Part shown: piece by piece, positions 1-64,000 of the stretch
Layout: the number at the start of each line of letters is the position of its first letter
How positions within the stretch are numbered: position 1 is the first letter of the stretch
From: Shigella phage vB_SboS_Gloob
Length of the DNA stretch: 64,000 nt
Sequence record: OL615011
Strand: one strand, 5' to 3'
Translations under genes and position numbers: made by a program
The notes under the pieces: generated by a model
Database searches by the model: none
Seen by the model: the letters and a program-made list of their open reading frames with translations, nothing else
What the model was told of the DNA's origin: nothing

Positions 1-159
1 ACCCTCTTGGCAGATCATGCCGATGCCATATTCCTCCCAGATTTTACGATTGTCAAAGAACTCCAGAGTCTGCTCCGGACTCAGCTCAATCGCTTGTTTG
101 GTGTGGCACACCTGTTTGGTGGCCTGCACCAGGCCAGCCATAAAATCATTGTGTAACAT
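1..159 (-). CDS. hypothetical protein, 3' end truncated by window edge
   Basis: Minus-strand ATG at 157-159 opens frame MLHNDFMAGLVQATKQVCH... that runs off the window start; lies directly downstream of gp41 in the same orientation. Confidence 0.35.
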   Translation of the reverse strand, partial: MLHNDFMAGLVQATKQVCHTKQAIELSPEQTLEFFDNRKIWEEYGIGMICQEG

Positions 160-221
160 GATGTGCTCCTGGTTTAACATTCAGATCATAGAATTATACC
201 CTATGACCCACTATATTGAAT

Positions 222-1655
222 TTAACCGAAATTCCAATTATTGACTGTTTGGGCTTTCTGCTCATCGCTCGCCGCCGAACCTGACTTGTTGAGGTCATGT
301 TTGATGTGTACATTCTCAACATATTTGGCCTCAGCCTCAGTCAGGTCCTTCTTAACTTCATTCCAATCCAGGTCAAACAGGATCTGTTTGTCTTGGTCCA
401 TACCAAACAGGAATGACTTCAGCTTTTGCTTGTTGGCATAACGGTTCTTGAGTATTGAGGCTCGGGCTTTCTTGACCGCCGCCAGTTCGTCAGGAGCATA
501 GAATGCCATGATGAAGTCGGCCACCTTCGGGATACCGATAGCATCTGCCAGGTCACTGATTCCACCATCCGTGCTATTCTGATTCTCACGATTGAACTGC
601 ATGCCAGTCCATACAGGGACATCAAACTCAAATCCCAGCGCACGAAACTCACGAGCCACAGACGTGTAATAGACGTTTGTGTTCTGCATCAGGTGGGCAG
701 GCAGGCGCGAGGAAGCAGCTTCACCAAGGTAGTCAATGATGATGACGTCAGGGGCGCGGCCTGTTGCTTGGATGTACTCAAGGATGTCGCGGCGGAATAA
801 ACCTGTGTGCCCAGCGCCGGACGGATATTCCTTGATGACGATATCACCCTTGGGTGCACCATCTTGGCGACTGCGGAGCTTCTCTATCGTGGCGATGTAC
901 TCGTGCCTTGTGAGTTTCTCTAAAGACTCAAAGTCGCGACGCATGATACGGGCATCAAGACGGTGTCGCCAGACGTTCTCGGCCACTTCGAGGGTGAATA
1001 CAAAGACGTTCAGCCCCTGCTCCGAGTACCCTGCGGTCAGGTCAATCAGCGTTGTGGTCTTACCTGCGTTGATCGCGCCTGTTACGATGTTCAGTGTCTT
1101 CTTACCAACGCCGCCGCGCGTCGCCTTGTTGAAGATCTCAACCGCGAACGGGATCTTGGCCTCGTTGGAGTTCATATGGTCATACTGCTCTGCCGCCATC
1201 TCCCAATAGATGTGGCCGAGGTATGAATCAAACCGGATCGCCAGGGCTTCCTGCAACAGGGTCGGGATGTTGTTCATCTCGTCCTTGCGCTTCTCATCCC
1301 CATAGATGTTGACGGCGGTCTTGATTGCGTTATGTACAGCCTTTTGCCGCGCCCAGGTCTCTGTTTCCTTCGCCAGCCACTCTTCATTGAAGGTGTTGTC
1401 GTTGATGTTCTCCAGGGCAGATACCGCCTGGTCAAACACATATTCGTTCAGCTTTGTCCGTTCAAGAATGATAGACAGTGCTTCGATGGACGGACGGGCA
1501 TTGTACTCTGCGGCATAACTGTCAATCAGGCCAAAGATAACCTTTTCGCCTTCGTTGTCAAAATAATCGGCTTTCAGGTACGGCAGGATCTTTCTTTGAT
1601 AATCTTCATTGTAAATCAACTGTGAAAGCACGACAGATTCGAGTAACATTGGCAA
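222..1655 (-). CDS. 41: DnaB-like replicative DNA helicase (T4 gp41 family)
   Basis: 477 aa; Walker A GAINAGKTT and RecA-like core; size matches T4 gp41; sits next to uvsX as in T4. Confidence 0.9.
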   Translation of the reverse strand: MPMLLESVVLSQLIYNEDYQRKILPYLKADYFDNEGEKVIFGLIDSYAAEYNARPSIEALSIILERTKLNEYVFDQAVSALENINDNTFNEEWLAKETETWARQKAVHNAIKTAVNIYGDEKRKDEMNNIPTLLQEALAIRFDSYLGHIYWEMAAEQYDHMNSNEAKIPFAVEIFNKATRGGVGKKTLNIVTGAINAGKTTTLIDLTAGYSEQGLNVFVFTLEVAENVWRHRLDARIMRRDFESLEKLTRHEYIATIEKLRSRQDGAPKGDIVIKEYPSGAGHTGLFRRDILEYIQATGRAPDVIIIDYLGEAASSRLPAHLMQNTNVYYTSVAREFRALGFEFDVPVWTGMQFNRENQNSTDGGISDLADAIGIPKVADFIMAFYAPDELAAVKKARASILKNRYANKQKLKSFLFGMDQDKQILFDLDWNEVKKDLTEAEAKYVENVHIKHDLNKSGSAASDEQKAQTVNNWNFG

Positions 1656-1985
1656 CTACCCCACCAAAAATTTATTGTATTCCTGAGCATTACGCTGCAT
1701 GAGGGTTACAAGGATATCCCCTGTCACCTCAGTGAACAAGTCATTTTCTTTCAAATTCACAAACATCAGACGTAATGGTTTCTTCAATATATCGGTCACG
1801 AAAGACAGGCGGGGTTCGCCGTCCACTTCGTTGATGGCAACCTTGCCGAACCGGAATTGAACGCCACGGAATTTGCCAGAAGTGATCTTGATGATCGCCA
1901 GCTGATCAGCACCAGGGTCGATGATTGTGTAGTTATTGGGGGAGTTGCCTCCCCCTCCGTTGTCACTCGGATGTGTTGATAACAT
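1656..1985 (-). CDS. hypothetical small protein in the position of T4 gene 40
   Basis: ORF between uvsX and gp41; likely start at MLSTHP overlapping the uvsX 3' end; no recognisable motif. Confidence 0.35.
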   Translation of the reverse strand: MLSTHPSDNGGGGNSPNNYTIIDPGADQLAIIKITSGKFRGVQFRFGKVAINEVDGEPRLSFVTDILKKPLRLMFVNLKENDLFTEVTGDILVTLMQRNAQEYNKFLVG

Positions 1986-3048
1986 GGTCCATCTGCTCCA
2001 GCATGTTCGCAGGCATAACAGTACCGTTAGAAACACCGAACATCTTCTTCACGTCATCGGCGAAGTCGACATTCTCCAGAAGCGGATACCAGAAATCATC
2101 ATCCATCTGACGCTTCTGATATTTCTTTTCCTTCTCAGGATCGAAGCCGCCCTTGGCTGTACGCACATACCAGCCGGAAGACGGCATATCAACGTAACCC
2201 AGAGCACGAGCGATCTCAAGCAGGCCGCTCCAGCGGTCAATGCCACCGTCGTACAGCACCGTCACAGGGAGCTTGGCTTTCTCTTTGACATGGCGACCTT
2301 TCATGATGCCGATATTGAAGTTCCAGCCCAACAGATCTTTGTCTTCCTTCACCTGAGAACGGGTGATGAACCAGATCAGGTTGGACGACAGGAAGCCCTG
2401 CTTGCCGCCTTTGATGTTAGGCTCGGCATACTGGTTGCCGATCTCGTCATAGTAGGAGTTGATCCACACCAGAACGAGTTCTTTGCTGTTGATTTCGGGA
2501 GTAATGACACGCCAGAAGCTGTTGAGAGCACGGGCGCGGGTCATATCCTGTGTATCTTTACCAGCGATGGCGTCTTCAACTTCTTTGGTAGACGGCAACT
2601 GGCTGATTGAGTCGATGAACACGATGACCTTGTCACCCTTCTTGACTTCCTGAAGGATTTGCAACAGGCGGATCTTGGTCTGCTCAACGTTGTCAATCGG
2701 CACGTACAGGACGCGATCCATGTCAATACCCATAGACGTCCAGTAATCGGCGTTGGCACCCTTTTCCGAGTCCGCAAAGACGCAAATAGCATCAGGGAAC
2801 TTGTCCATGTACGCCTTGACATCTACCAGACCGAACATCGTTTTGAAGGTACGGGAATCACCCACCATCATCTTGATACCGGAGATCAAGCCGCCGTCAA
2901 TACGCCCAGACCAGGCGATGTCAATCAGGGGAATACCAGTAGAACAGATGATAGACGGTTCCAGCGCGTCGGATTGGGACAGCACTGAAGCCTGGTCGTC
3001 ATGTTTCTTGGCAACCTTCAGCATGCGGTCCATTAATGAACTGGCCAT
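1963..3048 (-). CDS. uvsX: UvsX RecA-like recombinase
   Basis: 361 aa; Walker A-like GDSRTFKT, RecA-fold core, conserved position upstream of gene 41. Confidence 0.9.
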   Translation of the reverse strand: MASSLMDRMLKVAKKHDDQASVLSQSDALEPSIICSTGIPLIDIAWSGRIDGGLISGIKMMVGDSRTFKTMFGLVDVKAYMDKFPDAICVFADSEKGANADYWTSMGIDMDRVLYVPIDNVEQTKIRLLQILQEVKKGDKVIVFIDSISQLPSTKEVEDAIAGKDTQDMTRARALNSFWRVITPEINSKELVLVWINSYYDEIGNQYAEPNIKGGKQGFLSSNLIWFITRSQVKEDKDLLGWNFNIGIMKGRHVKEKAKLPVTVLYDGGIDRWSGLLEIARALGYVDMPSSGWYVRTAKGGFDPEKEKKYQKRQMDDDFWYPLLENVDFADDVKKMFGVSNGTVMPANMLEQMDHVINTSE

Positions 3049-3575
3049 TTCACTTCCTCTTTATTGTTGATCGTCGTTAATAATTCTACACCCATAACCT
3101 TCTGGGACAAAATGTTAACCGCCTCTTGGATGCTCTTCAGAGACATCATCTCAACAGGCGACGGTGCGTCATTATGTCGGTCGGTTAGGTACATATTGCG
3201 CAGATTGTTGTAGTTCGTGCGGTTGATGCACGCAGCGTTCAGCGCAATATTCAGGATATACATCATCTGTTCAATGGTTACATCCTTTGGCATGGCGTGG
3301 ATGTAATAGATCGAACCTTCGAAGTAGACGTCCACCAGTTCCTCTGGTATCTCGACGCCACCGCTGGCATACTCTTCGATCATCCTGAACAGAGACTCTG
3401 GTTGCTCGCTGGCGATCTTATGCGTGACAGTCGCCGAAAGACCATCACCCAGTTTAACAGGCCTGGTGTATTCAGTGATGAATACATTATGACCGCCGCC
3501 GATGATGTGCTCGGCGAAATTAGCGGATGCGTTCGCCGCGTTGTCTGCATGATATGAAACGACGACTGTAAACAT
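3033..3575 (-). CDS. hypothetical protein
   Basis: 181 aa from MFTVVVSYHADNA; start overlaps stop of upstream gene (TAATG), so translationally coupled to the nucleotide-metabolism genes. Confidence 0.45.
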   Translation of the reverse strand: MFTVVVSYHADNAANASANFAEHIIGGGHNVFITEYTRPVKLGDGLSATVTHKIASEQPESLFRMIEEYASGGVEIPEELVDVYFEGSIYYIHAMPKDVTIEQMMYILNIALNAACINRTNYNNLRNMYLTDRHNDAPSPVEMMSLKSIQEAVNILSQKVMGVELLTTINNKEEVKWPVH

Positions 3576-4120
3576 TAGAACTCCAGGGTCAGAGGGGTTT
3601 CTGTGGACTTGTCGTAATCCGCGCCGCCAGCAGCACGCAGACGATTGCGATCGTTCTTGCGCTTGTGTGCCAGCATGTAGGTTTCGGCATCCAGTCCCAA
3701 ATAACCACAAGCATACGCAAGGAAAGCAGCCAGCACATTGCGCTCTGGATGAGACATAAAATGCGTGAACAGATTTGTCACATGGAGGAAATCTGGCTTT
3801 CTCTGAATAGGTTGGTCAGACACATAACCCGTCATGTCGTACATATCATGCGGCTCCGCTTCTTTTTGTATAACGGCACACAGCATGAAGTGGACGACAT
3901 CGACCAATTCGTAAACCGCATTGACTTGGTGCCATTGCTGGTCTTTACCATAGATCTTCCAGCTGGTCGAAACTTCGTCAAGGAACTCTGCCCACTCGCG
4001 GTAGATAGAGTTTACCACCGCGACTTCGGTCCAATGCTTCTGCCACTCTTCCCCAAAGTAGGCCACGTTGGTGGCCTTTTGGAGTTCGAGCAGGCTTTTG
4101 ATATGCCCTGCTGTGATCAT
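3575..4120 (-). CDS. MazG-like all-alpha NTP pyrophosphatase (candidate dCTPase/dUTPase/dTTPase, T4 gp56 analogue)
   Basis: 181 aa; acidic metal-binding motifs EFLDE and ELVDVVHF typical of MazG/HisE-type NTP-PPases; overlaps both neighbours. Confidence 0.5.
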   Translation of the reverse strand: MITAGHIKSLLELQKATNVAYFGEEWQKHWTEVAVVNSIYREWAEFLDEVSTSWKIYGKDQQWHQVNAVYELVDVVHFMLCAVIQKEAEPHDMYDMTGYVSDQPIQRKPDFLHVTNLFTHFMSHPERNVLAAFLAYACGYLGLDAETYMLAHKRKNDRNRLRAAGGADYDKSTETPLTLEF

Positions 4121-4686
4121 TTACGTTCTCCGTAGAATTTAACGAACGGTGCCCAACCATCAAATGGATTGAGGAATTCGTAGTCCACTTCCATCTTATC
4201 AATGAAAGCCTCTATATCGTCCTCTATGATACCAGCGCGGTCGGCCTTTGAAATGCGGGTGATAGGACATTTCGTACTCAGCGCCCACTCATATTCCTGA
4301 GGGGTGCGCAGATCGCTCACGATATAATGTACATGAGGGTTCTGCTCCACCAGAGGAAGCTGGAAGCGCTTGAAGAATGCCAGGAACAGATCAGGCTGTA
4401 CGTAACGCAAGCCCGTATCGCTGCCGAGATGAAGCCAGATCTGCCGTGGGGTTAAGCCCTTGGGGTTATCAGGGTGGATGTAAGGAACGTCCTTCACGGC
4501 ATCCTCTACCTCCGCTGGCAGCCACGGGTAAATGTAGTTGGCGACCCGGCGCAGTTCATCTGAGAACGAAAGGCGCTGGATATCCATATCACCCTGTAGA
4601 TGGTGATAGCTGATGAGGGACTCCAAACAGAAGTCCTTACCGGAGCGCTTGCGCCCCGTAAAGAATTCAAGGTTCGGGTACATCAT
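4117..4686 (-). CDS. deoxynucleoside monophosphate kinase (T4 gp1 family)
   Basis: 189 aa; P-loop GRKRSGKD characteristic of T4-type dNMP kinases; start/stop overlaps with neighbours. Confidence 0.7.
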   Translation of the reverse strand: MMYPNLEFFTGRKRSGKDFCLESLISYHHLQGDMDIQRLSFSDELRRVANYIYPWLPAEVEDAVKDVPYIHPDNPKGLTPRQIWLHLGSDTGLRYVQPDLFLAFFKRFQLPLVEQNPHVHYIVSDLRTPQEYEWALSTKCPITRISKADRAGIIEDDIEAFIDKMEVDYEFLNPFDGWAPFVKFYGERK

Positions 4687-5729
4687 ACCACACCTTCCAG
4701 GAACTTAGGATCAACAATCTTGCGGTCAACCGGAGAATGGGTGAGCGCAATGTTCAAACCATGATCCTGAATCCGGTTCATGTTGATGAGCTTATCGTTC
4801 AGTTTGCAGTACAGGCAGTATGCCATTTGCATGATCAAGCCACGATCAGCATCATATTCCTTCAGGTGAGCAACCAAAGTTTCCCACGGGCTACCGATAT
4901 CACAATGATGAAGTACACCAGTGAACAGATTGCGGATATGGTTCTGGTTGGTCACGTTCTTGAAGTGGATCATGGAGTTGATGAACCCAGCTTCTACTTT
5001 GGTGTCCTTCGTGATCTTACCCAGCTGCTTCTGGCTGACTTCATTGTTGTAGTAATGAAGATTGTTGGAGAAGAGCTTGTACTGACCGACATCAACATCC
5101 AGCACCTGAGCAATCACTTCTTGAAGAATAGAGAACTCAATGAAGTTGATTGAACTCATACCCCACAGAACATCTTGCGAGCGGTTGATGACCGTCAGGT
5201 TCAGGCGACCTTCAACGATGGCGAACAACAGAGCCAGGTTACACACCATGTCTTTAGTCTTCGCTTCGCCACTCTCGCTGAACTTCGCCAGGCCAGCATC
5301 TGAATCCAGAGCCGGGTCATAGATGGTGAGGTACGCCTGGCGAGTGTTTGGGTTCTTGCGCAGACGGTTGATGACGCTATCCAGCTGGCCATGGGCGTAC
5401 AGACGCGGACCATAAGCGGCTCGCCATGTTACCCCATCATCCGAAAAGTTAGCAGCGCGAGGCAATACGCGTGACAGGAACTTTATGTCGTTGCGGCCTG
5501 ACAACACCCAGAAGGTCTCCCCAATAGCTGCGATAGCCGATGAGTTGCGACCTTCAACGGAGAGCCAGCGGTCACGAATATCGGAAACAGTGATCGTCAC
5601 ACCATCAAGGAAGCGGGTGCCGTCCGTGTTGATCTCCGCGTTACCAGGGTCCGACTCAATCCCGTATTCGCGGATAGCCAAGACAGCCTGTTTCAGCATG
5701 TCATTGTTGTTAATTGCTTTGATTTCCAT
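4683..5729 (-). CDS. thymidylate synthase-family pyrimidine hydroxymethylase (dUMP or dCMP hydroxymethylase candidate)
   Basis: 348 aa; TS-fold motifs ETFWVLSGRN (cf. ELLWFLKG), nucleophile Cys in VCNLALLF, NRSQDVLWG (cf. YQRSxDxxLG); lacks canonical ThyA PCHxxxQF context. Confidence 0.7.
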   Translation of the reverse strand: MEIKAINNNDMLKQAVLAIREYGIESDPGNAEINTDGTRFLDGVTITVSDIRDRWLSVEGRNSSAIAAIGETFWVLSGRNDIKFLSRVLPRAANFSDDGVTWRAAYGPRLYAHGQLDSVINRLRKNPNTRQAYLTIYDPALDSDAGLAKFSESGEAKTKDMVCNLALLFAIVEGRLNLTVINRSQDVLWGMSSINFIEFSILQEVIAQVLDVDVGQYKLFSNNLHYYNNEVSQKQLGKITKDTKVEAGFINSMIHFKNVTNQNHIRNLFTGVLHHCDIGSPWETLVAHLKEYDADRGLIMQMAYCLYCKLNDKLINMNRIQDHGLNIALTHSPVDRKIVDPKFLEGVV

Positions 5730-6403
5730 TAATCGATACTCCCAAAATCACGACAGAGGAATGCCATTACAGCCTGGTCTACTGTTAGACCGTGAGACTT
5801 CATCATACCTGCGGCCACCGTAGGGAACAAGCCTTTATGGCGCTGGCGATGGTCTTGAACACGCTCCCACTTCTCTACCACGAGGCTTTCATTGAAGTCC
5901 GCGCCGCCGTTGCGTGATTTAACACGGGCGATGCACGTTTCAAGAGGGGTGTCCATGAAGAGAACAACCAGTTCGCGCGGTGGGCGCGTCAGGCGGGGGA
6001 TCCAGGAACTCAGTAGAGTTGAAGGGATGATGCCTTCGAAGATCACATCGTATACCTGATATTCAGGTAGATCAGCGATGCTCAGGGCGAAGAGCATTTG
6101 TTCAGTGTCCTTCAGGGAATCAACTCCCTTGGACTTTGACTTGTCATATTTGCCGATACACACCACGTTGAATGACGGGCAGACCGTCAACATAATCTTG
6201 CCGTCATGTGTCACAACATACGCCTGAGGATCCCTCTCCGCCAGCTGAGACGGTACGGTGGATTTGCCGCTACCATTGGAGCCTTTGACGTAATAGAGTT
6301 GCCCTCGTGCTGGGTAGATCCCCTTTACGACGGGTGGTTTAATGAATGTGTGGACGGGGCGCTTGAGCAACCCCTTGAGGGAGTAGGACATAGACTGCTC
6401 CAA
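5729..6403 (-). CDS. P-loop kinase (candidate 5-hydroxymethyl-pyrimidine DNA or nucleotide kinase)
   Basis: 224 aa; Walker A GSNGSGKST; first gene of the overlapping operon. Confidence 0.45.
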   Translation of the reverse strand: MEQSMSYSLKGLLKRPVHTFIKPPVVKGIYPARGQLYYVKGSNGSGKSTVPSQLAERDPQAYVVTHDGKIMLTVCPSFNVVCIGKYDKSKSKGVDSLKDTEQMLFALSIADLPEYQVYDVIFEGIIPSTLLSSWIPRLTRPPRELVVLFMDTPLETCIARVKSRNGGADFNESLVVEKWERVQDHRQRHKGLFPTVAAGMMKSHGLTVDQAVMAFLCRDFGSID

Positions 6404-6465
6404 TAAACAAAAGGAGCTGCTATTATAGCAGCCCCTTCATCTATTGAACAGCTTCTGAACTTAAA

Positions 6466-7331
6466 TTACGCGGCGGCTTTCGCTTCGGCCAGCGCCTGAG
6501 GCAACCATGCGTTGATTGCTTTGACCAGAGACTCAGCATCGGCCTCTTTGATCTTCTGGCGTTTGGTGAAGGACTTGCCGTTCACGTACAGACTGAAGCC
6601 CCAGCCGCCGGAAACGATAGGCGCGACGTCAACGTATGTGTTGGTGCGGGCGTGCAGGTTTTCAGGGTTGGCCAGTTCGGTGACCGGGAACTGGAACCAG
6701 CGCATGTCTGGGTTCACGTAGCTCAGGAACACACCTGGGACAACTCCTGCTTCAATCGCAGCCAAGACCGGACCGTGGGTAGATGCACGGGCGGCGTCAA
6801 CCATTTCTTCACGTTTGGTATGACGGCGTTTACGCTCTTCCAGCGCCGCCTGCGGGGTCAGGGTCTTACCCTTCGCCGCTTCTTTCAGCATAGAAGACGC
6901 CAGGGAACCTACTTTCGCGTCGGACGGCTGATTACCTTCTTCCAGCGCTGCGTTGACTGCGTCTTTAACCGCGTCTACCGGGGCGTCAGACACTGGGGCT
7001 TCACCTGCGTCGGCGTTACCAGCACCAGCGGTTGCGTCGGCAGAGATCGGCGCTTCAGCATCAACGGTTTCAGCGTCTTTCAGGGATACTTCAGCGTGGG
7101 CTTGCTCTTGGGCTTGCGCCAGAGCCTGCTGAGTTTCTTCCTTCTCTTCAGCGCTCAGACCTTCAATCAGTTCGAAGCCGTTGGCGGACTGAAGAACGCC
7201 TTCCACCATACGGCGCAGGGTAACGTTGCCGATCATCAGGCCTGCTTCTTTGATTTCAGCCTGGATAGCCGTAACGTCTTTGCCTTCAATTTCAATTTTG
7301 GTTCCAGAATCTACATGAAGAATATATGACA
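6466..7331 (-). CDS. hypothetical protein with acidic Ala-rich low-complexity linker
   Basis: Likely start MSYILHVDSG; central Ala/Glu/Asp-rich segment; sigma70-like promoter upstream. Confidence 0.5.
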
Positions 7332-7399
7332 TAATAAAAACCCTTTCGTTATTAAGACCGTCTTCGCGGCATATTGCTGTTCTGACCGTGTAGTGAGAA

Positions 7400-7432
7400 C
7401 ATAATATACTGCATTTTTCATAAATGTAAACC
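7400..7432 (-). promoter_or_regulatory. sigma70-like early promoter (TTTACA, 16 nt spacer, TATATT)
   Basis: Read on minus strand upstream of CDS 6466-7331. Confidence 0.35.
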
Positions 7433-7508
7433 ACTTTTTATTGAAAAGAAGTTTACACCTTAGTGTTAAACCGCGCCCAGCCAAGCGGAGCGCGAACTTG
7501 CGTGAATA

Positions 7509-7802
7509 TTAACTTTCAACGTCAATATTGAAAACCATTTCCGGTGGCCAACAAGTTGTTAGCTCGACTTTTGCGAACCGTGGTTGGCAGTACGCATCAA
7601 CTGACTCATCAAACAGACAGTGTTCTACATTTGCGACCATCAGATCATCATCCAGCACTTCAACAGAATGGACAATGATCTTGTGGTCATACGTCAGGCA
7701 ACCGTCTAAATGCATGTTGTCAGCGCGGAGGTGCTGCATGATGAAATACTCTATGATCGACTCAAGGACAGTCGTCAGCTTCAGATAACGTTTCATACAC
7801 AC
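7509..7802 (-). CDS. hypothetical protein
   Basis: 97 aa ORF in operon orientation. Confidence 0.4.
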   Translation of the reverse strand: MCMKRYLKLTTVLESIIEYFIMQHLRADNMHLDGCLTYDHKIIVHSVEVLDDDLMVANVEHCLFDESVDAYCQPRFAKVELTTCWPPEMVFNIDVES

Positions 7803-7816
7803 CTCACACAGTGGGG

Positions 7817-8566
7817 TTATTTGGACAGGTAGAAGTTTGGAACTTCAGGGAAATGCTCTGGTAGACATTCCCCCAGAATATCCTGCTTCACCTTCCCTTC
7901 GATATCTTCGCGGATCCGACGAATTACGTCTTCCTGTTGTTCTATCGCCATCACTTCTTCCATGGCGGAGTACAAGTTGTCTAGAATGACACCTACGTAG
8001 TTGTGGATGGCACGACAGGAGTTCTGGTCATACTCCATATCTGGATGAATCGCCAGGTCGACCTGATCACGCCCTACCAGCAGATGTCCAGACACCAGAT
8101 TTATCGGGTATTGGAATACTTCACCAGATTTGACAGCAACTCCGTCGGCTTGCTTCAGCAGGAATTCGGTTTCAGAGAAGCGTTCAAGTAGTTCCGGTGG
8201 GAATACCATATCGAGATTCTGACGCTTGCGACTAAAGAAGTACAGACAATGCGCCAGTTTCAGGCATGCATCGGTGGCCATCTTCATATGTGCTTTAGCG
8301 TGTTCATAACCAGCGATCACATCACGGACATAATCGTACAGGTCGGCATGACCAAAACGGATGTCCTCTTCGAAGCGGATTGCCGCCTCGCTGTCTGATT
8401 TCAAACCCAGCACGTCAAAGATGTTGTGTTCACGGACGGATCTGCCTTTGCGATCAAAGCCTAGAACACAACCGACTTCGAATCCACTCTTTTCAAAATT
8501 TGGGAGTTTCATATCAAGGCGAGCTGGGGTGAATTCCAACCCGAACATACGATAAATTTGTGACAT
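7817..8566 (-). CDS. hypothetical protein
   Basis: 249 aa ORF, no recognised motif. Confidence 0.45.
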   Translation of the reverse strand: MSQIYRMFGLEFTPARLDMKLPNFEKSGFEVGCVLGFDRKGRSVREHNIFDVLGLKSDSEAAIRFEEDIRFGHADLYDYVRDVIAGYEHAKAHMKMATDACLKLAHCLYFFSRKRQNLDMVFPPELLERFSETEFLLKQADGVAVKSGEVFQYPINLVSGHLLVGRDQVDLAIHPDMEYDQNSCRAIHNYVGVILDNLYSAMEEVMAIEQQEDVIRRIREDIEGKVKQDILGECLPEHFPEVPNFYLSK

Positions 8567-8629
8567 GTTATAGCCTCATTGTTGAAGGATTACCCGTTCA
8601 CGAATTATCCCTCGGAACGGGTTATAGAA

Positions 8630-9334
8630 CTATTTCTTCTTATGCATCCGACGCGCATCTTTCCAAACAGACATCTGACTCTGTTTCTGGAAGCGAGCGG
8701 TGCGCATGAAGAGGACGATCTCCCAGTACTGTGGCTCGATCTCATAGAGCTGAGTGCGGAAGCGGTCGGCGCGGTACAGCTTCACACAGTGATTGTACAG
8801 CGGGTGGTTGGCGAACCGCTTCAGAGCATCCCAAGTGAGCTTCAGACGCGTCTTTGAGCGGTACGCCCGTTCGTTGCGCAACTTGATGAGATCTTCGAAC
8901 ACTAACAGCCTGAGCTTCGGTGGGAGGTAATGCATGTTCAGTCCCCAGAGGTATGTCACGCCCTTCTCTCCAAAGGTGATTCCATCACCCTTGGCAAAGT
9001 TGAAGAAGAACACCAGAGGATACATATCCCAGTACGGCAGTTCGTCCTTCGTCAGAGCATCGTATTTGAAATAGAACATGCGCCCGACCATATACCGCAC
9101 ACCCTGTACGGGACGCTTGTGATCAGCGAACGCCTGTTTCATATGGTTGGGAGTCAGGTTGGCGTCCTTAGACACACGCTCCATGAACCACACATGCGAA
9201 CGGCGGATGTTGCGCTTCGCCTCTGGACCGAAGTGTTGGCGGTACTTTCGGATGTATCGCTTGACGAGTTCAGGGGCGTCCATCTCGGCCGGAAACAGCA
9301 ACGGATCTTCTTCGCCAGCTGCATTCTTTGCCAT
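8630..9334 (-). CDS. conserved hypothetical protein
   Basis: 234 aa; basic termini; divergent from gp54-like gene. Confidence 0.5.
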   Translation of the reverse strand: MAKNAAGEEDPLLFPAEMDAPELVKRYIRKYRQHFGPEAKRNIRRSHVWFMERVSKDANLTPNHMKQAFADHKRPVQGVRYMVGRMFYFKYDALTKDELPYWDMYPLVFFFNFAKGDGITFGEKGVTYLWGLNMHYLPPKLRLLVFEDLIKLRNERAYRSKTRLKLTWDALKRFANHPLYNHCVKLYRADRFRTQLYEIEPQYWEIVLFMRTARFQKQSQMSVWKDARRMHKKK

Positions 9335-9344
9335 TTGTCAACTC

Positions 9345-9352
9345 CTATAAAT
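9345..9352 (+). promoter_or_regulatory. T4-type late promoter TATAAATA
   Basis: Exact TATAAATA 36 nt upstream of GTG start at 9388, with GGAG RBS between. Confidence 0.6.
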
Positions 9353-9387
9353 AACAACAGTTATCTTATTTAAGTGGAGTCCTCACC

Positions 9388-10332
9388 GTGGAAGACTATC
9401 GCAATTTTATCACACAGATGTTACAGCGGGGCTTGTCACGCAAGAACCGCTTCAGAGTGACCATCCCTCTGCCACCAGGGATCTTTGACTCCAATGCCAC
9501 TCTGGCTAATGACGGAAAGGCGTACAGCACCAATTCATCTTTCGGTGACTTGTTTAAGCAGTCAGCCCGTATTGTAAACGCTTTCTTTGGAGGGACAAAC
9601 CAGACTTCCCGTTCCCTTCAGATGATGTGTATGGTTGCCTCATTGCCAGGGGTTGGTATTGACACCACCCCAATGACGAACAACGGCAACCACATCAAGA
9701 TGCCGAACAACAAGTCCAACGTCGACCTCGACCTGTCATTCCTGTTGGCCAATGACTATTACGAGAAATCCGTAATGGACAAGTGGAAGAGTCTGATCTT
9801 TGATCCATACACTACCAAGATGGGCTATTACGAAGACTTCGTCACCGACATCTGCATTGAACAGCTTGATACTGAAGACCAGGTGGTTCACCGCGTCTAC
9901 ATCGTCGAGGCTCATCCGATCAACTTCAGTTCCATCGAGCTGGACAAAGGTGCCACCGATCAGTTCAACCAATACAACATCTCTTTCTCTTACAACAAAG
10001 TGCTCTCGGAGACAGAATATGAAACACGCAGCCTTTCCAGCGATTTTCTTCCTCTCGGTATTGCTGACGCTCTTACCAGTGGTGACTGGGAAACTGCGGC
10101 CTCAAAAGCCGGACAGCTTTATCGGAAAGTCAAAGAAGGAAACTTCACAGGAGAGGCTCTCCTGGCTTACAAACAGCTTGACCAACTTGTAAACAACCTG
10201 GCTGGGATCAGCCTACAGGACTTCGAGCGCATCTCGGTGGGTATCTCTCGTGACATCATGGGCAACGATAACCTGACGGCGGCGGAGAAGACAAACCTGT
10301 TGGGGATATTGCAAGACGTGATGGGCAAATAA
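9388..10332 (+). CDS. baseplate tail-tube initiator/cap protein (gp54/gp48-like)
   Basis: 314 aa, GTG start with GGAG RBS; N-terminal NRFRVTIP resembles tail tube/initiator family; late promoter upstream. Confidence 0.55.
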   Translation: MEDYRNFITQMLQRGLSRKNRFRVTIPLPPGIFDSNATLANDGKAYSTNSSFGDLFKQSARIVNAFFGGTNQTSRSLQMMCMVASLPGVGIDTTPMTNNGNHIKMPNNKSNVDLDLSFLLANDYYEKSVMDKWKSLIFDPYTTKMGYYEDFVTDICIEQLDTEDQVVHRVYIVEAHPINFSSIELDKGATDQFNQYNISFSYNKVLSETEYETRSLSSDFLPLGIADALTSGDWETAASKAGQLYRKVKEGNFTGEALLAYKQLDQLVNNLAGISLQDFERISVGISRDIMGNDNLTAAEKTNLLGILQDVMGK

Positions 10333-10358
10333 AAAGCCCTCCGAAGAGGGCTTGTTCA

Positions 10359-11405
10359 TTAGTTAGACTTGAGGTACTGCTCGAAGTCGTCGATGGAAGC
10401 CGTGTTCTTGGCGTCCGGTGTAGACTGAGACTGAATTTGAGTCTGAGTCTGTGACGGCGCGGCCTGCTGTTGTTTCAGGCTGTCTTGAGCAGTTGGCTGC
10501 TGGTTGACGGGCTGCTGGTGAGCAGTCTGGGTATTAGGGGCATGTGCCATCGTGGCCGCACCACCTTCAACCAGAGGCTGGTCATCAGGGATTGCCAGAA
10601 CTTTACGCAGACGCTTTTCCAGAGAGTCGTAGTCTTTGAAGTTAGCCGGATTGAAGAATTCAAACAGGCTGTGTTCACGAGACCACACGTCTTCCATGTA
10701 GGCTTCGTCGTCGCTCAGTGGAGCCGGAGCAGCCCAACTGACGTTGGAGAAGTTAGCCACCAGACCTTCCCAGTTCCCAAACTTCTTCTGCTCACCAAAG
10801 AGCTTCAGGTTCAGGTTGGCACCTTCCCACAGATCGAACGGATCGAATTTAGGGTCGGTTGGGAACTTAGGATTCTGCGCCTGATCCAGGATTTTCTTGA
10901 TGGCGTTACCAAACTCCAGCAGGAAGACCTTGCCGTTGTTTTCCGGTACGTTGACATCGTTGATCACCAGGATGTTGGCGTAGTATTTGGTGTCAGGCAG
11001 ACGTTTCTTCAGGATGTCCTTCAGCTTTTCGTCGTTCGTTTCTTTCTGCTGCGCCCACAGCGGACGGTCATGGTCGCGCACCGGATCGTCGTTGCCGAAC
11101 GTCTGAGGTGAGTTCTCAATGTACCAACCACCAGGTCCCTGGAACTGATGCTTCATGATCATGGCGCAAGGGGTCAGGATCTGATCTTTATCGATCGTTC
11201 CTTCTTCCTGTGCCTTGATGTCTACCAGTGGGACTGGCAGGAAGCGGATGGTGTTCTCGGAGATGCCATCTTTGTTCCAAGTCCATTTCCAGATGCGAGG
11301 ATCCTTCTGGAAGCCGGACTTCTGGCCTTGCTGTGCAAGACGCGCCTGCATTGCGTCAGCTTGCTGGCCACGGGACGCTTTCAGACGATCGAATAAATTA
11401 CCCAT
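10359..11405 (-). CDS. 32: single-stranded DNA-binding protein gp32
   Basis: 348 aa; N-terminal region with IRFLP motif as in T4 gp32; acidic Gln/Pro-rich C-terminal tail. Confidence 0.85.
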   Translation of the reverse strand: MGNLFDRLKASRGQQADAMQARLAQQGQKSGFQKDPRIWKWTWNKDGISENTIRFLPVPLVDIKAQEEGTIDKDQILTPCAMIMKHQFQGPGGWYIENSPQTFGNDDPVRDHDRPLWAQQKETNDEKLKDILKKRLPDTKYYANILVINDVNVPENNGKVFLLEFGNAIKKILDQAQNPKFPTDPKFDPFDLWEGANLNLKLFGEQKKFGNWEGLVANFSNVSWAAPAPLSDDEAYMEDVWSREHSLFEFFNPANFKDYDSLEKRLRKVLAIPDDQPLVEGGAATMAHAPNTQTAHQQPVNQQPTAQDSLKQQQAAPSQTQTQIQSQSTPDAKNTASIDDFEQYLKSN

Positions 11406-11469
11406 TTCTTAATTCCTCTGTTTCCGCCCCTCAGGGCTATTCTGTTACATGTATTTTCAGTTTTGTTAC

Positions 11470-11487
11470 AAGCGGGGTAATTATACC
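11470..11487 (-). promoter_or_regulatory. hairpin in gp32 5' leader (possible translational operator or upstream terminator)
   Basis: Palindrome CGGGGTA-ATTA-TACCCCG about 65 nt upstream of gp32 start. Confidence 0.3.
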
Positions 11488-11503
11488 CCGATACTACATT
11501 GAT

Positions 11504-11743
11504 TTAACCTTTAAGCACTTGATTTGCTGGGTCAATTTCAATAATGTCGAACACGTCCGAAAACGTCTTCTTGCCTTCCTCGTGGGTATGGTACTCAACG
11601 ACATATGAGCGACCATCAGGGGTAACGTAACGAATACGATCTGTCTGGTCGGCATGCTCGTTCAGGCTACCCACTCGCCAGCGCATTGCGCCAGGAAGAA
11701 ACTCGGCAGCTTTCATTGCGCTGTAAATTGATTCTTTGCTCAT
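11504..11743 (-). CDS. hypothetical protein
   Basis: 79 aa ORF. Confidence 0.4.
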   Translation of the reverse strand: MSKESIYSAMKAAEFLPGAMRWRVGSLNEHADQTDRIRYVTPDGRSYVVEYHTHEEGKKTFSDVFDIIEIDPANQVLKG

Positions 11744-11750
11744 AATAAAC

Positions 11751-11996
11751 CTACACTAATTTCTTGGACTTCAGCGTGTCTTTGATCAGGCGCGCATCGG
11801 AGCACTCAGCTGTCAGTCGCGACAACAACGGTGCTGTAATCATCTTTCTGACTTTGGTTTCGTCTATGTCGTTCTCTTCACAGACAGCAGCCAGAGTCTC
11901 AAGGATACTATCCTTGGTTTGGGCGGCGCGCAGTAGGACAATTTCAGAAAATGATTCTGGTGTCATCACAAGCGCTGGTAGTTTTTCGTCAGACAT
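11751..11996 (-). CDS. hypothetical protein
   Basis: 81 aa ORF. Confidence 0.4.
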   Translation of the reverse strand: MSDEKLPALVMTPESFSEIVLLRAAQTKDSILETLAAVCEENDIDETKVRKMITAPLLSRLTAECSDARLIKDTLKSKKLV

Positions 11997-12234
11997 CGAT
12001 CGTGTTCCCCTTGCCCGAACCCTTCTTTATCGTGCGCAAGACGTCCTTGAAGCCGTCTGGAGCCGATTGTGGTCCCTTCACCCCAGAGACAATCTTGGGA
12101 GCACCCACCACCATTTTAATCTCCCCTCCGCACTCAGTGCAGGGGTTGGATTCAGGCTCATGGCGATCTGCAATAGATTTACGCAGTGACATCGCGCTAC
12201 CACAGCCCTTGCATTGATAATCATACAGCGGCAT
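11989..12234 (-). CDS. zinc-ribbon protein
   Basis: 81 aa; CxxC (CKGCG) and CxxC (CTECGG) pairs. Confidence 0.5.
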   Translation of the reverse strand: MPLYDYQCKGCGSAMSLRKSIADRHEPESNPCTECGGEIKMVVGAPKIVSGVKGPQSAPDGFKDVLRTIKKGSGKGNTIDV

Positions 12235-12532
12235 GGAACACCCCCACAGTTGTCAGTACAAAACGAGCCATAATGATAACCAGCAACGCCACTGTAGAAA
12301 ACACGATACGCTTGATCATTTTGTCACGGATCTGAATGAACTGATATGAGAGGATAGCCTCGGCCTGTTGATCGGCACGAACGTTCGTGTCACGATGTGG
12401 TGACAGTGTGTAGAAGTTGATCTGGTACACATACGCATGAACCAGAGTGAAGAACGACTTCACCCAGACCAAGACAACCACTAACAACAAAGCGAACGTC
12501 AGGAAGTTCGCCAACAACCAGTAATCGACCAT
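12221..12532 (-). CDS. small membrane protein
   Basis: 103 aa; two long hydrophobic segments. Confidence 0.45.
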   Translation of the reverse strand: MVDYWLLANFLTFALLLVVVLVWVKSFFTLVHAYVYQINFYTLSPHRDTNVRADQQAEAILSYQFIQIRDKMIKRIVFSTVALLVIIMARFVLTTVGVFHAAV

Positions 12533-13122
12533 TATACACCTCTGTTGAAGTCTGGATTATTCTCAATGAAGCAAGAGCCACAAGCCATTATCGCAAACGA
12601 ATCCACGAGGTCATCGATTGGCTTGGGATCCTTAACTTCCAACATGTCCATTATACCGCGCATATTAACATTGAACAGCGACTCGAAGTGAGCGATCATG
12701 GCGTGTTTATCCGCGTTGCCCTTGTCGGTGAACATCTTCTTCACATGGGATGGCGTCACGATCTGGAAGTCGAAATTGTTACGGCGCAGGGCTTGCTTCA
12801 ACAGAGAGGTATTCTCTGCGGTCTGGCAGATGTTGTTGGAGTTCTTAGAGTTCCCCATGGCATACCCTTCAAGAGTGATCGCATCCGGCTTCTCGGTCAA
12901 CAGGACAGCCTCAGCCCATTTACAGATGTTATAGAAGCGCTCTTCTGGGGTCTCCCACTTCGGCTGCTTGAGGATCAGGATGTTCTGGCGAATTTGGGAG
13001 CAGTACTTCTCCACGGTGTAATACGCGTAGAAGTTCAGGTGATCAAAATCAAGAGGGTCTTTGTCGTCCCAGATACAGATGGACGGGCAACCGTAGGAGT
13101 AGTCGATTCCGCAATATTTCAT
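12532..13122 (-). CDS. RuvC-like Holliday junction resolvase
   Basis: 196 aa; N-terminal CGIDYSYG (RuvC GIDxG-like), later acidic residues in ITLEGYAMG and DDLVDSFAI. Confidence 0.5.
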   Translation of the reverse strand: MKYCGIDYSYGCPSICIWDDKDPLDFDHLNFYAYYTVEKYCSQIRQNILILKQPKWETPEERFYNICKWAEAVLLTEKPDAITLEGYAMGNSKNSNNICQTAENTSLLKQALRRNNFDFQIVTPSHVKKMFTDKGNADKHAMIAHFESLFNVNMRGIMDMLEVKDPKPIDDLVDSFAIMACGSCFIENNPDFNRGV

Positions 13123-13173
13123 GTAAATAGCCCATAACGAAGTTTCATTGGTGTATGGGCTATTTACGCCGGG

Positions 13174-13665
13174 TTAACGGGTGATGATTTTGCTATCAGG
13201 CAGGATCAGACCAGGGTGGTCCAGGTTCTTCTGCATCTGCTGGATGCTCTGCAGGATCACGGTAGTGTCAATGTGGCGTTTCACTTTGCGTGCCTCATCA
13301 CCATAAGAGACCTGCCCCTGAGGATCGATGTAATGAGCTGACACAACCTGCAGGTCATACCCGCATTTCATCAGGTACTTGGCGATGTTGCTGACTTCCA
13401 GCGACAGGGATTCACCGTCAACACCGATGTTGGCTGAGTAGACGATAGCGCCGTTTTCTGCTGCTGTCGGGTCAAACAACACCATACCAGCGATCGTCTG
13501 GATCAAAGGAACTCCCTCTGTATCGAAAGCCACCTGATCGAACGCACCGATGAACTCATCCGGCACTTTACCTTCGGCATCAGAAACTGTATGTTTCATC
13601 AGGTCCAGGACGTGTTGTTGTACTTCCTCAATCGGAGCACGTTCAACGGGTTTTTCGTTTTGCAT
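13174..13665 (-). CDS. hypothetical protein
   Basis: Likely start MQNEKPV; no recognised motif. Confidence 0.4.
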   Translation of the reverse strand: MQNEKPVERAPIEEVQQHVLDLMKHTVSDAEGKVPDEFIGAFDQVAFDTEGVPLIQTIAGMVLFDPTAAENGAIVYSANIGVDGESLSLEVSNIAKYLMKCGYDLQVVSAHYIDPQGQVSYGDEARKVKRHIDTTVILQSIQQMQKNLDHPGLILPDSKIITR

Positions 13666-14173
13666 TACTTTTCTCCAGTTCATAATCGCGCTCCACAACA
13701 TATTGGTAGACACGCATCTTAATATAGTCGGCACCACCTGCTGAAGACAGCACCCTCCATCCACTACTAAGGACATTCATCTTATATTGACCAACACCCT
13801 CTTGAAAATAACTTTTAATCTGTTCCAGCTTTCGCCCACGATGATAATACGAGATGAGTTCACCGATAACAATACAATCGGGATAATGTTTGTCAAGGGT
13901 ATCAATATTTCGGTGGACGTAGACAGGCAACACGTCTTCATCGTCGATAGGGCTGTAGTACGGGTCTACGATGACCACCTGTAGATCATACGACAATAAA
14001 TCCTTGACGCCCATACGACAGAACTTATAATCTTCGTGCTTCATTGCCACCTGGAGGATATTCTCTTTCTTGGCATAATCGGTCAGGAAGATAAAGAAGT
14101 CTGTGTTGGGATCGGGATATTGTATAGACAGTTCTTTGCCTATTTCACTAAAACAAAATCCGCGCATTTTCAT
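13643..14173 (-). CDS. hypothetical protein
   Basis: 176 aa ORF. Confidence 0.4.
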   Translation of the reverse strand: MKMRGFCFSEIGKELSIQYPDPNTDFFIFLTDYAKKENILQVAMKHEDYKFCRMGVKDLLSYDLQVVIVDPYYSPIDDEDVLPVYVHRNIDTLDKHYPDCIVIGELISYYHRGRKLEQIKSYFQEGVGQYKMNVLSSGWRVLSSAGGADYIKMRVYQYVVERDYELEKSNAKRKTR

Positions 14174-14216
14174 TCCTCGTTATAATTACTCTTACAATAT
14201 ACCGTGGAGATACATT

Positions 14217-15023
14217 ATGAATTTGCCATCATTGCCCAGAACAGAAAAGACATATAAAAGCGACTTTTGGCCTACTGTGATCAAATATCGCGCCTTTACT
14301 GCGGGGCAACAAACTTTATTACTTCAGGTGTCAGATCCGCAAACGCCGATTGAAGAACGCGCGGCCATGATGGAGAGCCTCTTCAGCGAGTGTGTAAATG
14401 CAGGTGCGCCTTTCAGCAAACTGCCAATCGGTGTTGTTGAGGAAGTGTTCATCCGTATGCGCATGATCGCCATCGGCGAATTGATGAAGATTCGCTACAA
14501 GTGCAATAATCAGGTTGAAGAAACGATCGATCTAGGGGATGGTCAAGAAAAGCGCCAGATGGTTCCCTGTGAGCAGGAACTGACTCTACCTATCCCGCTG
14601 AACAATGTAAAATGCATTGCTCAGGACGGCTTCCAGGAGACGTTTGACCTGCCGGGTGGCTATCACCTCAAGATGCGCCAACCTTCCTTCTCGGACGCTA
14701 CGGCGCTGTCTGATGCTGCAAGTGTTGAGATGATGCTGGCCACCTTTATCGACTGCCTGTACGATGATGACGGTCAGGTGTGGAAGGTTGAGAATCCTGA
14801 AGAAATCGGGATCACTCCGGAAGAGGCTACCGAGCGCCGCCGTGTGAAAGAAGCATTTGTTGAGTGGGTGAAGGATAACATCGAATCAGATGTCATCGAC
14901 AGCATTACGAAGAACTTCTTCCACAAAATACCGCGCATCCACTACAAGAGTTCAATCAAGTGTCCGAAGTGTGGTAAGGAACACAAGATCGAATTCAATA
15001 GCATTAATGAAATTTTCATCTAA
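14217..15023 (+). CDS. putative baseplate/virion protein with C-terminal zinc ribbon
   Basis: Start MNLPSLPRT with GGAG RBS; C-terminal CPKCG; immediately upstream of gp5 and gp25. Confidence 0.45.
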   Translation: MNLPSLPRTEKTYKSDFWPTVIKYRAFTAGQQTLLLQVSDPQTPIEERAAMMESLFSECVNAGAPFSKLPIGVVEEVFIRMRMIAIGELMKIRYKCNNQVEETIDLGDGQEKRQMVPCEQELTLPIPLNNVKCIAQDGFQETFDLPGGYHLKMRQPSFSDATALSDAASVEMMLATFIDCLYDDDGQVWKVENPEEIGITPEEATERRRVKEAFVEWVKDNIESDVIDSITKNFFHKIPRIHYKSSIKCPKCGKEHKIEFNSINEIFI

Positions 15024-15172
15024 TGTTTGAAACTGATTTACTATCCTACTTCGTGATGTGTGATGAATTGAAGTTACACGGCTATAGCATATTTGAAATC
15101 AACGAGTCGATGCCGTGGCATCTTGACTTGTTAACCGAAGCCCTCAAGGTCAGGTTGTCTAAGAAACAGTAA
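15023..15172 (+). CDS. small hypothetical protein (49 aa)
   Basis: ATG overlaps upstream stop (TAATG); MFETDLLSYFVMCDEL...; followed directly by terminator. Confidence 0.35.
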   Translation: MFETDLLSYFVMCDELKLHGYSIFEINESMPWHLDLLTEALKVRLSKKQ

Positions 15173-15196
15173 TCCCGCTTCGGCGGGATTTTTATT
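15172..15196 (+). terminator. rho-independent terminator
   Basis: ATCCCGC-TTCG-GCGGGAT hairpin followed by TTTTATT. Confidence 0.6.
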
Positions 15197-15491
15197 GGCT
15201 TAACTGTAAAACAGGTTAACGCGTGCTCTCTTTACCTGAAATTGTTATAATGGGCCTGTTCCTGAGTCATTTGTTGGGGATCGTCTATTTTGAATCAGAT
15301 TGTCAGTAAAATACCATTTTTCAAGGAGTGTTCTGAGGTGTACAGTTATTGCCTCGCTCTTATGCCTCCATGGCATTGGAATGGTGCTGCCTGCATAAGG
15401 CGGTGTGATGAGCGAAGCGAATAGGATCGAATAACAAATAAAATGAACGGAAGCAGAGCTTCCTATAGTATATAAGGCAAAATCCGCTGCG

Positions 15492-15499
15492 CATAAATA
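15492..15499 (+). promoter_or_regulatory. near-consensus late promoter CATAAATA upstream of gp5
   Basis: One mismatch to TATAAATA, 35 nt upstream of gp5 ATG. Confidence 0.3.
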
Positions 15500-15533
15500 C
15501 CTTCAAATCCTTGTTTGACAACCGGAATTCACT

Positions 15534-17141
15534 ATGTTAGACAATATGAGATGGTTTTATGGCACCGTTGAAGATGTCAACGATCCAGACCAAAACGGGC
15601 GCGTCGCCGTCCGCATCTATGGCGTCCACACTGATGACACCGTCCTCCTGCCTACGGATAAACTCCCATGGGCGAAGGTACTGATGCCTGCTTCAAACGC
15701 CTCCTCTGCTGGTTTAGGTTGGTCTCCAACGGGTATCATTCCCGGCACTGAGGTTATGGGGTTCGCCCTTGACGAAGCATACCAGAACCTGCGTATCACT
15801 TGGACTTGGCCTGGGGCAAATCCCACTGATGGGGCAGACACGAATCCACTGGCTCTCGGACAGGTCGTTCAATCGGTAGAACGTCAGGCGTACAACGCCG
15901 TCACTGACGTTCCTGTGAAACAAGAAGACGAACCACAACCAGATCCACAACCACCTGTTGGTGGGTATGATCCTGAAAAATGGATGACCATCGCTCGTGG
16001 TGAGCTGGGTGTCAAGGAGTACGCCGGAAAGTTCAACAACAACCCGCGCATTATAGAATATCACAAGACAACCTCCCTTGGTGCTTCTGAAGATGAAGTG
16101 TCGTGGTGTGCGGCGTTCGTGGGCTGGGTTATGTTGCAGGCTGGATACACGTCTACGCGCTCCGCTCTTGCCCGATCTTACCTTACATGGGGTAGTGCAC
16201 TGTCAGCACCACAATATGGTGCTATCGTAGTCTTCCGGCGCGGTAACAACCCTACATTTGGACACGTGGCGTTTGTACAGAAGTTCGATGCAAACTATGT
16301 CTGGTGTATCGGTGGCAACCAATCCGATTCAGTGAAGGTCAGCCGCTTCAGCCGTTCGTCAGTCCTGGGCTACCGCTGGCCTGGTCCTGCTAACACAGCC
16401 ACAGCCGCGCCTGCGCAGCAGAATGGTAAATGGTCAGAACCTATCCCAGATCGTACTCCAAAGGAACAACCGACTCCGGCTCCTACAGGGCGCGTCCAGG
16501 ATATTGATAACACGGGCGAAACTATGGTTCCGGCAGCGGGTGGCTCCAAGTACCCGTACAACAACGTCATGGCGTCCCGAGCAGGTCACATAATGGAGGT
16601 GGACGACACTCCTGGTGGTGAGCGTCTTCATTGGATGCACATGTCCGGCTCCTACAAACAGATGCTCCCGAACGGCGACGTCGTCAACAAGTCAGTGAAG
16701 GATCATTATGACCTGACCATGTTTGACAAGCGCTATTATGTCGGCGGGGACCACAACCTGACGGTCAAAGGAACTGAAGTTCAGCGCAAGACTGGTGAGG
16801 TCTATCACCTTCACTCCAACAACTACTCAAATGTGGTTGCTGGTACAGCGCTTATGAAGTTCAGCAACCTAGCAGAGATCCAAGCCCAGAATATCCTGCG
16901 CATCATCTGTGAGACTCTGGAAGTTGGTGGAACTCTCAAGGTGCCGAAGATCCTGGCCACTGAGATCATCGCCGACAAACTGTCGGTCGCTCAGACGATT
17001 GATGGCAACATCAAATATGCCGAGGGTGCAGGTCGTGCTTCTTCTCTGTCTGGTGCTACCCCTGCAACCCCATCGGGTCCAGGCGAGATAGATATTAAGG
17101 CAGAATTAAAAGACAATGGTGGTAATTTCGGCACCGAGTAA
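15534..17141 (+). CDS. 5: baseplate hub/cell-puncturing protein gp5 with CHAP/NlpC-P60-type peptidoglycan hydrolase domain
   Basis: 535 aa; N-terminal OB-fold WFYGTVEDVNDPDQNGRVAVRIYGVH as in T4 gp5; central domain with conserved Cys (WCAAFVGW) and His (FGHVAF) instead of a lysozyme domain. Confidence 0.75.
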   Translation: MLDNMRWFYGTVEDVNDPDQNGRVAVRIYGVHTDDTVLLPTDKLPWAKVLMPASNASSAGLGWSPTGIIPGTEVMGFALDEAYQNLRITWTWPGANPTDGADTNPLALGQVVQSVERQAYNAVTDVPVKQEDEPQPDPQPPVGGYDPEKWMTIARGELGVKEYAGKFNNNPRIIEYHKTTSLGASEDEVSWCAAFVGWVMLQAGYTSTRSALARSYLTWGSALSAPQYGAIVVFRRGNNPTFGHVAFVQKFDANYVWCIGGNQSDSVKVSRFSRSSVLGYRWPGPANTATAAPAQQNGKWSEPIPDRTPKEQPTPAPTGRVQDIDNTGETMVPAAGGSKYPYNNVMASRAGHIMEVDDTPGGERLHWMHMSGSYKQMLPNGDVVNKSVKDHYDLTMFDKRYYVGGDHNLTVKGTEVQRKTGEVYHLHSNNYSNVVAGTALMKFSNLAEIQAQNILRIICETLEVGGTLKVPKILATEIIADKLSVAQTIDGNIKYAEGAGRASSLSGATPATPSGPGEIDIKAELKDNGGNFGTE

Positions 17142-17160
17142 AGTCTTGGTATAGTTTAGT

Positions 17161-17190
17161 GGCAGAGGGGCAGCACTTCCCTCTGCCCCT
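17161..17190 (+). other. GC-rich hairpin between gp5 and gp25 (no U-tract)
   Basis: GCAGAGGGG-CAGCACTTC-CCCTCTGC. Confidence 0.3.
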
Positions 17191-17219
17191 TCTAGTCATC
17201 CTGAGAGGGGGTCACGCAA

Positions 17220-17600
17220 ATGAAAGAGTACAAAGATGTCGATCTGAAGTTCGGCATGCACCCGGTGACCAAAGATGTCACCATGAAATCAGGCGTATAC
17301 GCTGTCTTGCAATCTGTGCGGAATATCGTCATGTCTTCAGTCGGGGACTGGCCCACTTATCCTGGGATCGGTGCAGGGTTGTATAATCTCCTTGGAGAGA
17401 ACACCACCCCAACGATTCAGGTAGATGTGAAGAACAAAGTTGAAGATGCTATTGCTCTGTATGAACCGCGAGCCGAGGTAGAAGAAGTCACGGTGAGTCT
17501 GTCAGAGGATTACCATTCTCTGGGCGTGACCATCACATTCTATGTGGTCAACAATCCAGATCCAATAACAGACACCGTGTGGTTGAAAAGGACGAATTAG
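17220..17600 (+). CDS. 25: baseplate wedge protein gp25 (GpW/gp25 family)
   Basis: 126 aa; size and adjacency to gp5. Confidence 0.65.
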   Translation: MKEYKDVDLKFGMHPVTKDVTMKSGVYAVLQSVRNIVMSSVGDWPTYPGIGAGLYNLLGENTTPTIQVDVKNKVEDAIALYEPRAEVEEVTVSLSEDYHSLGVTITFYVVNNPDPITDTVWLKRTN

Positions 17601-17947
17601 AATTTCGTCCTGAATGCCGGAGCCACGACTAACATGAAGTGGCTCAATAACCTGAACATCTCTTTACCGTTGAAGTGGTAGAGGATAATCATCGGTCTGA
17701 CATCAACTACCGAACCATCCAGCTTCTTGTTCAACACAAATCTGGAACCGACACTAACCTTCCCACGCTCTTCGTCTCCTGGTTTGTCGTAGACCACGCA
17801 ACTGGTGGCATAACCGATCTGAGATCCATCCTCAGACCGCAATGGTAGCATGTGCCCTTCAGACATCAGATGATGCAGGTTCTGGTATAAACCTTTGTCT
17901 GGTATGGGCACTGCCAGCTGCATGCTCAGCTCTTTGTAATCTTGCAT
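17597..17947 (-). CDS. hypothetical protein
   Basis: 116 aa ORF convergent with gp25. Confidence 0.4.
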   Translation of the reverse strand: MQDYKELSMQLAVPIPDKGLYQNLHHLMSEGHMLPLRSEDGSQIGYATSCVVYDKPGDEERGKVSVGSRFVLNKKLDGSVVDVRPMIILYHFNGKEMFRLLSHFMLVVAPAFRTKF

Positions 17948-17952
17948 GGCGT

Positions 17953-18486
17953 CTACTCCGTCAGGGTGATCACAACCATATTTAAGACTGTGTCGATAGC
18001 TCGGGCTGTTTCCTCTTCATGGAGGGTTTCGGCGCGGAGGTGAACGTCTGTGATGAAATTGTCGATGTGCATTGACGTCAGGTACGGGCGGTGCTGGCTG
18101 ACCGGACGGTTGATCAGTACATAGTTACGCAGTGTGTTGAAGTCCTGCTGAGAGCACCCTGTGGTATCAATACGCAGGAAGCGTTCATTGTGGCTTGTCT
18201 TCAGTTCAGTTACTTTGCCGAGGTAGACCAGAGGTCCATTGCGACCGATACGGAACATAACATCAACAACAGACTTGAAGATTTCGCGTTCAATCAGTGC
18301 GGTGGGTGACCAGCAGATCTCTTCTTTGTCATCGGCGTACAGGGTGTCGATCACCAGAGGGAGTTGAATGTAACCGAAGTTGTGCAGTGGGTTGGTGAGT
18401 ACTTTGTTTGTCATGATATAGTTCCCGCTTTCAATTTGTGGCGAATGCCAATGAATTACTGGGAAGTATAGGGGAGGGCGTTTCAA
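17953..18486 (-). CDS. hypothetical protein
   Basis: ORF; true start possibly MTNKVLT near 18414. Confidence 0.4.
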   Translation of the reverse strand: MKRPPLYFPVIHWHSPQIESGNYIMTNKVLTNPLHNFGYIQLPLVIDTLYADDKEEICWSPTALIEREIFKSVVDVMFRIGRNGPLVYLGKVTELKTSHNERFLRIDTTGCSQQDFNTLRNYVLINRPVSQHRPYLTSMHIDNFITDVHLRAETLHEEETARAIDTVLNMVVITLTE

Positions 18487-18490
18487 AAGT

Positions 18491-18513
18491 AAAGCCCCTC
18501 ATTGAGGGGCTTT
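18491..18513 (-). terminator. terminator hairpin after glutaredoxin gene
   Basis: AAAGCCCCTC-ATT-GAGGGGCTTT. Confidence 0.45.
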
Positions 18514-18519
18514 GGCTTG

Positions 18520-18744
18520 TCAGCGTTTGAGGCTGGCGGCGAGTCCACTAACGTCGGTCACGGTCTGGTCAGCGAGGACGATTACAGGCATCGACATGCG
18601 CTGTTTACCCGTCAACTTCTGAAGTTCTTCCAGCTGGTAGTCTTTGTCCAGCTTGAGGATCTTGTGTTCCAGCCCTTTCATCTTGCACAGATTTTCGGCT
18701 GTTACACACTGAGCGCAACCTTGTTTGGAATAGATCGTAATCAT
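18520..18744 (-). CDS. glutaredoxin/NrdH-like redoxin
   Basis: 74 aa; CxxC active site CAQC; next to nrdB. Confidence 0.7.
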   Translation of the reverse strand: MITIYSKQGCAQCVTAENLCKMKGLEHKILKLDKDYQLEELQKLTGKQRMSMPVIVLADQTVTDVSGLAASLKR

Positions 18745-18753
18745 TTCTCACCT

Positions 18754-19857
18754 TTAAGCGAATTTGAGGCCGTCGGATACTGAACCAGTCAGTACACCCA
18801 TAAGATAATCAGGAGCTTCAGCTTCCTGCAACGCGTACTGCATTGTCTTATTATTTAGCCACTCGTTGATCCATGGCACTGGGCATTCCTTACGTGGTTC
18901 CCCAGGATACGGGTGTCCGATAGCGCCCATGCGGTGGGTGAGCAACCAGTCTACCATATGGTGTAGGATCTTCGCGTTCAGGCCAAGCATGGAGCCGTCC
19001 TGGAACAGATAGTCAGCCCATTGCTTCTCCTGATTGCCCACGTCCAAGAACATCTGGGTCATCTCACCGCGCAGTTCCTCACGGATGATTTCGAAGTCAG
19101 GGTCCATACCAGGCAGGCGGTTCAGCAGAGTCTGGGTCAGGATCAGGTGATCTTGCTCATCACGGGCGATCTGGCGAATGATTTTAGCATTGCCTTCCAT
19201 CTTCTTCTGGAACTGTGTGAACGCCCAAGAGCACGCAAAGGACACGTAGAAGCGGATGCCTTCCAGTGTGTTGGCAGCAAACAGAGCACGCCAGAATGCA
19301 CGTTTGGCATTCATCATGTCTTCACGGGTAAAGGCGCGACCAGCCATACGCATGCCACTGTAACGAACCATATCGTCATAGTGAGTACTAATCTGATGCG
19401 CGCAATCCACGATCTCTGCAACGTCCAACACGTGGTCAAATACGATACCAGGATCGTTCACAGTATTACGCAGGATGTGGGTGTAAGACAGAGAGTGGAT
19501 GGCCTCCTGGCGCGTCCATTCAAGGACAGCGAACTGCATTTCAGGGGTAGATGCCCATGGACCAAACGCTTCAAACGGAGCCGCACCCTGGATAGAATCC
19601 AGCATGGTCTGGCGCTTCAGGTTGCTCTCATAGATGCGCTTTTCAGCAGGTGTGAGGGTTGCATAGTCGGCCTTGTCCTTGGTGATGTCTACTTCTTCCG
19701 GACGCCAGAACTGACTGAGGCCTTTCTCATACCACTTCTGTACGAAAGGCCACGCCACAATATCATAGCGCTGGATGCTCACTGGGTCACCGAAGAACGG
19801 CAGACCAGTGTTGTTCGAGCTTGGGTCGAATACGGAGAATTGTTTCTGTTCGCTCAT
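18754..19857 (-). CDS. nrdB: ribonucleotide reductase small subunit NrdB
   Basis: Class Ia R2 fold; likely start MSEQKQF; no intron. Confidence 0.9.
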   Translation of the reverse strand: MSEQKQFSVFDPSSNNTGLPFFGDPVSIQRYDIVAWPFVQKWYEKGLSQFWRPEEVDITKDKADYATLTPAEKRIYESNLKRQTMLDSIQGAAPFEAFGPWASTPEMQFAVLEWTRQEAIHSLSYTHILRNTVNDPGIVFDHVLDVAEIVDCAHQISTHYDDMVRYSGMRMAGRAFTREDMMNAKRAFWRALFAANTLEGIRFYVSFACSWAFTQFQKKMEGNAKIIRQIARDEQDHLILTQTLLNRLPGMDPDFEIIREELRGEMTQMFLDVGNQEKQWADYLFQDGSMLGLNAKILHHMVDWLLTHRMGAIGHPYPGEPRKECPVPWINEWLNNKTMQYALQEAEAPDYLMGVLTGSVSDGLKFA

Positions 19858-19858
19858 G

Positions 19859-20152
19859 TTATGCCTTGCCTTCGTGGAGTTTGATCTGTTCGGTGGTAAT
19901 GTAATTCTTGATGTTAGCAACAAAATCCCGGCGTTTGTCTTCAGGTAATTTGCTGAGGTCTAGAAGGAAGTGGGTACGGTTCACAGTGTCCATTGGATCC
20001 GTGTAGTTCAACGGGATAGCCGTGACTTCGCCGCCGTTGTGCCAAGCAGTGGCCACTTTCACGTTGCGCAGAACATTCTCCGCTTCCATTTTGCTGTTGT
20101 GTTCGAGCAAGATACCTGGTTGGCCAGGGACCAACAATAACGTCTGGAACAT
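19859..20152 (-). CDS. hypothetical protein
   Basis: Small ORF between nrdA and nrdB. Confidence 0.35.
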   Translation of the reverse strand: MFQTLLLVPGQPGILLEHNSKMEAENVLRNVKVATAWHNGGEVTAIPLNYTDPMDTVNRTHFLLDLSKLPEDKRRDFVANIKNYITTEQIKLHEGKA

Positions 20153-20171
20153 ATAGAACTCCTGATGAATA

Positions 20172-20191
20172 AGGGGTGATATCTCACCCCT
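20172..20191 (-). terminator. hairpin downstream of nrdA
   Basis: AGGGGTGA-TATC-TCACCCCT. Confidence 0.35.
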
Positions 20192-20222
20192 GATGATATA
20201 ACGGTAGCAGGTTTAGACCAAC

Positions 20223-22502
20223 TCACACCACACAGGTGTCACAAACTTCTTCAGCCTGTTTCAGCTCTTCGTCTTCCTTGGCGTCCTTGTTCGTGTTGTA
20301 ATACAGAGTCTTGCCACCCCACATATAGAACGACAGGATATCCTGCATCATCTTAGCACGAGGGATCTTGCCGTCTGGGTACTTCTCTGGGTCATACCAC
20401 GTGTTGGTACTGATGGACTGGTCAACCCAGCGCTGGATGACAGCGGCGGTCTTCAGGTACTCGATGCAGTCCAGGTCCCACTTGAGGTCATACAGCGGTC
20501 CAAGGGTCTCTACATCCGGAACAACCTGCTTGTACGTGCCGTCCTTGCTGCCCTTAATGCTTACCAAGCCCTTCGGTGGCTCAATGCCGTTCGTTGCGTT
20601 GAGGACTTGTGAGGAGCTTTCGGTAGGGGCTACTGCCAGCAGGGTGGCATTGCGGATACCATAGGTCTTCAGGTCATCCTTCAGGTCATCCCAGTCCAGC
20701 CCATATGCCATGCCTTCCGGCTTCTTACCATTTGGCAGGATGTCAAGCGGAAGCGGCTGAAGATCGGCGGTGACCTGTCCCATACCATGGATAGTTCCGC
20801 GTTTACACGCCCCGAACTTCATAGCCAGACGGTTGGATGCCTTGACCAGATAGAAGTGAAGGTGTGCCATCCACGCATCCAGCATCTCGAGGCCAGCTGG
20901 TGAACCGTAGCCCGTGAAGTTCTTGGCCAGGAAGTGAGCCACGTTCACGATACCAACACCCAGAGGACGATAGTCTTCAACAGCCTTGCGAGCCTGAATC
21001 GCTGGATAGTCCTGATATTCAAGCAGCATGTCCAGCGCAGACACCAACACGAACGCCACGTCTTCCATTTCGGTCGGGTCTTCGAATGCTGTCAGGTTGA
21101 AGGAAGCCAAGGTGCACAGAGCCACGCGCCCGTTTTCATCGTTGTACTGCTCGAACTCACGGGTCGGCAGGGCGATTTCAAGACACAGGTTGGAGCTGTA
21201 GATGGTGTCGAGGTTGAATGGGCTGTATTCATTCATGTGATCGACAAATGCGATGTAGATGCGGCCTGTGTCTGAACGCTGGTCTAACAGCATCTGGAAC
21301 ACTTCTTCGGCCTGCAGCTTCTTAGAACGTACCAGGCCTGCATCGGCGGCCTTGATCATGTTCTCATACAGAGTACGGAACTTGTCAACGTCGGCGAAGT
21401 ATGCTTCGTACATTTCACGGTTGTCTTTCGGGTCGAACAGATACAGAGGCTGCTTGGCAACCAGGCGCTCAAACATCACGCGGTTGATCTGAATACCGTA
21501 GTCGATACGGCGTTCGCGGTTTTCTTCAGTGCCACGGTTATTCTTCAGTACAACGACGTCATCGAACTGGTAATGCCACAGAGGGATGTACGCTGTCGCC
21601 GCACCACCACGAATGCCGCCCTGGGAGCAAGACTTGAGCGCCCCAGTGAGATACTTGATGAATGGGATCAGGCCTGTGTGAACCATCTCTCCGCCGCGAA
21701 TAGGACTGCCAATCCCACGGATAGCCCCGACGTCAAAGCCGATACCCGCACGTTTGGACACATAGTCAACGATGGTCTTGGCCGTTGCGTTGATAGAGTC
21801 CAGGGTGTCACCAGTTTTGATCAGGACACAGGAACTGAACTGACGGGTAGGAGTACGAACACCTGCCATAATCGGGGTGGGAAGACTGAACTTGCCTGTG
21901 CTGGCATATTCATAGAACTTCTTCACCATCTCCAGGCGGCTGTCTTTGTCCCAGTTAGAGAACAACGCCATGGCGATTCCCATGTACATGACCTGTGGGG
22001 TTTCGTAGAAGATCTTGCTGTCTTTCTTGGAACGGTCGCGCAGCAGATACTTCTCTGTCAGCTGGCCCATGGCCGCCCACGTGAAGTTCTTATCGCGTTT
22101 GTGGTTAATGACATCGTTCAGCTCGTTGAACTCTTCTGTCGTGTAGAGATCAAGGAACTCACGATCATACACGCGCTGTTTGATGTTCTTGACGAAGATA
22201 TCCAGCAGGTGAGGCGGCTTGTACTGGCCATAGACAGCCTTGCGCAGATCATATGACTTCAGACGAGCAGCCACATACTGGTAATTGGGTTTGTCTACAG
22301 AGATCAGTGAAGCAGCAGCCTGGATGAGGATATCCTGAATGCGATCTGTTCTCATGTTGTCGGTGAACTGAATCTTCGATGCAGCGATCACCTCTGACAT
22401 TGATACACCAGTCAGGCCGTCACATGCGCGGTCTACGACTGCGTGTAGTTTCTCAATATCAAAGGGGACAGAAGATCCGTCCCGCTTAATGACGTTAATC
22501 AT
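20223..22502 (-). CDS. nrdA: ribonucleotide reductase large subunit NrdA
   Basis: 759 aa; N-terminal ATP-cone, class I RNR catalytic core. Confidence 0.95.
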   Translation of the reverse strand: MINVIKRDGSSVPFDIEKLHAVVDRACDGLTGVSMSEVIAASKIQFTDNMRTDRIQDILIQAAASLISVDKPNYQYVAARLKSYDLRKAVYGQYKPPHLLDIFVKNIKQRVYDREFLDLYTTEEFNELNDVINHKRDKNFTWAAMGQLTEKYLLRDRSKKDSKIFYETPQVMYMGIAMALFSNWDKDSRLEMVKKFYEYASTGKFSLPTPIMAGVRTPTRQFSSCVLIKTGDTLDSINATAKTIVDYVSKRAGIGFDVGAIRGIGSPIRGGEMVHTGLIPFIKYLTGALKSCSQGGIRGGAATAYIPLWHYQFDDVVVLKNNRGTEENRERRIDYGIQINRVMFERLVAKQPLYLFDPKDNREMYEAYFADVDKFRTLYENMIKAADAGLVRSKKLQAEEVFQMLLDQRSDTGRIYIAFVDHMNEYSPFNLDTIYSSNLCLEIALPTREFEQYNDENGRVALCTLASFNLTAFEDPTEMEDVAFVLVSALDMLLEYQDYPAIQARKAVEDYRPLGVGIVNVAHFLAKNFTGYGSPAGLEMLDAWMAHLHFYLVKASNRLAMKFGACKRGTIHGMGQVTADLQPLPLDILPNGKKPEGMAYGLDWDDLKDDLKTYGIRNATLLAVAPTESSSQVLNATNGIEPPKGLVSIKGSKDGTYKQVVPDVETLGPLYDLKWDLDCIEYLKTAAVIQRWVDQSISTNTWYDPEKYPDGKIPRAKMMQDILSFYMWGGKTLYYNTNKDAKEDEELKQAEEVCDTCVV

Positions 22503-22587
22503 AGCGATCCTCGGTTTGTGTTATAAGCAGGTTTTATTATACGCCGCCCTCGTAGATTGAAGGCGGCGGGGAGTGTTGGTGAGTTAC

Positions 22588-23463
22588 TTAAATGTCGTAC
22601 AGATCGTTGACTTCCAGCATCAGGCGGGTGAAGTCGCCACGCCCGTTGCGGTCGGATTTATCGAACTCAATGATGCTGAACGGTTGAACCCAATCAGGGT
22701 ATTCATCACCGACGCCAACACCATCGATCTTCAGGGTTCCGGCCTCCAGCTTGGCGTTGAAATCGCGGAAGGATTGAACGTACTTTTCCAGGGCGCTATC
22801 ACGCAGGCGCTTGTTGGACTGTTTGATGTCACCGTTGACAAAGATGTAGGTTGAATCAGATGCGCGGGTCAGCAGGTTCTTCAGCTGCTCCATATCGCAT
22901 TCCTGCGCTTCTTCGATGATCAGGAAGGTGTCGTCAAAGGTCATACCCTTGATGGTCTCCAGATCCTGTATCTCGATGATCCGCTTCTCCCACAGATAGT
23001 TGAAGAAACCGTCGCTCCCTGTGTCGGTCTTCAGCACCTTCTTCAACGTCTGAATCAGGGGCATCAGGTATGGCATGAGCTTTTCGTACGTGTCGCCAGG
23101 ACGGAAGCCTGCTGTCTGGCCTGTTGGCAGCGGAGAGCGCGTGATGACAATCTTGCTGACAACTTTATCGATCAGGAGCTTGGCGGCGGCTGAGGCACCG
23201 CAGTACGATTTACCTGTACCAGCAGGACCGATTGCGATGGTGAGGTTTTCTTCAAGAGCAGATTGATATGCGAGGTTCTGATTCTCTGAGAGGCCATTGA
23301 ACGGAGCGATTCTGAAGTCACCTTTGGAGAACTTCATCCAGTCATCTTCTTTCTGAACAGTCTCCTTCTTACGTGCTGACTTGGTCTTGCCCGCTGGCTT
23401 CATACTTACAACTTTGGTGGCAGATTGCATGGGAACCTTCCTATATCTCAGGGGTGTCATCAC
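22588..23463 (-). CDS. phoH: PhoH-like ATPase
   Basis: Walker A GPAGTGKS, Walker B FLIIEEAQ. Confidence 0.85.
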   Translation of the reverse strand: MMTPLRYRKVPMQSATKVVSMKPAGKTKSARKKETVQKEDDWMKFSKGDFRIAPFNGLSENQNLAYQSALEENLTIAIGPAGTGKSYCGASAAAKLLIDKVVSKIVITRSPLPTGQTAGFRPGDTYEKLMPYLMPLIQTLKKVLKTDTGSDGFFNYLWEKRIIEIQDLETIKGMTFDDTFLIIEEAQECDMEQLKNLLTRASDSTYIFVNGDIKQSNKRLRDSALEKYVQSFRDFNAKLEAGTLKIDGVGVGDEYPDWVQPFSIIEFDKSDRNGRGDFTRLMLEVNDLYDI

Positions 23464-23500
23464 CTTTAATTAAGGCGACACACCCAGCATACCCGAGGGG

Positions 23501-23531
23501 TGGATAAAGAAAAAGGCCGTTTCCGGCCTTT
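23501..23531 (-). terminator. rho-independent terminator after endolysin gene
   Basis: AAAGGCCG-GAAA-CGGCCTTT followed by TTTCTTTAT on minus strand. Confidence 0.65.
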
Positions 23532-23534
23532 GAG

Positions 23535-24347
23535 TTAACTGAAACTCTTGTATGCAGCAGCGAGCTTCGTGTCGTACTGGTTCTTGGCATACGCCGGACC
23601 ATTATAGCGCCGCGCAAACTCAGCCCAGTTCTTGTCCTTCAGAGCCTGCCAGAGCTTGGCGTCGGCCTTGATGAACTTCACGAATGCCATCAGATGGGCG
23701 CGTTCGCCTGTCAAGAAGTCATTGAACATCTCCTTGGCGTTGGCGTACCCACAGACCTGGCAGTTGAAGCCCATGATCTGGAAGAGGCCGTATGAAGCGC
23801 TCTCGTACGCACAATCCTCATCGATGTTGATGGCCGCATGAAGTCTATCCAACTCTGCATCGCCGCCCGTGTACCCGCCTGCCACTGGACTGACAAGGGT
23901 TGGATACATCTGACCAGCAGCATTCGCCCGAGCCTGCCCGAACTTCGCCATCATCTTCTTGTACATGATGTGACGCTCAAACAACGTCTTGATCTTACCA
24001 GACTTGGTGAAGCCAGTGCCACGGGATTCAACCTGATTGACTGCCTTCACAGAGGCGAGGTCAACCCCCAGCTGGTTGGCTGCATCGATAAGGTCAGCCT
24101 CAGTCAGGTGATCCTGATGGGCGTCTCCGGCGTTGCGAATAGCATAGGAGGTCTTTGGACCCACAATACCATCAATGACAAGCCCCGCACCCGCCTGAAC
24201 GGATTTGACAGCGTTCTCTGTTGCCTTACCAAAGATGCCGTCAGCGACGAGGGTGAAGCCGATTTTGTTGAGGCTCTGCTGAAGTGCCTTCACTTCAGTG
24301 CCACGGTTGCCAAGTTTTAGAATGGCCATAAGAAAATACCTCCGCAA
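23535..24347 (-). CDS. endolysin: N-terminal peptidoglycan-binding domain plus N-acetylmuramidase-like catalytic domain
   Basis: PG-binding-like N-terminus; C-terminal LFQIMGFN motif of muramidase family; start possibly MAILKLGN. Confidence 0.7.
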   Translation of the reverse strand: MRRYFLMAILKLGNRGTEVKALQQSLNKIGFTLVADGIFGKATENAVKSVQAGAGLVIDGIVGPKTSYAIRNAGDAHQDHLTEADLIDAANQLGVDLASVKAVNQVESRGTGFTKSGKIKTLFERHIMYKKMMAKFGQARANAAGQMYPTLVSPVAGGYTGGDAELDRLHAAINIDEDCAYESASYGLFQIMGFNCQVCGYANAKEMFNDFLTGERAHLMAFVKFIKADAKLWQALKDKNWAEFARRYNGPAYAKNQYDTKLAAAYKSFS

Positions 24348-24397
24348 TGAATGCGAAGGTATTTAAAGTGAAAGTGAACTACTTGAGGGAGTGTGTA

Positions 24398-24733
24398 CTA
24401 CATTTCTTTGAGCAGCGTTGCCATAAATTCCACCTTCTTGCGCAAACTGATGTACGCTTCCGGAGCCGATTTGCCACGCCCTTCTAATGAATCCCACCCG
24501 ATGATTTTCGCCGACCAAAGTTTCTCATACTGATGGTAGGTCATCAAAAACGACTTACGACACATTTTGATGTCTGCGCCTTCTATGTTTCTGAGTATTT
24601 CCCAGTCCACCTGGCCCAAAGAAATTTTGAGTTCATACAGAGCCAATCTTGACAATTCCAAGTTATTCTTTGGAGTGCCTTCTGGTTTACCTGGCTCTGT
24701 TATGGCCAAAGCCTCTTGTTTTGTTAGTTTCAT
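24398..24733 (-). CDS. hypothetical protein
   Basis: 111 aa ORF. Confidence 0.4.
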   Translation of the reverse strand: MKLTKQEALAITEPGKPEGTPKNNLELSRLALYELKISLGQVDWEILRNIEGADIKMCRKSFLMTYHQYEKLWSAKIIGWDSLEGRGKSAPEAYISLRKKVEFMATLLKEM

Positions 24734-24918
24734 CTTGCTACCACCACTGGCATAACTTCTCTGAAGGACGTACGAACTTCGACGTCGTACCCGTATTTTT
24801 CAAGGACTGCCAGCATCGCCTGCTCGAGTTCCTCTTGGAACTGAGGGAAGACTTTGTTCGGAATGCGGTCGGCAACCCAGAGAGCGCCTGAAGAGGCTTG
24901 GATGACAGCGCGGGACAT
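24730..24918 (-). CDS. hypothetical protein
   Basis: 62 aa ORF overlapping downstream gene start. Confidence 0.35.
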   Translation of the reverse strand: MSRAVIQASSGALWVADRIPNKVFPQFQEELEQAMLAVLEKYGYDVEVRTSFREVMPVVVAR

Positions 24919-24930
24919 AATGGTCTCCTA

Positions 24931-24965
24931 CCAAAAATCTGAATAAGGAGGGGAGTTTCCTCCCC
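24931..24965 (-). terminator. rho-independent terminator
   Basis: GGGGAG-GAAA-CTCCCC followed by TCCTTATTCAGATTTTTGG on minus strand. Confidence 0.55.
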
Positions 24966-24972
24966 CTTTCGA

Positions 24973-25462
24973 TTAAGCCAGTTTACCCACCAGGGTCTGA
25001 ACGTCTTTGGCGGTCAGTTTACCCATTTTGACGTACTGAGCTTTTGCTTCACCACCAGCCGCTTTCACGATGTCTTCGTTTGCGTAGCCTTTCTTAGGGA
25101 AGACCATCACAGAGAAGGAACCGTTGTTCAGCGGGTTCAGCTGGATGCGACCTTTACCAACTACGATGGTGCCGTAAGTTTCGGTATTCGCTTCGACGAC
25201 GTGGATGTCGTGACCCAGGTCTTTCAGCATGCCAACTTTGTCGGCAGTCTTAGCAACCACAGCTTTGTCAACCACAACCTGCTCTACCAGGGTGAAGCCG
25301 TTGGTCGCTTTTACTTTGCCGTTCAGCAGGTTCATGAAGGAAGTTTTACCACCAGTGAAGCCAGCTGCCTGAGCGATGCGGAACATTTCAACTTTAGCAA
25401 CTTCGGTGTTCAGTTCGAAAGAGATGGTGCCGTTGGTGATCAGAGTTTTGGTAGTAGCCATG
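24973..25462 (-). CDS. hypothetical Lys/Gly/Val-rich protein, monocistronic between terminators
   Basis: Start MATTKTLITNG; flanked by terminators on both sides. Confidence 0.5.
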
Positions 25463-25596
25463 ATGTAATTCCTCATAATGTAGTTGGTTCGTTTCACTTT
25501 TCATTCGGCGGTGTGTTGCCGCCCTATGTGAACTATAATAGTGCATCATTATTGAAGAGTAAAGTCTTTTTCAATAAATTTTTAAAATAATTTTGA

Positions 25597-25628
25597 AGTA
25601 TTTTAAAAGGCCTCATTCGACGAGGCCT
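25597..25628 (-). terminator. rho-independent terminator
   Basis: AGGCCTC-GTCGAAT-GAGGCCT followed by TTTAAAAT on minus strand. Confidence 0.55.
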
Positions 25629-25656
25629 GGAGGGAGGTGATGTGAAGTAAAAAGTT

Positions 25657-25863
25657 TTAGCTCGGGCGAACTCTTACAAACTCGCGAGCCAATTCGGCCT
25701 GCTCAGCACTGATGGGAACCCCATGGAAGTCCACCTGGCCATTCTTCCAGCCGTGGATGAAACTCGGGGACTCTTCCCCAGATAGGACATACCCCTCACG
25801 AGATTTCAAGTATCCCCGCACGATCTCCCCGTCGTCCAGTTTGTTCAGTTCTTCTAACGTCAT
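25657..25863 (-). CDS. hypothetical small protein
   Basis: 68 aa ORF downstream of primase. Confidence 0.4.
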   Translation of the reverse strand: MTLEELNKLDDGEIVRGYLKSREGYVLSGEESPSFIHGWKNGQVDFHGVPISAEQAELAREFVRVRPS

Positions 25864-26918
25864 TTCACTTTCCTCAGTTCAGCGAATTGCAATGAAGCAG
25901 CCATACCCTGGTAGACGTTCTTGGCGATCAGCTTCAGGAGGTCTTGTATCGGCATGTTGCCCTTTGACGGCATGACCATGTCGTTGATATCCTTCCACGG
26001 AACGTCCGGTGGGAACAGCACGACCTTGACACCTTTATCTATCATCTTCTGAATACCGTCACACACCTGCGGGTTCCGGTACTGATTATCAGGGATATAG
26101 ATGTCGCCCTTCACGCTCAACAAGTCGGCATCTGCTGACGCCATACAATTCGGCAGGAAGAGGCTATCAATCGGACCTTCCACCACCAGCTTGGTCTTGT
26201 GAATGTTCACCCGGTCTTCCCCATAGACTTTGGTGTCCTCGTCCTTGGGCTTGACTGTCGCGTATCGCAGGGTCGCGTTCTTGTCGAATGCACGCCCCTG
26301 AACGACCTTCATCCGCCCGTCTTGCGTCCAGAATGGAATCACCAGCCGTTCGTCATCAGGGATCTTCAGTTGCTTTTCGGGGTCTGTTTCAAACAGCTTC
26401 AGGTCTTCACGAAAGCGCTGTGTGTAGTACAGTAAGGACCAAGTGCTCTCCGGCAGCCCTCGCCACTGTACGTACTGTCGAGCCTTATGGTCAGGCGGTA
26501 GTAGATCAAGCCGGAGCATATTGCCGAGGAGGCTCTCGTCGCGTTTTGCCGCCACTGAGCCAATACGGGCGGTCTGTGTCAGCTTTGGCAACGGCTTCAG
26601 GGAAGGAAGTGGTCTGCCCGACGTATCACCCAGCAGGCGGAACTTCTCCATGTTGTACTCTGTTGAGAGGCGCTCATCGAACTTCTTCAGCCAGAACTCA
26701 AATGACCAGCCATTCATCTGGTTGCAGTTGTGGCACTTGAACCGGAAGCAGTCATGATCCCGATCATAGAAGAAGTATCCACGGCGCTTGTTAGCAGACT
26801 TCGTGGAGTCACCACACAGGGGACAACGGAAGTTTGCGACAGTACCAACGCGCTCCCACTTGAACTTGTCAAGGCGGGGCGACACGTTGTTGATAAATTG
26901 CTCGTCAAGAAATTTCAT
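25860..26918 (-). CDS. 61: DNA primase gp61 (zinc-binding domain plus TOPRIM)
   Basis: 352 aa; CPLCGD...CHNC zinc ribbon; TOPRIM VVEGPIDSLFLPN. Confidence 0.85.
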   Translation of the reverse strand: MKFLDEQFINNVSPRLDKFKWERVGTVANFRCPLCGDSTKSANKRRGYFFYDRDHDCFRFKCHNCNQMNGWSFEFWLKKFDERLSTEYNMEKFRLLGDTSGRPLPSLKPLPKLTQTARIGSVAAKRDESLLGNMLRLDLLPPDHKARQYVQWRGLPESTWSLLYYTQRFREDLKLFETDPEKQLKIPDDERLVIPFWTQDGRMKVVQGRAFDKNATLRYATVKPKDEDTKVYGEDRVNIHKTKLVVEGPIDSLFLPNCMASADADLLSVKGDIYIPDNQYRNPQVCDGIQKMIDKGVKVVLFPPDVPWKDINDMVMPSKGNMPIQDLLKLIAKNVYQGMAASLQFAELRKVK

Positions 26919-27189
26919 TTATCCACCCGGTACGGAAAAGGATAGATTTATACTCTTCCACCATGTCCTGGTCGTAATCAGTTTGACGGGAATACGATTG
27001 GGCTTCAGCACAATCAGCGCCAAGTTCCACAGAAGCCATAGCGGCTTTCATGTTCAATTTATTTTTGTACTCAGAAACCATCCCATGTCTTTCCAAATAT
27101 TCACTTGCCTGGATAAATCGTTTTTCTCTGGCGAACATTAGACCATAGTTGATTTCTGAAAACTCTCTGTTGTATGCTTCTAATGACAT
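26905..27189 (-). CDS. hypothetical protein
   Basis: 94 aa ORF. Confidence 0.4.
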   Translation of the reverse strand: MSLEAYNREFSEINYGLMFAREKRFIQASEYLERHGMVSEYKNKLNMKAAMASVELGADCAEAQSYSRQTDYDQDMVEEYKSILFRTGWINEIS

Positions 27190-27198
27190 AATGACCTC

Positions 27199-27810
27199 TT
27201 AAATCGCTGGCCTCTGGAACACTTCGGTCACAGTATAGTCTACACCACGACTTTGAGCTATACACAGTTGGCGCCAAGCCCCATACAGGATATTCTGTTC
27301 CCCAGCCGTGTTGCGCTCAAAGTGGGCGAAGCCGTCCAGGAGATCCATGTAGCTGCGCATATGCCGGGTAACGGTTCTTCCTCTCTTGATCTGTTCATCA
27401 AGATACTTCTGATAATGCTCTGGTGATGACAATGAAGAGTACTGCATGTCTGGCACATGAACTGGCATCAGGGACTTGCGGGGTGTGAAGTAGAACAACC
27501 CCCACTTTGGTGGCAGGTCTTCAACCCTGATCACATCCTGAGGGCAGACATAAAAGCGGTATGCACCCATCCCTGTTGTGGGGTCCATCCGATGGGGCTT
27601 CTTCTTGTCGGTGAGGAAGTCGGCGCGGGACACCTTCACTTCCATCAGGACAGAGCACCCACCTGAACGAAACCCGATGGCATCAGGTGATTCTTTGTTG
27701 TCAAACGAATTTGGCTCGATGAAGACAGCGCCGCAGTTCATGCGACCGCGCAGGTAGTTGGCCGCGATCTCACATCCTTCACGATGTGTCGGGGTAAAGA
27801 TTTTGCTCAT
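27199..27810 (-). CDS. PD-(D/E)xK nuclease-fold protein (MmcB-like)
   Basis: Start MSKIFTP; motif PDAIGF...VLMEVKVSRADF consistent with D...E.K catalytic triad. Confidence 0.45.
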   Translation of the reverse strand: MSKIFTPTHREGCEIAANYLRGRMNCGAVFIEPNSFDNKESPDAIGFRSGGCSVLMEVKVSRADFLTDKKKPHRMDPTTGMGAYRFYVCPQDVIRVEDLPPKWGLFYFTPRKSLMPVHVPDMQYSSLSSPEHYQKYLDEQIKRGRTVTRHMRSYMDLLDGFAHFERNTAGEQNILYGAWRQLCIAQSRGVDYTVTEVFQRPAI

Positions 27811-27867
27811 TGTCCTTTCCTTTCGGTGAATAATGAGCAAAATTATATGCCTTTATTTCGTATTGAC

Positions 27868-28221
27868 TTACGACAGCTGCTTCAGTTTGTAGATCGTCTG
27901 ATAGCACAGCGTCTTGATTTCATCAAGCGTGTTCTGAAGGTGGGAGTCGCACTGCCTGTAGATGCCATCGACGTCTATCACCACGCTGTTGACATAGGAG
28001 ATAGGGTCTGGGTTATAGAGCTTGATGTTCTCAAACGACGGAACGTACTGGCCACCCGCACCGATGTATGCTTCGGTAAACGTGTCCAGCAAGTCCTCCA
28101 GTTCCCCGTAGAACTCCCCGAGAGCTTTGTGCTTGGCGTAGGACGTTGTAACGAAGTGCAGGGCATGAGAGTGGGCTATAGCAAGCAGTCCACGGTTGAT
28201 GAAAATACTCGCGTTAACCAT
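27868..28221 (-). CDS. hypothetical protein
   Basis: 117 aa ORF. Confidence 0.4.
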   Translation of the reverse strand: MVNASIFINRGLLAIAHSHALHFVTTSYAKHKALGEFYGELEDLLDTFTEAYIGAGGQYVPSFENIKLYNPDPISYVNSVVIDVDGIYRQCDSHLQNTLDEIKTLCYQTIYKLKQLS

Positions 28222-28310
28222 GATTTGTTTCCTGTATTGTGAACCATCTAGTATTTAGTGTTAATGGGTCCATGAGGTACTATATAGAATAATATAACTG
28301 GAGAACGAAA

Positions 28311-28916
28311 ATGAAAACTTTTCAAGACTTTTTGACCGAAGCCGCGCCGCCGATGTCTGTTCATATCAAGGCAGACAAGATCGGCAAGTCCACCGAAGAC
28401 AATATCGGTACTTTCTTGCGAGTTAGTGTTAGTGGCGACAAAGCTACTTTTGAAACCCCAGACGGGCGCAAGATAATCCTGACCAATGCCAAAGACATCA
28501 TTTCCGCATCTGGCCTGAAAGATGGCCAGTTTGCCAGTGCCCAGATGATTGACAAGGTTGATACTGACACCGCTGTCAAGTACAACAAATCAGGCAAATA
28601 TATTGACTTGTTGGATGTCAAATCAGGTATGGGCAATTCCTTTATCTCCATTGACGGTAACAAGCAATGGAAAGAAATGACCGAAGGTGGTTGGTATGCG
28701 TATAAAGGCGGTCGCCCCGGCTTGGCTCGTTATAAGATCGCCATGGTTATGGGACCTCATGCGGGTATGCCATCTCCTGGGGAAGATATTGAATACGAGT
28801 TACCGAATGGCGGCAAAGAACGCGGAACCGTCATGAAACTGAATGGTGCATCCAAGCTGATGGACGTCAAAAACGAAAAAGGTAAGAAAGTACAAGTCAG
28901 TATGTATGTGAAATAA
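28311..28916 (+). CDS. internal head protein with capsid targeting sequence (IP-like)
   Basis: N-terminus MKTFQDFLTEA closely matches T4 IP capsid targeting sequence MKTYQEFIAE (prohead-protease site after Glu). Confidence 0.65.
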   Translation: MKTFQDFLTEAAPPMSVHIKADKIGKSTEDNIGTFLRVSVSGDKATFETPDGRKIILTNAKDIISASGLKDGQFASAQMIDKVDTDTAVKYNKSGKYIDLLDVKSGMGNSFISIDGNKQWKEMTEGGWYAYKGGRPGLARYKIAMVMGPHAGMPSPGEDIEYELPNGGKERGTVMKLNGASKLMDVKNEKGKKVQVSMYVK

Positions 28917-28920
28917 CAAA

Positions 28921-28940
28921 AACCCCGCCGAAGCGGGGTT
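28921..28940. terminator. bidirectional terminator between convergent IP genes
   Basis: AACCCCGC-CGAA-GCGGGGTT flanked by A-run and T-run. Confidence 0.65.
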
Positions 28941-28944
28941 TCTT

Positions 28945-29427
28945 TTATGGCTTGACCAGAGTCATCTTGACGGTTTCACCCGTGTCGGTGTCTGTCAGGG
29001 TCATGACGTCTTGTGCGTTCACAGACTTCACTTTCCCTTGTCGCTTGTCGCCGTTGCGGTTGTAGTAGTCGATCAGTTCGCCTTTGGTTGGGCGGCCAAC
29101 ATCGGTGATGTCATACTGGCCGCGCTTCCCCAGCGCCCGGTGATCCACGCCTTCGGTCTTTAGATTCTTAACCCCCTCCAGGAATGCTTTGAGTAGATCG
29201 CCTGGGATAGGGGGCAGCTTCAGCTTCTCGGCCAATTCCTGTGGCTCACCTTTGATGGTCGAACCACTAGGGGACTTGTGCCCGTAGAACGTACCAGGAG
29301 TCTTGCCTTGATAGATTGAATAGCTCGGACCTTTGCTGTCGTACACAAGGGAACAAGTCCATTCAGTCTTGACTAAACGCCAACCAACTTGCTTGACCTC
29401 CGTTAGGAAGTCCTGGAACCCTTTCAT
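28945..29427 (-). CDS. internal head protein with capsid targeting sequence (IP-like paralogue)
   Basis: N-terminus MKGFQDFLTEV. Confidence 0.6.
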   Translation of the reverse strand: MKGFQDFLTEVKQVGWRLVKTEWTCSLVYDSKGPSYSIYQGKTPGTFYGHKSPSGSTIKGEPQELAEKLKLPPIPGDLLKAFLEGVKNLKTEGVDHRALGKRGQYDITDVGRPTKGELIDYYNRNGDKRQGKVKSVNAQDVMTLTDTDTGETVKMTLVKP

Positions 29428-29435
29428 ACATCCCC

Positions 29436-30005
29436 CTAGACAGGCTTAACGCCGAGGAACTTGGCAATGTCAGCAGCCAGGTTTTTACCCTTGCTGATAT
29501 CCTGCTCCTTGCCGTTGCAGGTGACGATCACATACGGGTCATCTTCACCACCGAAGTTCACGGTGATCGCCTTGCCGATGCCAGGGATGCCAGAGTATTC
29601 GAACTCAGTGCGACCACTCTTGCGGGACTTGCCAACACCCAGTGCTTTACCGATCATCTTGTCCATGTTCGCCAGTTCCTGAGCATAGGCTTCGGTCACC
29701 TGGCCTTTGTCGGCAGACTTGCCAAAGAAGAATTCGAAGCCGTCATGGACAGCAACGACTTCCTGACCTTGGGAGATACCGTGAGTCTGGTCTGGGGTCA
29801 GCTTCACCTTGATGTTGTTGCCGTTGGTTAACTCCAGGTTGTAGACATCCGCCTGATTGTCAGGAGTGATCTGGGTCACGGTAGCACCGGAGCACCACTG
29901 AGTGCCGTCAGCTTGCTTGGTGATGGATACGCTTTTGCCCTGGACACCAGCATGGGTCTGAGGCTGAGCAGCTTGTTCTTTAAAGTATTGAAGGAACGGT
30001 TTCAT
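29436..30005 (-). CDS. internal head protein with capsid targeting sequence (IP-like paralogue)
   Basis: N-terminus MKPFLQYFKEQA; late promoter immediately upstream. Confidence 0.55.
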   Translation of the reverse strand: MKPFLQYFKEQAAQPQTHAGVQGKSVSITKQADGTQWCSGATVTQITPDNQADVYNLELTNGNNIKVKLTPDQTHGISQGQEVVAVHDGFEFFFGKSADKGQVTEAYAQELANMDKMIGKALGVGKSRKSGRTEFEYSGIPGIGKAITVNFGGEDDPYVIVTCNGKEQDISKGKNLAADIAKFLGVKPV

Positions 30006-30030
30006 CTTGAATCTCCTCGGGGATTTCAGT

Positions 30031-30038
30031 TATTTATA
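30031..30038 (-). promoter_or_regulatory. T4-type late promoter TATAAATA (minus strand)
   Basis: Plus-strand TATTTATA is TATAAATA on minus strand, about 25 nt upstream of IP gene start at 30005. Confidence 0.55.
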
Positions 30039-30056
30039 AGCCCCCGAAGGGGCTTT
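30039..30056 (-). terminator. terminator hairpin after large virion protein gene
   Basis: AAGCCCC-TTCG-GGGGCTT on minus strand. Confidence 0.45.
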
Positions 30057-30062
30057 AGATGA

Positions 30063-32441
30063 TCAGATCTTAATCTGCATGTTGCCGCCCAGGGACTGCT
30101 CATACTCACTGTATGCGCTCTCCCCGTCGTCTTTCGCCCACTGGTCAGACTGCTGGGCGCGAGCCAGAGTCATCAGGTTTGGTTCAGTCGGGTTGTAACC
30201 CTTGGACTTCGCATCCTGGTACAGAGTCTGCAGGTACTGGTTGGCGCGGTCAATCTGAGCTTTGAACTCGCGATATGCACCTTCAGTTGTATTGCGGCGG
30301 AAGGTGATATCCCAGTCCACGTTCAGAGTCTGACCATCACGGCTTGCATAGATCTGCCAATCCAGGTCGCGACCTTTTGGAGCGTTGTCGCGGATGGAAC
30401 CAGCGTATGTTGCAAGGTCAACACCAGTCTTCTTAGCAGTATCCGGTTCTTTATCCAGGCGTTCTGTTTCTTTGGACAGGATACCCAACATAAATTCATT
30501 GGTGCGGCGATCCGCCATGTCGTGCCCGCGCCAAAGGACTGAACCGTTGTTGTCAACAAAAATGTCGTCCAAAAATACTTGTTTCGGATTATGTGACGTG
30601 CTGTTCAGAGTTTGCATATTCCGAGATATCATTTCCATTTTAGAAGAAATTTCATCGATCACGGCCTGAACAATATCTTTCTTCAAAGGAAGTTCATATG
30701 TCTTCGGATTGTTCAACAGTCGCCCTTTCTGAGAGATCATCGGCGTGAACGCGACTTTTCCTTTGTCGTAGTAATAGGTCACATTCGTGGTCAATACAGC
30801 ACCATCATACTTCCCAGTTTTCGGGAAATTGACACCAGACCAAGTGATGGACATACCGTTGACAGTCTCACCAAACACCATGGCGTTGCGCGGCATCTTC
30901 AGGGTTCCAGAGTTGACCAGATCAGCGCCCTGGGCATTCAGGTCGATAGAACCATAGATGGTCCCGCTACGATCTTTCAGCATCAGGGTCTTGTCGCCCT
31001 TCTCTGGGATGATTTCCAGCAGGTGCTTGCCGCGCAGAGGCTCTTTGTTGAGTTCCAACAGAGCAGTGTTCCCTGGCTTCACACGATTCAGGACAGCGTC
31101 GGACACTTTCAGAGTCCAGTTTGCGGTTTCCACATAACCCCAGCCCTGAGAATGACGGATGGCCTTGATAGGGTATGGGGCACTCATTGGCACTGCGCTG
31201 ATTTCCCATTCGCCGCGATACTGATGTTCAGCGACGTATGTGATCGTTTCCATGATTTCGTTTGCCACCCGACGAGCATCGCCAGAGATGACACCAGGCT
31301 GAGTTTCGATTTCAGAGAACACGTTGTAGGTCAGATTCTTGCCATCGACTGAATCGAAGCTGACGATGATCACCAGACCACCTTTAGTTTGATAACGCGC
31401 CTGTCCGATCTTCTTAATGCTTTCCCCTGGGAGATAGCTTGCTTTCTGGTCAATGTTGGTATCAATGATACCCAGAACACGAGCGATGAAACCGCTGTCA
31501 CGCAATTGATCGATACTGGTTGCCCCGATTGTGGTGTTGGAGTCAGCTGGCGCGGTCTTCTGCTGAGAACCTTTCCAAAATTTTGTGGACGCCGTGGTGA
31601 AATCATTCAAGATACTGATAGGGACTTGCGGTAATTTCAACTGACGAGCAATGAAATCAGCACTTTGCCCACGCACAGATTTCTCATTCATGTATGCGCC
31701 AACATACACGCCTGGCTCATTGTAGTGGGGAGCGATATTTGCCGTGTTCATGCGGCCTCTCTCCTTACCAACCCATATCAACATGGGTTGATCCCCGTTT
31801 GAAGTTAATTTCCATCCGTTGGAATCATCAACAGAAGATGAAGCCCCCACATCTGGGGTATTGTCTTGAACCGGAACGTCACCGACCTTGTCTGGGTCAT
31901 CCCAGGTGATACCCTGCATCTTCGGACCGTCGAATACCTGAGCAGGATCTTTGCCCTTACGGACCAACCACACATAACCACGGTCGGGGACGGGCGCATA
32001 GGTCAGGTCCATGACGTTGAGTTTCTGCTTCAGACCGGACTGGCGGATGATCTTAGGAATCAGGGTCATCCCGCGTTCCAGCGCTTTCTTAGAGAAGTTG
32101 ACAGCATAGCCATCGATAGTCTTGCCAAGAGGGGTCGCCAGGAACTGCTTGGTAGCTTCGATCATGGAAGCAATAACGCGCATTGGGTTCTTGAAGCGAG
32201 CGATGGCATCAGGATAGACAGAGCCGCGCTTCTGGCCGATGAAGACCTGACGAACGTTCTTGCCCAGCCCCTGAGGGGTATAGAACTGAATGCGGTATTC
32301 CTTTTCATCTTCGTCGATGAAGGTGAAGAACACATCGCCTGCGTTCTTCTTGCCCATGGTCAGCTCATACGGAGCAGAGTTGAACGCTTCGTCCAACTGA
32401 TCCTTTTCCTGCATGAACTGAAGGAAATTTGGCTTTGACAT
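30063..32441 (-). CDS. large putative packaged/internal virion protein
   Basis: About 793 aa from MSKPNFLQFMQE, a loose capsid-targeting-like N-terminus; adjacent to IP paralogues; no catalytic motif recognised. Confidence 0.5.
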   Translation of the reverse strand: MSKPNFLQFMQEKDQLDEAFNSAPYELTMGKKNAGDVFFTFIDEDEKEYRIQFYTPQGLGKNVRQVFIGQKRGSVYPDAIARFKNPMRVIASMIEATKQFLATPLGKTIDGYAVNFSKKALERGMTLIPKIIRQSGLKQKLNVMDLTYAPVPDRGYVWLVRKGKDPAQVFDGPKMQGITWDDPDKVGDVPVQDNTPDVGASSSVDDSNGWKLTSNGDQPMLIWVGKERGRMNTANIAPHYNEPGVYVGAYMNEKSVRGQSADFIARQLKLPQVPISILNDFTTASTKFWKGSQQKTAPADSNTTIGATSIDQLRDSGFIARVLGIIDTNIDQKASYLPGESIKKIGQARYQTKGGLVIIVSFDSVDGKNLTYNVFSEIETQPGVISGDARRVANEIMETITYVAEHQYRGEWEISAVPMSAPYPIKAIRHSQGWGYVETANWTLKVSDAVLNRVKPGNTALLELNKEPLRGKHLLEIIPEKGDKTLMLKDRSGTIYGSIDLNAQGADLVNSGTLKMPRNAMVFGETVNGMSITWSGVNFPKTGKYDGAVLTTNVTYYYDKGKVAFTPMISQKGRLLNNPKTYELPLKKDIVQAVIDEISSKMEMISRNMQTLNSTSHNPKQVFLDDIFVDNNGSVLWRGHDMADRRTNEFMLGILSKETERLDKEPDTAKKTGVDLATYAGSIRDNAPKGRDLDWQIYASRDGQTLNVDWDITFRRNTTEGAYREFKAQIDRANQYLQTLYQDAKSKGYNPTEPNLMTLARAQQSDQWAKDDGESAYSEYEQSLGGNMQIKI

Positions 32442-32518
32442 TTTGTATCTCCTGATGGAATTATGGCGGTTTCTTCTAATTAGCGAAACCAAAAGAGAGC
32501 CGAAGCTCTCTTGTCAGA

Positions 32519-32890
32519 TCATGCCCAGGTGGATTTACTTACGGAAAGGTAGTGATCTTTAGACTCGATCAGTTCTTTACCGGATTTGACGATGGCGTCC
32601 ATGGAGTAGAATCCAATCTGGAACCCATCTTTCAGGAAGATCGTGTGGTGCATGTGGTCAACTGGCAAACCATTCACTGGGGAATTTTTGAAATTCCAAC
32701 CTTCAGCCAGGAATTTTGCGTGGACCGCTTTCATCGTAGCGTCGCGATCACCGTTTGTCATGATACCCATTTCAACGTTGTCTACCAAACCACGGTCAAC
32801 AATCTGACCTTCGAGGGTTACAACGCCGAAGCCAAGGGATTCAAGGATAGACATTTCTGGTTTGGTGAAATCTGTTTTGATCGCGTTCAT
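32519..32890 (-). CDS. hypothetical protein
   Basis: Likely start MNAIKTDF. Confidence 0.4.
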   Translation of the reverse strand: MNAIKTDFTKPEMSILESLGFGVVTLEGQIVDRGLVDNVEMGIMTNGDRDATMKAVHAKFLAEGWNFKNSPVNGLPVDHMHHTIFLKDGFQIGFYSMDAIVKSGKELIESKDHYLSVSKSTWA

Positions 32891-32997
32891 GATATAGTTC
32901 CTTCGTTTCAAGTTGGTGTCGTACTGCTTATGGAATGAAGTATAGGGAAGGATATTGAAGAAGTAAAGGGGCGAAAGCCCCTTTTATTGAATTATTT

Positions 32998-33636
32998 TTA
33001 CGGCGTTGGGTTCACCACAGGAATATGGAATCTGATCCCGGCGATGATATCCTTCAGCTGAGGCTTCCATCCATCCACCAAACGGGGGAGAGCGATAGCA
33101 CCAGGCTGAACTAAAATGATGTCGCTGCCTGTGATATTGTGCTGAGGGAACTGGGCAAGGTACTGCTCCATGGTGACACCCTCATCAATCAGAACCGCAC
33201 CGACGTCAGACGATGCGTAGGTTGCACCCAGACCGTCAACGCCCCACGCCAAGATGCCCCAGTCAGGGATGTTGGCTTCAGATGTGATGGTGAATCCAAA
33301 CACGGTGTTCAGCGAGGTGAAGGAATAGACATCGTGAGTTATGTCATACACCAGATACCCCTTGGCCAGCATATCGGCAAAGATCGCGTCCGTATCTCCC
33401 GCCGCCAGAGTCGGTACAGTAAACAACAGCTCGCCCTCAGGAGGGGCAGGATACGTGCCGAGGGCATAGAGGCACCATGCATCAATGCACTTCTTAATGA
33501 ACGCCTCGGGTGCGACGTAATCGGCAAGGCGCACAGTCCCCGAGTACTCGGATACGATGATTCCTTCCTTCGCGCCCTGTAGAGCGATGAAGACCAAGAT
33601 ATGTTCATATCCGGTCTGAGATGGAGTGATGTTCAT
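32998..33636 (-). CDS. hypothetical protein
   Basis: Likely start MNITPSQ overlapping upstream stop. Confidence 0.4.
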   Translation of the reverse strand: MNITPSQTGYEHILVFIALQGAKEGIIVSEYSGTVRLADYVAPEAFIKKCIDAWCLYALGTYPAPPEGELLFTVPTLAAGDTDAIFADMLAKGYLVYDITHDVYSFTSLNTVFGFTITSEANIPDWGILAWGVDGLGATYASSDVGAVLIDEGVTMEQYLAQFPQHNITGSDIILVQPGAIALPRLVDGWKPQLKDIIAGIRFHIPVVNPTP

Positions 33637-34250
33637 TATCTTGTCCTCTTCAGTTTCTCTATCGTGCGCTTGTTCATGGCGATCACCCGAGGATCTACCT
33701 CGGAGATGGTCCGGCCTTTGAAGGACACACATTTCTGAAGATATTTAGCTTTCTTCACGACGTCAGCGGCATAAGCGTTCGATGCGGGATTACGGGCGAA
33801 GCCAGCATTGTAAGAGGAGAGGGATTTGCGTACATTCTGCTTGTGATAGGTCAGCCAGAACTGCATCTCATCGAGGGCGGCTTGCGCGGCATATTCTTGG
33901 TCGGTCAGCAACTTTATGGCGACATTGGCATAGCACTTGCGATTCTTACAACCTTCGCGATCACCAACTGTCTTCACCTTGTTCTGAAAGGCTCCCATGT
34001 TGGCCGCCTTGAGACCGTAGCGCATTGACACTACATCTTCACCAGCACGGCTCTCTCGCCAAGATATGGCAGCCAGGGTGTAACCAAGATCTTGTGTCTT
34101 GCCTATGTGATAGGCAGTTGCCAGCGTATTAAGTTGTTGCTCAGAGAAATCATAAACACATTGACTTGTATTTTGGGAAGCGTGCACATTCCCGCTGGCA
34201 ATGGTAAAGGTCACGGACAAGGCCATGGCCTTCAACGTTGTCATCGTCAT
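33636..34250 (-). CDS. secreted/periplasmic protein with signal peptide
   Basis: N-terminal signal peptide MTMTTLKAMALSVTFTIASGNVHAS; several Cys. Confidence 0.5.
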   Translation of the reverse strand: MTMTTLKAMALSVTFTIASGNVHASQNTSQCVYDFSEQQLNTLATAYHIGKTQDLGYTLAAISWRESRAGEDVVSMRYGLKAANMGAFQNKVKTVGDREGCKNRKCYANVAIKLLTDQEYAAQAALDEMQFWLTYHKQNVRKSLSSYNAGFARNPASNAYAADVVKKAKYLQKCVSFKGRTISEVDPRVIAMNKRTIEKLKRTR

Positions 34251-34349
34251 GATGGCGTTCCTTATGTGGATTGTCGACTTGCAGCTCGCTTGAGCCTCCT
34301 GACAGGGGTTAAAAGATAAAGGGCACGTGGTATTTAGTGCCCTTTGGCC

Positions 34350-34628
34350 TCATTCATAGATGAGGTGGTAGGATTCTTCGATGCACTCCAGCCAGCCGTA
34401 GACGAACTGTAGAGGGTCATCCCAGTCACACGCCTTGCCGATCGTGAACTGACCGTCTAGACAATCCCCGCGCTCGTAGAAGTTCACGGTGCCATCAATC
34501 GTGATAACGTTTCCAGTCTGCATCACTGCTTTGACACCAACCGCAACCTTGTGGTGTTTATGTTTCGCATTCCAGGTATCAGCAGCAATCTGGCCTGCCG
34601 AAAACAGTTCAACGTTGTCTTCTTTCAT
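34350..34628 (-). CDS. hypothetical protein
   Basis: 92 aa ORF. Confidence 0.4.
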   Translation of the reverse strand: MKEDNVELFSAGQIAADTWNAKHKHHKVAVGVKAVMQTGNVITIDGTVNFYERGDCLDGQFTIGKACDWDDPLQFVYGWLECIEESYHLIYE

Positions 34629-34939
34629 ACGTTTGTCTCAGGTGTTCAGTAAAGGATTTACCCAGCTTGCGGAATAGTTTAATACGACCAATGACTTTGA
34701 CGTAAACATCTCCGTGGCAGGGGCGTGGCTTACACCAGCACCCCAAGATCTTCCCGTCAAGCTCAAGGAGTTCATCCTCGGTGATATCCCCTTCAATCAG
34801 GCGCACATACAGGTCTTCTTCAAACAGTTCGATGCAGACGCCTCGTCCATGGTCTTTGACCTCGAACGGGTTCCCCCATTTACCAGGCCGACCAATGTAG
34901 ACATCGTATGGATCCTTCTTGAAGTGTACGACTTTCACA
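34609..34939 (-). CDS. DUF4326-like protein
   Basis: Motifs GRPGKWGNPF and GCWCKPRPCHGDV; probable GTG start overlapping upstream stop (ATGTGA). Confidence 0.45.
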
Positions 34940-35249
34940 TATCCTCCAGGTCGTCCCCTACCACAACCATGAATTCTAAGCCCCTGTCCATGATCAAGTC
35001 TATCGCTCTGGTGCTGCCGCTCCCCTGAACACACCAGTATTTGAATGGTCCAAAACGGTGTAGAATCTTGATGATCATCAACTGCATGCTTTTGTGGGCG
35101 TCATTGTAGCGCGACTTGTACTTCTTGGAGAACCATCCGTGGTTCAGGCTTTTGTAACGGTAAAGGAACCACAGGCGAACAGCCTTGTACAAACGCTTTT
35201 TCGCGCCTGTGGAATCCTTTGAAACCCTGATTACTTTGTTCATGATCAA
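34935..35249 (-). CDS. hypothetical basic protein
   Basis: 104 aa, Lys/Arg-rich; overlaps gp46 stop. Confidence 0.4.
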   Translation of the reverse strand: MIMNKVIRVSKDSTGAKKRLYKAVRLWFLYRYKSLNHGWFSKKYKSRYNDAHKSMQLMIIKILHRFGPFKYWCVQGSGSTRAIDLIMDRGLEFMVVVGDDLEDM

Positions 35250-37582
35250 TCCTTCTTGATAACTTCGGTCAGGCCGTTGCGCAGGCCATAGCGGATGTTG
35301 TGAGGGAAGTACTCTTGGAACTCCTGCTCACGCTGACTGATGACAAACAGGTTGTTCCCGCCGAACTTATGCTTCAGCATCTCAACCGATTCCTGCACCC
35401 CGCGCTCGCTCATGTTCTCAAGGATTTCGTCCAGGACAAACAGGTTACATTGCACCGATGCCTTGAGGTTAGCCACGTCGCGCAGAGCCAGTGTCACAGC
35501 CAGGTTCAGGCGGCTCCGCTGGCCAGTAGACAGGGAGAAGATGCTCTGCCCCTTGCGACCTGCTGCACTCATGGTGATCTCAAAGGTATCGTCAACAACG
35601 ATGTCCAGGAACATGTTGAGGGCTTCAAGATACTCGTTGATCTTGCTATTGAGGAATGGCAAGTACAGGGCGATGATGCGCGCCTTGGTCTGGTCATCCT
35701 TCAAGAAGAACAGCAGGTGCTGTAAGTCCTGGAGTTCCTCATCTGCATCTTCACGGAGTTCATACAGAGCCTCCAGTTCACCTTCCAATGCAGCGATAGA
35801 GTTCTCCAGGTCGGCGGTAGGCGTCGGCTGTACAGCCAGTTTACGCTCCAGATCGGCAATGGACGCCACGAGAGGAGCACGACGGGCTTTCAGCTCGGCG
35901 ATCTTATCATCGACGGCTTTAATCCCGCTGACGGCATTCTCTCGCGTCTGTTGCAGCGACGCAGTGATGTCTTCAAAACGAACGTTCAGCGCCTTGCGGA
36001 TGTCAAGGATCTTCTGTTGGCATTCACGGTTCAGCGAATTACACTCAATCGTGGCCGCTTCATGGAACCCCTGAATGTCACGGTGCAGCTGCTTGATGTT
36101 GTCAACGATTTCGTCGGCCTGCTTGCGCATTGCATCCAGTTCGGCATCTAACACAGCAATGTCAGCAACCAGCTTGTCGTCCTGAGCCTTGTGACCATCA
36201 ATCAGGGCGGTGACATCGGCAGTGACCTTATCCAGCTGATCCAACTTCGCCTGCAGTTCCTGTATCTGAGGGTTGTACTTGCTCTCAATGCGCGCCTTGG
36301 TATCATCAGACACCAGCTGGGTGCATGTTGGGCAAGTCCCCATATCGTGGAAGCGCTTGATGGCCGCTTGATGACCATCCATTTCTGTTTGGAAACGGAT
36401 ACGGAAGTTCTCACCCTGTTGGCGGCGCTGGATAGCAGCGTTCAGAGTGTCCAGGTTGGCGTTGCGTTCGGTGAGCAGGGTGTTCTTGCTCTCGGCTACT
36501 GTAAAGGCGCGGTCGCGCAATACCTGGAGATCATGCTCCGCAGTAGACACTTCGATGCGCTCATAATCGTCAGCCTTGTCCTGAGCGGCATCCTTCACCG
36601 CCTGGATCTTGGTATCAAAGTCTTTCTTGACAGCCTCGATCTCCACCATGGATTCGTCATGAAGGCGGCTTTCCACCGTCTTCATTTCCTGAGTGGCTTC
36701 GAATTCCACGGCAGTGAGACGGGTGCGCTCCTCATTCTGCGCGGCAATGTCAGCGTCCAGCGATACCAGGGCTTCCTGTTGCTGTACAAGGATATCGGCC
36801 GACTGCTGTTGGATAAGGGCATTGGATTGCTCTATCTGCTGCAGCTGCGTCTTCTTGTTGGTGTGGTCAACAACCTTCAACGCACATTCATTCGCGATCG
36901 TGTCCAGCTTTTCGTTCGCTTTCTTGATGGATGCCTTGACATCTTCGTTCATCAGGCTGAAGAAGCCCAAGTCCCAGATAGTCTCCACCATCGCGCGACG
37001 GTCGGCGGTGTACATCTCCGTGAACGGAATGAACTTCTCTTTGCCCAGCACCAGAGAGTTCTCAAACATCTTCTGGTCCACGCCGATGAGGTTCACGATG
37101 TACTTGTTCATGTCGGCTTTGGCTGCTTCATTATCGATCTGCAACCACTTGCCGTCCACCATCTGGTAGACTTCAACAAAGTCAGGTTTAATGCCACGGC
37201 GAACCTTCCATTCGCTACCACGGCAGGCAAACTCCACCTCACCCACACATTCCTTGCGGCTCTGTGAGTTTACCAGGCCTGCCTTCTTCTCCTTCTTACT
37301 GTACGTGTCGTTGTACAGTACGAAGAACAGCAGCCACACCAGCATCGTGGATTTACCCGCGCCGTTATCGTCAGACGTGACGAGGGTAGCCGGGTTGCGC
37401 TGGTAATCAATCTCCATGAACTGATTACCGATGGAGCGGAAGTTCTTGGCGCGGCCTTTGCGGAAGGTCAGTTTGTGCGTAATGTTGTCACGCACTTCAA
37501 ATGGGACTTCGACCTCAACCGGAGTGTCGGCTTCCTTCAAAAGATTGCCAAATTTGGCCAGGATATCTGTGCTCTGAGTCAT
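35246..37582 (-). CDS. 46: recombination ATPase gp46 (Rad50/SbcC-like)
   Basis: 778 aa; Walker A NGAGKST, long coiled-coil, C-terminal signature SLSTGQRSRL and Walker B FVLDE. Confidence 0.9.
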   Translation of the reverse strand: MTQSTDILAKFGNLLKEADTPVEVEVPFEVRDNITHKLTFRKGRAKNFRSIGNQFMEIDYQRNPATLVTSDDNGAGKSTMLVWLLFFVLYNDTYSKKEKKAGLVNSQSRKECVGEVEFACRGSEWKVRRGIKPDFVEVYQMVDGKWLQIDNEAAKADMNKYIVNLIGVDQKMFENSLVLGKEKFIPFTEMYTADRRAMVETIWDLGFFSLMNEDVKASIKKANEKLDTIANECALKVVDHTNKKTQLQQIEQSNALIQQQSADILVQQQEALVSLDADIAAQNEERTRLTAVEFEATQEMKTVESRLHDESMVEIEAVKKDFDTKIQAVKDAAQDKADDYERIEVSTAEHDLQVLRDRAFTVAESKNTLLTERNANLDTLNAAIQRRQQGENFRIRFQTEMDGHQAAIKRFHDMGTCPTCTQLVSDDTKARIESKYNPQIQELQAKLDQLDKVTADVTALIDGHKAQDDKLVADIAVLDAELDAMRKQADEIVDNIKQLHRDIQGFHEAATIECNSLNRECQQKILDIRKALNVRFEDITASLQQTRENAVSGIKAVDDKIAELKARRAPLVASIADLERKLAVQPTPTADLENSIAALEGELEALYELREDADEELQDLQHLLFFLKDDQTKARIIALYLPFLNSKINEYLEALNMFLDIVVDDTFEITMSAAGRKGQSIFSLSTGQRSRLNLAVTLALRDVANLKASVQCNLFVLDEILENMSERGVQESVEMLKHKFGGNNLFVISQREQEFQEYFPHNIRYGLRNGLTEVIKKD

Positions 37583-37583
37583 G

Positions 37584-38699
37584 TTATGCGTCCAGTTTGT
37601 TCAGGCGTTGTTGGGCAGCATTGTAGAAGTGCTCTGCAAGTTTACAGACGTTTTCAGGGCGCTGGATGTTGTTCCCGGCGCGGATATCCTTCTTCAGGAC
37701 TTCCACTGCATCGGTTGCCACCATCTCTTCGGTGACCTCAACCTTCTCAGCCGCCACGGTGATAGTCCGGTCGATGAAGTTGTAGTCAATGCACTTGCAG
37801 CGCTTCATGGCATCACAGAACTTTTCATAATGCTTAGCATTGTCGCGGTTCTGTACGATAACCTTAACGATTTGCCCTTCAATACCCAAGCCTGTGTTCA
37901 GCCATTCTGGGTCGATCCAGTTACCCTCATCGTCTGAGGACAACTTGGTGTAGTCATACTCCACATAGCGGAACAACGTCTGGTGCTCGCTGTTGGGGAT
38001 GAATACCTCTCCGCCGCGCATGTCGTCCACATAGAAGCCACGGTTGGTGCCGTCTTTGTAGTCTTCCCAATTCAGGTGATACGGAGTCCCAAGATACTGA
38101 ATGTTACCTTCCATCGAACGGGTATGGAAATGCCCCGTGTCGACCCTGTCAAACTTGGAAAGGAGCGCAACGTCGATCTGACCGTGATCACAAGTAGAGG
38201 ACTGGTACATTTTGAACCCCGCCAACTCCAGATGCGCAAAACAGTACTTGGCGTCCGTAGCGTGTATCGCCGCAATAGATGCATCGTAGTTTTCCTTATT
38301 GATCCACGGTAGGAGCAGAGTCTTGACACCCTCGATCATCACTTCGGTCGGTTCGCTGTAGTAGCAGTACACATCTGGGTCGAGTTCGTTCAGGTAGGAT
38401 GGCCAGTTGATGCGGTTGGACTCTTCCAGGGTGATGTCGTGGTTGCCAACAATGCCATTCCACTTGATACCAGCCTCTTTCAGCGCCGGAGTCAGCTCAT
38501 CTTTCAACCAGTCCTTGTCACGACCGTACATGAATTTGCGGACATCAAATGTGTCACCAAACTGCCACACCTCATGGATGTCGGAGGCGACAAGTTCAGG
38601 GATGAAATAATTGATGAGGTAGTTCTTGATGAAGTCGCGAACGTAACGGGAACCATTACGGCTCCCGATATGCAGATCGCCGATTTTAGCAATCGCCAT
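37584..38699 (-). CDS. 47: recombination nuclease gp47 (Mre11/SbcD-like)
   Basis: 371 aa; phosphoesterase motifs DLHIG and GNHD. Confidence 0.9.
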   Translation of the reverse strand: MAIAKIGDLHIGSRNGSRYVRDFIKNYLINYFIPELVASDIHEVWQFGDTFDVRKFMYGRDKDWLKDELTPALKEAGIKWNGIVGNHDITLEESNRINWPSYLNELDPDVYCYYSEPTEVMIEGVKTLLLPWINKENYDASIAAIHATDAKYCFAHLELAGFKMYQSSTCDHGQIDVALLSKFDRVDTGHFHTRSMEGNIQYLGTPYHLNWEDYKDGTNRGFYVDDMRGGEVFIPNSEHQTLFRYVEYDYTKLSSDDEGNWIDPEWLNTGLGIEGQIVKVIVQNRDNAKHYEKFCDAMKRCKCIDYNFIDRTITVAAEKVEVTEEMVATDAVEVLKKDIRAGNNIQRPENVCKLAEHFYNAAQQRLNKLDA

Positions 38700-39427
38700 T
38701 ATTCTGTTTCTCCTTCGGTTTCGTCCAAATCGAATTGGGTTTTGCCGAAGTCCTGATCTGAATTGTCTTCGGCCTGCGCTGTTACCGTATTCTTAGCCTG
38801 CGCCATGTATTGAAGTATGCCTTTCGCAATCTTTTTATTCGATTCTGCGAGACGAGCTGCCTCCACCTTCTCTCGCTCCTTCTGCCTTTGAGCGTCCTTT
38901 TTGTTCTCAAAGTTGCCGATACGTTCACGGAAGTCCATGCCAATCCCTGTCGCATCAACAAAGATCTCTTGTTGGAAATCGGGATCGTCTGCCAGCCCTG
39001 CGAACCCACCCGCCTCTTCAAATGAGCGCAATTTGATGTACGTATGTTCTTCTTCGATATTCAGTTTACGAGCAAATGAGCGATCCGCACACATGGTCAC
39101 CCAAGAGAAGAAGTTGATCTTCCCTTTCTTTCCAATGTGGTCGACGTCAAAGGTGTGGAGGTAACGCAGGATGTTGACGATTGCTTCAGAGACCATGTCT
39201 TCACGGAAGGGATAGTCGCGATAGTTGTAGCGGGTGCTCATCTTGGTGATGATGCGCTGGACCTGTAGAGCAACATAGTTGGGGATCTTTGGAAGCCTGG
39301 TGCCTTCAGCCAGAGCCTTCTTACGAGCAGGGATCCAATCACGAAGGATACTGATGACACGCTCGTTATCTTCGTCCGTGAAATATTTGACGACATTCTC
39401 GCCACGATCAACATAATTCATACCCAT
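38699..39427 (-). CDS. 55: late transcription sigma factor gp55
   Basis: Region ISILRDW...YVALQVQRIITKMSTRYNYRDY aligns by eye with T4 gp55; T4 order 55-47-46 preserved. Confidence 0.65.
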   Translation of the reverse strand: MGMNYVDRGENVVKYFTDEDNERVISILRDWIPARKKALAEGTRLPKIPNYVALQVQRIITKMSTRYNYRDYPFREDMVSEAIVNILRYLHTFDVDHIGKKGKINFFSWVTMCADRSFARKLNIEEEHTYIKLRSFEEAGGFAGLADDPDFQQEIFVDATGIGMDFRERIGNFENKKDAQRQKEREKVEAARLAESNKKIAKGILQYMAQAKNTVTAQAEDNSDQDFGKTQFDLDETEGETE

Positions 39428-39438
39428 TGTGGGAACCC

Positions 39439-39966
39439 TCAGATACCGATAAATTCATCAAAAGATCCAACAACCTTCTTCACTGAGATCTTGTCATTCT
39501 CAATCAGGAAGTTGCTGTCGTTTTTGGCTGCTGTGGCCCAGTCATCGGCAAGTTCGTTACCTTCGTGCCCCGCATGACCCTTAACCCATTTTAGTTCAAC
39601 TTCACAAATTGAACAAACGAGATCATAGATTCTGAACAGATCTTTGATGAGTTCAACGTTCTTGTCTGGGAAGCCCTGATACTCCCACTTCGCTCGCCAT
39701 TCGGTGACGCTCTTGATGGTGTATTGGCTGTCAGACCAAATTGTTGCCTTTGGTATTCTGCGCTCACCCTTTCCTGAGAATGCCCACAGCAGCTTCAATG
39801 CGTTGGTCACACCCAACAACTCGGCGATGTTGTTGGTGGACGGGGGAGGCAGGTGACCGAAGAACACCTTCCATTGCATACCCGATATTGGCCTGATGAC
39901 AAATGCCCATCCTGCGGCCTGGTTGGTCTTCGGGTTAGAACCCCCGTCAGAATAAATTTCTATCAT
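39439..39966 (-). CDS. rnhA: RNase HI
   Basis: Start MIEIYSDGG; motifs SDGG, TNNIAEL, WSDSQY, WVKGHAGHEGNELAD. Confidence 0.8.
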   Translation of the reverse strand: MIEIYSDGGSNPKTNQAAGWAFVIRPISGMQWKVFFGHLPPPSTNNIAELLGVTNALKLLWAFSGKGERRIPKATIWSDSQYTIKSVTEWRAKWEYQGFPDKNVELIKDLFRIYDLVCSICEVELKWVKGHAGHEGNELADDWATAAKNDSNFLIENDKISVKKVVGSFDEFIGI

Positions 39967-39968
39967 GA

Positions 39969-39976
39969 TATAAATA
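39969..39976 (+). promoter_or_regulatory. T4-type late promoter TATAAATA
   Basis: Exact TATAAATA 27 nt upstream of ATG at 40003, with AGAGGA RBS. Confidence 0.6.
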
Positions 39977-40002
39977 TCCCAAACTGGTTTTATAGAAAGA
40001 GG

Positions 40003-40779
40003 AATGAAACTATGGCACCCCGCGCATATCGTTTCAGTCTCACCGCCCCGCAGATTGAGCAATTGCTCCTTTCTATCAATGATGCTATCAAGTCAGAAGA
40101 TATCATCTATGATTATGCTGCAGGTGGGACTGTTGGGCAAGTCGCAGCAGCGTCTGCCGTCAAGAACATGTGGTTGAAGCTCAACGAGATGGTAACAGGC
40201 CAAGGCCTCAAAGATGCCATCAACGCTGCAGAAGACAGCAACGTGTTCACCGACTATTATAAGTCTTTACTGGATCGCGAAGGCTGGAAATTTATTGGGT
40301 CTCCGGCAGATGAACTTGAGCGAGGCGACATCGACACCGCGAACTTCACGGGTGGTGAGGTCATTCTACTTCAGAAGAACGCTTCAGGCAACCCCGAATT
40401 CCAATACTGGAAGCGTACCCCGGTTGCTGGGGGTGATCCTACCTTTGCATGGGCTTCGGTCTATGAAGGGAACTCCAATGACTCTTCCATTGAGATCCCT
40501 GTGGTTGGCACCAGCGTACTCAAGGACATCCCCAAGGCGCTCTTCCATATGATCGAGTTCAGAGTGCATGTCTACGATGAGACACTGGGTCATTGGCAGG
40601 ACACCGACGGAAAAGTAGGGTATCGTGGCGAGGATCTGTTCTACAGCGTCTACAACCATGTTCAGACCAAACCTCTCGCCACCATTGACTTCAGTCAAGA
40701 CACAGATAGCATGACAGTCTCTGTTACTTCCCTGGAGCCGAATGTCAAATGCCATCTGTCGTTTATCGCTGGTTACTAA
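40003..40779 (+). CDS. late-expressed putative virion protein
   Basis: Start MAPRAYRF; late promoter upstream; function unknown. Confidence 0.5.
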   Translation, partial: NETMAPRAYRFSLTAPQIEQLLLSINDAIKSEDIIYDYAAGGTVGQVAAASAVKNMWLKLNEMVTGQGLKDAINAAEDSNVFTDYYKSLLDREGWKFIGSPADELERGDIDTANFTGGEVILLQKNASGNPEFQYWKRTPVAGGDPTFAWASVYEGNSNDSSIEIPVVGTSVLKDIPKALFHMIEFRVHVYDETLGHWQDTDGKVGYRGEDLFYSVYNHVQTKPLATIDFSQDTDSMTVSVTSLEPNVKCHLSFIAGY

Positions 40780-42494
40780 ACCTCGAACACGGCATCAGTA
40801 AACCAAGCGGGGAAGAACTCTGGGTTGCGCATCATCAGTGATTCAAAAGAAGAATCAAGGATGTATGTCGCAGCCCAGTCATTCACGCCCCTGACCGAAC
40901 GCCCGCACATCTGAACGATACGCAGTACCGCCATCCTGAAGTACGCCGATGGGTCTACACTGTTGACGTGAGCCACCAGAGGATCACCAAGGTAATCGTA
41001 TGGAACCTTGATCAAGATCTGAAATCGGCTGTAATCGCCTTTGAAGTCATACCCCTCTTCCATAGCCGGACTGGCGATGACACAAGGCGTCTTGGTCCGG
41101 AACGCGTGTTCCATGATGTCCATCAGAGCCTTACGAGTACGAGGAACGTGAATCATATTCCGGTACTTACTGAACTTCTGTAGAGCCAGGGCGCGGTCAT
41201 AACTTACTGTGTGAATGATGCCAGACTGCCCAGGGTGGAATGCGATGATTTCATCCACGTATTCGGCCAGCTTCTTCATCTCATAGTCACCCATGTTCGC
41301 CGTCATCTTCATGATGGGCATGTAGTTGACTTTCCGGTTCTCAATCGGGATAGGGTTTCCGATCTGAATCTTGTGGTACTCGCCCTCACGGATACCCAGT
41401 GACCGAGCGTACGAGTCAATCCCACAAATGGTCGCCGACATGTGAACGTGGTAGTCACCCTTGCGGAACAGGCCGAACTGGGATACATCAGATGCGATGA
41501 CAGGCTTGAACTGAATCATGCCCTTGTCCTTCTCCTGTACGATGAAGGTGCTGGCGTTGGTCTGCCCCATGATCCCACAGTAGTCGCTGAGGTTGTGAAG
41601 GGTGTCAATGATGTCCGACAACTTCATCACCTGGGCTTCAGTCAGGCGCTCGTCCTCTACCAGTTCCTCAAGGGTTTCCAGCAGGGCTTCAACCTTGTCA
41701 TGCAGGTCGTCAAATATCGAATGCATCTCACCAGACAGGGAATACAGCTTGCCCAATTCATAGTTCTCTGTGCGGATGATGATATCCTTGATGAGTTCCA
41801 CGATAGGCACTCCCTCGGGGATCGTAAGCAACCCTTCCACAGCCTTTATGCTGTATTCCATGATCGTGTGCTCTAGGAGCGTAGAGGGCATTTTATGGCA
41901 CTCGTCAAGGATCAGCATATCGGCGCGGTTTTCGGGCTTCATGCAGATCGTCGTGCACATCTCCACCATCATGGCGGCGTTGGTGCAGCGCAGGGAGGAG
42001 ACGTCTGTCCACTGACGACGCGCCTGAACATATGGACAACGATTCTTGTTACAGTGGCCATCTCGGCATGCCATACGGCACTGGATAGCGTTGTAATACA
42101 GGTCAGGGCTGATATGACAACGATAGTTCTTCTTGCCCTTCAGGATGTCTATCGCCACTGCCCTTTCAGCCGCATACTGATCTTGTAACCCTTTGGTCGG
42201 TGTTGTGATAGACGTGCGGAACTGACCATATGGGTTGCGCTCAAGAACCAGATGGCGAAGCACGTTATGGATGGTAGTGCCGATGAGGGATTTACCCACG
42301 CCCGTCGGCGCCTCGATGATCACGTGTTTGAATTTCTTATTCACAAGGGCATCAACGGCTTCAACGATGCACTCCATCTGGCCGGGGTTGGCGGTGTCGT
42401 ATGGGAAGGACTCAGTGGCAAGAGACTTGATGCGGTCTATGCTAACTGGTCCGACGCCATCAAGCGCCTTGGTATATTGGTTGAATGCTGTCAC
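40776..42494 (-). CDS. DinG/XPD-like SF2 helicase with Fe-S cluster
   Basis: 572 aa; Walker A APTGVGKS, Walker B DECH, cysteine cluster CHISPDLYYNAIQCRMACRDGHCNKNRCPY between them. Confidence 0.7.
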   Translation of the reverse strand: MTAFNQYTKALDGVGPVSIDRIKSLATESFPYDTANPGQMECIVEAVDALVNKKFKHVIIEAPTGVGKSLIGTTIHNVLRHLVLERNPYGQFRTSITTPTKGLQDQYAAERAVAIDILKGKKNYRCHISPDLYYNAIQCRMACRDGHCNKNRCPYVQARRQWTDVSSLRCTNAAMMVEMCTTICMKPENRADMLILDECHKMPSTLLEHTIMEYSIKAVEGLLTIPEGVPIVELIKDIIIRTENYELGKLYSLSGEMHSIFDDLHDKVEALLETLEELVEDERLTEAQVMKLSDIIDTLHNLSDYCGIMGQTNASTFIVQEKDKGMIQFKPVIASDVSQFGLFRKGDYHVHMSATICGIDSYARSLGIREGEYHKIQIGNPIPIENRKVNYMPIMKMTANMGDYEMKKLAEYVDEIIAFHPGQSGIIHTVSYDRALALQKFSKYRNMIHVPRTRKALMDIMEHAFRTKTPCVIASPAMEEGYDFKGDYSRFQILIKVPYDYLGDPLVAHVNSVDPSAYFRMAVLRIVQMCGRSVRGVNDWAATYILDSSFESLMMRNPEFFPAWFTDAVFEV

Positions 42495-42537
42495 TTTCTT
42501 CCTCCTATGGGATTCACCTTTAGTTTAACCGATTCCC

Positions 42538-42572
42538 AGGAACGAAAAAGCCGGAGTACAATGCTCCGGCTT
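42538..42572 (-). terminator. rho-independent terminator after HU gene
   Basis: AAGCCGGAG-CATTGTA-CTCCGGCTT followed by TTTTCGTTCC on minus strand. Confidence 0.6.
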
Positions 42573-42623
42573 TCTCTTTTGTCACGCCCCCGAGTTGCAG
42601 AGGCCGGACCGAACCAGGTTGAA

Positions 42624-42902
42624 TTACTTGCCGTTGGCAGCGTTCTTCAGACCTTCGCCCACTTTAAATTTCACAACGTTTTTCGCTTCGATCTGAATGG
42701 TCTGGCCGTTCAGAGGGTTACGACCTTCACGAGCTTCCTGGTGCTTCACTTCGAACGCGCCGAAGCCGACCAGCTGTACAGATGCGCCTGCAGCAACTGC
42801 AGTTTTAACGCCGTCGATAAAGGATGCCACTACTTTCTCCGCTTCGCCTTTGGTGATGTTCTGGGTCGAAGCAATGTGGGCAACAAATTCAGTACGATTC
42901 AT
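42624..42902 (-). CDS. HU/IHF-family histone-like DNA-binding protein
   Basis: 92 aa; HU signature LVGFGAFEV...EGRNPLNGQTIQIEA. Confidence 0.8.
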   Translation of the reverse strand: MNRTEFVAHIASTQNITKGEAEKVVASFIDGVKTAVAAGASVQLVGFGAFEVKHQEAREGRNPLNGQTIQIEAKNVVKFKVGEGLKNAANGK

Positions 42903-42992
42903 CTGGATTTCTCCGTTGGGTTAATGTTTACTTTCATGTTCACTACAAGAGGACTACAGTTTAACTAACAAATTTTATTGAATAAAGCGGAA

Positions 42993-43277
42993 TTATTGGG
43001 TGTTTCCTTTGGAGATGAATGATTCCATGTCTTCCCGAGAAATAATCGTTTCTACACGATCTTCATCGATCAACATTTCGTTCAGAAGGTCATAGCCCAG
43101 GACTTTCACACCACGCACACCCCAAGACTTTTCCCTCAGCTCTGACTCAATACTGAGAACTCTCTGAACCGTCAGGCCACCAGAAGAGAATGGGACCGGA
43201 AAGAAAGCAGAACACACTTGGGCACACCCATTCACGCTGTATCGAACCAGCAGGACATCACACCATACGCCAGCCAT
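42993..43277 (-). CDS. hypothetical protein
   Basis: 94 aa ORF. Confidence 0.4.
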   Translation of the reverse strand: MAGVWCDVLLVRYSVNGCAQVCSAFFPVPFSSGGLTVQRVLSIESELREKSWGVRGVKVLGYDLLNEMLIDEDRVETIISREDMESFISKGNTQ

Positions 43278-43278
43278 G

Positions 43279-43962
43279 TTACACCTCCACCGCGTGAGAC
43301 TTCAGGAGTTCATCAATCGCTTTCTGTCCCATATAAGAGAATGGGGTGCGCTGGTAGAACGCCCACAGAACCAACTGAACGACAGCGCGGGAACGGGTTT
43401 CGGCCGTCATCACCAGGTCGCTGAAATGAGGAGACTGTGCCGTCCACTGAATCACTTCGCCCAGGTCTTGATTACAGGTCACGGAGATGCGGAACTTGTT
43501 GCACAGATTGTCGACTTCTTTGTACGCATCGGTAGACACCCGAAGTTGGTCTGCATGCGCCCATGGTGTCGTGACGATTCTTTCACCCATCACTTTATCA
43601 GAGATAAACCAATCAATGGATTCAACAAACTTGCCGAAATGGTCGATGCGATAAATGCAGTCTCCCCCTTCCATAGAACGCATGGCATGATAGCGAGCGT
43701 CGATTTCGTTGTTGTGCATCGCGTTGAAGTCGATGAACACGCGACGCGCCAACACAACATCTTCCGGCTCCAGAGGGATGTATTCCCCTTCGTTGCTAGA
43801 CCTCCGGATGTTCGGATAATGTAGAATGCCGCTTAAATGCCCAGTGCAATATACATAACGAGGTCCAACACCCCCGACACGAGCATGAGCGACATAGGAT
43901 GGTTCTGTGAATCGCAAGTGGCCTTGATCGGCACCGACGATAATAGAATAAAGTTTTTCCAT
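43279..43962 (-). CDS. hypothetical protein
   Basis: Likely start MEKLYSIIVGADQGH. Confidence 0.4.
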   Translation of the reverse strand: MEKLYSIIVGADQGHLRFTEPSYVAHARVGGVGPRYVYCTGHLSGILHYPNIRRSSNEGEYIPLEPEDVVLARRVFIDFNAMHNNEIDARYHAMRSMEGGDCIYRIDHFGKFVESIDWFISDKVMGERIVTTPWAHADQLRVSTDAYKEVDNLCNKFRISVTCNQDLGEVIQWTAQSPHFSDLVMTAETRSRAVVQLVLWAFYQRTPFSYMGQKAIDELLKSHAVEV

Positions 43963-44019
43963 GATATAGTCTCTCAAATGAAAAGGGCGACCTTATGATA
44001 AGTCGCCCGAGGTTATTGA

Positions 44020-44928
44020 TTATTGGAAATCACCAACATACATGTTCAGCTTGTCGTCCCAGTTCAGAACAACACGGATCGTTGCGGTATCTTCTGGGAA
44101 GGTCAGTTTGTCACACATGGCGCGATTAACATAAGTCCCACTCTGGTTCACGTTGTAGTCCTTGCCTTGCATGATACCAAAACGCTTGAAGTCGCGTGTC
44201 ACCATCATGTTCAGGGTCGCCCATGGGAGTGATTCACGCAATGCTTTACACAGGATAATCTTTCCATTCGGCCTGAATGATACAAACAACTCATTAGCAA
44301 CCCGGCGGCGGGTGGGTGCCTCGAGTTCACGCAGGGAGATAAATTCAGAGGGATCGTCCAATGCACCCAGGGTGATCATGTCTTCGCGAACTTTATTGAC
44401 AATTTCAGTTACTGCTGACACGACTTCAACTGCCGGATTCGTCTTAAATGGCTCAACAGTCGTGGACATCTTGGATACAGACATCCCGCTGCCGTTGCGC
44501 TTCTCCGCATATTGCTCGACGGACTTGTCACTCACTGGAGGCAGTTTGGTGGCAGGAGTTATGACCGGGCTTGCATCTGGTTTCGCCTTTGGGGTACTCC
44601 GAGCCGCACGCAGCTTTTCCTGGGCTTCCAGAATGCGCTCTTGACGAGAAAGTGGAGCCTTTGGGGTGATCTTCGTACTGAAGTCAGAAACGCCGACCCA
44701 GTCACCCTGGTCATTACGCTTGGCGACCAGAGTCAGTTTGTGGATGATGCCCTGAAGTTTGCTCTCACGCAAGTTGTCGGCATACCAGAACTTCGCACCC
44801 ATCTCGAACTTCTCGGCGAAGATCACGCGAGCGTCTTCGTGTACCAACATAACTTTGGCTGTGTTGGGGGCAAAAGCCTTATTCTTTTCGATAATCGCCG
44901 CAGCGATTGATTTGGTCAGGAGCATCAC
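44020..44928 (-). CDS. hypothetical protein
   Basis: 302 aa ORF. Confidence 0.45.
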   Translation of the reverse strand: MMLLTKSIAAAIIEKNKAFAPNTAKVMLVHEDARVIFAEKFEMGAKFWYADNLRESKLQGIIHKLTLVAKRNDQGDWVGVSDFSTKITPKAPLSRQERILEAQEKLRAARSTPKAKPDASPVITPATKLPPVSDKSVEQYAEKRNGSGMSVSKMSTTVEPFKTNPAVEVVSAVTEIVNKVREDMITLGALDDPSEFISLRELEAPTRRRVANELFVSFRPNGKIILCKALRESLPWATLNMMVTRDFKRFGIMQGKDYNVNQSGTYVNRAMCDKLTFPEDTATIRVVLNWDDKLNMYVGDFQ

Positions 44929-44976
44929 AGTGTATTCCTTCAGTTCACAATGTAGGGCTAAATTTTAACCCGAAAC

Positions 44977-45294
44977 TTATTTTTGAAATCCGACAAAGTC
45001 CTGGGCAATCCCCCGACAATACATCAGGTCTTTCTTCGTTTGTGGGCTGTTTTCGGCCGCAGACATCATCATTGGTAGGTCCAGCGCATTCTCTATCTGA
45101 TCAACACTGAACAGATCAAGGCGCTTCAGCTCTCCCTCGAAGTCAGACAGGAGGATAGATGTATCTTTGTCGTCCGGATGGAATTGCTGATACGTCTCCA
45201 TCCAGGCGGCGCAGGTATTCAGTTTAGACGGTGGTGTGGCGTTTACACACCCGGCCATCAGTAACAGCAGGAGTAGGATTTTACCTTTCATCAC
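44977..45294 (-). CDS. outer-membrane lipoprotein (o-spanin-like candidate)
   Basis: Lipobox LLLLLMAGC; 105 aa; start overlaps upstream gene. Confidence 0.45.
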   Translation of the reverse strand: MMKGKILLLLLLMAGCVNATPPSKLNTCAAWMETYQQFHPDDKDTSILLSDFEGELKRLDLFSVDQIENALDLPMMMSAAENSPQTKKDLMYCRGIAQDFVGFQK

Positions 45295-45977
45295 TCGTTC
45301 TCCTTCATCATATTGTCGCAGTCAACACGAGTCTGCTGGAGTTCGCGCGACATGCGAGGATCATCAAGGTTCACGCTCAGATTCGTGGCCAGGTCTTTCA
45401 GGCCGTTCTGAACCCTGTCTTCAAAGTAATAATCGTTCTCCACCAACCATGCCCTGAGGCCAAGAGCGCGAGTGCGCCATTCCTTCTTCAGGGCGCGATC
45501 AGAGGTCTGCGTAGCGCTGTATTCGAATACTTTGATGCACTGATTGCCATCGTTGATGAGGTTCAGGTGACGGCGGCCTATCTGCACACCCTTCTGTAAT
45601 GCCGGAGAAGGGAGAGAACGGCACTGTCTGACTGTCATTCGGCCTTGGGTGCCCATACGCCCAGTCATGATAAGATCGCCAGCCTCCATGCCGCCTCGAT
45701 TAAATTCGTCGTCATTGAGGTAGCCCTTGAGGTTATAGGCTCCCTGTTTGTATCGGTTGAACTCAATCCCAGCATTGACCACAGCAGTGGAGACGTTGCC
45801 CGTGTTCCAGAGTTCAGCAAAGTTCTCTATGGAACCAGACTTGTCGATGGCGACTGCCTGGGAGAACCCAGCACAGTAGGAAAGATCAGACCACAGTTTG
45901 TCACCTGTGGAGTTCAGCTTGGCGGCGGCGGGTAATGCCAGACCAGCCAGCACAACCCCGAGGATTAAACGTTTCAT
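45291..45977 (-). CDS. periplasmic or signal-anchored protein (i-spanin-like candidate)
   Basis: N-terminal hydrophobic segment MKRLILGVVLAGLALPAAA; overlaps lipoprotein gene. Confidence 0.4.
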   Translation of the reverse strand: MKRLILGVVLAGLALPAAAKLNSTGDKLWSDLSYCAGFSQAVAIDKSGSIENFAELWNTGNVSTAVVNAGIEFNRYKQGAYNLKGYLNDDEFNRGGMEAGDLIMTGRMGTQGRMTVRQCRSLPSPALQKGVQIGRRHLNLINDGNQCIKVFEYSATQTSDRALKKEWRTRALGLRAWLVENDYYFEDRVQNGLKDLATNLSVNLDDPRMSRELQQTRVDCDNMMKENE

Positions 45978-46056
45978 GGTGATTCTCCTTATTTCATTGG
46001 ATGAAATGATAGGCGGCTCACCATGTTGAGTAAAGGGTTTCAATAAACTATCGTAT

Positions 46057-46515
46057 TCAGAAGCGAGCGTCAGACACGGTTCTGAACTTCACACCCTTGA
46101 ACTGCTTGGCGACCTTGACGAACTCCATCGCTGGCATGTCCACTTTGTAGACCTTGATGCGCTGTCGGTCATCCATGTTCAGGGCGGCGACATAGCGGTG
46201 TGAGCCGTCGACCACGTAGTTATCAGAAGACACCCAAACCCGACCCATGGGCTTCTTGTTTCTGATGTTCTTCATGATCTTCCAGACCTTCATCTTGTTG
46301 ATTTCGTTCTGGGTGAGACGGAGCGATTTGATAGGAACCTGGCCAGCGTCGATGGTGATGCCGAGTTCCTCCAGGTAGTCATGGAACGCCTGCTGCTTGT
46401 CATCGTCGATCTGTGGCATAGAAGAACGAGAAAGCCCGAGGTTTCCAACAGGAATCCTCAGGCCGTTGATAATGTTCAACCAGTCTATGAAGGAAGACAT
46501 GAACATGAGATTCAC
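46057..46515 (-). CDS. ParB/Srx-fold nuclease-like domain protein
   Basis: Motif VDGSHRYVAA (ParB-like DGxHR). Confidence 0.45.
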   Translation of the reverse strand: MNLMFMSSFIDWLNIINGLRIPVGNLGLSRSSMPQIDDDKQQAFHDYLEELGITIDAGQVPIKSLRLTQNEINKMKVWKIMKNIRNKKPMGRVWVSSDNYVVDGSHRYVAALNMDDRQRIKVYKVDMPAMEFVKVAKQFKGVKFRTVSDARF

Positions 46516-46538
46516 CTCGGGATATGGATTATCCCTTA

Positions 46539-46650
46539 GTTAGGCGTGAAATGTCTTACACAGTACGGCTCCGAGATATTCACACAACAAAACGAGCAAG
46601 ACACCCAATGAACATCCAATAAGCCAACCCCAAAATTCAATGTCCACCAT
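46539..46650 (-). CDS. small hydrophobic membrane peptide (36 aa)
   Basis: MVDIEFWGWLIGCSLGVLLVLLCEYLGAVLCKTFHA; ATG overlaps upstream stop (ATGA); not in supplied ORF track. Confidence 0.3.
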
Positions 46651-46937
46651 CACACCTCGTCTTCTTCAGGTCCACCGTCAATCAGGATGCGAGCGGTGTC
46701 GAAAGTTTCCCCGCCCGTGTTCAGCAGCTTGGTTAGATCGTCAAGATATCGGACCGTGCCAAGATCAGATGACCGCGATATAAACTCCAGCATACCATAC
46801 AACGCTGATTGGAATCGGCCATTGTCGATATGATTCTTGACCTCCATCAGGCGCAAGATGTTCTCTGACTGAGTATGGCCAACACACGCCTTGTCTCTGA
46901 TCATCTCCTTGATAGAACTTCTCTCTGATGGTGTCAT
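46650..46937 (-). CDS. hypothetical protein
   Basis: 95 aa ORF. Confidence 0.4.
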   Translation of the reverse strand: MTPSERSSIKEMIRDKACVGHTQSENILRLMEVKNHIDNGRFQSALYGMLEFISRSSDLGTVRYLDDLTKLLNTGGETFDTARILIDGGPEEDEV

Positions 46938-47308
46938 AACGTACCCCCGACAGAGATCAAGAACTCTTCTTCAATGGTCGTGACCGGGCGGCGGTTGCGG
47001 GTTTCGATCATGAAGCCCCAGCCGCCGTCGGCGACGTTGCCAAAGGTCTTGACGCCAAAGGTCTTCTTCCCGTTGGAGCAGGCATAGAAGTCCAGGATGA
47101 ACGGGCTACCCTGATTGTCGATCCCACGGTTTACGCCGTCCGCTACACAGCGCTCAATCATCTTCCCGTTCTTATACAGAACGAGGTCTTGGCCATACGC
47201 CTTGAAAGCATAAACGCCGCTGGTAGACACTCCGGTGATGACAGGAGGAGCGGAAACAGCAGAGAAGGAAGCGCCCAGCAGGGCAACAGCGAGGATTAAC
47301 TTTTTCAT
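46934..47308 (-). CDS. secreted protein with signal peptide
   Basis: MKKLILAVALLGASFSAVSA signal peptide. Confidence 0.45.
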   Translation of the reverse strand: MKKLILAVALLGASFSAVSAPPVITGVSTSGVYAFKAYGQDLVLYKNGKMIERCVADGVNRGIDNQGSPFILDFYACSNGKKTFGVKTFGNVADGGWGFMIETRNRRPVTTIEEEFLISVGGTL

Positions 47309-47367
47309 GATATAGTCTCTTGGTTTCAAATGGGCGGGGTAATCATACCCCGCCGGAGTTTATAGAA

Positions 47368-47613
47368 TTAGCTGATGTGCTTCAGAAGAGCGAAGAGGAT
47401 CGCGGCCTTGGCTTTCACCTTGCCGACGACGCCTGTCTCAACATCGACTTCTTCAGCAACCCACTCTTTGCCCTTCTTGCTGATGATAACGTCACGGCGC
47501 TGGGCATATACCTCTTTGGTCGCGTACACGCGGCGGAACCCTTTGGCGCGGAGTAGTCCCCAATTGCGGTCAATTTCTACGGAGGTTTCGACCATTTTGT
47601 TCTTATTTGACAT
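47368..47613 (-). CDS. hypothetical protein
   Basis: 81 aa ORF. Confidence 0.4.
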   Translation of the reverse strand: MSNKNKMVETSVEIDRNWGLLRAKGFRRVYATKEVYAQRRDVIISKKGKEWVAEEVDVETGVVGKVKAKAAILFALLKHIS

Positions 47614-47791
47614 CTGTGACCTCGATCACGTTAGCAACGTTGCGCCAGAATTCACGTCCTTCGGAATCAACGACCAAAATTTGTTTGTTGCTGCGAGCCT
47701 TAACTGTCAGGACAGGAGCAGTTCCGAACTCACCTACCCATTTGGTTTCTTTTACTTTCGATCCAGACATGATCATAATGTAATCCTTCAT
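47603..47791 (-). CDS. hypothetical protein
   Basis: 62 aa ORF. Confidence 0.35.
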   Translation of the reverse strand: MKDYIMIMSGSKVKETKWVGEFGTAPVLTVKARSNKQILVVDSEGREFWRNVANVIEVTDVK

Positions 47792-47859
47792 CTCAATCTG
47801 GTGAACCCCATCGTTCGCCAGTTATTGAATAATAGGATATTCCTTAGAGGAAGTAAACC

Positions 47860-47892
47860 CCTAAAAGTAAAAATCCCCAACAAACGTTGGGG
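47860..47892 (-). terminator. rho-independent terminator after ACP-like gene
   Basis: TCCCCAAC-GTTT-GTTGGGGA followed by TTTTTACTTTT on minus strand. Confidence 0.65.
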
Positions 47893-47899
47893 ACTTCTG

Positions 47900-48226
47900 T
47901 TATTTGCGCAGGGCAACCACGAGTTCAGCGAGTTCACCCATGGTCGGGTCATCGCCTTTACTACCCAGCCAACCGTCGTCGATTTCGACCTGAAACTCTT
48001 CTTCGAGGTCCATTACAATTTCGATAGCGTCCAGTTCATCACCGCCGAGATCCTTCTTGGCGCGGAGGCCTGCAAACTTGTCCAACGCATCGTCTGTGGC
48101 AACTTCACCGTCAATCATTTTCTTGACGTTTGGGTATTTCACCTCGTCTGCATCTAAGTTCAGATTGTCAGTGGCGTACTGAGCCAGATGACGCATGACT
48201 TCAACATATGTTGGTTTACTGCTCAT
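47900..48226 (-). CDS. acyl-carrier-protein-like small acidic protein lacking the phosphopantetheine Ser
   Basis: LGGDELDAIEIVMDLEEEF resembles ACP helix II (DLGADSLDxVELVMALEEEF) but has Glu where the Ser should be. Confidence 0.45.
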   Translation of the reverse strand: MSSKPTYVEVMRHLAQYATDNLNLDADEVKYPNVKKMIDGEVATDDALDKFAGLRAKKDLGGDELDAIEIVMDLEEEFQVEIDDGWLGSKGDDPTMGELAELVVALRK

Positions 48227-48231
48227 GCTAC

Positions 48232-48262
48232 TTCTCCCAAAGAAAGGCGGGTTGCCCCGCCC
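48232..48262 (-). terminator. terminator hairpin between vWA gene and ACP-like gene
   Basis: GGGCGGGG-CAAC-CCGCC followed by TTTCTTTGG on minus strand. Confidence 0.45.
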
Positions 48263-48268
48263 GTTGGA

Positions 48269-50512
48269 TTAGATTTTGATCTCTTTCTCTGCCAGTTCGG
48301 CAGTGACCTTGTACTTCACACCATCCACTTCAACTTCCATGGTGGACTCTTCCAGGTCGAGGTCGGTGAACCAGCCGTGGCCAGCAACGATACCATAAAC
48401 CACTTTAGACAGCGTCTTGTTCAGGGCGCGGACTTCGGTGATGGCCGCCTTGGCAGCAGCGTCGATCCAGTTTTCGATCAGCTGTTTCTGTACGGCTTCA
48501 GGCACGGCAGTGATCGCAGGAGACTTCACGAATGCTTCGTATTCCTTCAGAGCATTGGCGATGAACAAGTCACCCGCATTGAGTTTCTTGTTCTCGGCAA
48601 TCTTCTTCTGTACTGCCGCGATGCTCGGCAGAGAAGACGCTCCAGCGATCTTAACGTTCAGCTCACGGCTCATGTAGACATCCGTGGAGTCCTTCAGTTC
48701 GGTCTTCGGTGAGAAGCCGTAATCACGGATGCCGTAGGAGGACAGGAACTCAGCCGCCTCAGCGCCGTACTGTACTGCCAGGCCTTTGGCGTTGCCTTTG
48801 CCAACCAGTTCATCACGGAAGAACTTCAGCACCTTCTGCTTGCCTTTCAGGGCTTCCAGACGGACATTATCCGCAAAGAACTGAGCAGCACTGATGTTCT
48901 TGACCATGGCGCGGTTGACCAGCGGTACGCTTTCCAGGTTCAGGACAAACACTTCCGGACCACCGAACACATGGACGCCCATCTGGCACAGATTGGTTAC
49001 AACTTCAACATCAGCCCTGAACGGCAGAGTCTTCACGTTGATGATGCCGTCTTTGACGATGGTGTAGTTGCGCCATTGGAAAGTATCCAGTTCTTCAGGC
49101 AGACCGAACTTCTTCTGCACGAACTCCGGAATCGCCACAGTGCCGTGCTGGACAGTGCGTACACTGATATTAGGGCGTTCGGAGTTATAGACCAAATCGC
49201 TGATTGGCACAACACCCAGATCGTTGGTAGGTTCGAACGTCGGGTTCCACTCTTCGTGCTCGGCCAGCTTGAGAGCCAGGGCTTTGCGCTCTTCTTTGGA
49301 CTCGGCGTTCGCGATCTGTTCTGCCAGCTTGTCTTCGGTATCGTCCAGTTTCTGAGCCGTACCGCGACCGATGCTCTTGTAGGAGAACATAGGATGTTTG
49401 GTGGCAACACACACGCCAGCTTCAGCCAGATACGTCAGCACGTCAACGACGGTCGTCGCATCTTCAGCCGGGACCAGGTCATAGTCAATACCGTCAACGC
49501 CGCGCAGCTGGTCATCAACGATGGCCTGGGTCAGATCAACTTTGATGTTGGAGTAGTCCTGCTTGGTGAAGCAGTTGCTGTACTGTTTGATGAAGCGGAC
49601 GTCGCCCGTTTTCTTCAGTGCAGCCCACACCAGGTCTGCGTCCATGATGTGTACGCCGTAGAACGCCAGCACGTATGCCGCCTGGATGTCCGCCAGCGCA
49701 TCAAGTTGGTCGATCATGTTAGGATTGACGACCCACAGCTTCGTGACGCTCTCAGGGATGCTCACGTGGCCAACGGGATGCTCTGCGTCTGCCTGTACCG
49801 CCAGAACAGTTGCTACGCCGTTTTCAACGTAGATGGCATGATCATACAGCAACGGAACATCAACAACCACCTTCGGAACTGAGGACTTCAGCACGGTTTC
49901 CAGCTCGGCCTGATACTCAACCTGACCTTCGGCAAACACGTGAGTCGCACCGGAGCGCTCAGACATCAGAGCCAGCAGTTCGCGGTTACAGTACCAGCCG
50001 TATTCGATGAAAGTGACGTTGTCGAACGCGGAAGGAAGTTTTTCGGCGGTGTCCAGGATCTCATTGGAGCGCCAGCAGTTGTCATAACCATCGGTCATGA
50101 ACGCCAGGTTGTTGACGTAGCCGGGTTTCTTCAGGTCACGCGCAGTATCCATCGCCAGTTTCAATGGCTCAACAAAACCAGTACAGCCGGACGGTTGTAG
50201 GAAGCGGTCGATCAGTTTGTTCAGCTCGCTCAGGTCAGATGCTGCACTAACCTGACGGCCAGCGAACACAGTACCAAAGTCGCCACGGGATGAGAAATAC
50301 AGAACACTCACAGTGTCTTCCGGTTTCACCAGAGAAGGCAGGTTCTCCTTCAGATGCTTACGGACTTCAGGGAGCGCCCGGTACATTGAACCGGAAATGT
50401 CTACAACGATTACATGGTTGGACGGAGCAGCAGTCGCAACCACATTCTTAAATTCTAATGATTCAATCATTGTTCTCTTCGCCTTTTGCGTAAGGGTTAA
50501 GTTCAGACTCAT
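48269..50512 (-). CDS. von Willebrand factor A (vWA) domain protein with MIDAS motif
   Basis: 747 aa; N-terminal VVVDISGSM (DxSxS MIDAS); large C-terminal region of unknown function. Confidence 0.6.
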   Translation of the reverse strand: MSLNLTLTQKAKRTMIESLEFKNVVATAAPSNHVIVVDISGSMYRALPEVRKHLKENLPSLVKPEDTVSVLYFSSRGDFGTVFAGRQVSAASDLSELNKLIDRFLQPSGCTGFVEPLKLAMDTARDLKKPGYVNNLAFMTDGYDNCWRSNEILDTAEKLPSAFDNVTFIEYGWYCNRELLALMSERSGATHVFAEGQVEYQAELETVLKSSVPKVVVDVPLLYDHAIYVENGVATVLAVQADAEHPVGHVSIPESVTKLWVVNPNMIDQLDALADIQAAYVLAFYGVHIMDADLVWAALKKTGDVRFIKQYSNCFTKQDYSNIKVDLTQAIVDDQLRGVDGIDYDLVPAEDATTVVDVLTYLAEAGVCVATKHPMFSYKSIGRGTAQKLDDTEDKLAEQIANAESKEERKALALKLAEHEEWNPTFEPTNDLGVVPISDLVYNSERPNISVRTVQHGTVAIPEFVQKKFGLPEELDTFQWRNYTIVKDGIINVKTLPFRADVEVVTNLCQMGVHVFGGPEVFVLNLESVPLVNRAMVKNISAAQFFADNVRLEALKGKQKVLKFFRDELVGKGNAKGLAVQYGAEAAEFLSSYGIRDYGFSPKTELKDSTDVYMSRELNVKIAGASSLPSIAAVQKKIAENKKLNAGDLFIANALKEYEAFVKSPAITAVPEAVQKQLIENWIDAAAKAAITEVRALNKTLSKVVYGIVAGHGWFTDLDLEESTMEVEVDGVKYKVTAELAEKEIKI

Positions 50513-50678
50513 CAGCGGCTTCGATGCGCGCCTTTACAGAGTCCAGCATATTGTTGATAAACTCACGAGACTGCTCCAGCTGAGCCAAGAGCACATCCTT
50601 TGGAGCATAGTTCTGAATGCAAGCCGGAATACTTTCAGACGTCGCCTTCAGGTCGGTAAAACATTCTTTCAGTACCAT
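50463..50678 (-). CDS. hypothetical protein
   Basis: 71 aa ORF. Confidence 0.35.
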   Translation of the reverse strand: MVLKECFTDLKATSESIPACIQNYAPKDVLLAQLEQSREFINNMLDSVKARIEAADESELNPYAKGEENND

Positions 50679-50744
50679 TTGATCTCACTTAACAGAGACG
50701 ACGCCCTGTTGGATTTAATAGCGGTCTTCACAGACATCAGGTTT

Positions 50745-50772
50745 ACCTCAAAACAGGGGAGTCTCCTCCCCT
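50745..50772 (-). terminator. terminator after NAMPT-like gene
   Basis: AGGGGAG-GAGA-CTCCCCT followed by GTTTTGAGG on minus strand. Confidence 0.5.
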
Positions 50773-50779
50773 TCGGTTA

Positions 50780-52444
50780 TCAGATTTGTGATGCCAATTC
50801 TGCCACCAGAGGAGCAGCACGAACACGCGCATCTTCCAGAGTCTGGGTGTTGAAGAACTTGCCGTCACGATACACCAGCTGGTGCTGGTTGTCGGCGTCT
50901 TGCACCTGATCAAAGGTGATACCGTCAACCAACACTAGTTTACCCTGAGAGTCTTTAATGACTTTAAGGAAACCACGCGCAGACTTTTTAGTCCCGCCTT
51001 TGTCGGTCTTCGGCTCTTTGAAGATCTCACGGAATTCGCCGTTCACTTTACCAGCCGTTGCTTTCACTGCCGTGCCAGTACTGTCACGGGTGTTCATCTG
51101 GTAGGTGTAGGAACCGATACCGAACACCACGTTGATGGAAGCAAAGTTCCGGCCAGCCAGACGACCAAAGATCTGGTCTTCACGTGCCAGGGTGATGGAG
51201 TCGCCGTAAATCAGACCGATGTGTTCGTCCAACAGGAAGTGACCAGTTTCGGTCTGGGTCCCGCCAAAGATCTCCCACAGGCGCTGGATAGAGCCGACCG
51301 CTTCTGAACGACTGATGATATTGCGGTCATCTGCCATCAGAGAGTTGATCGTGCCTTCGCCTGTAATCAGGTGATAGGTGTTCGTCTCTTCGATGTGAAT
51401 GACTTCGGTGCTGCTAGACACGCCGCTGATGTTCAGCATAGCGCGGTCTTTGAACCCCTCAATGCGGTAGCCGCCGACGATATGAACTGGGTCGCCCGAG
51501 TCAGGGCGGATCACGACTTTGCCGTTGCGTGCCATGATAATATCTTTCAGGCGCGGCAGATAGTCGTCGATGACCTGCCAGTAATCCCACGCATCAGACA
51601 CGATGCTGACGATGCCATCAGGATACACGTCCTGCACCAGGCGGCGGAAGGTTTCGAATTCACCATCCTTCGTACCCATACACATCACGGCGTGTTCGGT
51701 AGCCGCAACAGAACCAGCAACGACATAGTCTTCGTCGATGTCTGCGCCATAATACTCTTCTACGAAGTCCAGGGCAGGGTTGGTATCGGTGCCTTTGAAG
51801 AACACCAGATGACCGGAACCGGAAGACGCCGCGTCATGCCACCCACTCATACCACGGAAGGAGAAGTCGTGGCCTTGGTAGTCGATGAACCAATGGTCCG
51901 GCGACACGCCTGTAGCGAGGGCAGCTTTCACCATCAGTGCCTTGTAATGCAGAGCGATGGTGGCGTTCGTCATCGGCTTCCAGATCTCAGAGCTGAACAC
52001 AGTCTCCAGATAGTTGGTCAGCCAGTAGAACTCCGGCAGGGTGTTGAACATCACATACACCGGAACGCCATATGGGCACATGGTGCCTTCAGGCAGAGCA
52101 CGGACTTCGATAGGCAGGTAGCCGAGGTCATGCAGGGCTTCAATATGCTCTGTGCCGACGCGGCCTGGACCCAGGACTTTGTTCATGCGACGGGCATACT
52201 TCTTCAACACCTTGGCCTTTGGGCGCTGGAAGAATGCTTCGTCAAACAGTTCGTGGAACCAGGTCATGAAGCCCTGGATGCCCCAGACCACCACGCCGTT
52301 CTTCGGCAGGTGAGAGTTGAACAGTTTGTTGGAGCGCGGAGTTCCGTTGGAGAACACCAGCTCGCTGCCTTCAGGGAACTGATAGATGTGCCCTGATTTG
52401 TAGAAGTCGATTGCATGGATTGGATCTAAGTGGCGCATGCTCAT
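50780..52444 (-). CDS. nadV: nicotinamide phosphoribosyltransferase family protein (NAMPT/NadV or Namat)
   Basis: 554 aa; motifs FKGTDT, VAGSVAATEHA, RPDSGDP. Confidence 0.8.
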   Translation of the reverse strand: MSMRHLDPIHAIDFYKSGHIYQFPEGSELVFSNGTPRSNKLFNSHLPKNGVVVWGIQGFMTWFHELFDEAFFQRPKAKVLKKYARRMNKVLGPGRVGTEHIEALHDLGYLPIEVRALPEGTMCPYGVPVYVMFNTLPEFYWLTNYLETVFSSEIWKPMTNATIALHYKALMVKAALATGVSPDHWFIDYQGHDFSFRGMSGWHDAASSGSGHLVFFKGTDTNPALDFVEEYYGADIDEDYVVAGSVAATEHAVMCMGTKDGEFETFRRLVQDVYPDGIVSIVSDAWDYWQVIDDYLPRLKDIIMARNGKVVIRPDSGDPVHIVGGYRIEGFKDRAMLNISGVSSSTEVIHIEETNTYHLITGEGTINSLMADDRNIISRSEAVGSIQRLWEIFGGTQTETGHFLLDEHIGLIYGDSITLAREDQIFGRLAGRNFASINVVFGIGSYTYQMNTRDSTGTAVKATAGKVNGEFREIFKEPKTDKGGTKKSARGFLKVIKDSQGKLVLVDGITFDQVQDADNQHQLVYRDGKFFNTQTLEDARVRAAPLVAELASQI

Positions 52445-53295
52445 TTTACACGTCCTGTATTTTCAGTTTTGAAAGGAAGGCCGTCGGTGGTGATATTCTC
52501 CCACCAGACAGTGTCGGCATACACAGCATCATAGATCCCGTCGAAAACAGAGAGACCTTTGCTGAAGATGCCATGGGTGACGAAGAGCGTCATGTGCTTA
52601 GGCTCGTGCTTCTGAAGCTCTTTACCCAGCTCAACAAACGTGCGCCCGCCATCGCAGATATCATCAACCACCACCAGATAGCGGTCTTTGATCAGTTCAG
52701 GGTTTGTAATGCTCACCCCAATGATCTCACCAGTCTTGGTGTCACGGTTCTTGTGGCCGTAGACAACAGGAACACCATCCAACGACAGGCTGAGGGCTTC
52801 GGTCTTCTTCGCCGCGCCGCCGTCAGGGGCTACTAGCACAGCGTTGTTCCCACGGATGAACCAGCCCAGATACTGCCGCACGATGTAATCTTGCGGGACA
52901 ACATGGACGTTGTTGATCAGAGAAGACACGACATGGCTGTGAGGGTCTTTGATCGCCACGCGGTCAAAGTTCATGCTATTGATGAACTCAGCCGCCCACT
53001 TCACGGACAGAGGCTCGCCGAAGTCGCAATGGCGGTCCTGGCGAGCATACGGGAAGTAAGGGATATACGCATGGAAGGTCGTCAGACGGTCCACGTTACC
53101 CAGGCCGCGCACGGCGTTTACCAGAAGCGCCAGCTCAATGAAGTCGGCTGATGATTTGATGTGGGCATCAATCACAACCGTCTGAATCTTACCGACAGGA
53201 ATACCAGCCTTTTGGATCTTGATATGTTCCTCACCACCTGGGAAGGTGAAGTGTTTGTAGAACACATCTTGGTCGTTCAATTTCAAACGAAACAT
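52441..53295 (-). CDS. ribose-phosphate pyrophosphokinase (Prs) family protein, candidate ADPR-PP synthetase
   Basis: 284 aa; Prs hallmark IPYFPYARQDR and PRPP-binding loop VVVDDICDGGRT; overlaps NAMPT-like gene. Confidence 0.75.
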   Translation of the reverse strand: MFRLKLNDQDVFYKHFTFPGGEEHIKIQKAGIPVGKIQTVVIDAHIKSSADFIELALLVNAVRGLGNVDRLTTFHAYIPYFPYARQDRHCDFGEPLSVKWAAEFINSMNFDRVAIKDPHSHVVSSLINNVHVVPQDYIVRQYLGWFIRGNNAVLVAPDGGAAKKTEALSLSLDGVPVVYGHKNRDTKTGEIIGVSITNPELIKDRYLVVVDDICDGGRTFVELGKELQKHEPKHMTLFVTHGIFSKGLSVFDGIYDAVYADTVWWENITTDGLPFKTENTGRVK

Positions 53296-53401
53296 AATGT
53301 AGCCTCATGGTGTATTGTACAGCCGTATTATACTGTGATGCACAAATTGAAACACCCAGCAAATATACTGGGCGTCATTGATATTGAAGGAGTTTACTGA
53401 T

Positions 53402-53770
53402 TCAGGTTTTGGATTGTTCACATACCTCGGCCACCTTGCGACACATGTCGATATCGAACAAGCCAATATGACACTCACGCTTCTTTATCCCCAGCTTATG
53501 CGCCAGCCAACTGTAAGCGTCGCTCCTGCTCCTCTCTCCGCTTTTCCACAATGGGTCAAACGATCTGCTTCTCGGCACGGAGAGCGGCATTCGCCATCCT
53601 TCCCAGAGGTTGTCTGCCGTCGCCATGGGCATGGCAACCGACACGAGCGTCACATGGAGTGCATACCCAGAACTTCAGATTGCGGAGGTCAGGGCGATGA
53701 GGGTGGAGGACGTCACCACCGATGAATTCGGCTGGGAGGCCGCAGTAATCACAGATGACAGGTTTCATAT
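53402..53770 (-). pseudogene. DUF3268-like zinc-ribbon protein split by a +1 frameshift
   Basis: N-terminal ORF (CDYCG...CTPCDARVGCH...PLGRMANAALRAEKQIV stop) and C-terminal ORF (RSRSFDPLWKSGERSRSDAYSWLAHKLGIKKRECHIGLFDIDMC) together form one domain of about 120 aa; frame change near 53570-53590. Confidence 0.4.
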
Positions 53771-53774
53771 TCTT

Positions 53775-53806
53775 TGTCCAAAAGAAACCCCGCACATGGC
53801 GGGGTT
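53775..53806 (-). terminator. rho-independent terminator
   Basis: AACCCCGC-CATGT-GCGGGGTT followed by TCTTTTGG on minus strand. Confidence 0.6.
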
Positions 53807-53828
53807 GCTCAGGCCGAGGCCAACAGGG

Positions 53829-54200
53829 TTATTTCAGCAGCGCTTCCAGTTCTTCAACAGATTTGCCTTCCAGCTCCTGCTGTTTCTTACGCTGGATCAG
53901 CTCCAGGATAACCTGGTTGTTCGCCTTACGCTCTGCCGCGTCTTTGCTGTCGTCACGCTCTTTCAGCTTAACGCCGATGATGTGCTTGACAACGTCGAAG
54001 CGCAGCTGCAGTTCGGAGTCAACGTTGCTTTTGGTGCCGATGAAATCTTCTTCATCGGTTTCCGCTGCCTTCACCTGACGGCTCAGACCTTTCGCCATTT
54101 CGTTCAGGGCAGTCAGGCTCAGGTCCCAGACCTGCTCAACAGACAGCAGACCTTTGTTAGACTCGAAGCGCAGTTTCAGACGGGTTGCTTTATCAAACAT
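53829..54200 (-). CDS. hypothetical charged protein
   Basis: 123 aa ORF. Confidence 0.45.
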   Translation of the reverse strand: MFDKATRLKLRFESNKGLLSVEQVWDLSLTALNEMAKGLSRQVKAAETDEEDFIGTKSNVDSELQLRFDVVKHIIGVKLKERDDSKDAAERKANNQVILELIQRKKQQELEGKSVEELEALLK

Positions 54201-54244
54201 TTTACTATCCTCAATGATGAATGGGTTACAGTTTCAAATCAGGT

Positions 54245-56263
54245 TTAGAAAACAACTTTCACAGTGCGGTTGAAAGAGCCGCTCACCTTCACGAACACGT
54301 GGTTGCGTTGGGTGGTAGAGAAGCCCAGACCGGACAGCTGCTCAGTGCTTGGCTGTACTTTAATCTTACCGCCCAACATTTCAAAAACCTTGCGGTGTTT
54401 ATCAAGTTCCGGCTTCAGATACTCGTTATAGAAGCCACGAGTGCCGACAGGGTTAGCACAACCTTCCAGAATGAAGAACACGTGCTTGTTGCCTGTCTGT
54501 TCGCCATCCCAATGGTTTGGTGAGTTCAGAACCAGCTGTACCTTCTGGAAGACAGCGGTCTTGATACCCCAGATTTCCTGGGAGCGAGCATCGTCCTTCA
54601 GGGTAGAACGGATGTCTACCACTTGTCCAGCGCGGACATCAATCACAACAGCCAGAGTGCGATCTTTGTGCTTCAGGCCAGGATGCGAAAAACGCTTGGT
54701 CTGGCCTTTGTATTCAACTTCGATTTCGAAGCCCATATCACAGGTTTCACGCTGGCTGAAGTTAGTGACATAGAACTCGTACAGACCATCACGCAGCTTG
54801 CGTTCATCGCTGAAGAAGATGTTCTCCACCGGGCGGCGGTTGGGGTCAATACCGTCCATACCGTTCATGTCGATATCCAGGGTTGCGCCAGTTGCCGAAC
54901 GACGGTTGTGATAATACACGTGGTTGTGAAGAGGATCGTTCAGGCTCAGATCCAGGTCATCGTTGTTATGCCACGCCAGGGACACACGGAGGAAACCGTC
55001 AACGTTGCCGCCTGCCGTCTTCACGCGCTCTTTGATGGAGTCGGCCACTTCACCGTTGTATGACCAGCTGAAGCCGTTGTTCCACTTGAACAGGTTAGGA
55101 GCACCTGCCGTAGCCGGAGCGATCAGGGACATCAGGTTGCCAGTGTGAGAGTTTTCAACCAGCACTTCCAGGGAATGCGCCTTTGGCAACACGTTGGTCA
55201 GGAAGTCGTCGATGGTGATCTCTTCAACCTTGTCCAGGGACTTGGTCGGAGTCTTCACTTCAGACGCCAGCTGAGCAAACGGGTCCATCTTCTTCTGTGC
55301 TGCCAGGTCGGCAAACAGAACGTTGTTGATGGTCAGATCGTCATACACGGCATAACGGCGACCCAGTGAATCAGTCAGACCCAGCGCTTCGACTTCTTTC
55401 TGCGCGTTTTCAATCATGGACTTCGTGACCAGCGCGGTTGGGCGCTTGTAGTTCGTCGGAGCGACTTTGGCTTCAAAGGACTTCACGGCGGTTTCCAGAT
55501 CCCGACCTTCATTGAGGTCTACCAACAGAGAGCCAATCACGGTATTGCGGATGCCGTGAGGGGTGTGTCCGTTTGCACGGTAGCCAGTACGCCAAGCCCA
55601 CAGAGCGCGTTTCTCTTCTGCAGTTTGTTCGTACAGGGTCTTGCTCGTCACGAACGCCTGCACAGCAGCTTTGTGCTCTTCACCACGATACAGAGAATTC
55701 TGATCAATCAGTTCCAGAACGATTTCGGCCGATTCCAGAGACAGTTCACGCAGGCCGCGCTCAAACACTTCAATCGCCTGGCGGATTTCACCCTTCTTAG
55801 AAGCGATGGCATCAGCCCGCAGAACATAGCTGGGCAGCAGGTCGGTGTGGAAGTGGTTGTAGGTGCGGACATTACCGTCTTTCATTTCGTGATTCGACTC
55901 AACGCCGACTTTCTTGGTATCGTTGAAGTACACGTCGACGATTGCGTGTTGCTTGACATACGCAGACAGCGCCGCAGCGACAACGTCGTATTCGTTACCC
56001 AGCTGAATGTTATCCCAGATAGAGATCACGTTCAGGTCGGCGTCGATGGTCACCACACCGCCGATGTTACGGATGAATTGTTTACAGCAGGTGCAGTCGT
56101 GCTCGGTGCGCTCACGGTAGAGCGGGTTGGTGCCAGCAGGGAAAGAGTTCAGATACAGATCCCACAGAGCATCTTTATCGATGTTGGTCATGAACAGACC
56201 AGTTGCTGACATGGCCAGCACATTATTGTTTACGGCTACTGCGAAGGGCTTAAATTCTGACAT
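54245..56263 (-). CDS. large hypothetical protein (672 aa)
   Basis: Long uninterrupted ORF; Cys cluster HDCTCCKQF; no recognised catalytic motif. Confidence 0.55.
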   Translation of the reverse strand: MSEFKPFAVAVNNNVLAMSATGLFMTNIDKDALWDLYLNSFPAGTNPLYRERTEHDCTCCKQFIRNIGGVVTIDADLNVISIWDNIQLGNEYDVVAAALSAYVKQHAIVDVYFNDTKKVGVESNHEMKDGNVRTYNHFHTDLLPSYVLRADAIASKKGEIRQAIEVFERGLRELSLESAEIVLELIDQNSLYRGEEHKAAVQAFVTSKTLYEQTAEEKRALWAWRTGYRANGHTPHGIRNTVIGSLLVDLNEGRDLETAVKSFEAKVAPTNYKRPTALVTKSMIENAQKEVEALGLTDSLGRRYAVYDDLTINNVLFADLAAQKKMDPFAQLASEVKTPTKSLDKVEEITIDDFLTNVLPKAHSLEVLVENSHTGNLMSLIAPATAGAPNLFKWNNGFSWSYNGEVADSIKERVKTAGGNVDGFLRVSLAWHNNDDLDLSLNDPLHNHVYYHNRRSATGATLDIDMNGMDGIDPNRRPVENIFFSDERKLRDGLYEFYVTNFSQRETCDMGFEIEVEYKGQTKRFSHPGLKHKDRTLAVVIDVRAGQVVDIRSTLKDDARSQEIWGIKTAVFQKVQLVLNSPNHWDGEQTGNKHVFFILEGCANPVGTRGFYNEYLKPELDKHRKVFEMLGGKIKVQPSTEQLSGLGFSTTQRNHVFVKVSGSFNRTVKVVF

Positions 56264-56378
56264 GATGTAGTCTTCCTGTTTCAGTTCAAATGTGCGCCCC
56301 GTTTGCCAGAGCGCTTCGTTTAAGTGAGGTCAATAATACGTTGAAAAAGGTTATTGAAGAATGAAGTAAAGGGAATCT

Positions 56379-57599
56379 TTATTCAGGTTTCTTCAAACGG
56401 TCCAGCAAATTGACGGAACCACGTTTGAGCACGACTTCATCACAGCGCTTTTTGTATTCCCCGCCGCCGTCATAGCTGACCTTGCCCCGAGGTTTTTCAC
56501 CGCGCCCAACCGCCTCAACACAGCGAGTGTACTTGCTCAGTTCACAGAACATGTTCTCCAGCTGCATGACGTTCATGCACTGATCTACAGGCTCTTCGGC
56601 TGACCAGAATTGCTCGCGAACATACCCATATTGGGAGTATACTGCGTCCTGATTATCCCGTAGCCAGAATATGCATTCTTCGTGAGTCATGCCGTCTTTG
56701 TTCAGGAACAGCAGATCAATACCTGCGCGACAGCCCGGTCCGGCTATCGTGAAGTGGTTCTCACTGAACGGATAACCAGGCATGTACGTGAAGTCAACCC
56801 AGATCTGGTATGCCAGGAATGGACCAAGACCTTCGATGTCGTCGTACATGCGCTGGTATACTTCCAGAGGAGTACCAAGGCGCAGCAGGTCATGGAAGTA
56901 ATTTGGATACTTGTTGACGAATGCCTTCAGGGAACGGATGACACGCATTGGCATGTACGGCTCCCAGCCTTCGATGGTGTAGAAGTCCGGCTCCGCTTCA
57001 GCGATGGCCTTGGCTTCCTTATAATCCATGTTCTGGGTCGAACCATCTTTGCAGATCAGGTTCACCATCATCCCACCGAAGCGCTGCTCTTTGTGGTTGA
57101 CAACCAGCTCAGGGAAAGCCAGGCATTGCTTCAGACCGCCCGTGTTGAAGGCATTGGTGAATACTTTACCGCCGTCGGCCTCGAACTTCTGAAGTCGTTC
57201 GCGGGTTGCGTCAAGGTTGATCTTGGCGAATTCTTTGATCGTCATCGCGCCGCCGATAGCCTGGATCGGATCCCAGAGGTTGAACATGCGGAACAGCACG
57301 CAGTTAAACATCTTGTCTGCCATACCCAGAGCATCGTTGTTGACGATGTTGTTGATCAGGTTAAGAGACTGCCTGTCGTGCTCTCTCCGGACGTTACAGA
57401 ACTTGACCTGCCGTAGTATAGGATTATTCGTCCAAGGGGCAGGAAGACGCTGGACGTCCTTCTTGACGTGGATCTTATAGCGCTCGCTCATCCATTCGTA
57501 AGACAGGCGGGTATGGGTCGGACTGAGAACCGGTTTGGCCGACTTTATCTTTTCTTCACGGACACCGCAGTACGGGACGTCCAGGGCTTTATCTTTCAT
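56379..57599 (-). CDS. hypothetical protein (406 aa), candidate nucleic-acid modifying enzyme
   Basis: Long ORF; no motif assigned by eye. Confidence 0.5.
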   Translation of the reverse strand: MKDKALDVPYCGVREEKIKSAKPVLSPTHTRLSYEWMSERYKIHVKKDVQRLPAPWTNNPILRQVKFCNVRREHDRQSLNLINNIVNNDALGMADKMFNCVLFRMFNLWDPIQAIGGAMTIKEFAKINLDATRERLQKFEADGGKVFTNAFNTGGLKQCLAFPELVVNHKEQRFGGMMVNLICKDGSTQNMDYKEAKAIAEAEPDFYTIEGWEPYMPMRVIRSLKAFVNKYPNYFHDLLRLGTPLEVYQRMYDDIEGLGPFLAYQIWVDFTYMPGYPFSENHFTIAGPGCRAGIDLLFLNKDGMTHEECIFWLRDNQDAVYSQYGYVREQFWSAEEPVDQCMNVMQLENMFCELSKYTRCVEAVGRGEKPRGKVSYDGGGEYKKRCDEVVLKRGSVNLLDRLKKPE

Positions 57600-57610
57600 G
57601 GTATCCTCTT

Positions 57611-57645
57611 AGAATACGAAAAACAGAGGCCATTATAGCCTCTGT
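57611..57645 (-). terminator. rho-independent terminator
   Basis: ACAGAGGC-TATAATG-GCCTCTGT followed by TTTTCGTATT on minus strand. Confidence 0.6.
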
Positions 57646-57668
57646 TGTTTAGTGAATAACTGTATATC

Positions 57669-58538
57669 TTAATCGATACGGGACAGCTGAGTGATAGATG
57701 ATTGCACTGGGCTGGCCACATAGATACGGACGTTGGCTTTCCACGTACCCCACAGGAGAGGCAGAGTCGGGAAGTTTACTTCGTTCAGCTCAAATACAGG
57801 GATGTAACTCTCCAGCGCTTCCCCAGAATACGCCTGGAAGCCCATCTCGGCGTACTGAAGGATCTCTTCTGGGAAATCGAAAGGTGCGTATGCAACGCCC
57901 ATGGATTCGTTCATGCCCATTCGACCCGCAGTGGCAGTGCCCGTCAGAATGATTTCGGTGATCTGGCGCTTAGGCTCGGTGGTCAACATATCAGAGAAGT
58001 CCGGCTCTTTGAATGCTGCCATGTTCTTCAGGAACTTGCCAGCCGGGTACTCTTTGCCGTCGACGGTGATGGTGTCTACCACTTTGATGCACGCCTGAGG
58101 GAATTCCCCTTCGATGCGTAGACTTTCGCGTGGGAAGCCTTTGTTGTAGTAGTAATCCAGTGCAGGCACAACTTCACCTTCATTACGGATGAACTTGCTC
58201 ATGTTGGAAGCATAAACGCGCTGTAGGCACTCATCGCCGTCGAAACCAGCAATGTGAGCCACGCCGTCATTGACGGTGGTGATATCACCCTGAGCGTCCA
58301 TGATGTCCTTCAGGATTTCCTGAATGGTTCTGGTCTGGTAAGGTTCTTGTTTAGGTGTGAGCACCAGATCCAGTTTCACATCGCAATCGTAGTACGCCGC
58401 CTCCAACAGTTCGCGGGTCTCTTCCAGCACCAGTTTCGCCTGATTGCGAATCTTACCAAAGTCGGGCGATGTGACATCGCCCTTTGCATTACCGAAAGCC
58501 AGATTCAGATTCACGTTCTTAGAAAATGTAGTTGTCAT
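57669..58538 (-). CDS. hypothetical protein (289 aa)
   Basis: ORF immediately downstream of regA. Confidence 0.5.
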   Translation of the reverse strand: MTTTFSKNVNLNLAFGNAKGDVTSPDFGKIRNQAKLVLEETRELLEAAYYDCDVKLDLVLTPKQEPYQTRTIQEILKDIMDAQGDITTVNDGVAHIAGFDGDECLQRVYASNMSKFIRNEGEVVPALDYYYNKGFPRESLRIEGEFPQACIKVVDTITVDGKEYPAGKFLKNMAAFKEPDFSDMLTTEPKRQITEIILTGTATAGRMGMNESMGVAYAPFDFPEEILQYAEMGFQAYSGEALESYIPVFELNEVNFPTLPLLWGTWKANVRIYVASPVQSSITQLSRID

Positions 58539-58554
58539 GATTTAGCGACTCCAG

Positions 58555-59019
58555 TTATTCGCTTTTGGCCTTTGTAGGCCGGATAATGTATTTTGGGACC
58601 AGCTTCCATTCAGGAACCTGATCGTGTTTAACCACTTTAATGCGTGACATATCGGCGGCTTCGGTGACCTGCTCGGGGTGAATGACCTTCACCATGTTCC
58701 ACTGCTCAAGCAGCTTGATGATGCGGTTCATCCTCAGGACATCTTCGCGGTTAAACCCGTTGTAATGCCCGTCCAGCATAAACAGATGCTTGAAGTGGAC
58801 GATATAATACTTGCCATACTTATGAAGAATATGACAAGTCTGATACAGAGTATTCGGCTCTTGGCGCGTGTTTACCCCAATTCGGCTCAGTGTTTCCTTG
58901 ATCCCCAGGAATATTCCTGGCCGATCTTGGTTCAATTGAACTTCAACCATACAATCAACGATGCTGGCCTCATCGTTGACGGCTGAAATGTTCAATATGT
59001 CTAGCGTATTGCGCGCCAT
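58555..59019 (-). CDS. regA: translational repressor RegA
   Basis: LYQTCHILHKYGKYYIVHFKHLFMLDG and EWKLVPKYIIRP match T4 RegA. Confidence 0.85.
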   Translation of the reverse strand: MARNTLDILNISAVNDEASIVDCMVEVQLNQDRPGIFLGIKETLSRIGVNTRQEPNTLYQTCHILHKYGKYYIVHFKHLFMLDGHYNGFNREDVLRMNRIIKLLEQWNMVKVIHPEQVTEAADMSRIKVVKHDQVPEWKLVPKYIIRPTKAKSE

Positions 59020-59048
59020 GACTCATTCCCCTTTTACAATAGTTTGAA

Positions 59049-59471
59049 CTACTTAGCCTTGCGCGGTTTCGCTTTGGCGTTCAGCTCAGTACGTCCCATC
59101 TTCTCGCGTATCTCGGCCAGGACTTCCTTCGGCAAGAAACGGACGTACTCGGATGCCTTCTCCATGCTGATGTAGAAGTACTCGGAGAGTAACTTCACGT
59201 CAGGATCAATCGGACCTTTCTTAGACCATTTGTCGTAGCGTTTCCGCGCCGGAATGGTGTGAAAGGCATATGACCATTGCATCCATGGAGTGACAGCATG
59301 CAGCTTGTTCATCTGCTGTGCAGTCACCAGAGTGTCTTTGCTCTGAGCTAAACCACGCCGCGTCATAAACGGGTCGAATCCTTTCAACACTTCTGGGTCA
59401 TCAGACTGCAGAAGGTTTTCTTTGCTGCTGTTCAGAGCAGCCAGGTAATCGAACAATCCAGGGGCGGCCAT
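59049..59471 (-). CDS. 62: clamp loader small subunit gp62
   Basis: 140 aa; PARKRYDKWSKK resembles T4 gp62 RGKRYGKWAK; position between gp44 and regA. Confidence 0.7.
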   Translation of the reverse strand: MAAPGLFDYLAALNSSKENLLQSDDPEVLKGFDPFMTRRGLAQSKDTLVTAQQMNKLHAVTPWMQWSYAFHTIPARKRYDKWSKKGPIDPDVKLLSEYFYISMEKASEYVRFLPKEVLAEIREKMGRTELNAKAKPRKAK

Positions 59472-59475
59472 AGTA

Positions 59476-60519
59476 TCACTTCCACTTGATGTTGAGCATG
59501 ACGTTTGTCAGGAAAAACACAGCATGCAGCCAGACATCGCCGACCTGACGGTGTTCAATCTGAGACTGACCACATACGCATACCAGATCAGGGATAGACT
59601 CATTCTGAACCAGCATCGGCTTCTCTTTATCCTGTGGTACACAGAACTGGAAGAAGCGGGAATAGAAGTCTTCGGTGATGTAGTTCTGGTTGTCAGTCAC
59701 CCACTGCTTCATGCCAGCCCAGTCATTGCCTTTCAGCATATCAACCAACACACCCATGTCGGCAGATTTCAATACGGCGAGGGCGCGTTCATCGATCTTG
59801 CCGTAGGTGGTGACGTTATCCTGTAGGGCACCCATGATGCGGCGGTTATCGGGGAAATGACGTTTGACAATAGCAGCCAACACAGGAGGGTCATACTCAA
59901 CACCTTCGCTGCGAAGGATTTCAGCACAGCGGCGCATGAACTGAAGTTTTACCTCATCAGCCTCGGTCTCATTCCAGATAAAGTCGATTTCACGACAACG
60001 AGAACGCAAAGGTTCGTTCACGCGCTGCTTGGCGTTGGTGGTCAGGATGAACGAGCAGTTCTTGGAGACCTTCTCCACAATACCCTTCAGCGACTCCTGT
60101 GCCGCCATAGACAGACGCTCTACTTCGTCGAGGATAACGACTTTGCGACCACCGAATACACTCACACCAGTAGAGTACTGAATCACGCGGTCACGGATAA
60201 CGTCGATGCTGTTGTCCAGGGATGCGTTGATCATCAGTGGTTGCTTACAGCCGATTTCATTACACACGGCCAGGGCAGAGGTAGTCTTGCCAGTACCAGG
60301 CTGAGGGGAGTAGAACAGCATAGACGGGATGTTGCCGTTGCCGCTGGTAATGTAGCCATGGATTTTAGCGCGGACGTCTTGAGGGATGATGATCTCGTCC
60401 AGGTTGTCAGGGCGGTACTTGTTTTCCCATGCGTACTGGTCGGAAACGATAGTGATATTAGACATTTCAGCCTCGTGTAGAAGAATCATTTCAAATGGGC
60501 GGGAAACCCCCGCCCACAC
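59476..60519 (-). CDS. 44: clamp loader large subunit gp44 (AAA+ RFC-like)
   Basis: Walker A PQPGTGKTT, Walker B ILDEVE, sensor motifs; likely start MSNITIV. Confidence 0.9.
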   Translation of the reverse strand: MWAGVSRPFEMILLHEAEMSNITIVSDQYAWENKYRPDNLDEIIIPQDVRAKIHGYITSGNGNIPSMLFYSPQPGTGKTTSALAVCNEIGCKQPLMINASLDNSIDVIRDRVIQYSTGVSVFGGRKVVILDEVERLSMAAQESLKGIVEKVSKNCSFILTTNAKQRVNEPLRSRCREIDFIWNETEADEVKLQFMRRCAEILRSEGVEYDPPVLAAIVKRHFPDNRRIMGALQDNVTTYGKIDERALAVLKSADMGVLVDMLKGNDWAGMKQWVTDNQNYITEDFYSRFFQFCVPQDKEKPMLVQNESIPDLVCVCGQSQIEHRQVGDVWLHAVFFLTNVMLNIKWK

Positions 60520-60544
60520 ATTATAACATCAGGCTGGAGATTGA

Positions 60545-61213
60545 TTACTCAATCTGTGCGCCGACGAAGTAATTGATCGTCGCGTCGGATGATTGGAAGT
60601 TCACCATCTGCAGCTCAGCGCAGGCACGCAGAGTGTAGTTGCCTTCGATCATCTTCAGGTTAGCAACGTCCAGTGGCATGACGAAGTCCGGCAGCGCGGT
60701 TTCACCCAGCTCAACGGTGTAGTTGTTGGAGTTGTCCAGGGTAGTGGTGGTTGCAACCAGGCGAGTTTTGCCACCCTGAGCAACCAGGCGCACAGTCTTG
60801 TGACCGAGGGTAGAACAGGCGCGGGTCAGTTCTTTCATCTTCTCTGGAGTGATGATCGCTTCAAAGTCGACAGACGGCAGTTCAATGGTGTCAGCCGGAA
60901 CAACAGTGAGTTCTTTAGCAGAACGCCAGAATTGCAGCTGAGAGCTTTCGCCTTTCAACAGGATGTAGTCCTGATGGAATTCGGCTTTACCGCCTTTGAA
61001 GGAAGGCAGGCGCTGGATGGCCAGAAGTTTGGTCAGGTCCAGGATAGGGAACTCAAACGGGAAGTCTTCTTCGATCTGAGCCACGGCGATAACAGTAGAC
61101 GAATCGTTAATGCTGCGCAGCATCTTACCCGGTGTCAGAACGATAGATGGGTTGATGGTCTCAAAGTTGGCCAGCAACTGGAGTGTACGTTCGGAGAGAG
61201 TGATCTCTTGCAT
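60545..61213 (-). CDS. 45: sliding clamp gp45
   Basis: 222 aa; size and N-terminal similarity to T4 gp45; adjacency to gp44/62. Confidence 0.8.
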   Translation of the reverse strand: MQEITLSERTLQLLANFETINPSIVLTPGKMLRSINDSSTVIAVAQIEEDFPFEFPILDLTKLLAIQRLPSFKGGKAEFHQDYILLKGESSQLQFWRSAKELTVVPADTIELPSVDFEAIITPEKMKELTRACSTLGHKTVRLVAQGGKTRLVATTTTLDNSNNYTVELGETALPDFVMPLDVANLKMIEGNYTLRACAELQMVNFQSSDATINYFVGAQIE

Positions 61214-61319
61214 TTATGTATCCTCAAAATATAGTGGGGTTCAAGTCATGTTTGACGCAATCTAGTATCGCTGTGTTGTGCTTATAGAACAAGTGGCAAA
61301 TTGCGCTACGCGTTATTAA

Positions 61320-61337
61320 TAAATGCCTTCGGCATTT
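61320..61337. other. perfect hairpin in AT-rich divergent intergenic region
   Basis: AAATGCC-TTC-GGCATTT within 340-bp non-coding region. Confidence 0.35.
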
Positions 61338-61394
61338 ATGGACTTTATTAAAGATAATAACCTTTATTAATCCTATTCGCTTCGCTCATAAAAC

Positions 61395-61428
61395 AAATAC
61401 TCGTTGTTCGTTAACACTCACAACTCGT
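61395..61428 (+). promoter_or_regulatory. sigma70-like promoter (TTGTTC, 18 nt spacer, TATAAT)
   Basis: Upstream of plus-strand ORF at 61554. Confidence 0.3.
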
Positions 61429-61553
61429 ATAATACCACGCCATTTGTTCAACAGGAAAGCAATTTTTATTCAACAGCAAAATTAATTTATTTGGTCTAAA
61501 CATGCACGCGAAATAATATGTATGTCATGTTAACCAACACACGAGAGTAATAT

Positions 61554-61931
61554 ATGAAACAGTTCGTAGGATTATATGCGGTCGGATGCAGTAAGCCAGA
61601 CGCCATCCTCACCGCAGGGCAATTTGTCACAGGCACCCCAGTTTATCTGGCGCAGCTGGCGTCAGACAAGAACTTACCATCGGAGCCGCGATTTGTCCCT
61701 CTGGGTTTGATGGCAGGCCTGAAAGTTGGTCTGTATGTCGGTGTGGTGACGTTTGAAAACGGCGTCGAAGCGAAGGTTCTGCCATTTAAATTGGGCAGCG
61801 AACAAATGCTGAAGGACACTATCAGTGAACACCTGAACGCACAATGTCTGGTTTCTCTGGACAAATTGTTCGGCACAGTATCTGATGAAGGCGAGGCCAC
61901 CCCCGCCTATGTGAATCAAGATCAGTCGTGA
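61554..61931 (+). CDS. hypothetical protein
   Basis: 125 aa plus-strand ORF between gp45 and uvsW. Confidence 0.45.
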   Translation: MKQFVGLYAVGCSKPDAILTAGQFVTGTPVYLAQLASDKNLPSEPRFVPLGLMAGLKVGLYVGVVTFENGVEAKVLPFKLGSEQMLKDTISEHLNAQCLVSLDKLFGTVSDEGEATPAYVNQDQS

Positions 61932-63430
61932 TTACCCAGCGCCACCTTCATGAACTCCACAGGGTGGCGCTCTGTCAGGTAGAACTTGTAACGCTCATGA
62001 GAGTGCCTGATAGCGTGGTTCGTGCTGGCGTTGTACGACACATCATCCACTAAGTCCCATATCCACGCGACGTCCTTGGAGGAGTGCTGACGCATCAGAC
62101 GACCCAATGTCTGTATGACGCGGATATATGACTTGCTCGGGTGCGCCAGTACAAGGTGGTGTAGCTTCTTGATTGACACACCCTGTTGCATTGTCCCGTA
62201 TGAAGCCAACAACGTGATATCCTCTCCATCCTCCATCGCTTTCTGTATGCGGCGGCGGTCTTCGATCTTCACTTCCCCGTTGATGACAAACACGTTGGGC
62301 TTGACTGCGCTCAGCATATCGTACACAACCATCATGTGGGCGTCAATACGCTCGAACATGATGGCCACGTTCCCTTTCAGATTCAGTGCCATCTTGGCGA
62401 TCAGTTCGTTGCGGGACTGGTGTGTAATAAGGTATTCTATTTCCTTGGCATAATCCCCGTCCAGACCAACAGCATCCGCCGGAGTGTGCTTCAGCTGAAT
62501 CATCTTCACTTTGATGTCAGTGGCGTACCCGAGATTGATAAGGTCGCGAGCTGTGATGATCTTATGGTACGCCCCGAAGTGAGCCACCACCTGAAGCCCG
62601 GCAACTTTGGTGTTCGACAGCGTACCTGTAACCCCCAGGCGCTGGTCGGCGTAGATGCAGTTGTTGAGGATGTAGGACAGTTTCTCAGACTTGGAGGTAT
62701 GCACTTCATCCACCACGATGTCACCGAACTGGTGGAACCATTCTTTCGGCTGGTCTTGAATGCCCTGCCATGTACTGATGACGATTGGTTTGCTGATTTC
62801 CTTTGTCGCGCCCTCAAAGATCAACTGAGTGTTGACAACGGGCTTCCAATCACTGCCGTGTGCGTACTCTTCAAAGTTGTCGTACAGCTGAGTGACCAGG
62901 TGAATCGACGGCACCACGATAAGCGTCTTCAGAGGACTTTCGAGAGCTTCTCTGCGCTGCCTGTAGTACCGCGCCATGACATACAGAATAAAGGACTTAC
63001 CAGCACTTGTAGCCAGTTCACAGACGCATCTGGTTTGACGCATAGCCTTGGCGATGGTGTCGTACTGATAGTCACGGGTCTCAGCATCGATGTATTCGTG
63101 ATTTTCGGTGCGGATCTTTGGATGGAGACTGTCGATGAAGTCATGGATTTCTTGATCTGGGATGTCCTGAATGTACTTCAGAGCCGGATCCAGTTCAATG
63201 GTGTATTTGTTGTTCTTGCAGAACTTGAACACCTCAAACAGTAGGCCGATATCAATCAGGCCGGATGACTTGGTGAATAAGCGAACAACCCCGTCCCATT
63301 TAGAGAAGGGGTTGGGAACGAAGTTCGGGTCTTCGAATTTGAAGTAGTCATTCAGCTCTTCCCTGATAGAAAGATCTGCGATGCAACGCATGCGGACTTC
63401 GTTAACCTTAACAATCTGAATGTCTGCCAT
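61922..63430 (-). CDS. uvsW: UvsW-like SF2 DNA helicase
   Basis: Start MADIQIV; Walker A ATSAGKS, DEVH box, TGT motif. Confidence 0.75.
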   Translation of the reverse strand: MADIQIVKVNEVRMRCIADLSIREELNDYFKFEDPNFVPNPFSKWDGVVRLFTKSSGLIDIGLLFEVFKFCKNNKYTIELDPALKYIQDIPDQEIHDFIDSLHPKIRTENHEYIDAETRDYQYDTIAKAMRQTRCVCELATSAGKSFILYVMARYYRQRREALESPLKTLIVVPSIHLVTQLYDNFEEYAHGSDWKPVVNTQLIFEGATKEISKPIVISTWQGIQDQPKEWFHQFGDIVVDEVHTSKSEKLSYILNNCIYADQRLGVTGTLSNTKVAGLQVVAHFGAYHKIITARDLINLGYATDIKVKMIQLKHTPADAVGLDGDYAKEIEYLITHQSRNELIAKMALNLKGNVAIMFERIDAHMMVVYDMLSAVKPNVFVINGEVKIEDRRRIQKAMEDGEDITLLASYGTMQQGVSIKKLHHLVLAHPSKSYIRVIQTLGRLMRQHSSKDVAWIWDLVDDVSYNASTNHAIRHSHERYKFYLTERHPVEFMKVALGNHD

Positions 63431-63458
63431 ACAAAATCTCCCAAGATATATGGGGTAT

Positions 63459-63962
63459 TTAGCGATCCGGCCAGACTCCGTTCTGTTCTTTATCCATGCG
63501 ATGGTACAGACGAACACGCTCAAACATCTTTGTCAGGATGTCATCGCGGTTGAACTCTATGATGGTTGGCGTCAACGATGACTCGTTGGCAATCACATTG
63601 ATGAGGCGGGTGATCTTGACACCGAACATCTGCTGGAACATAACAGAGTACAAGCACAGCTGGATACTGTAGTCCTCGATCATTCCCCGCGTCTTCATGG
63701 TGTTCGATGTCTTGAAGTCGATGATAGCAGGCTTACCCTCATAAACCCCGATAAGGTCCACTCGACCTGCGAGACCAAGCACCTCGCTATATAACGGGAT
63801 CTCCTGAGCATAGATCTTTGTCATCTTGTTCAGATAGGGGAACAGCTGCTTGAACATGAACATGTATTCGCCAGCCGCTTCCAACACTTCTTTCATTGGG
63901 CGGTTCTTCAAATACAGTTCACATGCAAGGTGCAGCTTCTCCCCTCGGTCAGCGCAACGCAT
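63459..63962 (-). CDS. PD-(D/E)xK nuclease-fold protein
   Basis: Motif RVDLIGVYEGKPAIIDFKTS (D...E.K); true start may lie further upstream. Confidence 0.45.
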   Translation of the reverse strand: MRCADRGEKLHLACELYLKNRPMKEVLEAAGEYMFMFKQLFPYLNKMTKIYAQEIPLYSEVLGLAGRVDLIGVYEGKPAIIDFKTSNTMKTRGMIEDYSIQLCLYSVMFQQMFGVKITRLINVIANESSLTPTIIEFNRDDILTKMFERVRLYHRMDKEQNGVWPDR

Positions 63963-64000
63963 GGTCTCAAGGTCGGCGGCCTCTGCACCCAGCTTCTCCC

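Follow-up and report, generated by a model that had tools for sequence, protein, structure and literature searches.

The adps and namat genes, adjacent on the minus strand of the window (the whole 64-kb stretch of phage DNA that was analysed), very likely constitute a two-gene NARP1 operon, adps followed by namat, in an Agtrevirus-type phage of the Ackermannviridae, of the Salmonella/E. coli type. Judged from sequence, we put the probability of this reading at roughly 0.86. The pair is an already catalogued member of NARP1 and not a discovery: it is not new because near-identical proteins are present in the NARP1 tables of Osterman et al. From homology to the systems of SPbetaL1 and Bas63, we infer that the copy in the window has the corresponding enzymatic activities and an anti-defence effect. 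NARP1 was described in 2024, a 2024 review of the Ackermannviridae already made the link to NARP1, and the structure of Namat followed in 2026. NARP1 activity or rescue is known only for the homologues of SPbetaL1, Bas63, Fado, DyoEdafos, and P. foliorum (including Osterman et al., PMC12774641), and the literature searched reports no experiment on an Ackermannviridae NARP1.

In the proposed mechanism, a host NADase defence (SIR2-HerA, DSR1/2, type I Thoeris, SEFIR, or similar) would break NAD+ down to ADP-ribose and nicotinamide. Adps would then pyrophosphorylate the free ribose of ADP-ribose in an ATP-driven reaction, yielding ADPR-PP, and Namat would let nicotinamide displace the pyrophosphate of ADPR-PP, producing NAD+ directly. 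This route would involve neither an NMN intermediate nor an NMN adenylyltransferase. The module would act as an accessory counter-defence cassette that occupies a variable slot in the family and has been lost or deleted in some lineages.

Organization and genomic context of the adps and namat genes

The initial annotation had reported two overlapping genes in this region, and the list of open reading frames reproduces both of them exactly, on the minus strand and with a 4-nt overlap. The first gene of the pair, adps (52441..53295, minus strand), encodes a Prs-family protein of 284 aa, the putative ADPR-pyrophosphate synthetase, and the second, namat (50780..52444, minus strand), encodes a NAMPT-family protein of 554 aa, the putative nicotinamide ADPR-transferase. 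The adps stop codon overlaps the namat start codon because both genes share the tetranucleotide ATGA (52441..52444, minus strand), as read directly from the sequence. Proximity of the 2 genes is a NARP1 trait, Namat being encoded within 10 genes of adps in 97% of the clade. Values of dN/dS were 0.015-0.07 for adps and 0.02-0.05 for namat, and both genes are under purifying selection.

The 2 genes probably share a transcript, with their translation coupled via the ATGA, in a unit flanked by hairpin terminators. Folding detected a terminator-like hairpin 9 nt past the namat stop codon (GGGGAG-GAGA-CTCCCC followed by UGUUUU; 50750..50771, minus strand), with an energy of -16.5 kcal/mol and z = -3.0 (0 of 200 shuffled sequences folded as well). 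A pattern-based terminator scan did not list this hairpin, which was confirmed separately by the folding. Upstream of the unit, the terminator scan identified an intrinsic terminator between a 123-aa gene and the DUF3268 gene (53786..53806, minus strand), formed by an 8-bp stem with 6 G-C pairs and a T-run, and a terminator is annotated in phage Maynard at the matching position. The region upstream of adps (53303..53332, minus strand) contains a candidate -10-like element, a perfect TATAAT found by eye (53332-53327, minus strand), and a GAGG ribosome-binding site read from the sequence (53306-53303, minus strand). Approximately 92 nt 5' of the adps ATG are kept in phage SilasIsHot. The -35 hexamer is missing, for which reason a consensus scan did not call a promoter in front of adps, and the evidence from this upstream region, the weak part of the layout, is therefore limited.

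The window is 97% identical at the nucleotide level to Salmonella phage P46FS4, and with respect to P46FS4-type relatives only the surroundings of the pair differ. The DUF3268 zinc-finger gene (53402..53768, minus strand), which lies outside NARP1 and is given as context only, is disrupted, with its Pfam halves in two frames. DNA alignment against SilasIsHot and Maynard located in it an 11-nt deletion with the junction at 53567/53566. In P46FS4 and SilasIsHot, a gp49_66-family gene is situated between the DUF3268 gene and adps, whereas the window lacks this gp49_66/RyR gene of the relatives, which leaves the DUF3268 gene immediately 5' of adps. SilasIsHot has a RyR-domain gene (39.8 bits) immediately 5' of adps, and Maynard, which carries no NARP1, has one (41.2 bits) in the corresponding slot. 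Searching the 64-kb window with SilasIsHot gp40 by phmmer and with a motif scan produced noise only and no RyR-domain (PF02026) gene; the RyR-domain gene of the relatives has been lost by the window phage.

The slot that holds the NARP1 module varies among the Ackermannviridae: the module is missing from the Kuttervirus Maynard, has been deleted in the Limestonevirus PP35, and carries an internal deletion in Ag3. The same chemistry might serve another purpose, with the module boosting metabolism in general, by recycling ADP-ribose or by increasing NAD+ for replication (ligase, nucleotide metabolism), regardless of whether a defence is present. Such a role would fit with the location of the module among DNA-metabolism genes, with the observation that NARP2 lifts NAD+ even when there is no defence system, and with the existence of bacterial NARP1 homologues that have no assigned role. 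However, ADPR-PP was detected in Bas63 only in the presence of an NADase defence system (Osterman et al.), and the substrate would therefore be limiting otherwise. Moreover, the module is dispensable, as Maynard, PP35, and Ag3 illustrate, a pattern typical of conditional counter-defence genes, and in relatives it adjoins a gene with the RyR domain, that of the anti-Thoeris RyDEP family. We thus consider a booster role quite improbable and favour a NARP1 operon directed against host defences.

The Prs-like protein groups with Adps

The initial annotation had assigned the 2 proteins to the ribose-phosphate pyrophosphokinase and nicotinamide phosphoribosyltransferase families on the basis of two motifs in each. 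All four motifs are present, and the family matches are far beyond chance. The product of adps matched the Pfam families Pribosyltran and Pribosyltran_N and PHROG 619 (E 5e-91), and contains IPYFPYARQDR at residue 78 and VVVDDICDGGRT at residue 208. However, this protein scored below all curated NCBIfam Prs cut-offs, with 106.5 bits for TIGR01251 (cut-off 113) and 47-94 bits for the equivalog Prs models (cut-offs 296-536; for example, 94 versus 296). At the amino acid level it is 37% identical to the Adps of Bas63, 33% to that of SPbetaL1, and 27% to E. coli Prs. We then built a Kimura-corrected neighbour-joining (NJ) tree with 500 bootstraps from a small set of 23 taxa (17 Adps-like and 6 canonical Prs proteins), in which the split between the Adps-like and the canonical Prs proteins was recovered with 100% bootstrap support and the window protein was nested among catalogued and characterised Adps.

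Alignment of these proteins showed that canonical Prs has N- and C-terminal segments that the window Adps lacks, and that the window protein has DPHS where canonical Prs has DLHAxQIQGFF. A canonical class I Prs identity was rejected on the grounds of the sub-cut-off scores, the missing termini, and the clade split. Lys182 of the window protein (52750..52752, minus strand) occupies the alignment column of K162 of SPbetaL1 Adps and lies within the conserved motif K-x-R-[DN]-x-x-T-G. In SPbetaL1 Adps, the K162A mutation abolished NAD+ reconstitution in vitro (Osterman et al.). The PRPP-loop differs between the 2 proteins, reading DDLSSFGGT in SPbetaL1 and DDICDGGRT in the window.

The NAMPT-like protein groups with Namat

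The product of namat matched Pfam NAPRTase (E 1.8e-31), NCBIfam NF006629 (470 bits), and PHROG 448 (E 7e-193), and contains FKGTDT at residue 216 and RPDSGDP at residue 313. Its best matches in the PDB were 9W5X and 9W5W, both of SPbetaL1 Namat (E 3.2e-135, 455 bits), versus 7.7e-50 and 173 bits for mouse NAMPT. The third-best PDB match, 9KE8/9KEO, is inside the Namat clade and has GAQTYQRNTRD as its selectivity-clamp helix (SCH); a literature search for this entry returned only irrelevant matches. In a small NJ tree of 10 taxa based on partial sequences, Nmnat-associated and animal Nampt proteins were separated from Namat with 100% bootstrap support, and the window protein was on the Namat side as the sister of Bas63 Namat (84% support), to which it is 43-47% identical. 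The initial annotation had proposed that the pair corresponds to the Adps and Namat of NARP1, and this proposal is supported by the clustering of both proteins with characterised Adps and Namat, at 100% bootstrap each.

The residues F189, R192, and D215, the catalytic His, R306, and D308 of SPbetaL1 Namat correspond to F194, R197, D220, H251, R313, and D315 of the window protein, and all of them are conserved. By alignment, Phe194/Arg197 and Asp220 form the upstream part of these catalytic residues (51784-51865, minus strand), and the catalytic core extends from His251 (in ATEHA) to Arg313/Asp315 (in IRPDSGDP) (51506..51694, minus strand). After RPDSGDPVHIVGG, the window protein has an insertion of 58 aa (residues 326-383; 51296..51469, minus strand), which was recognized because HMMER aligned the protein in two stretches that skip these residues. 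This insertion is present neither in SPbetaL1 Namat nor in animal NAMPT, and longer insertions occur at the same site in the Namat proteins of Bas63 and Acinetobacter phage HB01. Bas63 Namat, with the larger insertion at the equivalent site, works in vivo.

Search for partner genes

That the window contains no visible NMNAT or Nudix gene, as the initial annotation had noted, was upheld by a six-frame search. We inspected the P46FS4 annotation, scanned for HxGH, ISSTxxR, and Nudix-box patterns, and ran phmmer with E. coli NadR and NadD. Neither an NMNAT nor a Nudix gene turned up in six frames of the 64-kb window or of the whole P46FS4 genome, the best phmmer E-value against either being 2.4, although a very divergent enzyme could escape a search by motif and phmmer. 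Macro domains (PF14519, PF01661, and PF20016) were not found by Pfam hmmscan in the two genes on either side of the pair, which matched VWA, DUF3268, or nothing; the Macro domain in the NARP1-AP paper was detected via HHpred, which is more sensitive than the hmmscan used here. Three related systems were considered for the pair and rejected: NARP2 because no Nmnat was found, NARP1-AP because the immediate neighbours contain no Macro domain, and RyDEP-linked NARP1 because the RyR gene is not present in the window.

These searches also bear on the alternative that the initial annotation had offered, a classical salvage pathway. Spelled out, a true Prs would supply PRPP, a NadV/Nampt enzyme would convert it to NMN, and the step to NAD+ would fall to the host (NadR, or PncC together with NadD) or to an NMNAT of the phage that escaped recognition. 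The database names and the Pfam and NCBIfam matches are indeed those of Prs and NAPRTase/Nampt, SPbetaL1 Namat still forms NMN from PRPP in vitro (Osterman et al.; PMC12774641), and the clamp of the window Namat is partly non-canonical. However, both proteins fall into the wrong clades for this pathway, the Prs-like protein does not reach the score of a curated Prs, and the NMNAT that the pathway needs was not found in the window or in P46FS4. In addition, PRPP-using phage Nampts form a separate clade that co-occurs with Nmnat in 94% of cases. Experiments on homologues point in the same direction: in vitro, SPbetaL1 Adps acted on ADPR and a Prs-type product was not obtained, and Bas63 overcame SIR2-HerA even in a pncC nadR double-deletion host (Osterman et al.). 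Classical salvage did not withstand this comparison and we regard it as very improbable, the evidence favouring NAD+ reconstitution by Adps and Namat.

The adenine selectivity clamp of Namat

The clamp of Namat consists of a selectivity-clamp loop (SCL) and the SCH, the latter with the motif GS-X-phi-X-phi-X-phi-TRD (PMC12774641). The SCL contributes a residue that stacks on adenine, either Arg at position 3 or the residue that follows a Lys or Tyr. Alignments placed the SCL equivalent of the window protein at residues 35-50, TPRSNKLFNSHLPKNG (52295..52342, minus strand), and its SCH at residues 444-454, GSYTYQMNTRD (51083..51115, minus strand). The SCH fits the Namat motif, its position 3 being Tyr446 and its position 7 Met450, which is not aromatic; the counterpart in Nampt is GGxLLQKxTRD, and the window protein thus carries the Namat-type motif. 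In the SCL, Lys40 is found at the position of SPbetaL1 Arg40 (position 3) and is followed by Leu41 (Trp in Bas63) and then by Phe42. Two of the three positions of the adenine-stacking clamp (Leu41 and Met450) are therefore neither aromatic nor Arg. The Leu41/Met450 combination is invariant across Agtrevirus, SilasIsHot, and Taipeivirus, and by alignment the adenine clamp is a conserved variant. Because these two clamp positions are non-canonical, the preference of the window Namat for ADPR-PP is a prediction only.

The variant clamp, together with the 58-aa insertion, could mean that specificity is relaxed, and that the enzyme uses PRPP and ADPR-PP comparably or acts on another ADPR derivative, the pair operating partly as NARP1 and partly as an NMN route. 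The differences from SPbetaL1 and Bas63 at the stacking positions and their invariance in the three groups would agree with this, as would the SPbetaL1 Namat double clamp mutants, whose ADPR-PP-driven activity decreased 2.4- to 16.6-fold while NMN synthesis was kept (PMC12774641). However, R40A/Y396K, the mutant pair nearest to the combination in the window, showed the mildest loss, 2.4-fold (PMC12774641). Position 7 of the SCH, which is Tyr in both SPbetaL1 and Bas63, varies naturally among Adps-associated Namats (Tyr, Phe, His, Lys, or Arg). Leu and Met may still pack on adenine, with Phe42 next to Leu41, and the partner is a clear Adps with no NMNAT encoded. Relaxed specificity hence seems to us most improbable, and an ADPR-PP-dependent Namat of the NARP1 type is the preferred reading.

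It is possible, but in our view unlikely, that a broader picture applies. In it, the Ackermannviridae Namat would be a distinct variant defined by the Leu41/Met450 clamp and the 58-aa sub-domain, for example with balanced use of PRPP and ADPR-PP or with another ADPR derivative as substrate. The slot from the 123-aa gene to the vWA gene would be a modular island of NADase/Thoeris counter-defence, in which enterobacterial phages would gain, lose, and combine RyR (RyDEP-like) genes and NARP1.

Discussion

If the pair functions as its homologues do, the window phage should resist NAD+-depleting defences, namely SIR2-HerA, DSR, type I Thoeris, and SEFIR. Resistance to aRES-type systems is not expected, as the Adpp phosphatase is missing. 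The window phage also has no RyR-domain cADPR binder, and both points are relevant to the choice of biocontrol phages against Salmonella, E. coli, and Klebsiella. For specialists, the distribution of the module across the family and the conservation of the clamp variant add small details; as a discovery, the pair matters little.

The closest relatives of the pair are found in P46FS4, SKML-39 (Salmonella), and Klebsiella phage 0507-KN2-1, whose proteins are 98-99.6% identical to those of the window (for P46FS4, Adps 97.9% and Namat 99.6%). These three phages share with the window both genes, their order, and the ATGA-type overlap, and they are included in Table S1 ('Namat within 10 genes: Yes') and Table S2 ('Adps-associated') of Osterman et al. 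Genes 79-80 of Bas63 (Escherichia phage JohannRWettstein, Felixounavirus), a NARP1 that was tested in vivo, are likewise an adjacent adps and namat in this order, but they are 45 nt apart whereas the window genes overlap. In the Namat proteins of both Bas63 and the window, the insertion follows RPDSGDPVHIVxGY and the SCL is of the Lys type (TPRSDKWF... in Bas63, TPRSNKLF... in the window), the Bas63 insertion being approximately 30 aa longer. The NARP1 of SPbetaL1 (genes 190-191), for which the enzymes were purified and Namat crystal structures determined (9W5X/9W5W), belongs to a different sub-clade, that of phages of Gram-positive bacteria; in its Namat, Arg40 stacks the adenine and the 58-aa insertion is not present.

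NARP2, which in Vibrio phage KVP40 combines Nampt with a bifunctional Nmnat, likewise uses a NAMPT-family enzyme to restore NAD+ on the phage side. However, its Nampt prefers PRPP, needs the phage Nmnat, and forms a separate clade, outside which the window protein falls. The adps/namat core of the window is also that of two extended systems, NARP1-AP, which adds the Macro-domain phosphatase Adpp, and the NARP1 of mycobacteriophage DyoEdafos, which contains RyDEP. Finally, cellular Prs and NAMPT/NadV have their folds and catalytic chemistry in common with the window pair, that is, ATP pyrophosphoryl transfer followed by displacement by nicotinamide.

The adps and namat genes form a conserved overlapping pair

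The initial annotation placed two overlapping genes at 50780-53295, and both were found as minus-strand ORFs at precisely these coordinates: the Prs-like gene adps (52441..53295, 284 amino acids) and the NAMPT-like gene namat (50780..52444, 554 amino acids), the adps stop and namat start sharing the tetranucleotide ATGA. The 4 motifs quoted for the proteins were all present. The 554-residue protein matched Pfam NAPRTase (E = 1.8e-31), NCBIfam NF006629 (470 bits), and PHROG 448 (E = 7e-193), and the 284-residue protein matched Pribosyltran, Pribosyltran_N, and PHROG 619 (E = 5e-91). The NAMPT-like/Prs-like observation is confirmed far beyond chance. The 2.5-kb region shares 97% identity with Salmonella phage P46FS4 (Ackermannviridae, Aglimvirinae, Agtrevirus), and several dozen Ackermannviridae phages of Salmonella, Shigella, Escherichia, Enterobacter, and Klebsiella match it at 90-97%; all of them have the genes annotated as 'ribose-phosphate pyrophosphokinase' and 'nicotinamide phosphoribosyltransferase'. 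Purifying selection on both genes is strong (dN/dS of 0.015-0.07 against relatives).

The pair is situated in the early/DNA-metabolism region, with a gene encoding a 123-residue protein to one side and, to the other, a vWA-domain gene and then an acyl-carrier-like gene. The terminator scan detected a strong terminator after the 123-residue protein gene (53806-53786, minus strand), and a DUF3268 zinc-finger gene (53768-53402, minus) lies directly upstream of adps. A conserved leader of approximately 92 nt precedes adps and contains a perfect TATAAT (53332-53327, minus) and a GAGG ribosome-binding site; the consensus scan called no promoter upstream of adps because the -35 hexamer is absent. A hairpin with a U-run (50771-50750, minus; -16.5 kcal/mol, z = -3.0) is located 9 nt past the namat stop.

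The 2 proteins group with phage Adps and Namat

Prs-like/Nampt-like phage pairs constitute the NARP1 pathway (Osterman et al., bioRxiv 10.1101/2024.02.11.579819). According to this study, Adps converts ADP-ribose and ATP to ADPR-PP, the purified SPbetaL1 enzyme yielding no Prs-type product, and Namat produces NAD+ from ADPR-PP and nicotinamide, preferring ADPR-PP over PRPP. Phage Bas63 requires the pair to overcome SIR2-HerA, even when its host has neither pncC nor nadR, and the phage Adps form a clade set apart from cellular Prs, with a Namat neighbour in 97%. Phage Nampts without an Adps partner belong to another clade and are paired with Nmnat (NARP2).

The Prs-like protein had been proposed to belong with Adps rather than Prs. 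In a neighbor-joining (NJ) tree (500 replicates) of sequences from Osterman Table S1 and E. coli K-12, comprising 3 experimentally characterized Adps, 13 catalogued phage Adps, 1 bacterial Adps-like protein, and 6 canonical Prs, canonical Prs separated from Adps-like proteins with 100% support, and the window protein fell on the Adps side, nested within Adps of Gram-negative myoviruses. It shares 37% identity with Bas63 Adps (E = 3e-41), 33% with SPbetaL1 Adps (E = 9e-28), and 27% with E. coli Prs (E = 3e-19), and scores under every curated NCBIfam Prs cut-off. Alignment revealed the hallmarks of Adps: the protein lacks the first Prs beta-alpha unit and the C-terminal segment, has DPHS in place of the DLHAxQIQGFF of Prs, and retains the K-x-R-[DN]-x-x-T-G loop. 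The lysine of this loop (K182) corresponds to K162 of SPbetaL1 Adps, where the K162A mutation inactivates the enzyme. The 120 top homologues in a whole-database search were all 249-306 amino acids long and were mostly on phage-sized contigs, with a few in bacterial genomes.

The proposal that the NAMPT-like protein is a Namat was supported. Its best solved-structure matches were SPbetaL1 Namat (9W5X/9W5W, E = 3.2e-135, 455 bits) followed by 9KE8 (E = 1.9e-105), while mouse and human NAMPT structures matched only at approximately E = 1e-49 (173 bits); identity to Bas63 Namat was 43% (BLASTP). In a 10-taxon NJ tree, 2 Nmnat-associated phage Nampts and mouse NAMPT split with 100% support from the other 7 sequences (the window protein, 5 characterized or catalogued Adps-associated Namats, and PDB entry 9KE8), and the window protein paired with Bas63 Namat (84%). 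In addition, 9KE8/9KEO, a solved 'nicotinamide phosphoribosyltransferase', grouped with the SPbetaL1 and Staphylococcus phage G1 Namats (96% bootstrap).

No NMN adenylyltransferase was detected with the pair

A classical salvage route (Prs/NadV plus NMNAT) or NARP2 would need an NMNAT, and the initial annotation had seen neither NMNAT nor Nudix genes in the window. Among the 212 annotated genes of P46FS4, none has a product named as NMN adenylyltransferase, NadR, Nudix, Macro, or RyR. Because many of them are 'hypothetical', we also scanned 1,925 six-frame stop-to-stop segments from the window and the whole P46FS4 genome. None of these contained an HxGH nucleotidyltransferase motif or a Nudix box; one isolated ISSTxxR-like match occurred in a P46FS4 segment without an accompanying HxGH. 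When E. coli NadR and NadD served as phmmer queries, the best E among the window and P46FS4 segments was 2.4. Since annotation, motif, and phmmer searches found no NMNAT in the window or P46FS4, salvage and NARP2 are not supported. NARP1-AP, in which the Macro-domain phosphatase Adpp joins NARP1, is not supported either, as a Pfam hmmscan of the two genes on each side of the pair revealed no Macro domain.

The probable NARP1 module occupies a variable slot in Ackermannviridae

The slot between the 123-residue protein gene and the vWA gene varies in content among the relatives compared (L-prefixed coordinates refer to their DNA). In Salmonella phage Maynard (Kuttervirus) it holds DUF3268 and a 290-residue gp49_66/RyR-domain gene but no adps-namat; homology to the window ends at 50474 and restarts at 53414, with the flanking genes kept (window 50475-53413 versus L004 4796-6000). 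SilasIsHot carries DUF3268, the RyR gene, adps, and namat, and P46FS4 carries DUF3268, a gp49_66 gene in which no RyR domain was detected, adps, and namat. In Klebsiella phage FKP10 (Taipeivirus), adps and namat are present, with a gp49_66-like gene downstream. This gene (249 amino acids, L012:654-1403) is homologous to P46FS4 ORF49 and sits downstream of namat and not upstream of adps; its annotation is 'anti-CRISPR protein', a putative function.

The window slot contains DUF3268, adps, and namat; the gp49_66/RyR gene is wholly absent. The missing gene, approximately 0.9 kb between DUF3268 and adps (gap at approximately 53388-53414), is found in SilasIsHot (L005:4128-5000), Maynard (L004:5111-5983), and P46FS4 (L001:22627-23421). 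The 290-residue SilasIsHot/Maynard version contains Phage_gp49_66 and RyR (PF02026) and belongs to the family of anti-Thoeris RyDEP proteins, whereas the P46FS4 version has a different C-terminus and no RyR match. No RyR-domain protein was found elsewhere in the 64-kb window. Compared with SilasIsHot and Maynard, the DUF3268 gene is split over two frames by an 11-nt deletion (AGGAAGCTCAT, junction 53567/53566), the longer, undeleted version being present also in P46FS4; the split gene is a pseudogene or else the product of a sequencing error.

In Dickeya phage PP35 (Limestonevirus), the slot holds only a gene for 110 residues in which Adps residues 1-7 are joined in frame to the final ~104 residues of Namat (orf108, L011:3501-3833), and the Shigella phage Ag3 row of Table S1 shows Adps 1-222 fused to Namat ~226-554. 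These are two independent decayed NARP1 copies, and an internal fusion as in Ag3 explains the chimeric PHROG 12872, which matched both window proteins. Approximately 160 more Ackermannviridae records gave megablast-level matches confined to the DUF3268 portion of the query. Because of these records and the lack of the pair in Maynard, NARP1 is an accessory module within the family. NAMPT/RPPK content varies among Agtrevirus phages, for which a 2024 Ackermannviridae review (PMC11721090) cites Osterman et al. as explanation. Recent work shows that RyR-domain proteins degrade or sequester Thoeris cADPR signals, and the NARP1 locus of mycobacteriophage DyoEdafos includes such proteins, which supply ADPR to NARP1. 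The slot pattern is consistent with an accessory cassette for counter-defence, useful under certain conditions and lost again and again.

The slot flanks, a 747-residue protein with an N-terminal vWA domain (48269-50512, minus) and a 672-residue protein without Pfam match (54245-56263, minus), are conserved across the family. The 108-residue 'acyl carrier protein' (47900-48226, minus; Pfam PP-binding, 26 bits) reads ...LGGDELDAIEIVMDLEEEF..., and the E. coli ACP stretch with the phosphopantetheine-attachment Ser reads ...LGADSLDTVELVMALEEEF...; the Ser is presumably replaced by Glu, and the protein may not be a functional carrier.

Comparison with characterized NARP1 systems

The catalytic core of Namat and its adenine 'selectivity clamp', formed by a variable loop (SCL) and the helix motif GS-X-phi-X-phi-X-phi-TRD (SCH), were defined in a 2026 structural paper (PMC12774641; structures 9W5X, 9W5W). 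All core residues are conserved in the window protein (F194, R197, D220, H251, R313, and D315). Its SCH, GSYTYQMNTRD, with aromatic Tyr446 at position 3 and Met450 at position 7, is of the Namat type, whereas Nampt has GGxLLQKxTRD at this site; the SCH of 9KE8/9KEO is non-aromatic (GAQTYQRNTRD). The SCL, TPRSNKLFNSHLPKNG, has Lys40 at position 3 and Leu41 at position 4 and closely resembles that of Bas63 (TPRSDKWFNSPLAIDG), in which, however, position 4 is Trp, the proposed stacking residue. P46FS4, SilasIsHot, and FKP10 all share the Leu41 and Met450 departures without variation. We count the clamp neither for nor against a Namat assignment, because position 7 varies in other Adps-associated Namats (His, Lys, Phe, or Arg) and the most comparable SPbetaL1 double mutant, R40A/Y396K, showed a loss of activity of only 2.4-fold (PMC12774641). 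After RPDSGDPVHIVGG, alignments showed a 58-residue insertion (residues 326-383; 51296-51469, minus) that SPbetaL1 Namat and NAMPT lack; longer insertions with weak sequence likeness occur at the identical site in Bas63 Namat, which is functional in vivo, and in the Namat of Acinetobacter phage HB01.

Altogether, the clade placements, catalytic residues, and NMNAT searches support the NARP1 reading preferred in the initial annotation, and the pair very probably has NARP1 chemistry and role (probability of about 0.86), homology predicting the Adps and Namat activities. Our literature search found no report of an experiment on any Ackermannviridae NARP1. Because the system is known and the orthologue catalogued, the pair is of low interest; its residual novelty appears modest and would lie in the clamp variant, which is conserved, and in the way the module is combined with RyR-domain genes among enterobacterial phages. 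The window copy is an already catalogued orthologue: the first entry of Osterman Table S1, Klebsiella phage 0507-KN2-1 ('Namat within 10 genes: Yes'), has an Adps nearly identical by eye, and P46FS4 and SKML-39 are also in Table S1, with their Namats 'Adps-associated' in Table S2. Compared with P46FS4, the window Adps is 97.9% and the Namat 99.6% identical.

Follow-up and report, generated by a model that had tools for sequence, protein, structure and literature searches.

On the minus strand of the analyzed window, a stretch of 64,000 nucleotides from Shigella phage vB_SboS_Gloob (OL615011), positions 53,402 to 53,770 are occupied by two overlapping open reading frames. ORF A (53556..53768) runs from an ATG at 53768 to a TGA at 53558-53556 and encodes 70 amino acids, or 79 amino acids if it is read from a GTG at 53795. 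The predicted protein (MKPVICDYCGLPAEF...CTPCDARVGCHAHGDGRQPLGRMANAALRAEKQIV) contains a four-cysteine zinc ribbon (CxxC...CxxC) and ends with ...LRAEKQIV. ORF B (53653-53402, minus strand) encodes 83 amino acids and is open upstream to a GTG at 53653; its codons start 1 nucleotide downstream of those of ORF A, that is, in the +1 frame.

Comparison of the two translations with Pfam identified both as parts of the same domain, DUF3268 (PF11672, a profile of 121 positions with a gathering score of 28.4 bits). ORF A matches profile positions 2-66 with 42.7 bits and ORF B matches positions 70-120 with 61.2 bits; when the two are joined, the match extends over positions 2-120 and the score rises to 108.2 bits. 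Both fragments also match the same PHROGs family, phrog_1934. Half-domain matches that lie side by side in the proper order, at such scores, are far beyond chance. A DUF3268 domain of about 120 amino acids in a single frame is not found here: the halves are in different frames, with a stop codon between them, and the window copy is, by its sequence, a disrupted rather than an intact member of the family. These observations bear out the earlier note on this DNA, which held that two minus-strand ORFs rebuild a single DUF3268 domain and listed its motifs (CxxC, CxxC, H, FDPLW, AYSWLA and CHIGLFD), all of which are indeed present. The same note placed the change of frame near 53570-53590, away from any homopolymer; the absence of a homopolymer stands, but the break itself maps a few bases further 3', between 53567 and 53566. 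The C-terminal half of the domain (RSFDPLWKSGERSRSDAYSWLAHKLGIKKRECHIGLFDIDMCRKVAEVCEQSKT*; 53402..53566, minus strand) thus lies within ORF B, now in the +1 frame, and the premature TGA of the N-terminal fragment (53556..53558) is located 3 codons past the junction (CAG ATC GTT TGA C).

The gene is located between a gene for a 123-aa protein and NAD-salvage genes. A terminator-like hairpin of the upstream 123-aa gene (53786..53806, minus strand; AACCCCGC CATGT GCGGGGTT followed by a T-run) directly precedes the DUF3268 start and is kept in the relatives. Further upstream, the Gloob and ChubbyThor records give the 672-aa protein encoded at 54245-56263 (minus strand) the name "putative DNA-directed RNA polymerase"; our scan found no Pfam domain in this protein, the precomputed list gives DUF8224 alone, and the RNA polymerase name looks unsupported. 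On the other side, only a short spacer (53296..53401, minus strand) separates the broken gene from the gene for ribose-phosphate pyrophosphokinase. At this spot, close relatives carry either a gene of 264-290 codons (Pfam Phage_gp49_66) or two small ORFs: a 264-aa member of the Phage_gp49_66 family (L001:2015-2809), which is missing from the window, is present in P46FS4, ChubbyThor, MK-13 and Marshall, with an added RyR domain in Marshall, and AV101 has two small ORFs instead. From approximately position 53437 onward, the last 12 or so codons of the window gene also differ from the Agtrevirus consensus. The 3' side of the DUF3268 gene is, judging from these comparisons, a mosaic spot.

The relatives of Gloob provide the reference for the ancestral state of the gene. 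Over 20 kb, the window DNA is 96-97% identical to that of phages P46FS4, MK-13 and Ag3 (Agtrevirus, Ackermannviridae). We aligned the locus with that of eight Ackermannviridae (P46FS4, ChubbyThor, AV101, Marshall, MK-13, SKML-39, EspM4VN and pSal-SNUABM-02), and all eight contain an uninterrupted gene of 124-136 codons along with 11 bases that the window lacks, so that the alignment to related phages proposed in the earlier note recovered intact homologs. The intact orthologs in this family include the 133-aa protein of Ag3 (orf00153) and P46FS4, ChubbyThor gp164, annotated as "putative zinc-finger-containing domain protein", and the protein of PhiSH19 and Vi01, which consists of 136 amino acids in Vi01. 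For the PhiSH19 ortholog, of 139 amino acids, the genome table goes no further than calling it a conserved, uncharacterised DUF3268 protein (PMC3220722). The window copy shares with these orthologs its position (the 123-aa gene on one side, the NAD-salvage genes on the other), the upstream terminator and all the motifs, and outside the lesion the DNA identity is 92-97%. The orthologs are single ORFs, whereas the window copy is 11 bp short, differs at its 3' end and is not followed by a gene of the Phage_gp49_66 family. Apart from the deletion, the window gene is 97% identical to the intact orthologs and displays no independent sign of relaxed selection, as would be expected if the deletion is recent.

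Beyond the close relatives, an intact gene is the rule. With the intact protein as the tblastn query, 245 strong phage matches were obtained, 242 of which cover at least 80% of the query; among the best 60 of these 245 matches, all but one (59/60) are single 366-nt pieces without indels. The intact spacing of 34 nt across the site was found in all 12 IMG/VR contigs and in 1 metagenome contig. Conversely, a 46-nt probe spanning the Gloob junction had no match in 50,697 phage records, and a junction 28-mer had none in IMG/VR. A tblastn search with the ORF B peptide plus its out-of-frame N-terminal extension, which at a strict E-value finds only genomes where that frame is continuous, yielded one real case among the 50,697 records, Yersinia phage CAU_YEP3, in which the split results from a different deletion. 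The earlier note had regarded the presence of the same two ORFs as separate conserved genes in related phages as evidence against a single ancestral gene; no such pair of separately conserved genes emerged, CAU_YEP3 being the only comparable genome in this record set. Tblastn matches marked "(x2)" in Kuttervirus, which we considered as possible split genes, turned out to be abutting neighbors, and a single 136-aa CDS is present in Cba120 and "barely".

The alignment pinpoints the lesion. The 11 bases missing between C53567 and A53566 (junction 53566..53567, minus strand) correspond to GAAAAGCCCAT, or a close variant, in the intact relatives, where they form codons 68-71 (R/Q-K-A-H); the flanks are ...GCCGAGAAGC on one side and AGATCGTTTGACCC... 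on the other. Because 11 bases are lost, the sequence past the junction now reads in the +1 frame, and the original frame encounters the TGA 3 codons on. Inspection of the sequence revealed neither a homopolymer nor flanking microhomology at the junction. The only GATC of the gene (53565-53562) adjoins the junction. Slippage between repeats does not account for the loss: near the site, the intact allele contains just one direct repeat, GAAAAGC, whose copies lie 31 nt apart and would produce a 31-nt rather than an 11-nt deletion. The 11-bp deletion is derived and lineage-specific, and it destroys the conserved domain.

Across 30 aligned homologs, the most distant at 42% identity, neither His71 nor Phe74 varies, and Ala70 is nearly invariant; in the numbering of the intact homolog P0001, the family-invariant residues are C6, C9, C36, C39, H71, F74, D75, W78, H104 and C113. 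The window encodes all of these except H71, which, together with the nearly invariant A70, falls within the deleted 11 bp. In the AlphaFold model of P0001 (mean pLDDT 93.6), residues 1-60 form a beta region resembling a zinc ribbon and three helices come next (61-79, 85-96 and 110-133); the deleted residues are located within the first long helix. Besides the ribbon cysteines, the conserved C45/H46, H71, C103/H104 and C113 could form a second metal site that bridges the two halves of the protein. The conserved domain is reproduced neither by the two fragments nor by a frameshifted fusion of them. The absence of His71, an interruption within helix 61-79 of the model and the early stop codon together suggest that the ancestral function has been lost.

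As for what that function might be, the combination of a zinc ribbon with a small helical bundle that bears a weak likeness to helix-turn-helix DNA-binding domains hints, tentatively, at nucleic-acid binding by the intact protein. In PHROGs, only families of unknown function were matched, there is no NCBIfam model for the DUF3268 protein, and a PDB sequence search with the protein yielded nothing relevant. An Rfam "DUF3268 RNA motif" is known to precede some genes of the family (PMC10573300, PMC8191799). A search for this motif at positions 53000-54400 of the window found nothing, even at E <= 10.

Taken together, these data make it very probable that a single ancestral DUF3268 gene was broken by a recent 11-bp deletion, presumably with the loss of its ancestral function. 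Under this scenario, the ancestor would have possessed one gene for a DUF3268 protein of approximately 125-135 amino acids, in which a four-cysteine zinc ribbon at the N-terminus leads into a domain of three helices. A deletion of 11 bp in the Gloob lineage of Agtrevirus has broken the gene midway along the first long helix, with the loss of the invariant histidine, and has thrown the C-terminal half into the +1 frame, with the N-terminal fragment stopping at the TGA 3 codons on. No more would be made than the 70-aa stub with the zinc ribbon and, perhaps, a C-terminal peptide of 62 amino acids from a start of its own. The phage would tolerate the loss because the gene is a dispensable accessory that has been degraded in other Ackermannviridae as well. 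A recent inactivating mutation was one of three explanations offered in the earlier note, and it is the one that accords with the absence of the 11-bp deletion from all the intact relatives examined. The event is an ordinary recent gene inactivation in a known but uncharacterised family.

Degradation of the same gene was detected in three other phages. In Yersinia phage CAU_YEP3 (PQ863687.1; L030:301-700), a 2-nt deletion (AT/TA) converts CCCATAGATCG to CCCAGATCG. As in Gloob, the break is at the same spot, with the same 3' boundary beside the only GATC of the gene and the same +1 relation between the halves; the N-terminal fragment ends with ...QIV* at the same TGA, and the C-terminal piece is annotated from the ATG equivalent to that at 53590 in the window. 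Unlike in Gloob, 2 nt rather than 11 nt are lost, the two genes differ by approximately 16 substitutions, and the 3' flanks are different. Given these substitutions and the distinct 3' flank, independent origin of the two deletions is the simpler reading. In E. coli phage vB_EcoM-ZQ1 (L010:1501-1659), only codons 1-53 remain, followed by unrelated sequence. In Dickeya phage Ds16CZ (L009:1180-1720), the remnant lacks more than 100 bp internally and is joined downstream of a fragment that resembles the N-terminus of the 672-aa upstream gene. Given the independent degradation in CAU_YEP3, ZQ1 and Ds16CZ, the DUF3268 gene appears to be a dispensable accessory gene that decays independently in several Ackermannviridae.

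The 3' boundary shared by the Gloob and CAU_YEP3 deletions could reflect chance, a local hot spot or selection. Combined with the gene loss in ZQ1 and Ds16CZ, this coincidence might be taken to indicate that the site is a specific mutational hot spot, or that host-dependent selection recurrently inactivates the DUF3268 protein; we consider either to be improbable. If the selection reading were true, it could reflect, for example, escape from a host defense that senses the DUF3268 protein. As to a mechanism for a hot spot, GATC-directed cleavage was considered and set aside: the window shows no avoidance of GATC (369 sites in 64 kb, with an observed to expected ratio of 0.92), and the site next to the junction is unremarkable.

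It is distinctly unlikely that the split itself has been selected, with the zinc-ribbon stub, the C-terminal helical peptide, or both being made and put to use as separate, perhaps neofunctionalised, products. A plausible translation start does precede the C-terminal half in the +1 frame (53588..53601, minus strand): AAGGA at 53601-53597, a 6-nt spacer, and an ATG at 53590-53588, which would give a product of 62 amino acids. Use of this ATG as a separate start is conceivable, and the CAU_YEP3 annotation begins its C-terminal piece at the corresponding ATG. However, the bases of the AAGGA-N6-ATG element are invariant in the intact relatives, where they encode LGRMAN; because they serve as codons there, the candidate start would be fortuitous and has not evolved, or been selected, as a start. 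The 75 positions of phrog_25081 (PHROGs v4) map exactly onto residues 58-132 of the complete protein, the first of them being the internal Met of ...GRMANAALR...; it appears that certain phage annotations take that inner ATG as the beginning of the gene or contain C-terminal fragments of this kind. That this 75-aa family covers the C-terminal half alone would fit with an autonomous role for this half, as would the agreement of the 11-nt deletion in Gloob and the 2-nt deletion in CAU_YEP3 in the 3' boundary, the shift and the stop, which is not expected of random inactivation. Nevertheless, the deletion interrupts what is predicted to be one continuous helix and takes out an invariant His, the split is seen in 2 genomes as opposed to more than 240 with an intact gene, other lineages simply drop most of the gene, and the gene caller of the Logan pipeline called neither fragment.

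Returning to inactivation by deletion, the lesion itself is genuine. In a Logan re-assembly of SRR17231375, a contig of 156,476 nt matches the window at 100% identity across 6,855 nt (49441-56295), the deletion included, and the PRPP-synthetase protein of the window is found exactly on the same contig. The comparison is between two assemblies, the re-assembly and the deposited genome, built from one set of reads; it rules out an assembly artifact but leaves room for a mutation that arose during laboratory propagation. The lesion thus genuinely belongs to the phage population that was sequenced, although it could have originated in the laboratory. Sequencing or assembly error, also considered in the earlier note, would mean that the phage has an intact gene and that 11 bases were dropped from the deposited consensus. 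The lesion is the sole clearly frame-breaking one in the window, and isolated single frameshifts are sometimes artifacts. Against this, the independent re-assembly is identical across the site, and the 11-nt loss sits outside any homopolymer or repeat. A loss of this kind is not a typical signature of read error. Moreover, a base-by-base comparison of the window with approximately 60 kb of P46FS4 revealed no other clearly ORF-breaking indel among those checked: the other gaps in coding sequences that are not multiples of 3 are either nearby compensating pairs in divergent stretches or located at gene ends, which argues that the assembly is not noisy. On this evidence, such an error is very unlikely. 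Two of the differences between these genomes are at gene ends. A 1-nt gap at approximately position 29438 of the window coincides with the stop-codon end of a P46FS4 coding sequence (L011:36461-37030), in a stretch of 88% identity. The gene for a gp55-like late sigma factor (38699-39427, minus strand) is reduced at its acidic 3' end by approximately 50 nt relative to its counterpart in P46FS4, so that the products consist of 242 and 263 amino acids, respectively; given that the ORF is intact in both phages and that the one in the window abuts the next gene, this gap represents a variable C-terminus rather than a frameshift.

That the two halves are fused by programmed +1 ribosomal frameshifting at GUU UGA C (53561-53555), in the manner of the CUU UGA C site of prfB, is hardly credible, given that the frame break was produced by a deletion unique to this genome and the close relatives have a single frame, so that there is no evolved, conserved shift site. 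At prfB, an in-frame UGA followed by C and an upstream Shine-Dalgarno-like element accompany continuation in the +1 frame, and the resemblance to this site is superficial: in the window, the 0-frame stop is likewise UGA followed by C, a weak termination context identical to that of prfB, the +1 frame is open from the UGA through the entire C-terminal half, and the same CAG AUC GUU UGA C arrangement arose independently in CAU_YEP3. In contrast to prfB, the P-site codon in the window is GUU rather than CUU, and re-pairing of GUU to UUU entails a first-position mismatch, which is poorer than re-pairing of CUU to UUU. The site also differs in its origin by recent deletion and in the lack of conservation, of a stimulator and of a stabilizing structure: a Shine-Dalgarno-like AGGGGG 3 bases upstream is absent, the bases there being GAGAAGCAGAUC, and the predicted RNA fold of 53470-53585 is no more stable than that of shuffled sequence (z = 0.28). 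A single frame, not the two-frame arrangement, is present in the 8 aligned relatives, in 59 of the best 60 matches and in the 13 IMG/VR and metagenome contigs. Finally, the fusion would read ...AEKQIV-DPLW..., without the invariant His71 and with the invariant Phe74 replaced. Programmed frameshifting, which the earlier note had listed as an option, is thus disfavored by the lack of conservation of the site, the absence of stimulators and the loss of the histidine. Low-level spontaneous frameshifting may occur, and the fragments may retain some residual activity.

For gene inactivation by the 11-bp deletion, the main value of the finding lies in annotation, in that the Gloob locus should be marked as a disrupted gene and not as an ordinary zinc-finger CDS. 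The DUF3268 gene is apparently dispensable for an Agtrevirus on its isolation host and has been lost repeatedly in Ackermannviridae; this repeated loss may aid the search for the role of a widespread phage domain, and no larger question is opened. In the GenBank record of Gloob, the 79-aa ORF that starts with the GTG at 53795 is UHS64968.1, a "putative zinc-finger-containing domain protein", and three flanking proteins of the window are UHS64967, UHS64969 and UHS64970. Because the accessions UHS64967-64970 run consecutively, the C-terminal half is left without annotation in this record. Annotation of the locus varies among the phages with an intact frame as well: nothing is annotated in MK-13, EspM4VN (L005, L007) and A221 though the frame is intact, and in P46FS4 an antisense ORF (ORF48, L001:1643-2011) is annotated in place of the DUF3268 gene.

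Follow-up and report, generated by a model that had tools for sequence, protein, structure and literature searches.

Gene content of the locus

The window, a stretch of 64,000 nucleotides from Shigella phage vB_SboS_Gloob (sequence record OL615011), derives from an Agtrevirus (Ackermannviridae) sharing about 96% identity with Shigella phage Ag3 and Salmonella phage SKML-39. The region considered here was 96.6% identical to that of Ag3 across 5.6 kb and matched 282 phage records, almost all from Ackermannviridae. On the minus strand gp45, gp44, gp62 and regA are followed by open reading frames (ORFs) of 289, 406 and 672 aa, and ViI has an identical gene order. The features of the locus are:

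60545-61213, minus strand: gp45, sliding clamp/clamp loader set (ORF; annotation of the 96.6%-identical Ag3 region)
59476-60519, minus strand: gp44, same set (same basis)
59049-59471, minus strand: gp62, same set (same basis)
58555-59019, minus strand: regA translational repressor (Pfam Translat_reg, E 1.9e-34; phrog_242)
57669-58538, minus strand: 289-aa protein, predicted MazG/HisE-superfamily NTP pyrophosphohydrolase domain plus C-terminal domain (phrog_2144, phrog_671)
57622-57646, minus strand: terminator-like hairpin, 11-bp stem then T-run, between the 289-aa and 406-aa genes
56379-57599, minus strand: 406-aa protein, HMUDK_hel / aGPT-Pplase clade 1 (Pfam PF18723)
54245-56263, minus strand: 672-aa protein, DUF8224 (PF26675), multidomain
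53829-54200, minus strand: 123-aa DUF8224 partner (phrog_2018)
53786-53806, minus strand: terminator-like hairpin past the 123-aa gene, at the end of the DUF8224 pair

At a G+C content of about 52%, stops make up about 3 of 64 codons and the chance of 289 open codons is about 1e-6, so that the lengths of the three ORFs are far above chance; for each protein, conserved homologues number in the hundreds to thousands. All three ORFs are real, ordinary and conserved genes of ViI-like (Ackermannviridae) phages. An earlier note on this DNA had called them uncharacterised and separated by terminators: the former is outdated for two of the three, whose family assignments are already in public annotation, and stands for the remainder, while the latter is right for the 289/406-aa junction (57646-57622) but not for the 406/672-aa junction, where no terminator was called in the 115-nt gap. 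The region held 10 terminator-like sites vs. 7.6 +/- 3.1 in shuffles, with no excess.

DNA polymerase and hmdU pathway genes

The gene order of T4 is 45-44-62-regA-43. ORF coordinates and the regA Pfam match agree with the earlier observation that the window retains this order up to regA and continues with the 289-, 406- and 672-aa genes but no polymerase; likewise, family B polymerase motifs were absent from all three proteins, as had been remarked by eye, and no polymerase Pfam model was matched. The idea that they occupy the slot of gene 43 has to be abandoned, since gene 43 is not replaced by them and is located elsewhere in this phage family. The ViI polymerase (Vi01_190) is encoded at 145-148 kb, about 56 kb from the regA-type locus and beside gp243 and gp247 (kinase2 and the amino-acid:DNA transferase, ADDT), and in relatives from Vibrio and Aeromonas it comes before a kinase2-ADDT-HMUDK_hel cluster. 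A tblastn search of the whole window with the ViI DNA polymerase gave no match, and no homologues of ViI gp247, gp243 or gp226 were found there. Gene order is known to be scattered in this family (PMC11721090).

Genes of the hmdU pathway are found some 50 kb away, all on the minus strand; 3575-5729 constitutes the precursor module:

5729-6403, minus strand: 5-hmdU DNA kinase (Pfam HMUDK_HMUD1, E 3e-107)
4683-5729, minus strand: dUMP hydroxymethylase homologue (Pfam Thymidylat_synt)
4117-4686, minus strand: P-loop kinase (P-mevalo_kinase, sub-threshold at 19.5 bits vs. a 33.8-bit cut-off)
3575-4120, minus strand: dimeric-type dUTPase (Pfam dUTPase_2)

The 406-aa protein

The 406-aa protein matched Pfam PF18723 (HMUDK_hel, formerly aGPT-Pplase1) with an E value of 7.7e-82 and was 84% identical over the full length to ViI gp160 (Vi01_130c, orf00160), whose earlier family name is "aGPT-Pplase clade 1" (Iyer et al. 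2013; Lee et al. 2018, PMC5889632). Both belong to the same Pfam family and lie at the same place between the MazG-like and DUF8224 genes, with no difference of substance, and sequence comparison thus identifies the 406-aa protein as the gp160 orthologue. In an M6-like record a family member is still labelled "aGPT-Pplase1 domain-containing protein."

In all the hypermodifying phage lineages that were examined, members of this family go together with 5-hmdU DNA kinases. PaMx11 gp50, a member, adjoins the kinase; in Bacillus phage Goe26 (SP10-like) HMUDK_hel is fused to the HMUD1 kinase; Vibrio D493, Aeromonas phiA8-29 and Pseudomonas Cygsa01 share the order kinase2-ADDT-HMUDK_hel, and in SH-Ab 15599 the gene stands beside the dUMP hydroxymethylase. 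Lysate drop-out reactions still gave the gp51 product when M6 gp55 was left out, and the ViI route to 5-NeOmdU was rebuilt with a kinase, gp247 and gp226, gp160 being given no activity (PMC8989533); the five-lysate mix yielding 5-NeOmdU that included ViI gp160 preceded this rebuild. HMUDK_hel was dispensable for the hypermodified base in vitro, and the family is a member of the published thymidine-hypermodification gene set.

The AF2 model (pLDDT 87.5) is all-alpha. The protein carries the motif E348-x3-C352-E353-x2-K356-Y357, whose C-E-x2-K-Y core does not vary among the members examined, the Glu four residues before the Cys (E348) being replaced only in Microbacterium phage Koji (Gln), and a 287-GPGxxxG-293 hairpin motif with G287, P288, G289 and G293 invariant and C290 nearly so. 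The ADDTs (aGPT-Pplase clade 2 or Pplase2: ViI gp247, M6 gp51, PaMx11 gp46; PDB 8Z2M/8Z2N), in which Glu-x3-Cys is catalytic (PMC8989533, PMC11472151), share gene clusters with HMUDK_hel; both have a conserved Glu-x3-Cys after a G-P-aromatic helix motif in segments that are collinear in hhalign, and the literature predicts an HhH glycosylase-like fold for both. The 406-aa Cys-Glu core was aligned on the catalytic E243/C247 of PaMx11 gp46, with an E value of only 0.068, and a Foldseek search of the model against the PDB gave weak HhH-glycosylase matches only (E > 0.5), the gp46 structure not being returned; the link between the two families is thus statistically weak. The 406-aa protein differs from the ADDTs in having neither pairwise similarity nor a match to the ADDT Pfam model, and in that HMUDK_hel members were dispensable for amino-acid transfer.

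We propose that the 406-aa protein would bind replicated phage DNA and flip out 5-hydroxymethyl-dU already phosphorylated by the 5-hmdU DNA kinase, whereupon the invariant Cys352 and neighbouring Glu would act at C5/C6, as in the paralogous ADDTs, giving a product other than the hypermodified base. The family may convert phosphorylated 5-hmdU to thymidine, a step otherwise without an assigned enzyme. The protein could instead be a non-enzymatic DNA-binding or specificity subunit of the kinase, choosing the hmdU residues to be phosphorylated. The current Pfam name of the family ("kinase, helical domain"), the fusions in Goe26 and SP10, the adjacency to the kinase in PaMx11 and Koji, the all-helical fold with an HhH-like GPG motif and the sequence specificity of hypermodification at TG/TC sites (PMC13458397) all fit such a role, and the SP10 kinase domain is active alone (PMC8989533), making the helical part accessory to phosphorylation. 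However, kinases phosphorylate DNA in vitro without HMUDK_hel (PMC8989533), the two genes are 50 kb apart in the window, and an invariant core that hhalign places on the ADDT catalytic Glu/Cys suggests chemistry rather than mere binding; a kinase subunit is possible but somewhat doubtful.

The 289-aa protein

The 289-aa protein belongs to phrog_2144, "MazG-like pyrophosphatase" (E 8e-132), and also matched phrog_671 (E 6e-20), while direct searches against Pfam, NCBIfam and PDB sequences found no match. Among its distant relatives in a representative search there were above-threshold Pfam matches to PRA-PH and MazG, and one fusion with a thymidylate kinase. The PHROG label and this transitive homology point to an all-alpha NTP pyrophosphohydrolase of the MazG/HisE superfamily, and the RefSeq annotation is already of this type. 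A pyrophosphohydrolase domain (residues ~1-190) with the EExxE...DxxD acidic motif of MazG, HisE/PRA-PH and dimeric dUTPase (invariant E39, E40, E43, E46, D81 and D85) is followed, unlike in those enzymes, by an additional C-terminal domain, some 100 aa long and restricted to Ackermannviridae. The protein would be a metal-dependent enzyme that trims a nucleotide pool.

A role as the dTTPase/dUTPase of the hmdU pathway, excluding thymidine from replication and feeding dUMP to the hydroxymethylase, would suit the enzyme type, the fusion with thymidylate kinase and the position of the gene, which adjoins HMUDK_hel in all Kuttervirus/Agtrevirus-type genomes, and dTTPase activity is a known requirement in such phages (PMC13458397). 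However, the hydroxymethylase operon of the window already includes the dUTPase_2 protein at 3575-4120, which together with the neighbouring P-loop gene has the domain order of gp18 of Acinetobacter phage SH-Ab 15599, an experimentally characterised dTTPase/dUTPase (PMC13458397); the catalytic domain of gp18 is of dUTPase_2 type, its counterpart being 3575-4120 and not the 289-aa gene. Moreover, N4-like and PAK_P1-like phages, which did not appear in the HMUDK_hel family searches, carry the N-domain on its own. Since 3575-4120 is the better candidate, the 289-aa protein is probably not the dTTPase/dUTPase of this pathway, a role we regard as unlikely.

One module or three functions

The earlier note saw in the three proteins candidate enzymes acting on hydroxymethyl-pyrimidine DNA, a description that fits the 406-aa protein (PF18723, gp160 orthologue), truly part of the hypermodification set, but neither the 289-aa (MazG/HisE) nor the 672-aa (DUF8224) protein, which match no transferase model. 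The profile check it had proposed, run with Pfam, returned aGPT-Pplase1 for the 406-aa protein only, and glycosyltransferase, ADP-ribosyltransferase and amino-acid:DNA transferase for none of the three. In favor of a single module of transferase-type modifiers after regA, the adjacency and co-orientation of the genes are conserved across Ackermannviridae, and in the related phage SH-Ab 15599 an ADDT (Pplase2) directly follows regA, so the slot does attract modification genes. Against it, there is a strong terminator-like hairpin between the 289-aa and 406-aa genes, and HMUDK_hel is grouped with the kinase and ADDT, not with the other two, in the relatives from Vibrio, Aeromonas and Pseudomonas. 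The phyletic distributions of DUF8224, the MazG-like N-domain and HMUDK_hel differ, and largely refute a common module, which we consider very unlikely.

DUF8224 is carried by cyanobacterial phages and by phages of Caulobacter, Bacillus and Xanthomonas, none of which turned up in the HMUDK_hel searches, and is missing from SH-Ab 15599, an Ackermannviridae phage with a fully reconstituted thymidine hypermodification pathway. Sequence comparison placed a homologue of the 123-aa protein, whose N-terminal half is conserved and whose C-terminal half is charged and helical-looking by eye, directly after DUF8224 at seven further loci (ViI, a 210-kb Logan contig, Klebsiella phage DP, DSS3_VP1, EBPR siphovirus 2, Bacillus phage BC-T25 and Caulobacter phage Karma). 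The Ag3 annotation notes mention a further, putative pair in RSL1 (gp058/gp059). The pair is carried by phages with and without hmdU, and would represent a self-contained cassette of two genes that has spread through many unrelated lytic phages. The 672-aa protein is a widespread phage protein unrelated to thymidine modification. A structural match was obtained for one of its roughly five domains and for none of the other four: a TerD-like beta-sandwich at residues ~420-560 (PDB 2kxt, 2qz7) that probably binds Ca2+ or a ligand. Pfam scans of the whole protein and of the excised domain returned no family, TerD included; TerD-family Ca2+-binding proteins, in contrast, are single-domain, about 190 aa long and encoded in cellular stress operons. 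A virion or structural protein, to which the pilins and adhesins among the beta-sandwich matches might point, or an RNA polymerase, the name that a homologue bears in a few GenBank records ("DNA-directed RNA polymerase"), is extremely improbable. As a guess, DUF8224 serves in host takeover or counter-defence and not in DNA modification.

The analysis shows sequence identity, family membership, synteny and phyletic distribution, while all catalytic roles are inferred. It is likely that three unrelated functions stand here in a conserved ViI-like order, forming neither an operon of DNA modifiers nor a replacement of gene 43. Because the genes are adjacent and co-oriented family-wide, they may be co-regulated. 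Rather than a novel trio of DNA-modification enzymes, they represent families already known in ViI-like phages.

Locus and gene order

Over the 5.6 kb around the three genes that follow regA, the sequence shared 96.6% identity with Shigella phage Ag3 and 96.3% with Salmonella phage SKML-39, and 282 phage records matched this region, almost all of them from Ackermannviridae (ViI-like phages); the window is therefore a segment of an Agtrevirus genome. The 406-aa protein was 100% identical to its SKML-39 counterpart, and the 289-aa protein to that of Shigella phage vB_SboS_Gloob. The presence of ORFs of 289, 406 and 672 aa after regA was confirmed, with lengths far above chance and homologues numbering from hundreds to thousands. 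The genes concerned are the following:

60545-61213, minus strand: gp45 (ORF)
59476-60519, minus strand: gp44 (ORF)
59049-59471, minus strand: gp62 (ORF)
58555-59019, minus strand: regA (Pfam Translat_reg, E 1.9e-34)
57669-58538, minus strand: 289-aa ORF, MazG/HisE-type
56379-57599, minus strand: 406-aa ORF, HMUDK_hel
54245-56263, minus strand: 672-aa ORF, DUF8224
53829-54200, minus strand: 123-aa ORF, next after the 672-aa gene
53806-53786, minus strand: terminator-like hairpin after the 123-aa gene

The order regA, MazG-like gene, orf00160, orf00158 and orf00155 is annotated in both Ag3 and ViI. Public annotation already holds the three genes, two of them with names. The earlier note placed them in the slot occupied in T4 by gene 43, and it was right that none shows family B polymerase motifs, DxxSLYPS, YxDTDS and KxxxNSxYG being absent; Pfam gave no polymerase match. 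A polymerase in disguise was ruled out by the lack of these motifs and Pfam matches, together with the lack of any tblastn match of the ViI DNA polymerase anywhere in the window. In ViI some 56 kb separate the polymerase gene (Vi01_190) from this locus, and its neighbours there encode the serine:DNA transferase (gp247) and a second kinase for hmdU (gp243); moreover, gene organisation in Ackermannviridae is scattered, unlike that of T4-type phages (PMC11721090), so that the comparison with the T4 slot implies no replacement. The separation of the three genes by terminators held for the junction between the 289- and 406-aa genes (hairpin and T-run, 57646-57622), whereas none was called between the 406- and 672-aa genes; terminator-like sites were not enriched (10 found vs. 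7.6 ± 3.1 in shuffled sequences).

The 406-aa protein and the HMUDK_hel family

The observation of three large proteins is real, and their interpretation as DNA-modification enzymes is right for one of the three genes, that encoding the 406-aa protein, and not for those encoding the 289-aa and 672-aa proteins. The 406-aa protein scored 275.2 bits (cut-off 25; E 7.7e-82) in the Pfam family HMUDK_hel (PF18723, "5-hmdU DNA kinase, helical domain"), the match spanning profile positions 4-278 of 281, and the comparison with aGPT-Pplase profiles proposed for these proteins therefore succeeded above the curated threshold. The member of the family in an M6-like phage record is still annotated as "aGPT-Pplase1 domain-containing protein". 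No match at E ≤ 0.1 was found to the profile (PF18724) of the amino-acid:DNA transferases (ADDT, or Pplase2), which is matched by ViI gp247, PaMx11 gp46 and proteins of phages D493, phiA8-29 and Cygsa01. Searches of PDB sequences with single sequences and profiles, and of NCBIfam, returned nothing for the 406-aa protein, nor did they for the 289- and 672-aa proteins.

The ViI counterpart, Vi01_130c (orf00160), is 84% identical over 407 aa and has the same genes on either side. The gp numbering used by Lee et al. (2018) corresponds to the orf00NNN notes of the ViI record, with gp226, gp243 and gp247 mapping to the accessions of the 2021 paper; Vi01_130c is therefore the published gp160, "aG/PT-PPlase1". 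This protein was among five lysates that jointly made 5-NeOmdU on hmdU DNA (PMC5889632). A later reconstitution of the pathway used a kinase, gp247 for serine transfer and gp226 for decarboxylation, and gave gp160 no activity (PMC8989533). In the same study M6 gp55 was dispensable in lysate drop-outs, the product of gp51 being still formed without it, and in the Ackermannviridae phage SH-Ab 15599 the whole hypermodification pathway was reconstituted with five proteins other than HMUDK_hel (PMC13458397). The HMUDK_hel gene of SH-Ab 15599 (locus tag 00016, Pfam E 6e-40) adjoins the dUMP hydroxymethylase gene and stands outside the published "complete" scheme. No literature was found for PF18723 or HMUDK_hel by name or accession. 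In SH-Ab 15599 the Pplase2/ADDT gene lies directly after regA; this arrangement and that of the HMUDK_hel gene come from positions 3922-5251 and 8961-9926 of locus L015.

Together with the 406-aa protein, the window encodes a 5-hmdU DNA kinase and a dUMP hydroxymethylase homologue, the latter within an operon:

5729-6403, minus strand: 5-hmdU DNA kinase, HMUDK_HMUD1 (Pfam)
4683-5729, minus strand: thymidylate-synthase homologue (dUMP hydroxymethylase; Pfam)
4117-4686, minus strand: P-loop kinase-like gene, 189 aa, in the hydroxymethylase operon
3575-4120, minus strand: dUTPase_2 gene, 181 aa, in the hydroxymethylase operon
3033-3710, minus strand: protein with a phage ACT-like domain (PF24021, E 4e-80), flanked by the dUTPase_2 gene and uvsX

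HMUDK_hel is fused or adjacent to kinases in phages Goe26, PaMx11, D493, phiA8-29, Cygsa01 and Koji. PaMx11 gp50 is a member (E 5.6e-41) encoded directly downstream of the proven kinase gp49, and the order HMUD2-type kinase, ADDT, small genes (where present) and HMUDK_hel recurs in Vibrio phage D493, Aeromonas phage phiA8-29 and Pseudomonas phage Cygsa01. Bacillus phage vB_BsuM-Goe26 encodes (2535-4445) a 636-aa fusion of an HMUD1 kinase (residues 35-193) and HMUDK_hel (312-597), upstream of a thymidylate-synthase homologue. Unlike in this fusion, it is the HMUD2 kinase that adjoins ADDT in ViI and in its Vibrio, Aeromonas and Pseudomonas relatives, and the two arrangements hint at two kinase-partner pairs. 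In Microbacterium phage Koji, a 39-kb siphovirus, the HMUDK_hel gene comes after that of a P-loop nucleotide kinase of the Ploopntkinase3 type (36567-38040), no ADDT was detectable and ThyX is present instead of a ThyA-type hydroxymethylase; these features, and the Gln that replaces the motif Glu described below, suggest a different, unexplored base modification. A protein with DUF2786 and DUF7168 domains is encoded just downstream of HMUDK_hel in two phages as dissimilar as phiA8-29 (orf_039, 6240-6941 of L009) and Koji (gp50, 35593-36330 of L019), and could be one more gene conserved beside this system. As regards annotation, RefSeq repeatedly gives 5-hmdU DNA kinases the wrong label "terminase small subunit", and calls the HMUD2 kinase a "guanylate kinase" (SKML-39 G178_gp114, L004 43720-44382; PaMx11 gp49, L007 14218-14787; Koji, L019 37435-38040; locus L003, 30620-31534). 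HMUDK_hel is, overall, the one universally linked component of hypermodification without an assigned activity, present in every hypermodifying lineage examined.

Conserved motif and possible role of HMUDK_hel

The AlphaFold2 model of the 406-aa protein was all-helical (pLDDT 87.5, pTM 0.83). In the structural comparison suggested in the earlier note, Foldseek against the PDB gave no significant match, and the sole real overlaps were with HhH DNA glycosylases of the Ogg and Mag2 types (E > 0.5, TM 0.3-0.51). An HhH DNA-glycosylase-like fold has been predicted in the literature for the HMUDK_hel family. The structure of PaMx11 gp46 (8Z2M), an ADDT, was not returned for this model.

Within an alignment of 23 HMUDK_hel members, reaching down to 24% identity, residues E348, C352, E353, K356 and Y357 were invariant, as were G287, P288, G289 and G293 of a GPGxxxG hairpin motif (287-293), in which C290 was nearly so. 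The (E-x3-)C-E-x2-K-Y motif is kept in the proteins of PaMx11, SH-Ab 15599 and Goe26, and in that of Koji a Gln occupies the position of E348 with the rest intact. In ADDT enzymes a Glu four residues before the essential Cys is catalytic (E243 and C247 in gp46), and the Cys attacks C6 of the base (PMC11472151; PMC8989533). When the two families were compared with hhalign, E348-x3-C352 was placed onto the E243/C247 segment of gp46, with E 0.1 against gp46 alone and 0.068 (112 columns) against a five-member ADDT profile; over single ADDT sequences and the profile, E ranged from 0.07 to 0.17, and the best alignment fell on the catalytic motif. As a sequence comparison the correspondence is suggestive, not significant.

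The probable substrate of the 406-aa protein is phosphorylated hmdU in DNA, attacked by way of a cysteine adduct, and the product would be something other than the hypermodified base. Virion DNA of these phages contains no hmdU, its non-hypermodified fraction becomes thymidine, and the conversion of 5-hmdU to thymidine was described as "still unknown" (PMC5889632). M6 gp51, an ADDT, turns 5-PmdU into thymidine in the presence of borohydride (PMC8989533), and an ADDT paralogue served by a biological hydride donor would fill the thymidine gap. Along such a route Cys352 would attack C6, the phosphate would be lost, and the resulting exocyclic methylene would be reduced by the hydride donor; the first kinase and HMUDK_hel would then form a second branch, parallel to the hypermodifying branch of the second kinase and ADDT. 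Occurrence in all hypermodifying lineages examined, dispensability for the hypermodified base and the Cys-Glu core are compatible with a thymidine-forming role, and do not amount to its demonstration. The main rival, rather unlikely, would make the 406-aa protein a non-catalytic specificity subunit of the 5-hmdU DNA kinase, beside which or fused to which HMUDK_hel is so often found. As for the thymidine-forming role, that HMUDK_hel is the missing enzyme turning kinase-phosphorylated 5-hmdU in DNA into plain thymidine appears to us distinctly unlikely. The gp160-type protein without an activity and the 5-hmdU to thymidine step without an enzyme may be the same gap.

The 289-aa MazG-like protein

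Pfam and NCBIfam gave no match at E ≤ 0.1 to the 289-aa protein, MazG, MazG-like, PRA-PH and dUTPase_2 included, and the family assignment comes from other profiles and from relatives. The protein matched phrog_2144, "MazG-like pyrophosphatase" (E 8e-132), and phrog_671 over residues 2-193, and a profile search of 1.84 billion representatives yielded 309 relatives, nearly all covering residues 1-190 only. PRA-PH was matched by 6 of 10 scanned relatives (four above threshold, one of these four also matching MazG); in relatives found at E 1e-10 to 1e-40 the scores were 24-32 bits for PRA-PH (cut-off 21.3) and 22 bits for MazG (cut-off 22), and one scanned relative is a thymidylate kinase fusion. 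The acidic metal-binding motif of the MazG/HisE superfamily is EExxE ... (E/D)xxD on helices, and residues E39, E40, E43, E46, D81 and D85 of the 289-aa protein were invariant in 14 sequences. On these sequence grounds it is a predicted NTP pyrophosphatase of the MazG/HisE superfamily. The C-terminal 100 residues are much more variable and occur in Ackermannviridae only, and the N-terminal domain alone is found in N4-like phages of Pectobacterium and Klebsiella and in PAK_P1-like phages of Pseudomonas, neither of which turned up in the HMUDK_hel searches. Cygsa01 carries an NTP pyrophosphohydrolase gene just after regA.

The characterised dTTPase/dUTPase of SH-Ab 15599 is gp18 (PMC13458397), encoded at 11151-12326 of L015 as a fusion of a P-loop kinase-like and a dUTPase_2 domain. 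In the window, differently, these domains are encoded by two separate adjacent genes downstream of the hydroxymethylase (4117-4686 and 3575-4120), and because of this the 289-aa protein is probably not the dTTPase of the hypermodification pathway. As a homologue of gp18 itself it was ruled out, gp18 being of the dUTPase_2 type with its counterpart in another gene of the window.

The 672-aa protein and its 123-aa neighbour

The 672-aa protein matched phrog_1735, a PHROG of unknown function, and belongs to DUF8224 (PF26675), which is precomputed on a 100%-identical database protein (P0001) and on 118 of the 119 other listed homologues; the assignment is taken from this database annotation, the model being absent from the local Pfam copy. 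No literature was found for PF26675 or DUF8224 by name or accession. More than 5,400 homologues were scored. By tblastn, full-length homologues with 40-55% identity occur in rV5-like phages, phiCbK-like Caulobacter phages, RSL1, Bacillus Bastillevirinae, cyanophages and EBPR siphovirus 2, and others in phages that infect marine hosts and have genomes of 70-100 kb (DSS3_VP1, Vibrio pVa5 and PG11, Alteromonas AD45-P4); those of Cellulophaga phages are about 29% identical, and jumbo phages have shorter homologues of the N-terminal ~400 residues only. The Caulobacter, Bacillus and Xanthomonas phage groups with DUF8224 were not among the HMUDK_hel search results, and SH-Ab 15599 has no DUF8224. Given this distribution as compared with that of HMUDK_hel, and the absence from SH-Ab 15599, DUF8224 is not part of thymidine hypermodification.

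Structural modelling was informative for one domain: the TerD beta-sandwich fold was recognised in residues ~420-560, and Foldseek with the whole model found no significant match in the PDB. By sequence profile, TerD included, no Pfam family was matched by the whole protein (E ≤ 0.1) or by the ~420-560 segment (E ≤ 10), and Pfam searches with the excised domains gave nothing. The label "DNA-directed RNA polymerase" carried by DUF8224 in a few records found no support in Pfam, PDB sequence or fold searches. In ViI the gene is split (Vi01_128c/129c) by a frameshift inside the TerD-like domain (L002, ~15858-15878), apparently a change of 1 nt within a run of A, which is either a true disruption or an error of sequencing. 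Split annotations of this kind are the probable origin of PHROGs 23228 and 25920 as separate families. In Dickeya phage PP35 the match is confined to residues 1-89.

A homologue of the 123-aa gene is the next gene after DUF8224 in all seven other loci compared by sequence. Five were recognised by BLAST, with E from 1e-13 to 1e-63 (ViI, a 210-kb metagenomic contig, Klebsiella phage DP, DSS3_VP1 and EBPR siphovirus 2), and two by HMM, with E about 1e-33 (Caulobacter phage Karma, Bacillus phage BC-T25); the annotation notes of Ag3 point to the RSL1 gp058/gp059 pair as a further candidate. DUF8224 is often found among RNA-repair and NAD-salvage genes, and in the window its downstream neighbours are:

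53556-53795, minus strand: zinc-finger protein of 79 aa (DUF3268, E 1.3e-10), next after the DUF8224 pair
52441-53295, minus strand: ribose-phosphate-pyrophosphokinase-like gene
50780-52444, minus strand: nicotinamide-phosphoribosyltransferase-like gene, overlapping the preceding one by 4 nt
48269-50512, minus strand: 747-aa protein of phrog_2426 (unknown function), vWA domain at the N terminus

The pyrophosphokinase-like and nicotinamide-phosphoribosyltransferase-like pair is absent from the ViI region, which fits reports that Agtrevirus genomes vary in carrying it. NAD salvage is a weak lead for DUF8224: NAMPT adjoins the gene in DSS3_VP1 and NadR/PnuC lie near it in Klebsiella phage DP, but the other contexts have no such genes. 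The 747-aa protein, called "minor tail protein" in some records, is common to T4-like Slopekvirus, Citrobacter phage Miller-type phages, Pseudomonas phage pf16, PBS1 and Rhizobium phages, and a Ter-like module of TerD and vWA proteins, uniting DUF8224 with it, is not supported, given their different phage distributions. PADLOC defence models matched none of the 289-, 406-, 672-, 123- and 747-aa proteins at E ≤ 0.1. With low confidence, DUF8224 and the 123-aa protein could form a two-protein complex that includes a Ca2+- or ligand-binding TerD-like module and serves host takeover or counter-defence.

Implications

The main yield of the analysis is a corrected expectation, in that the "missing polymerase" reflects the scattered gene order of Ackermannviridae, and near-identical genes are present in hundreds of phages. 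DUF8224 and the 123-aa gene make up a two-gene cassette that ranks with the more widespread and the best conserved in large lytic phages, and a reasonable target for anti-defence or host-takeover screens.
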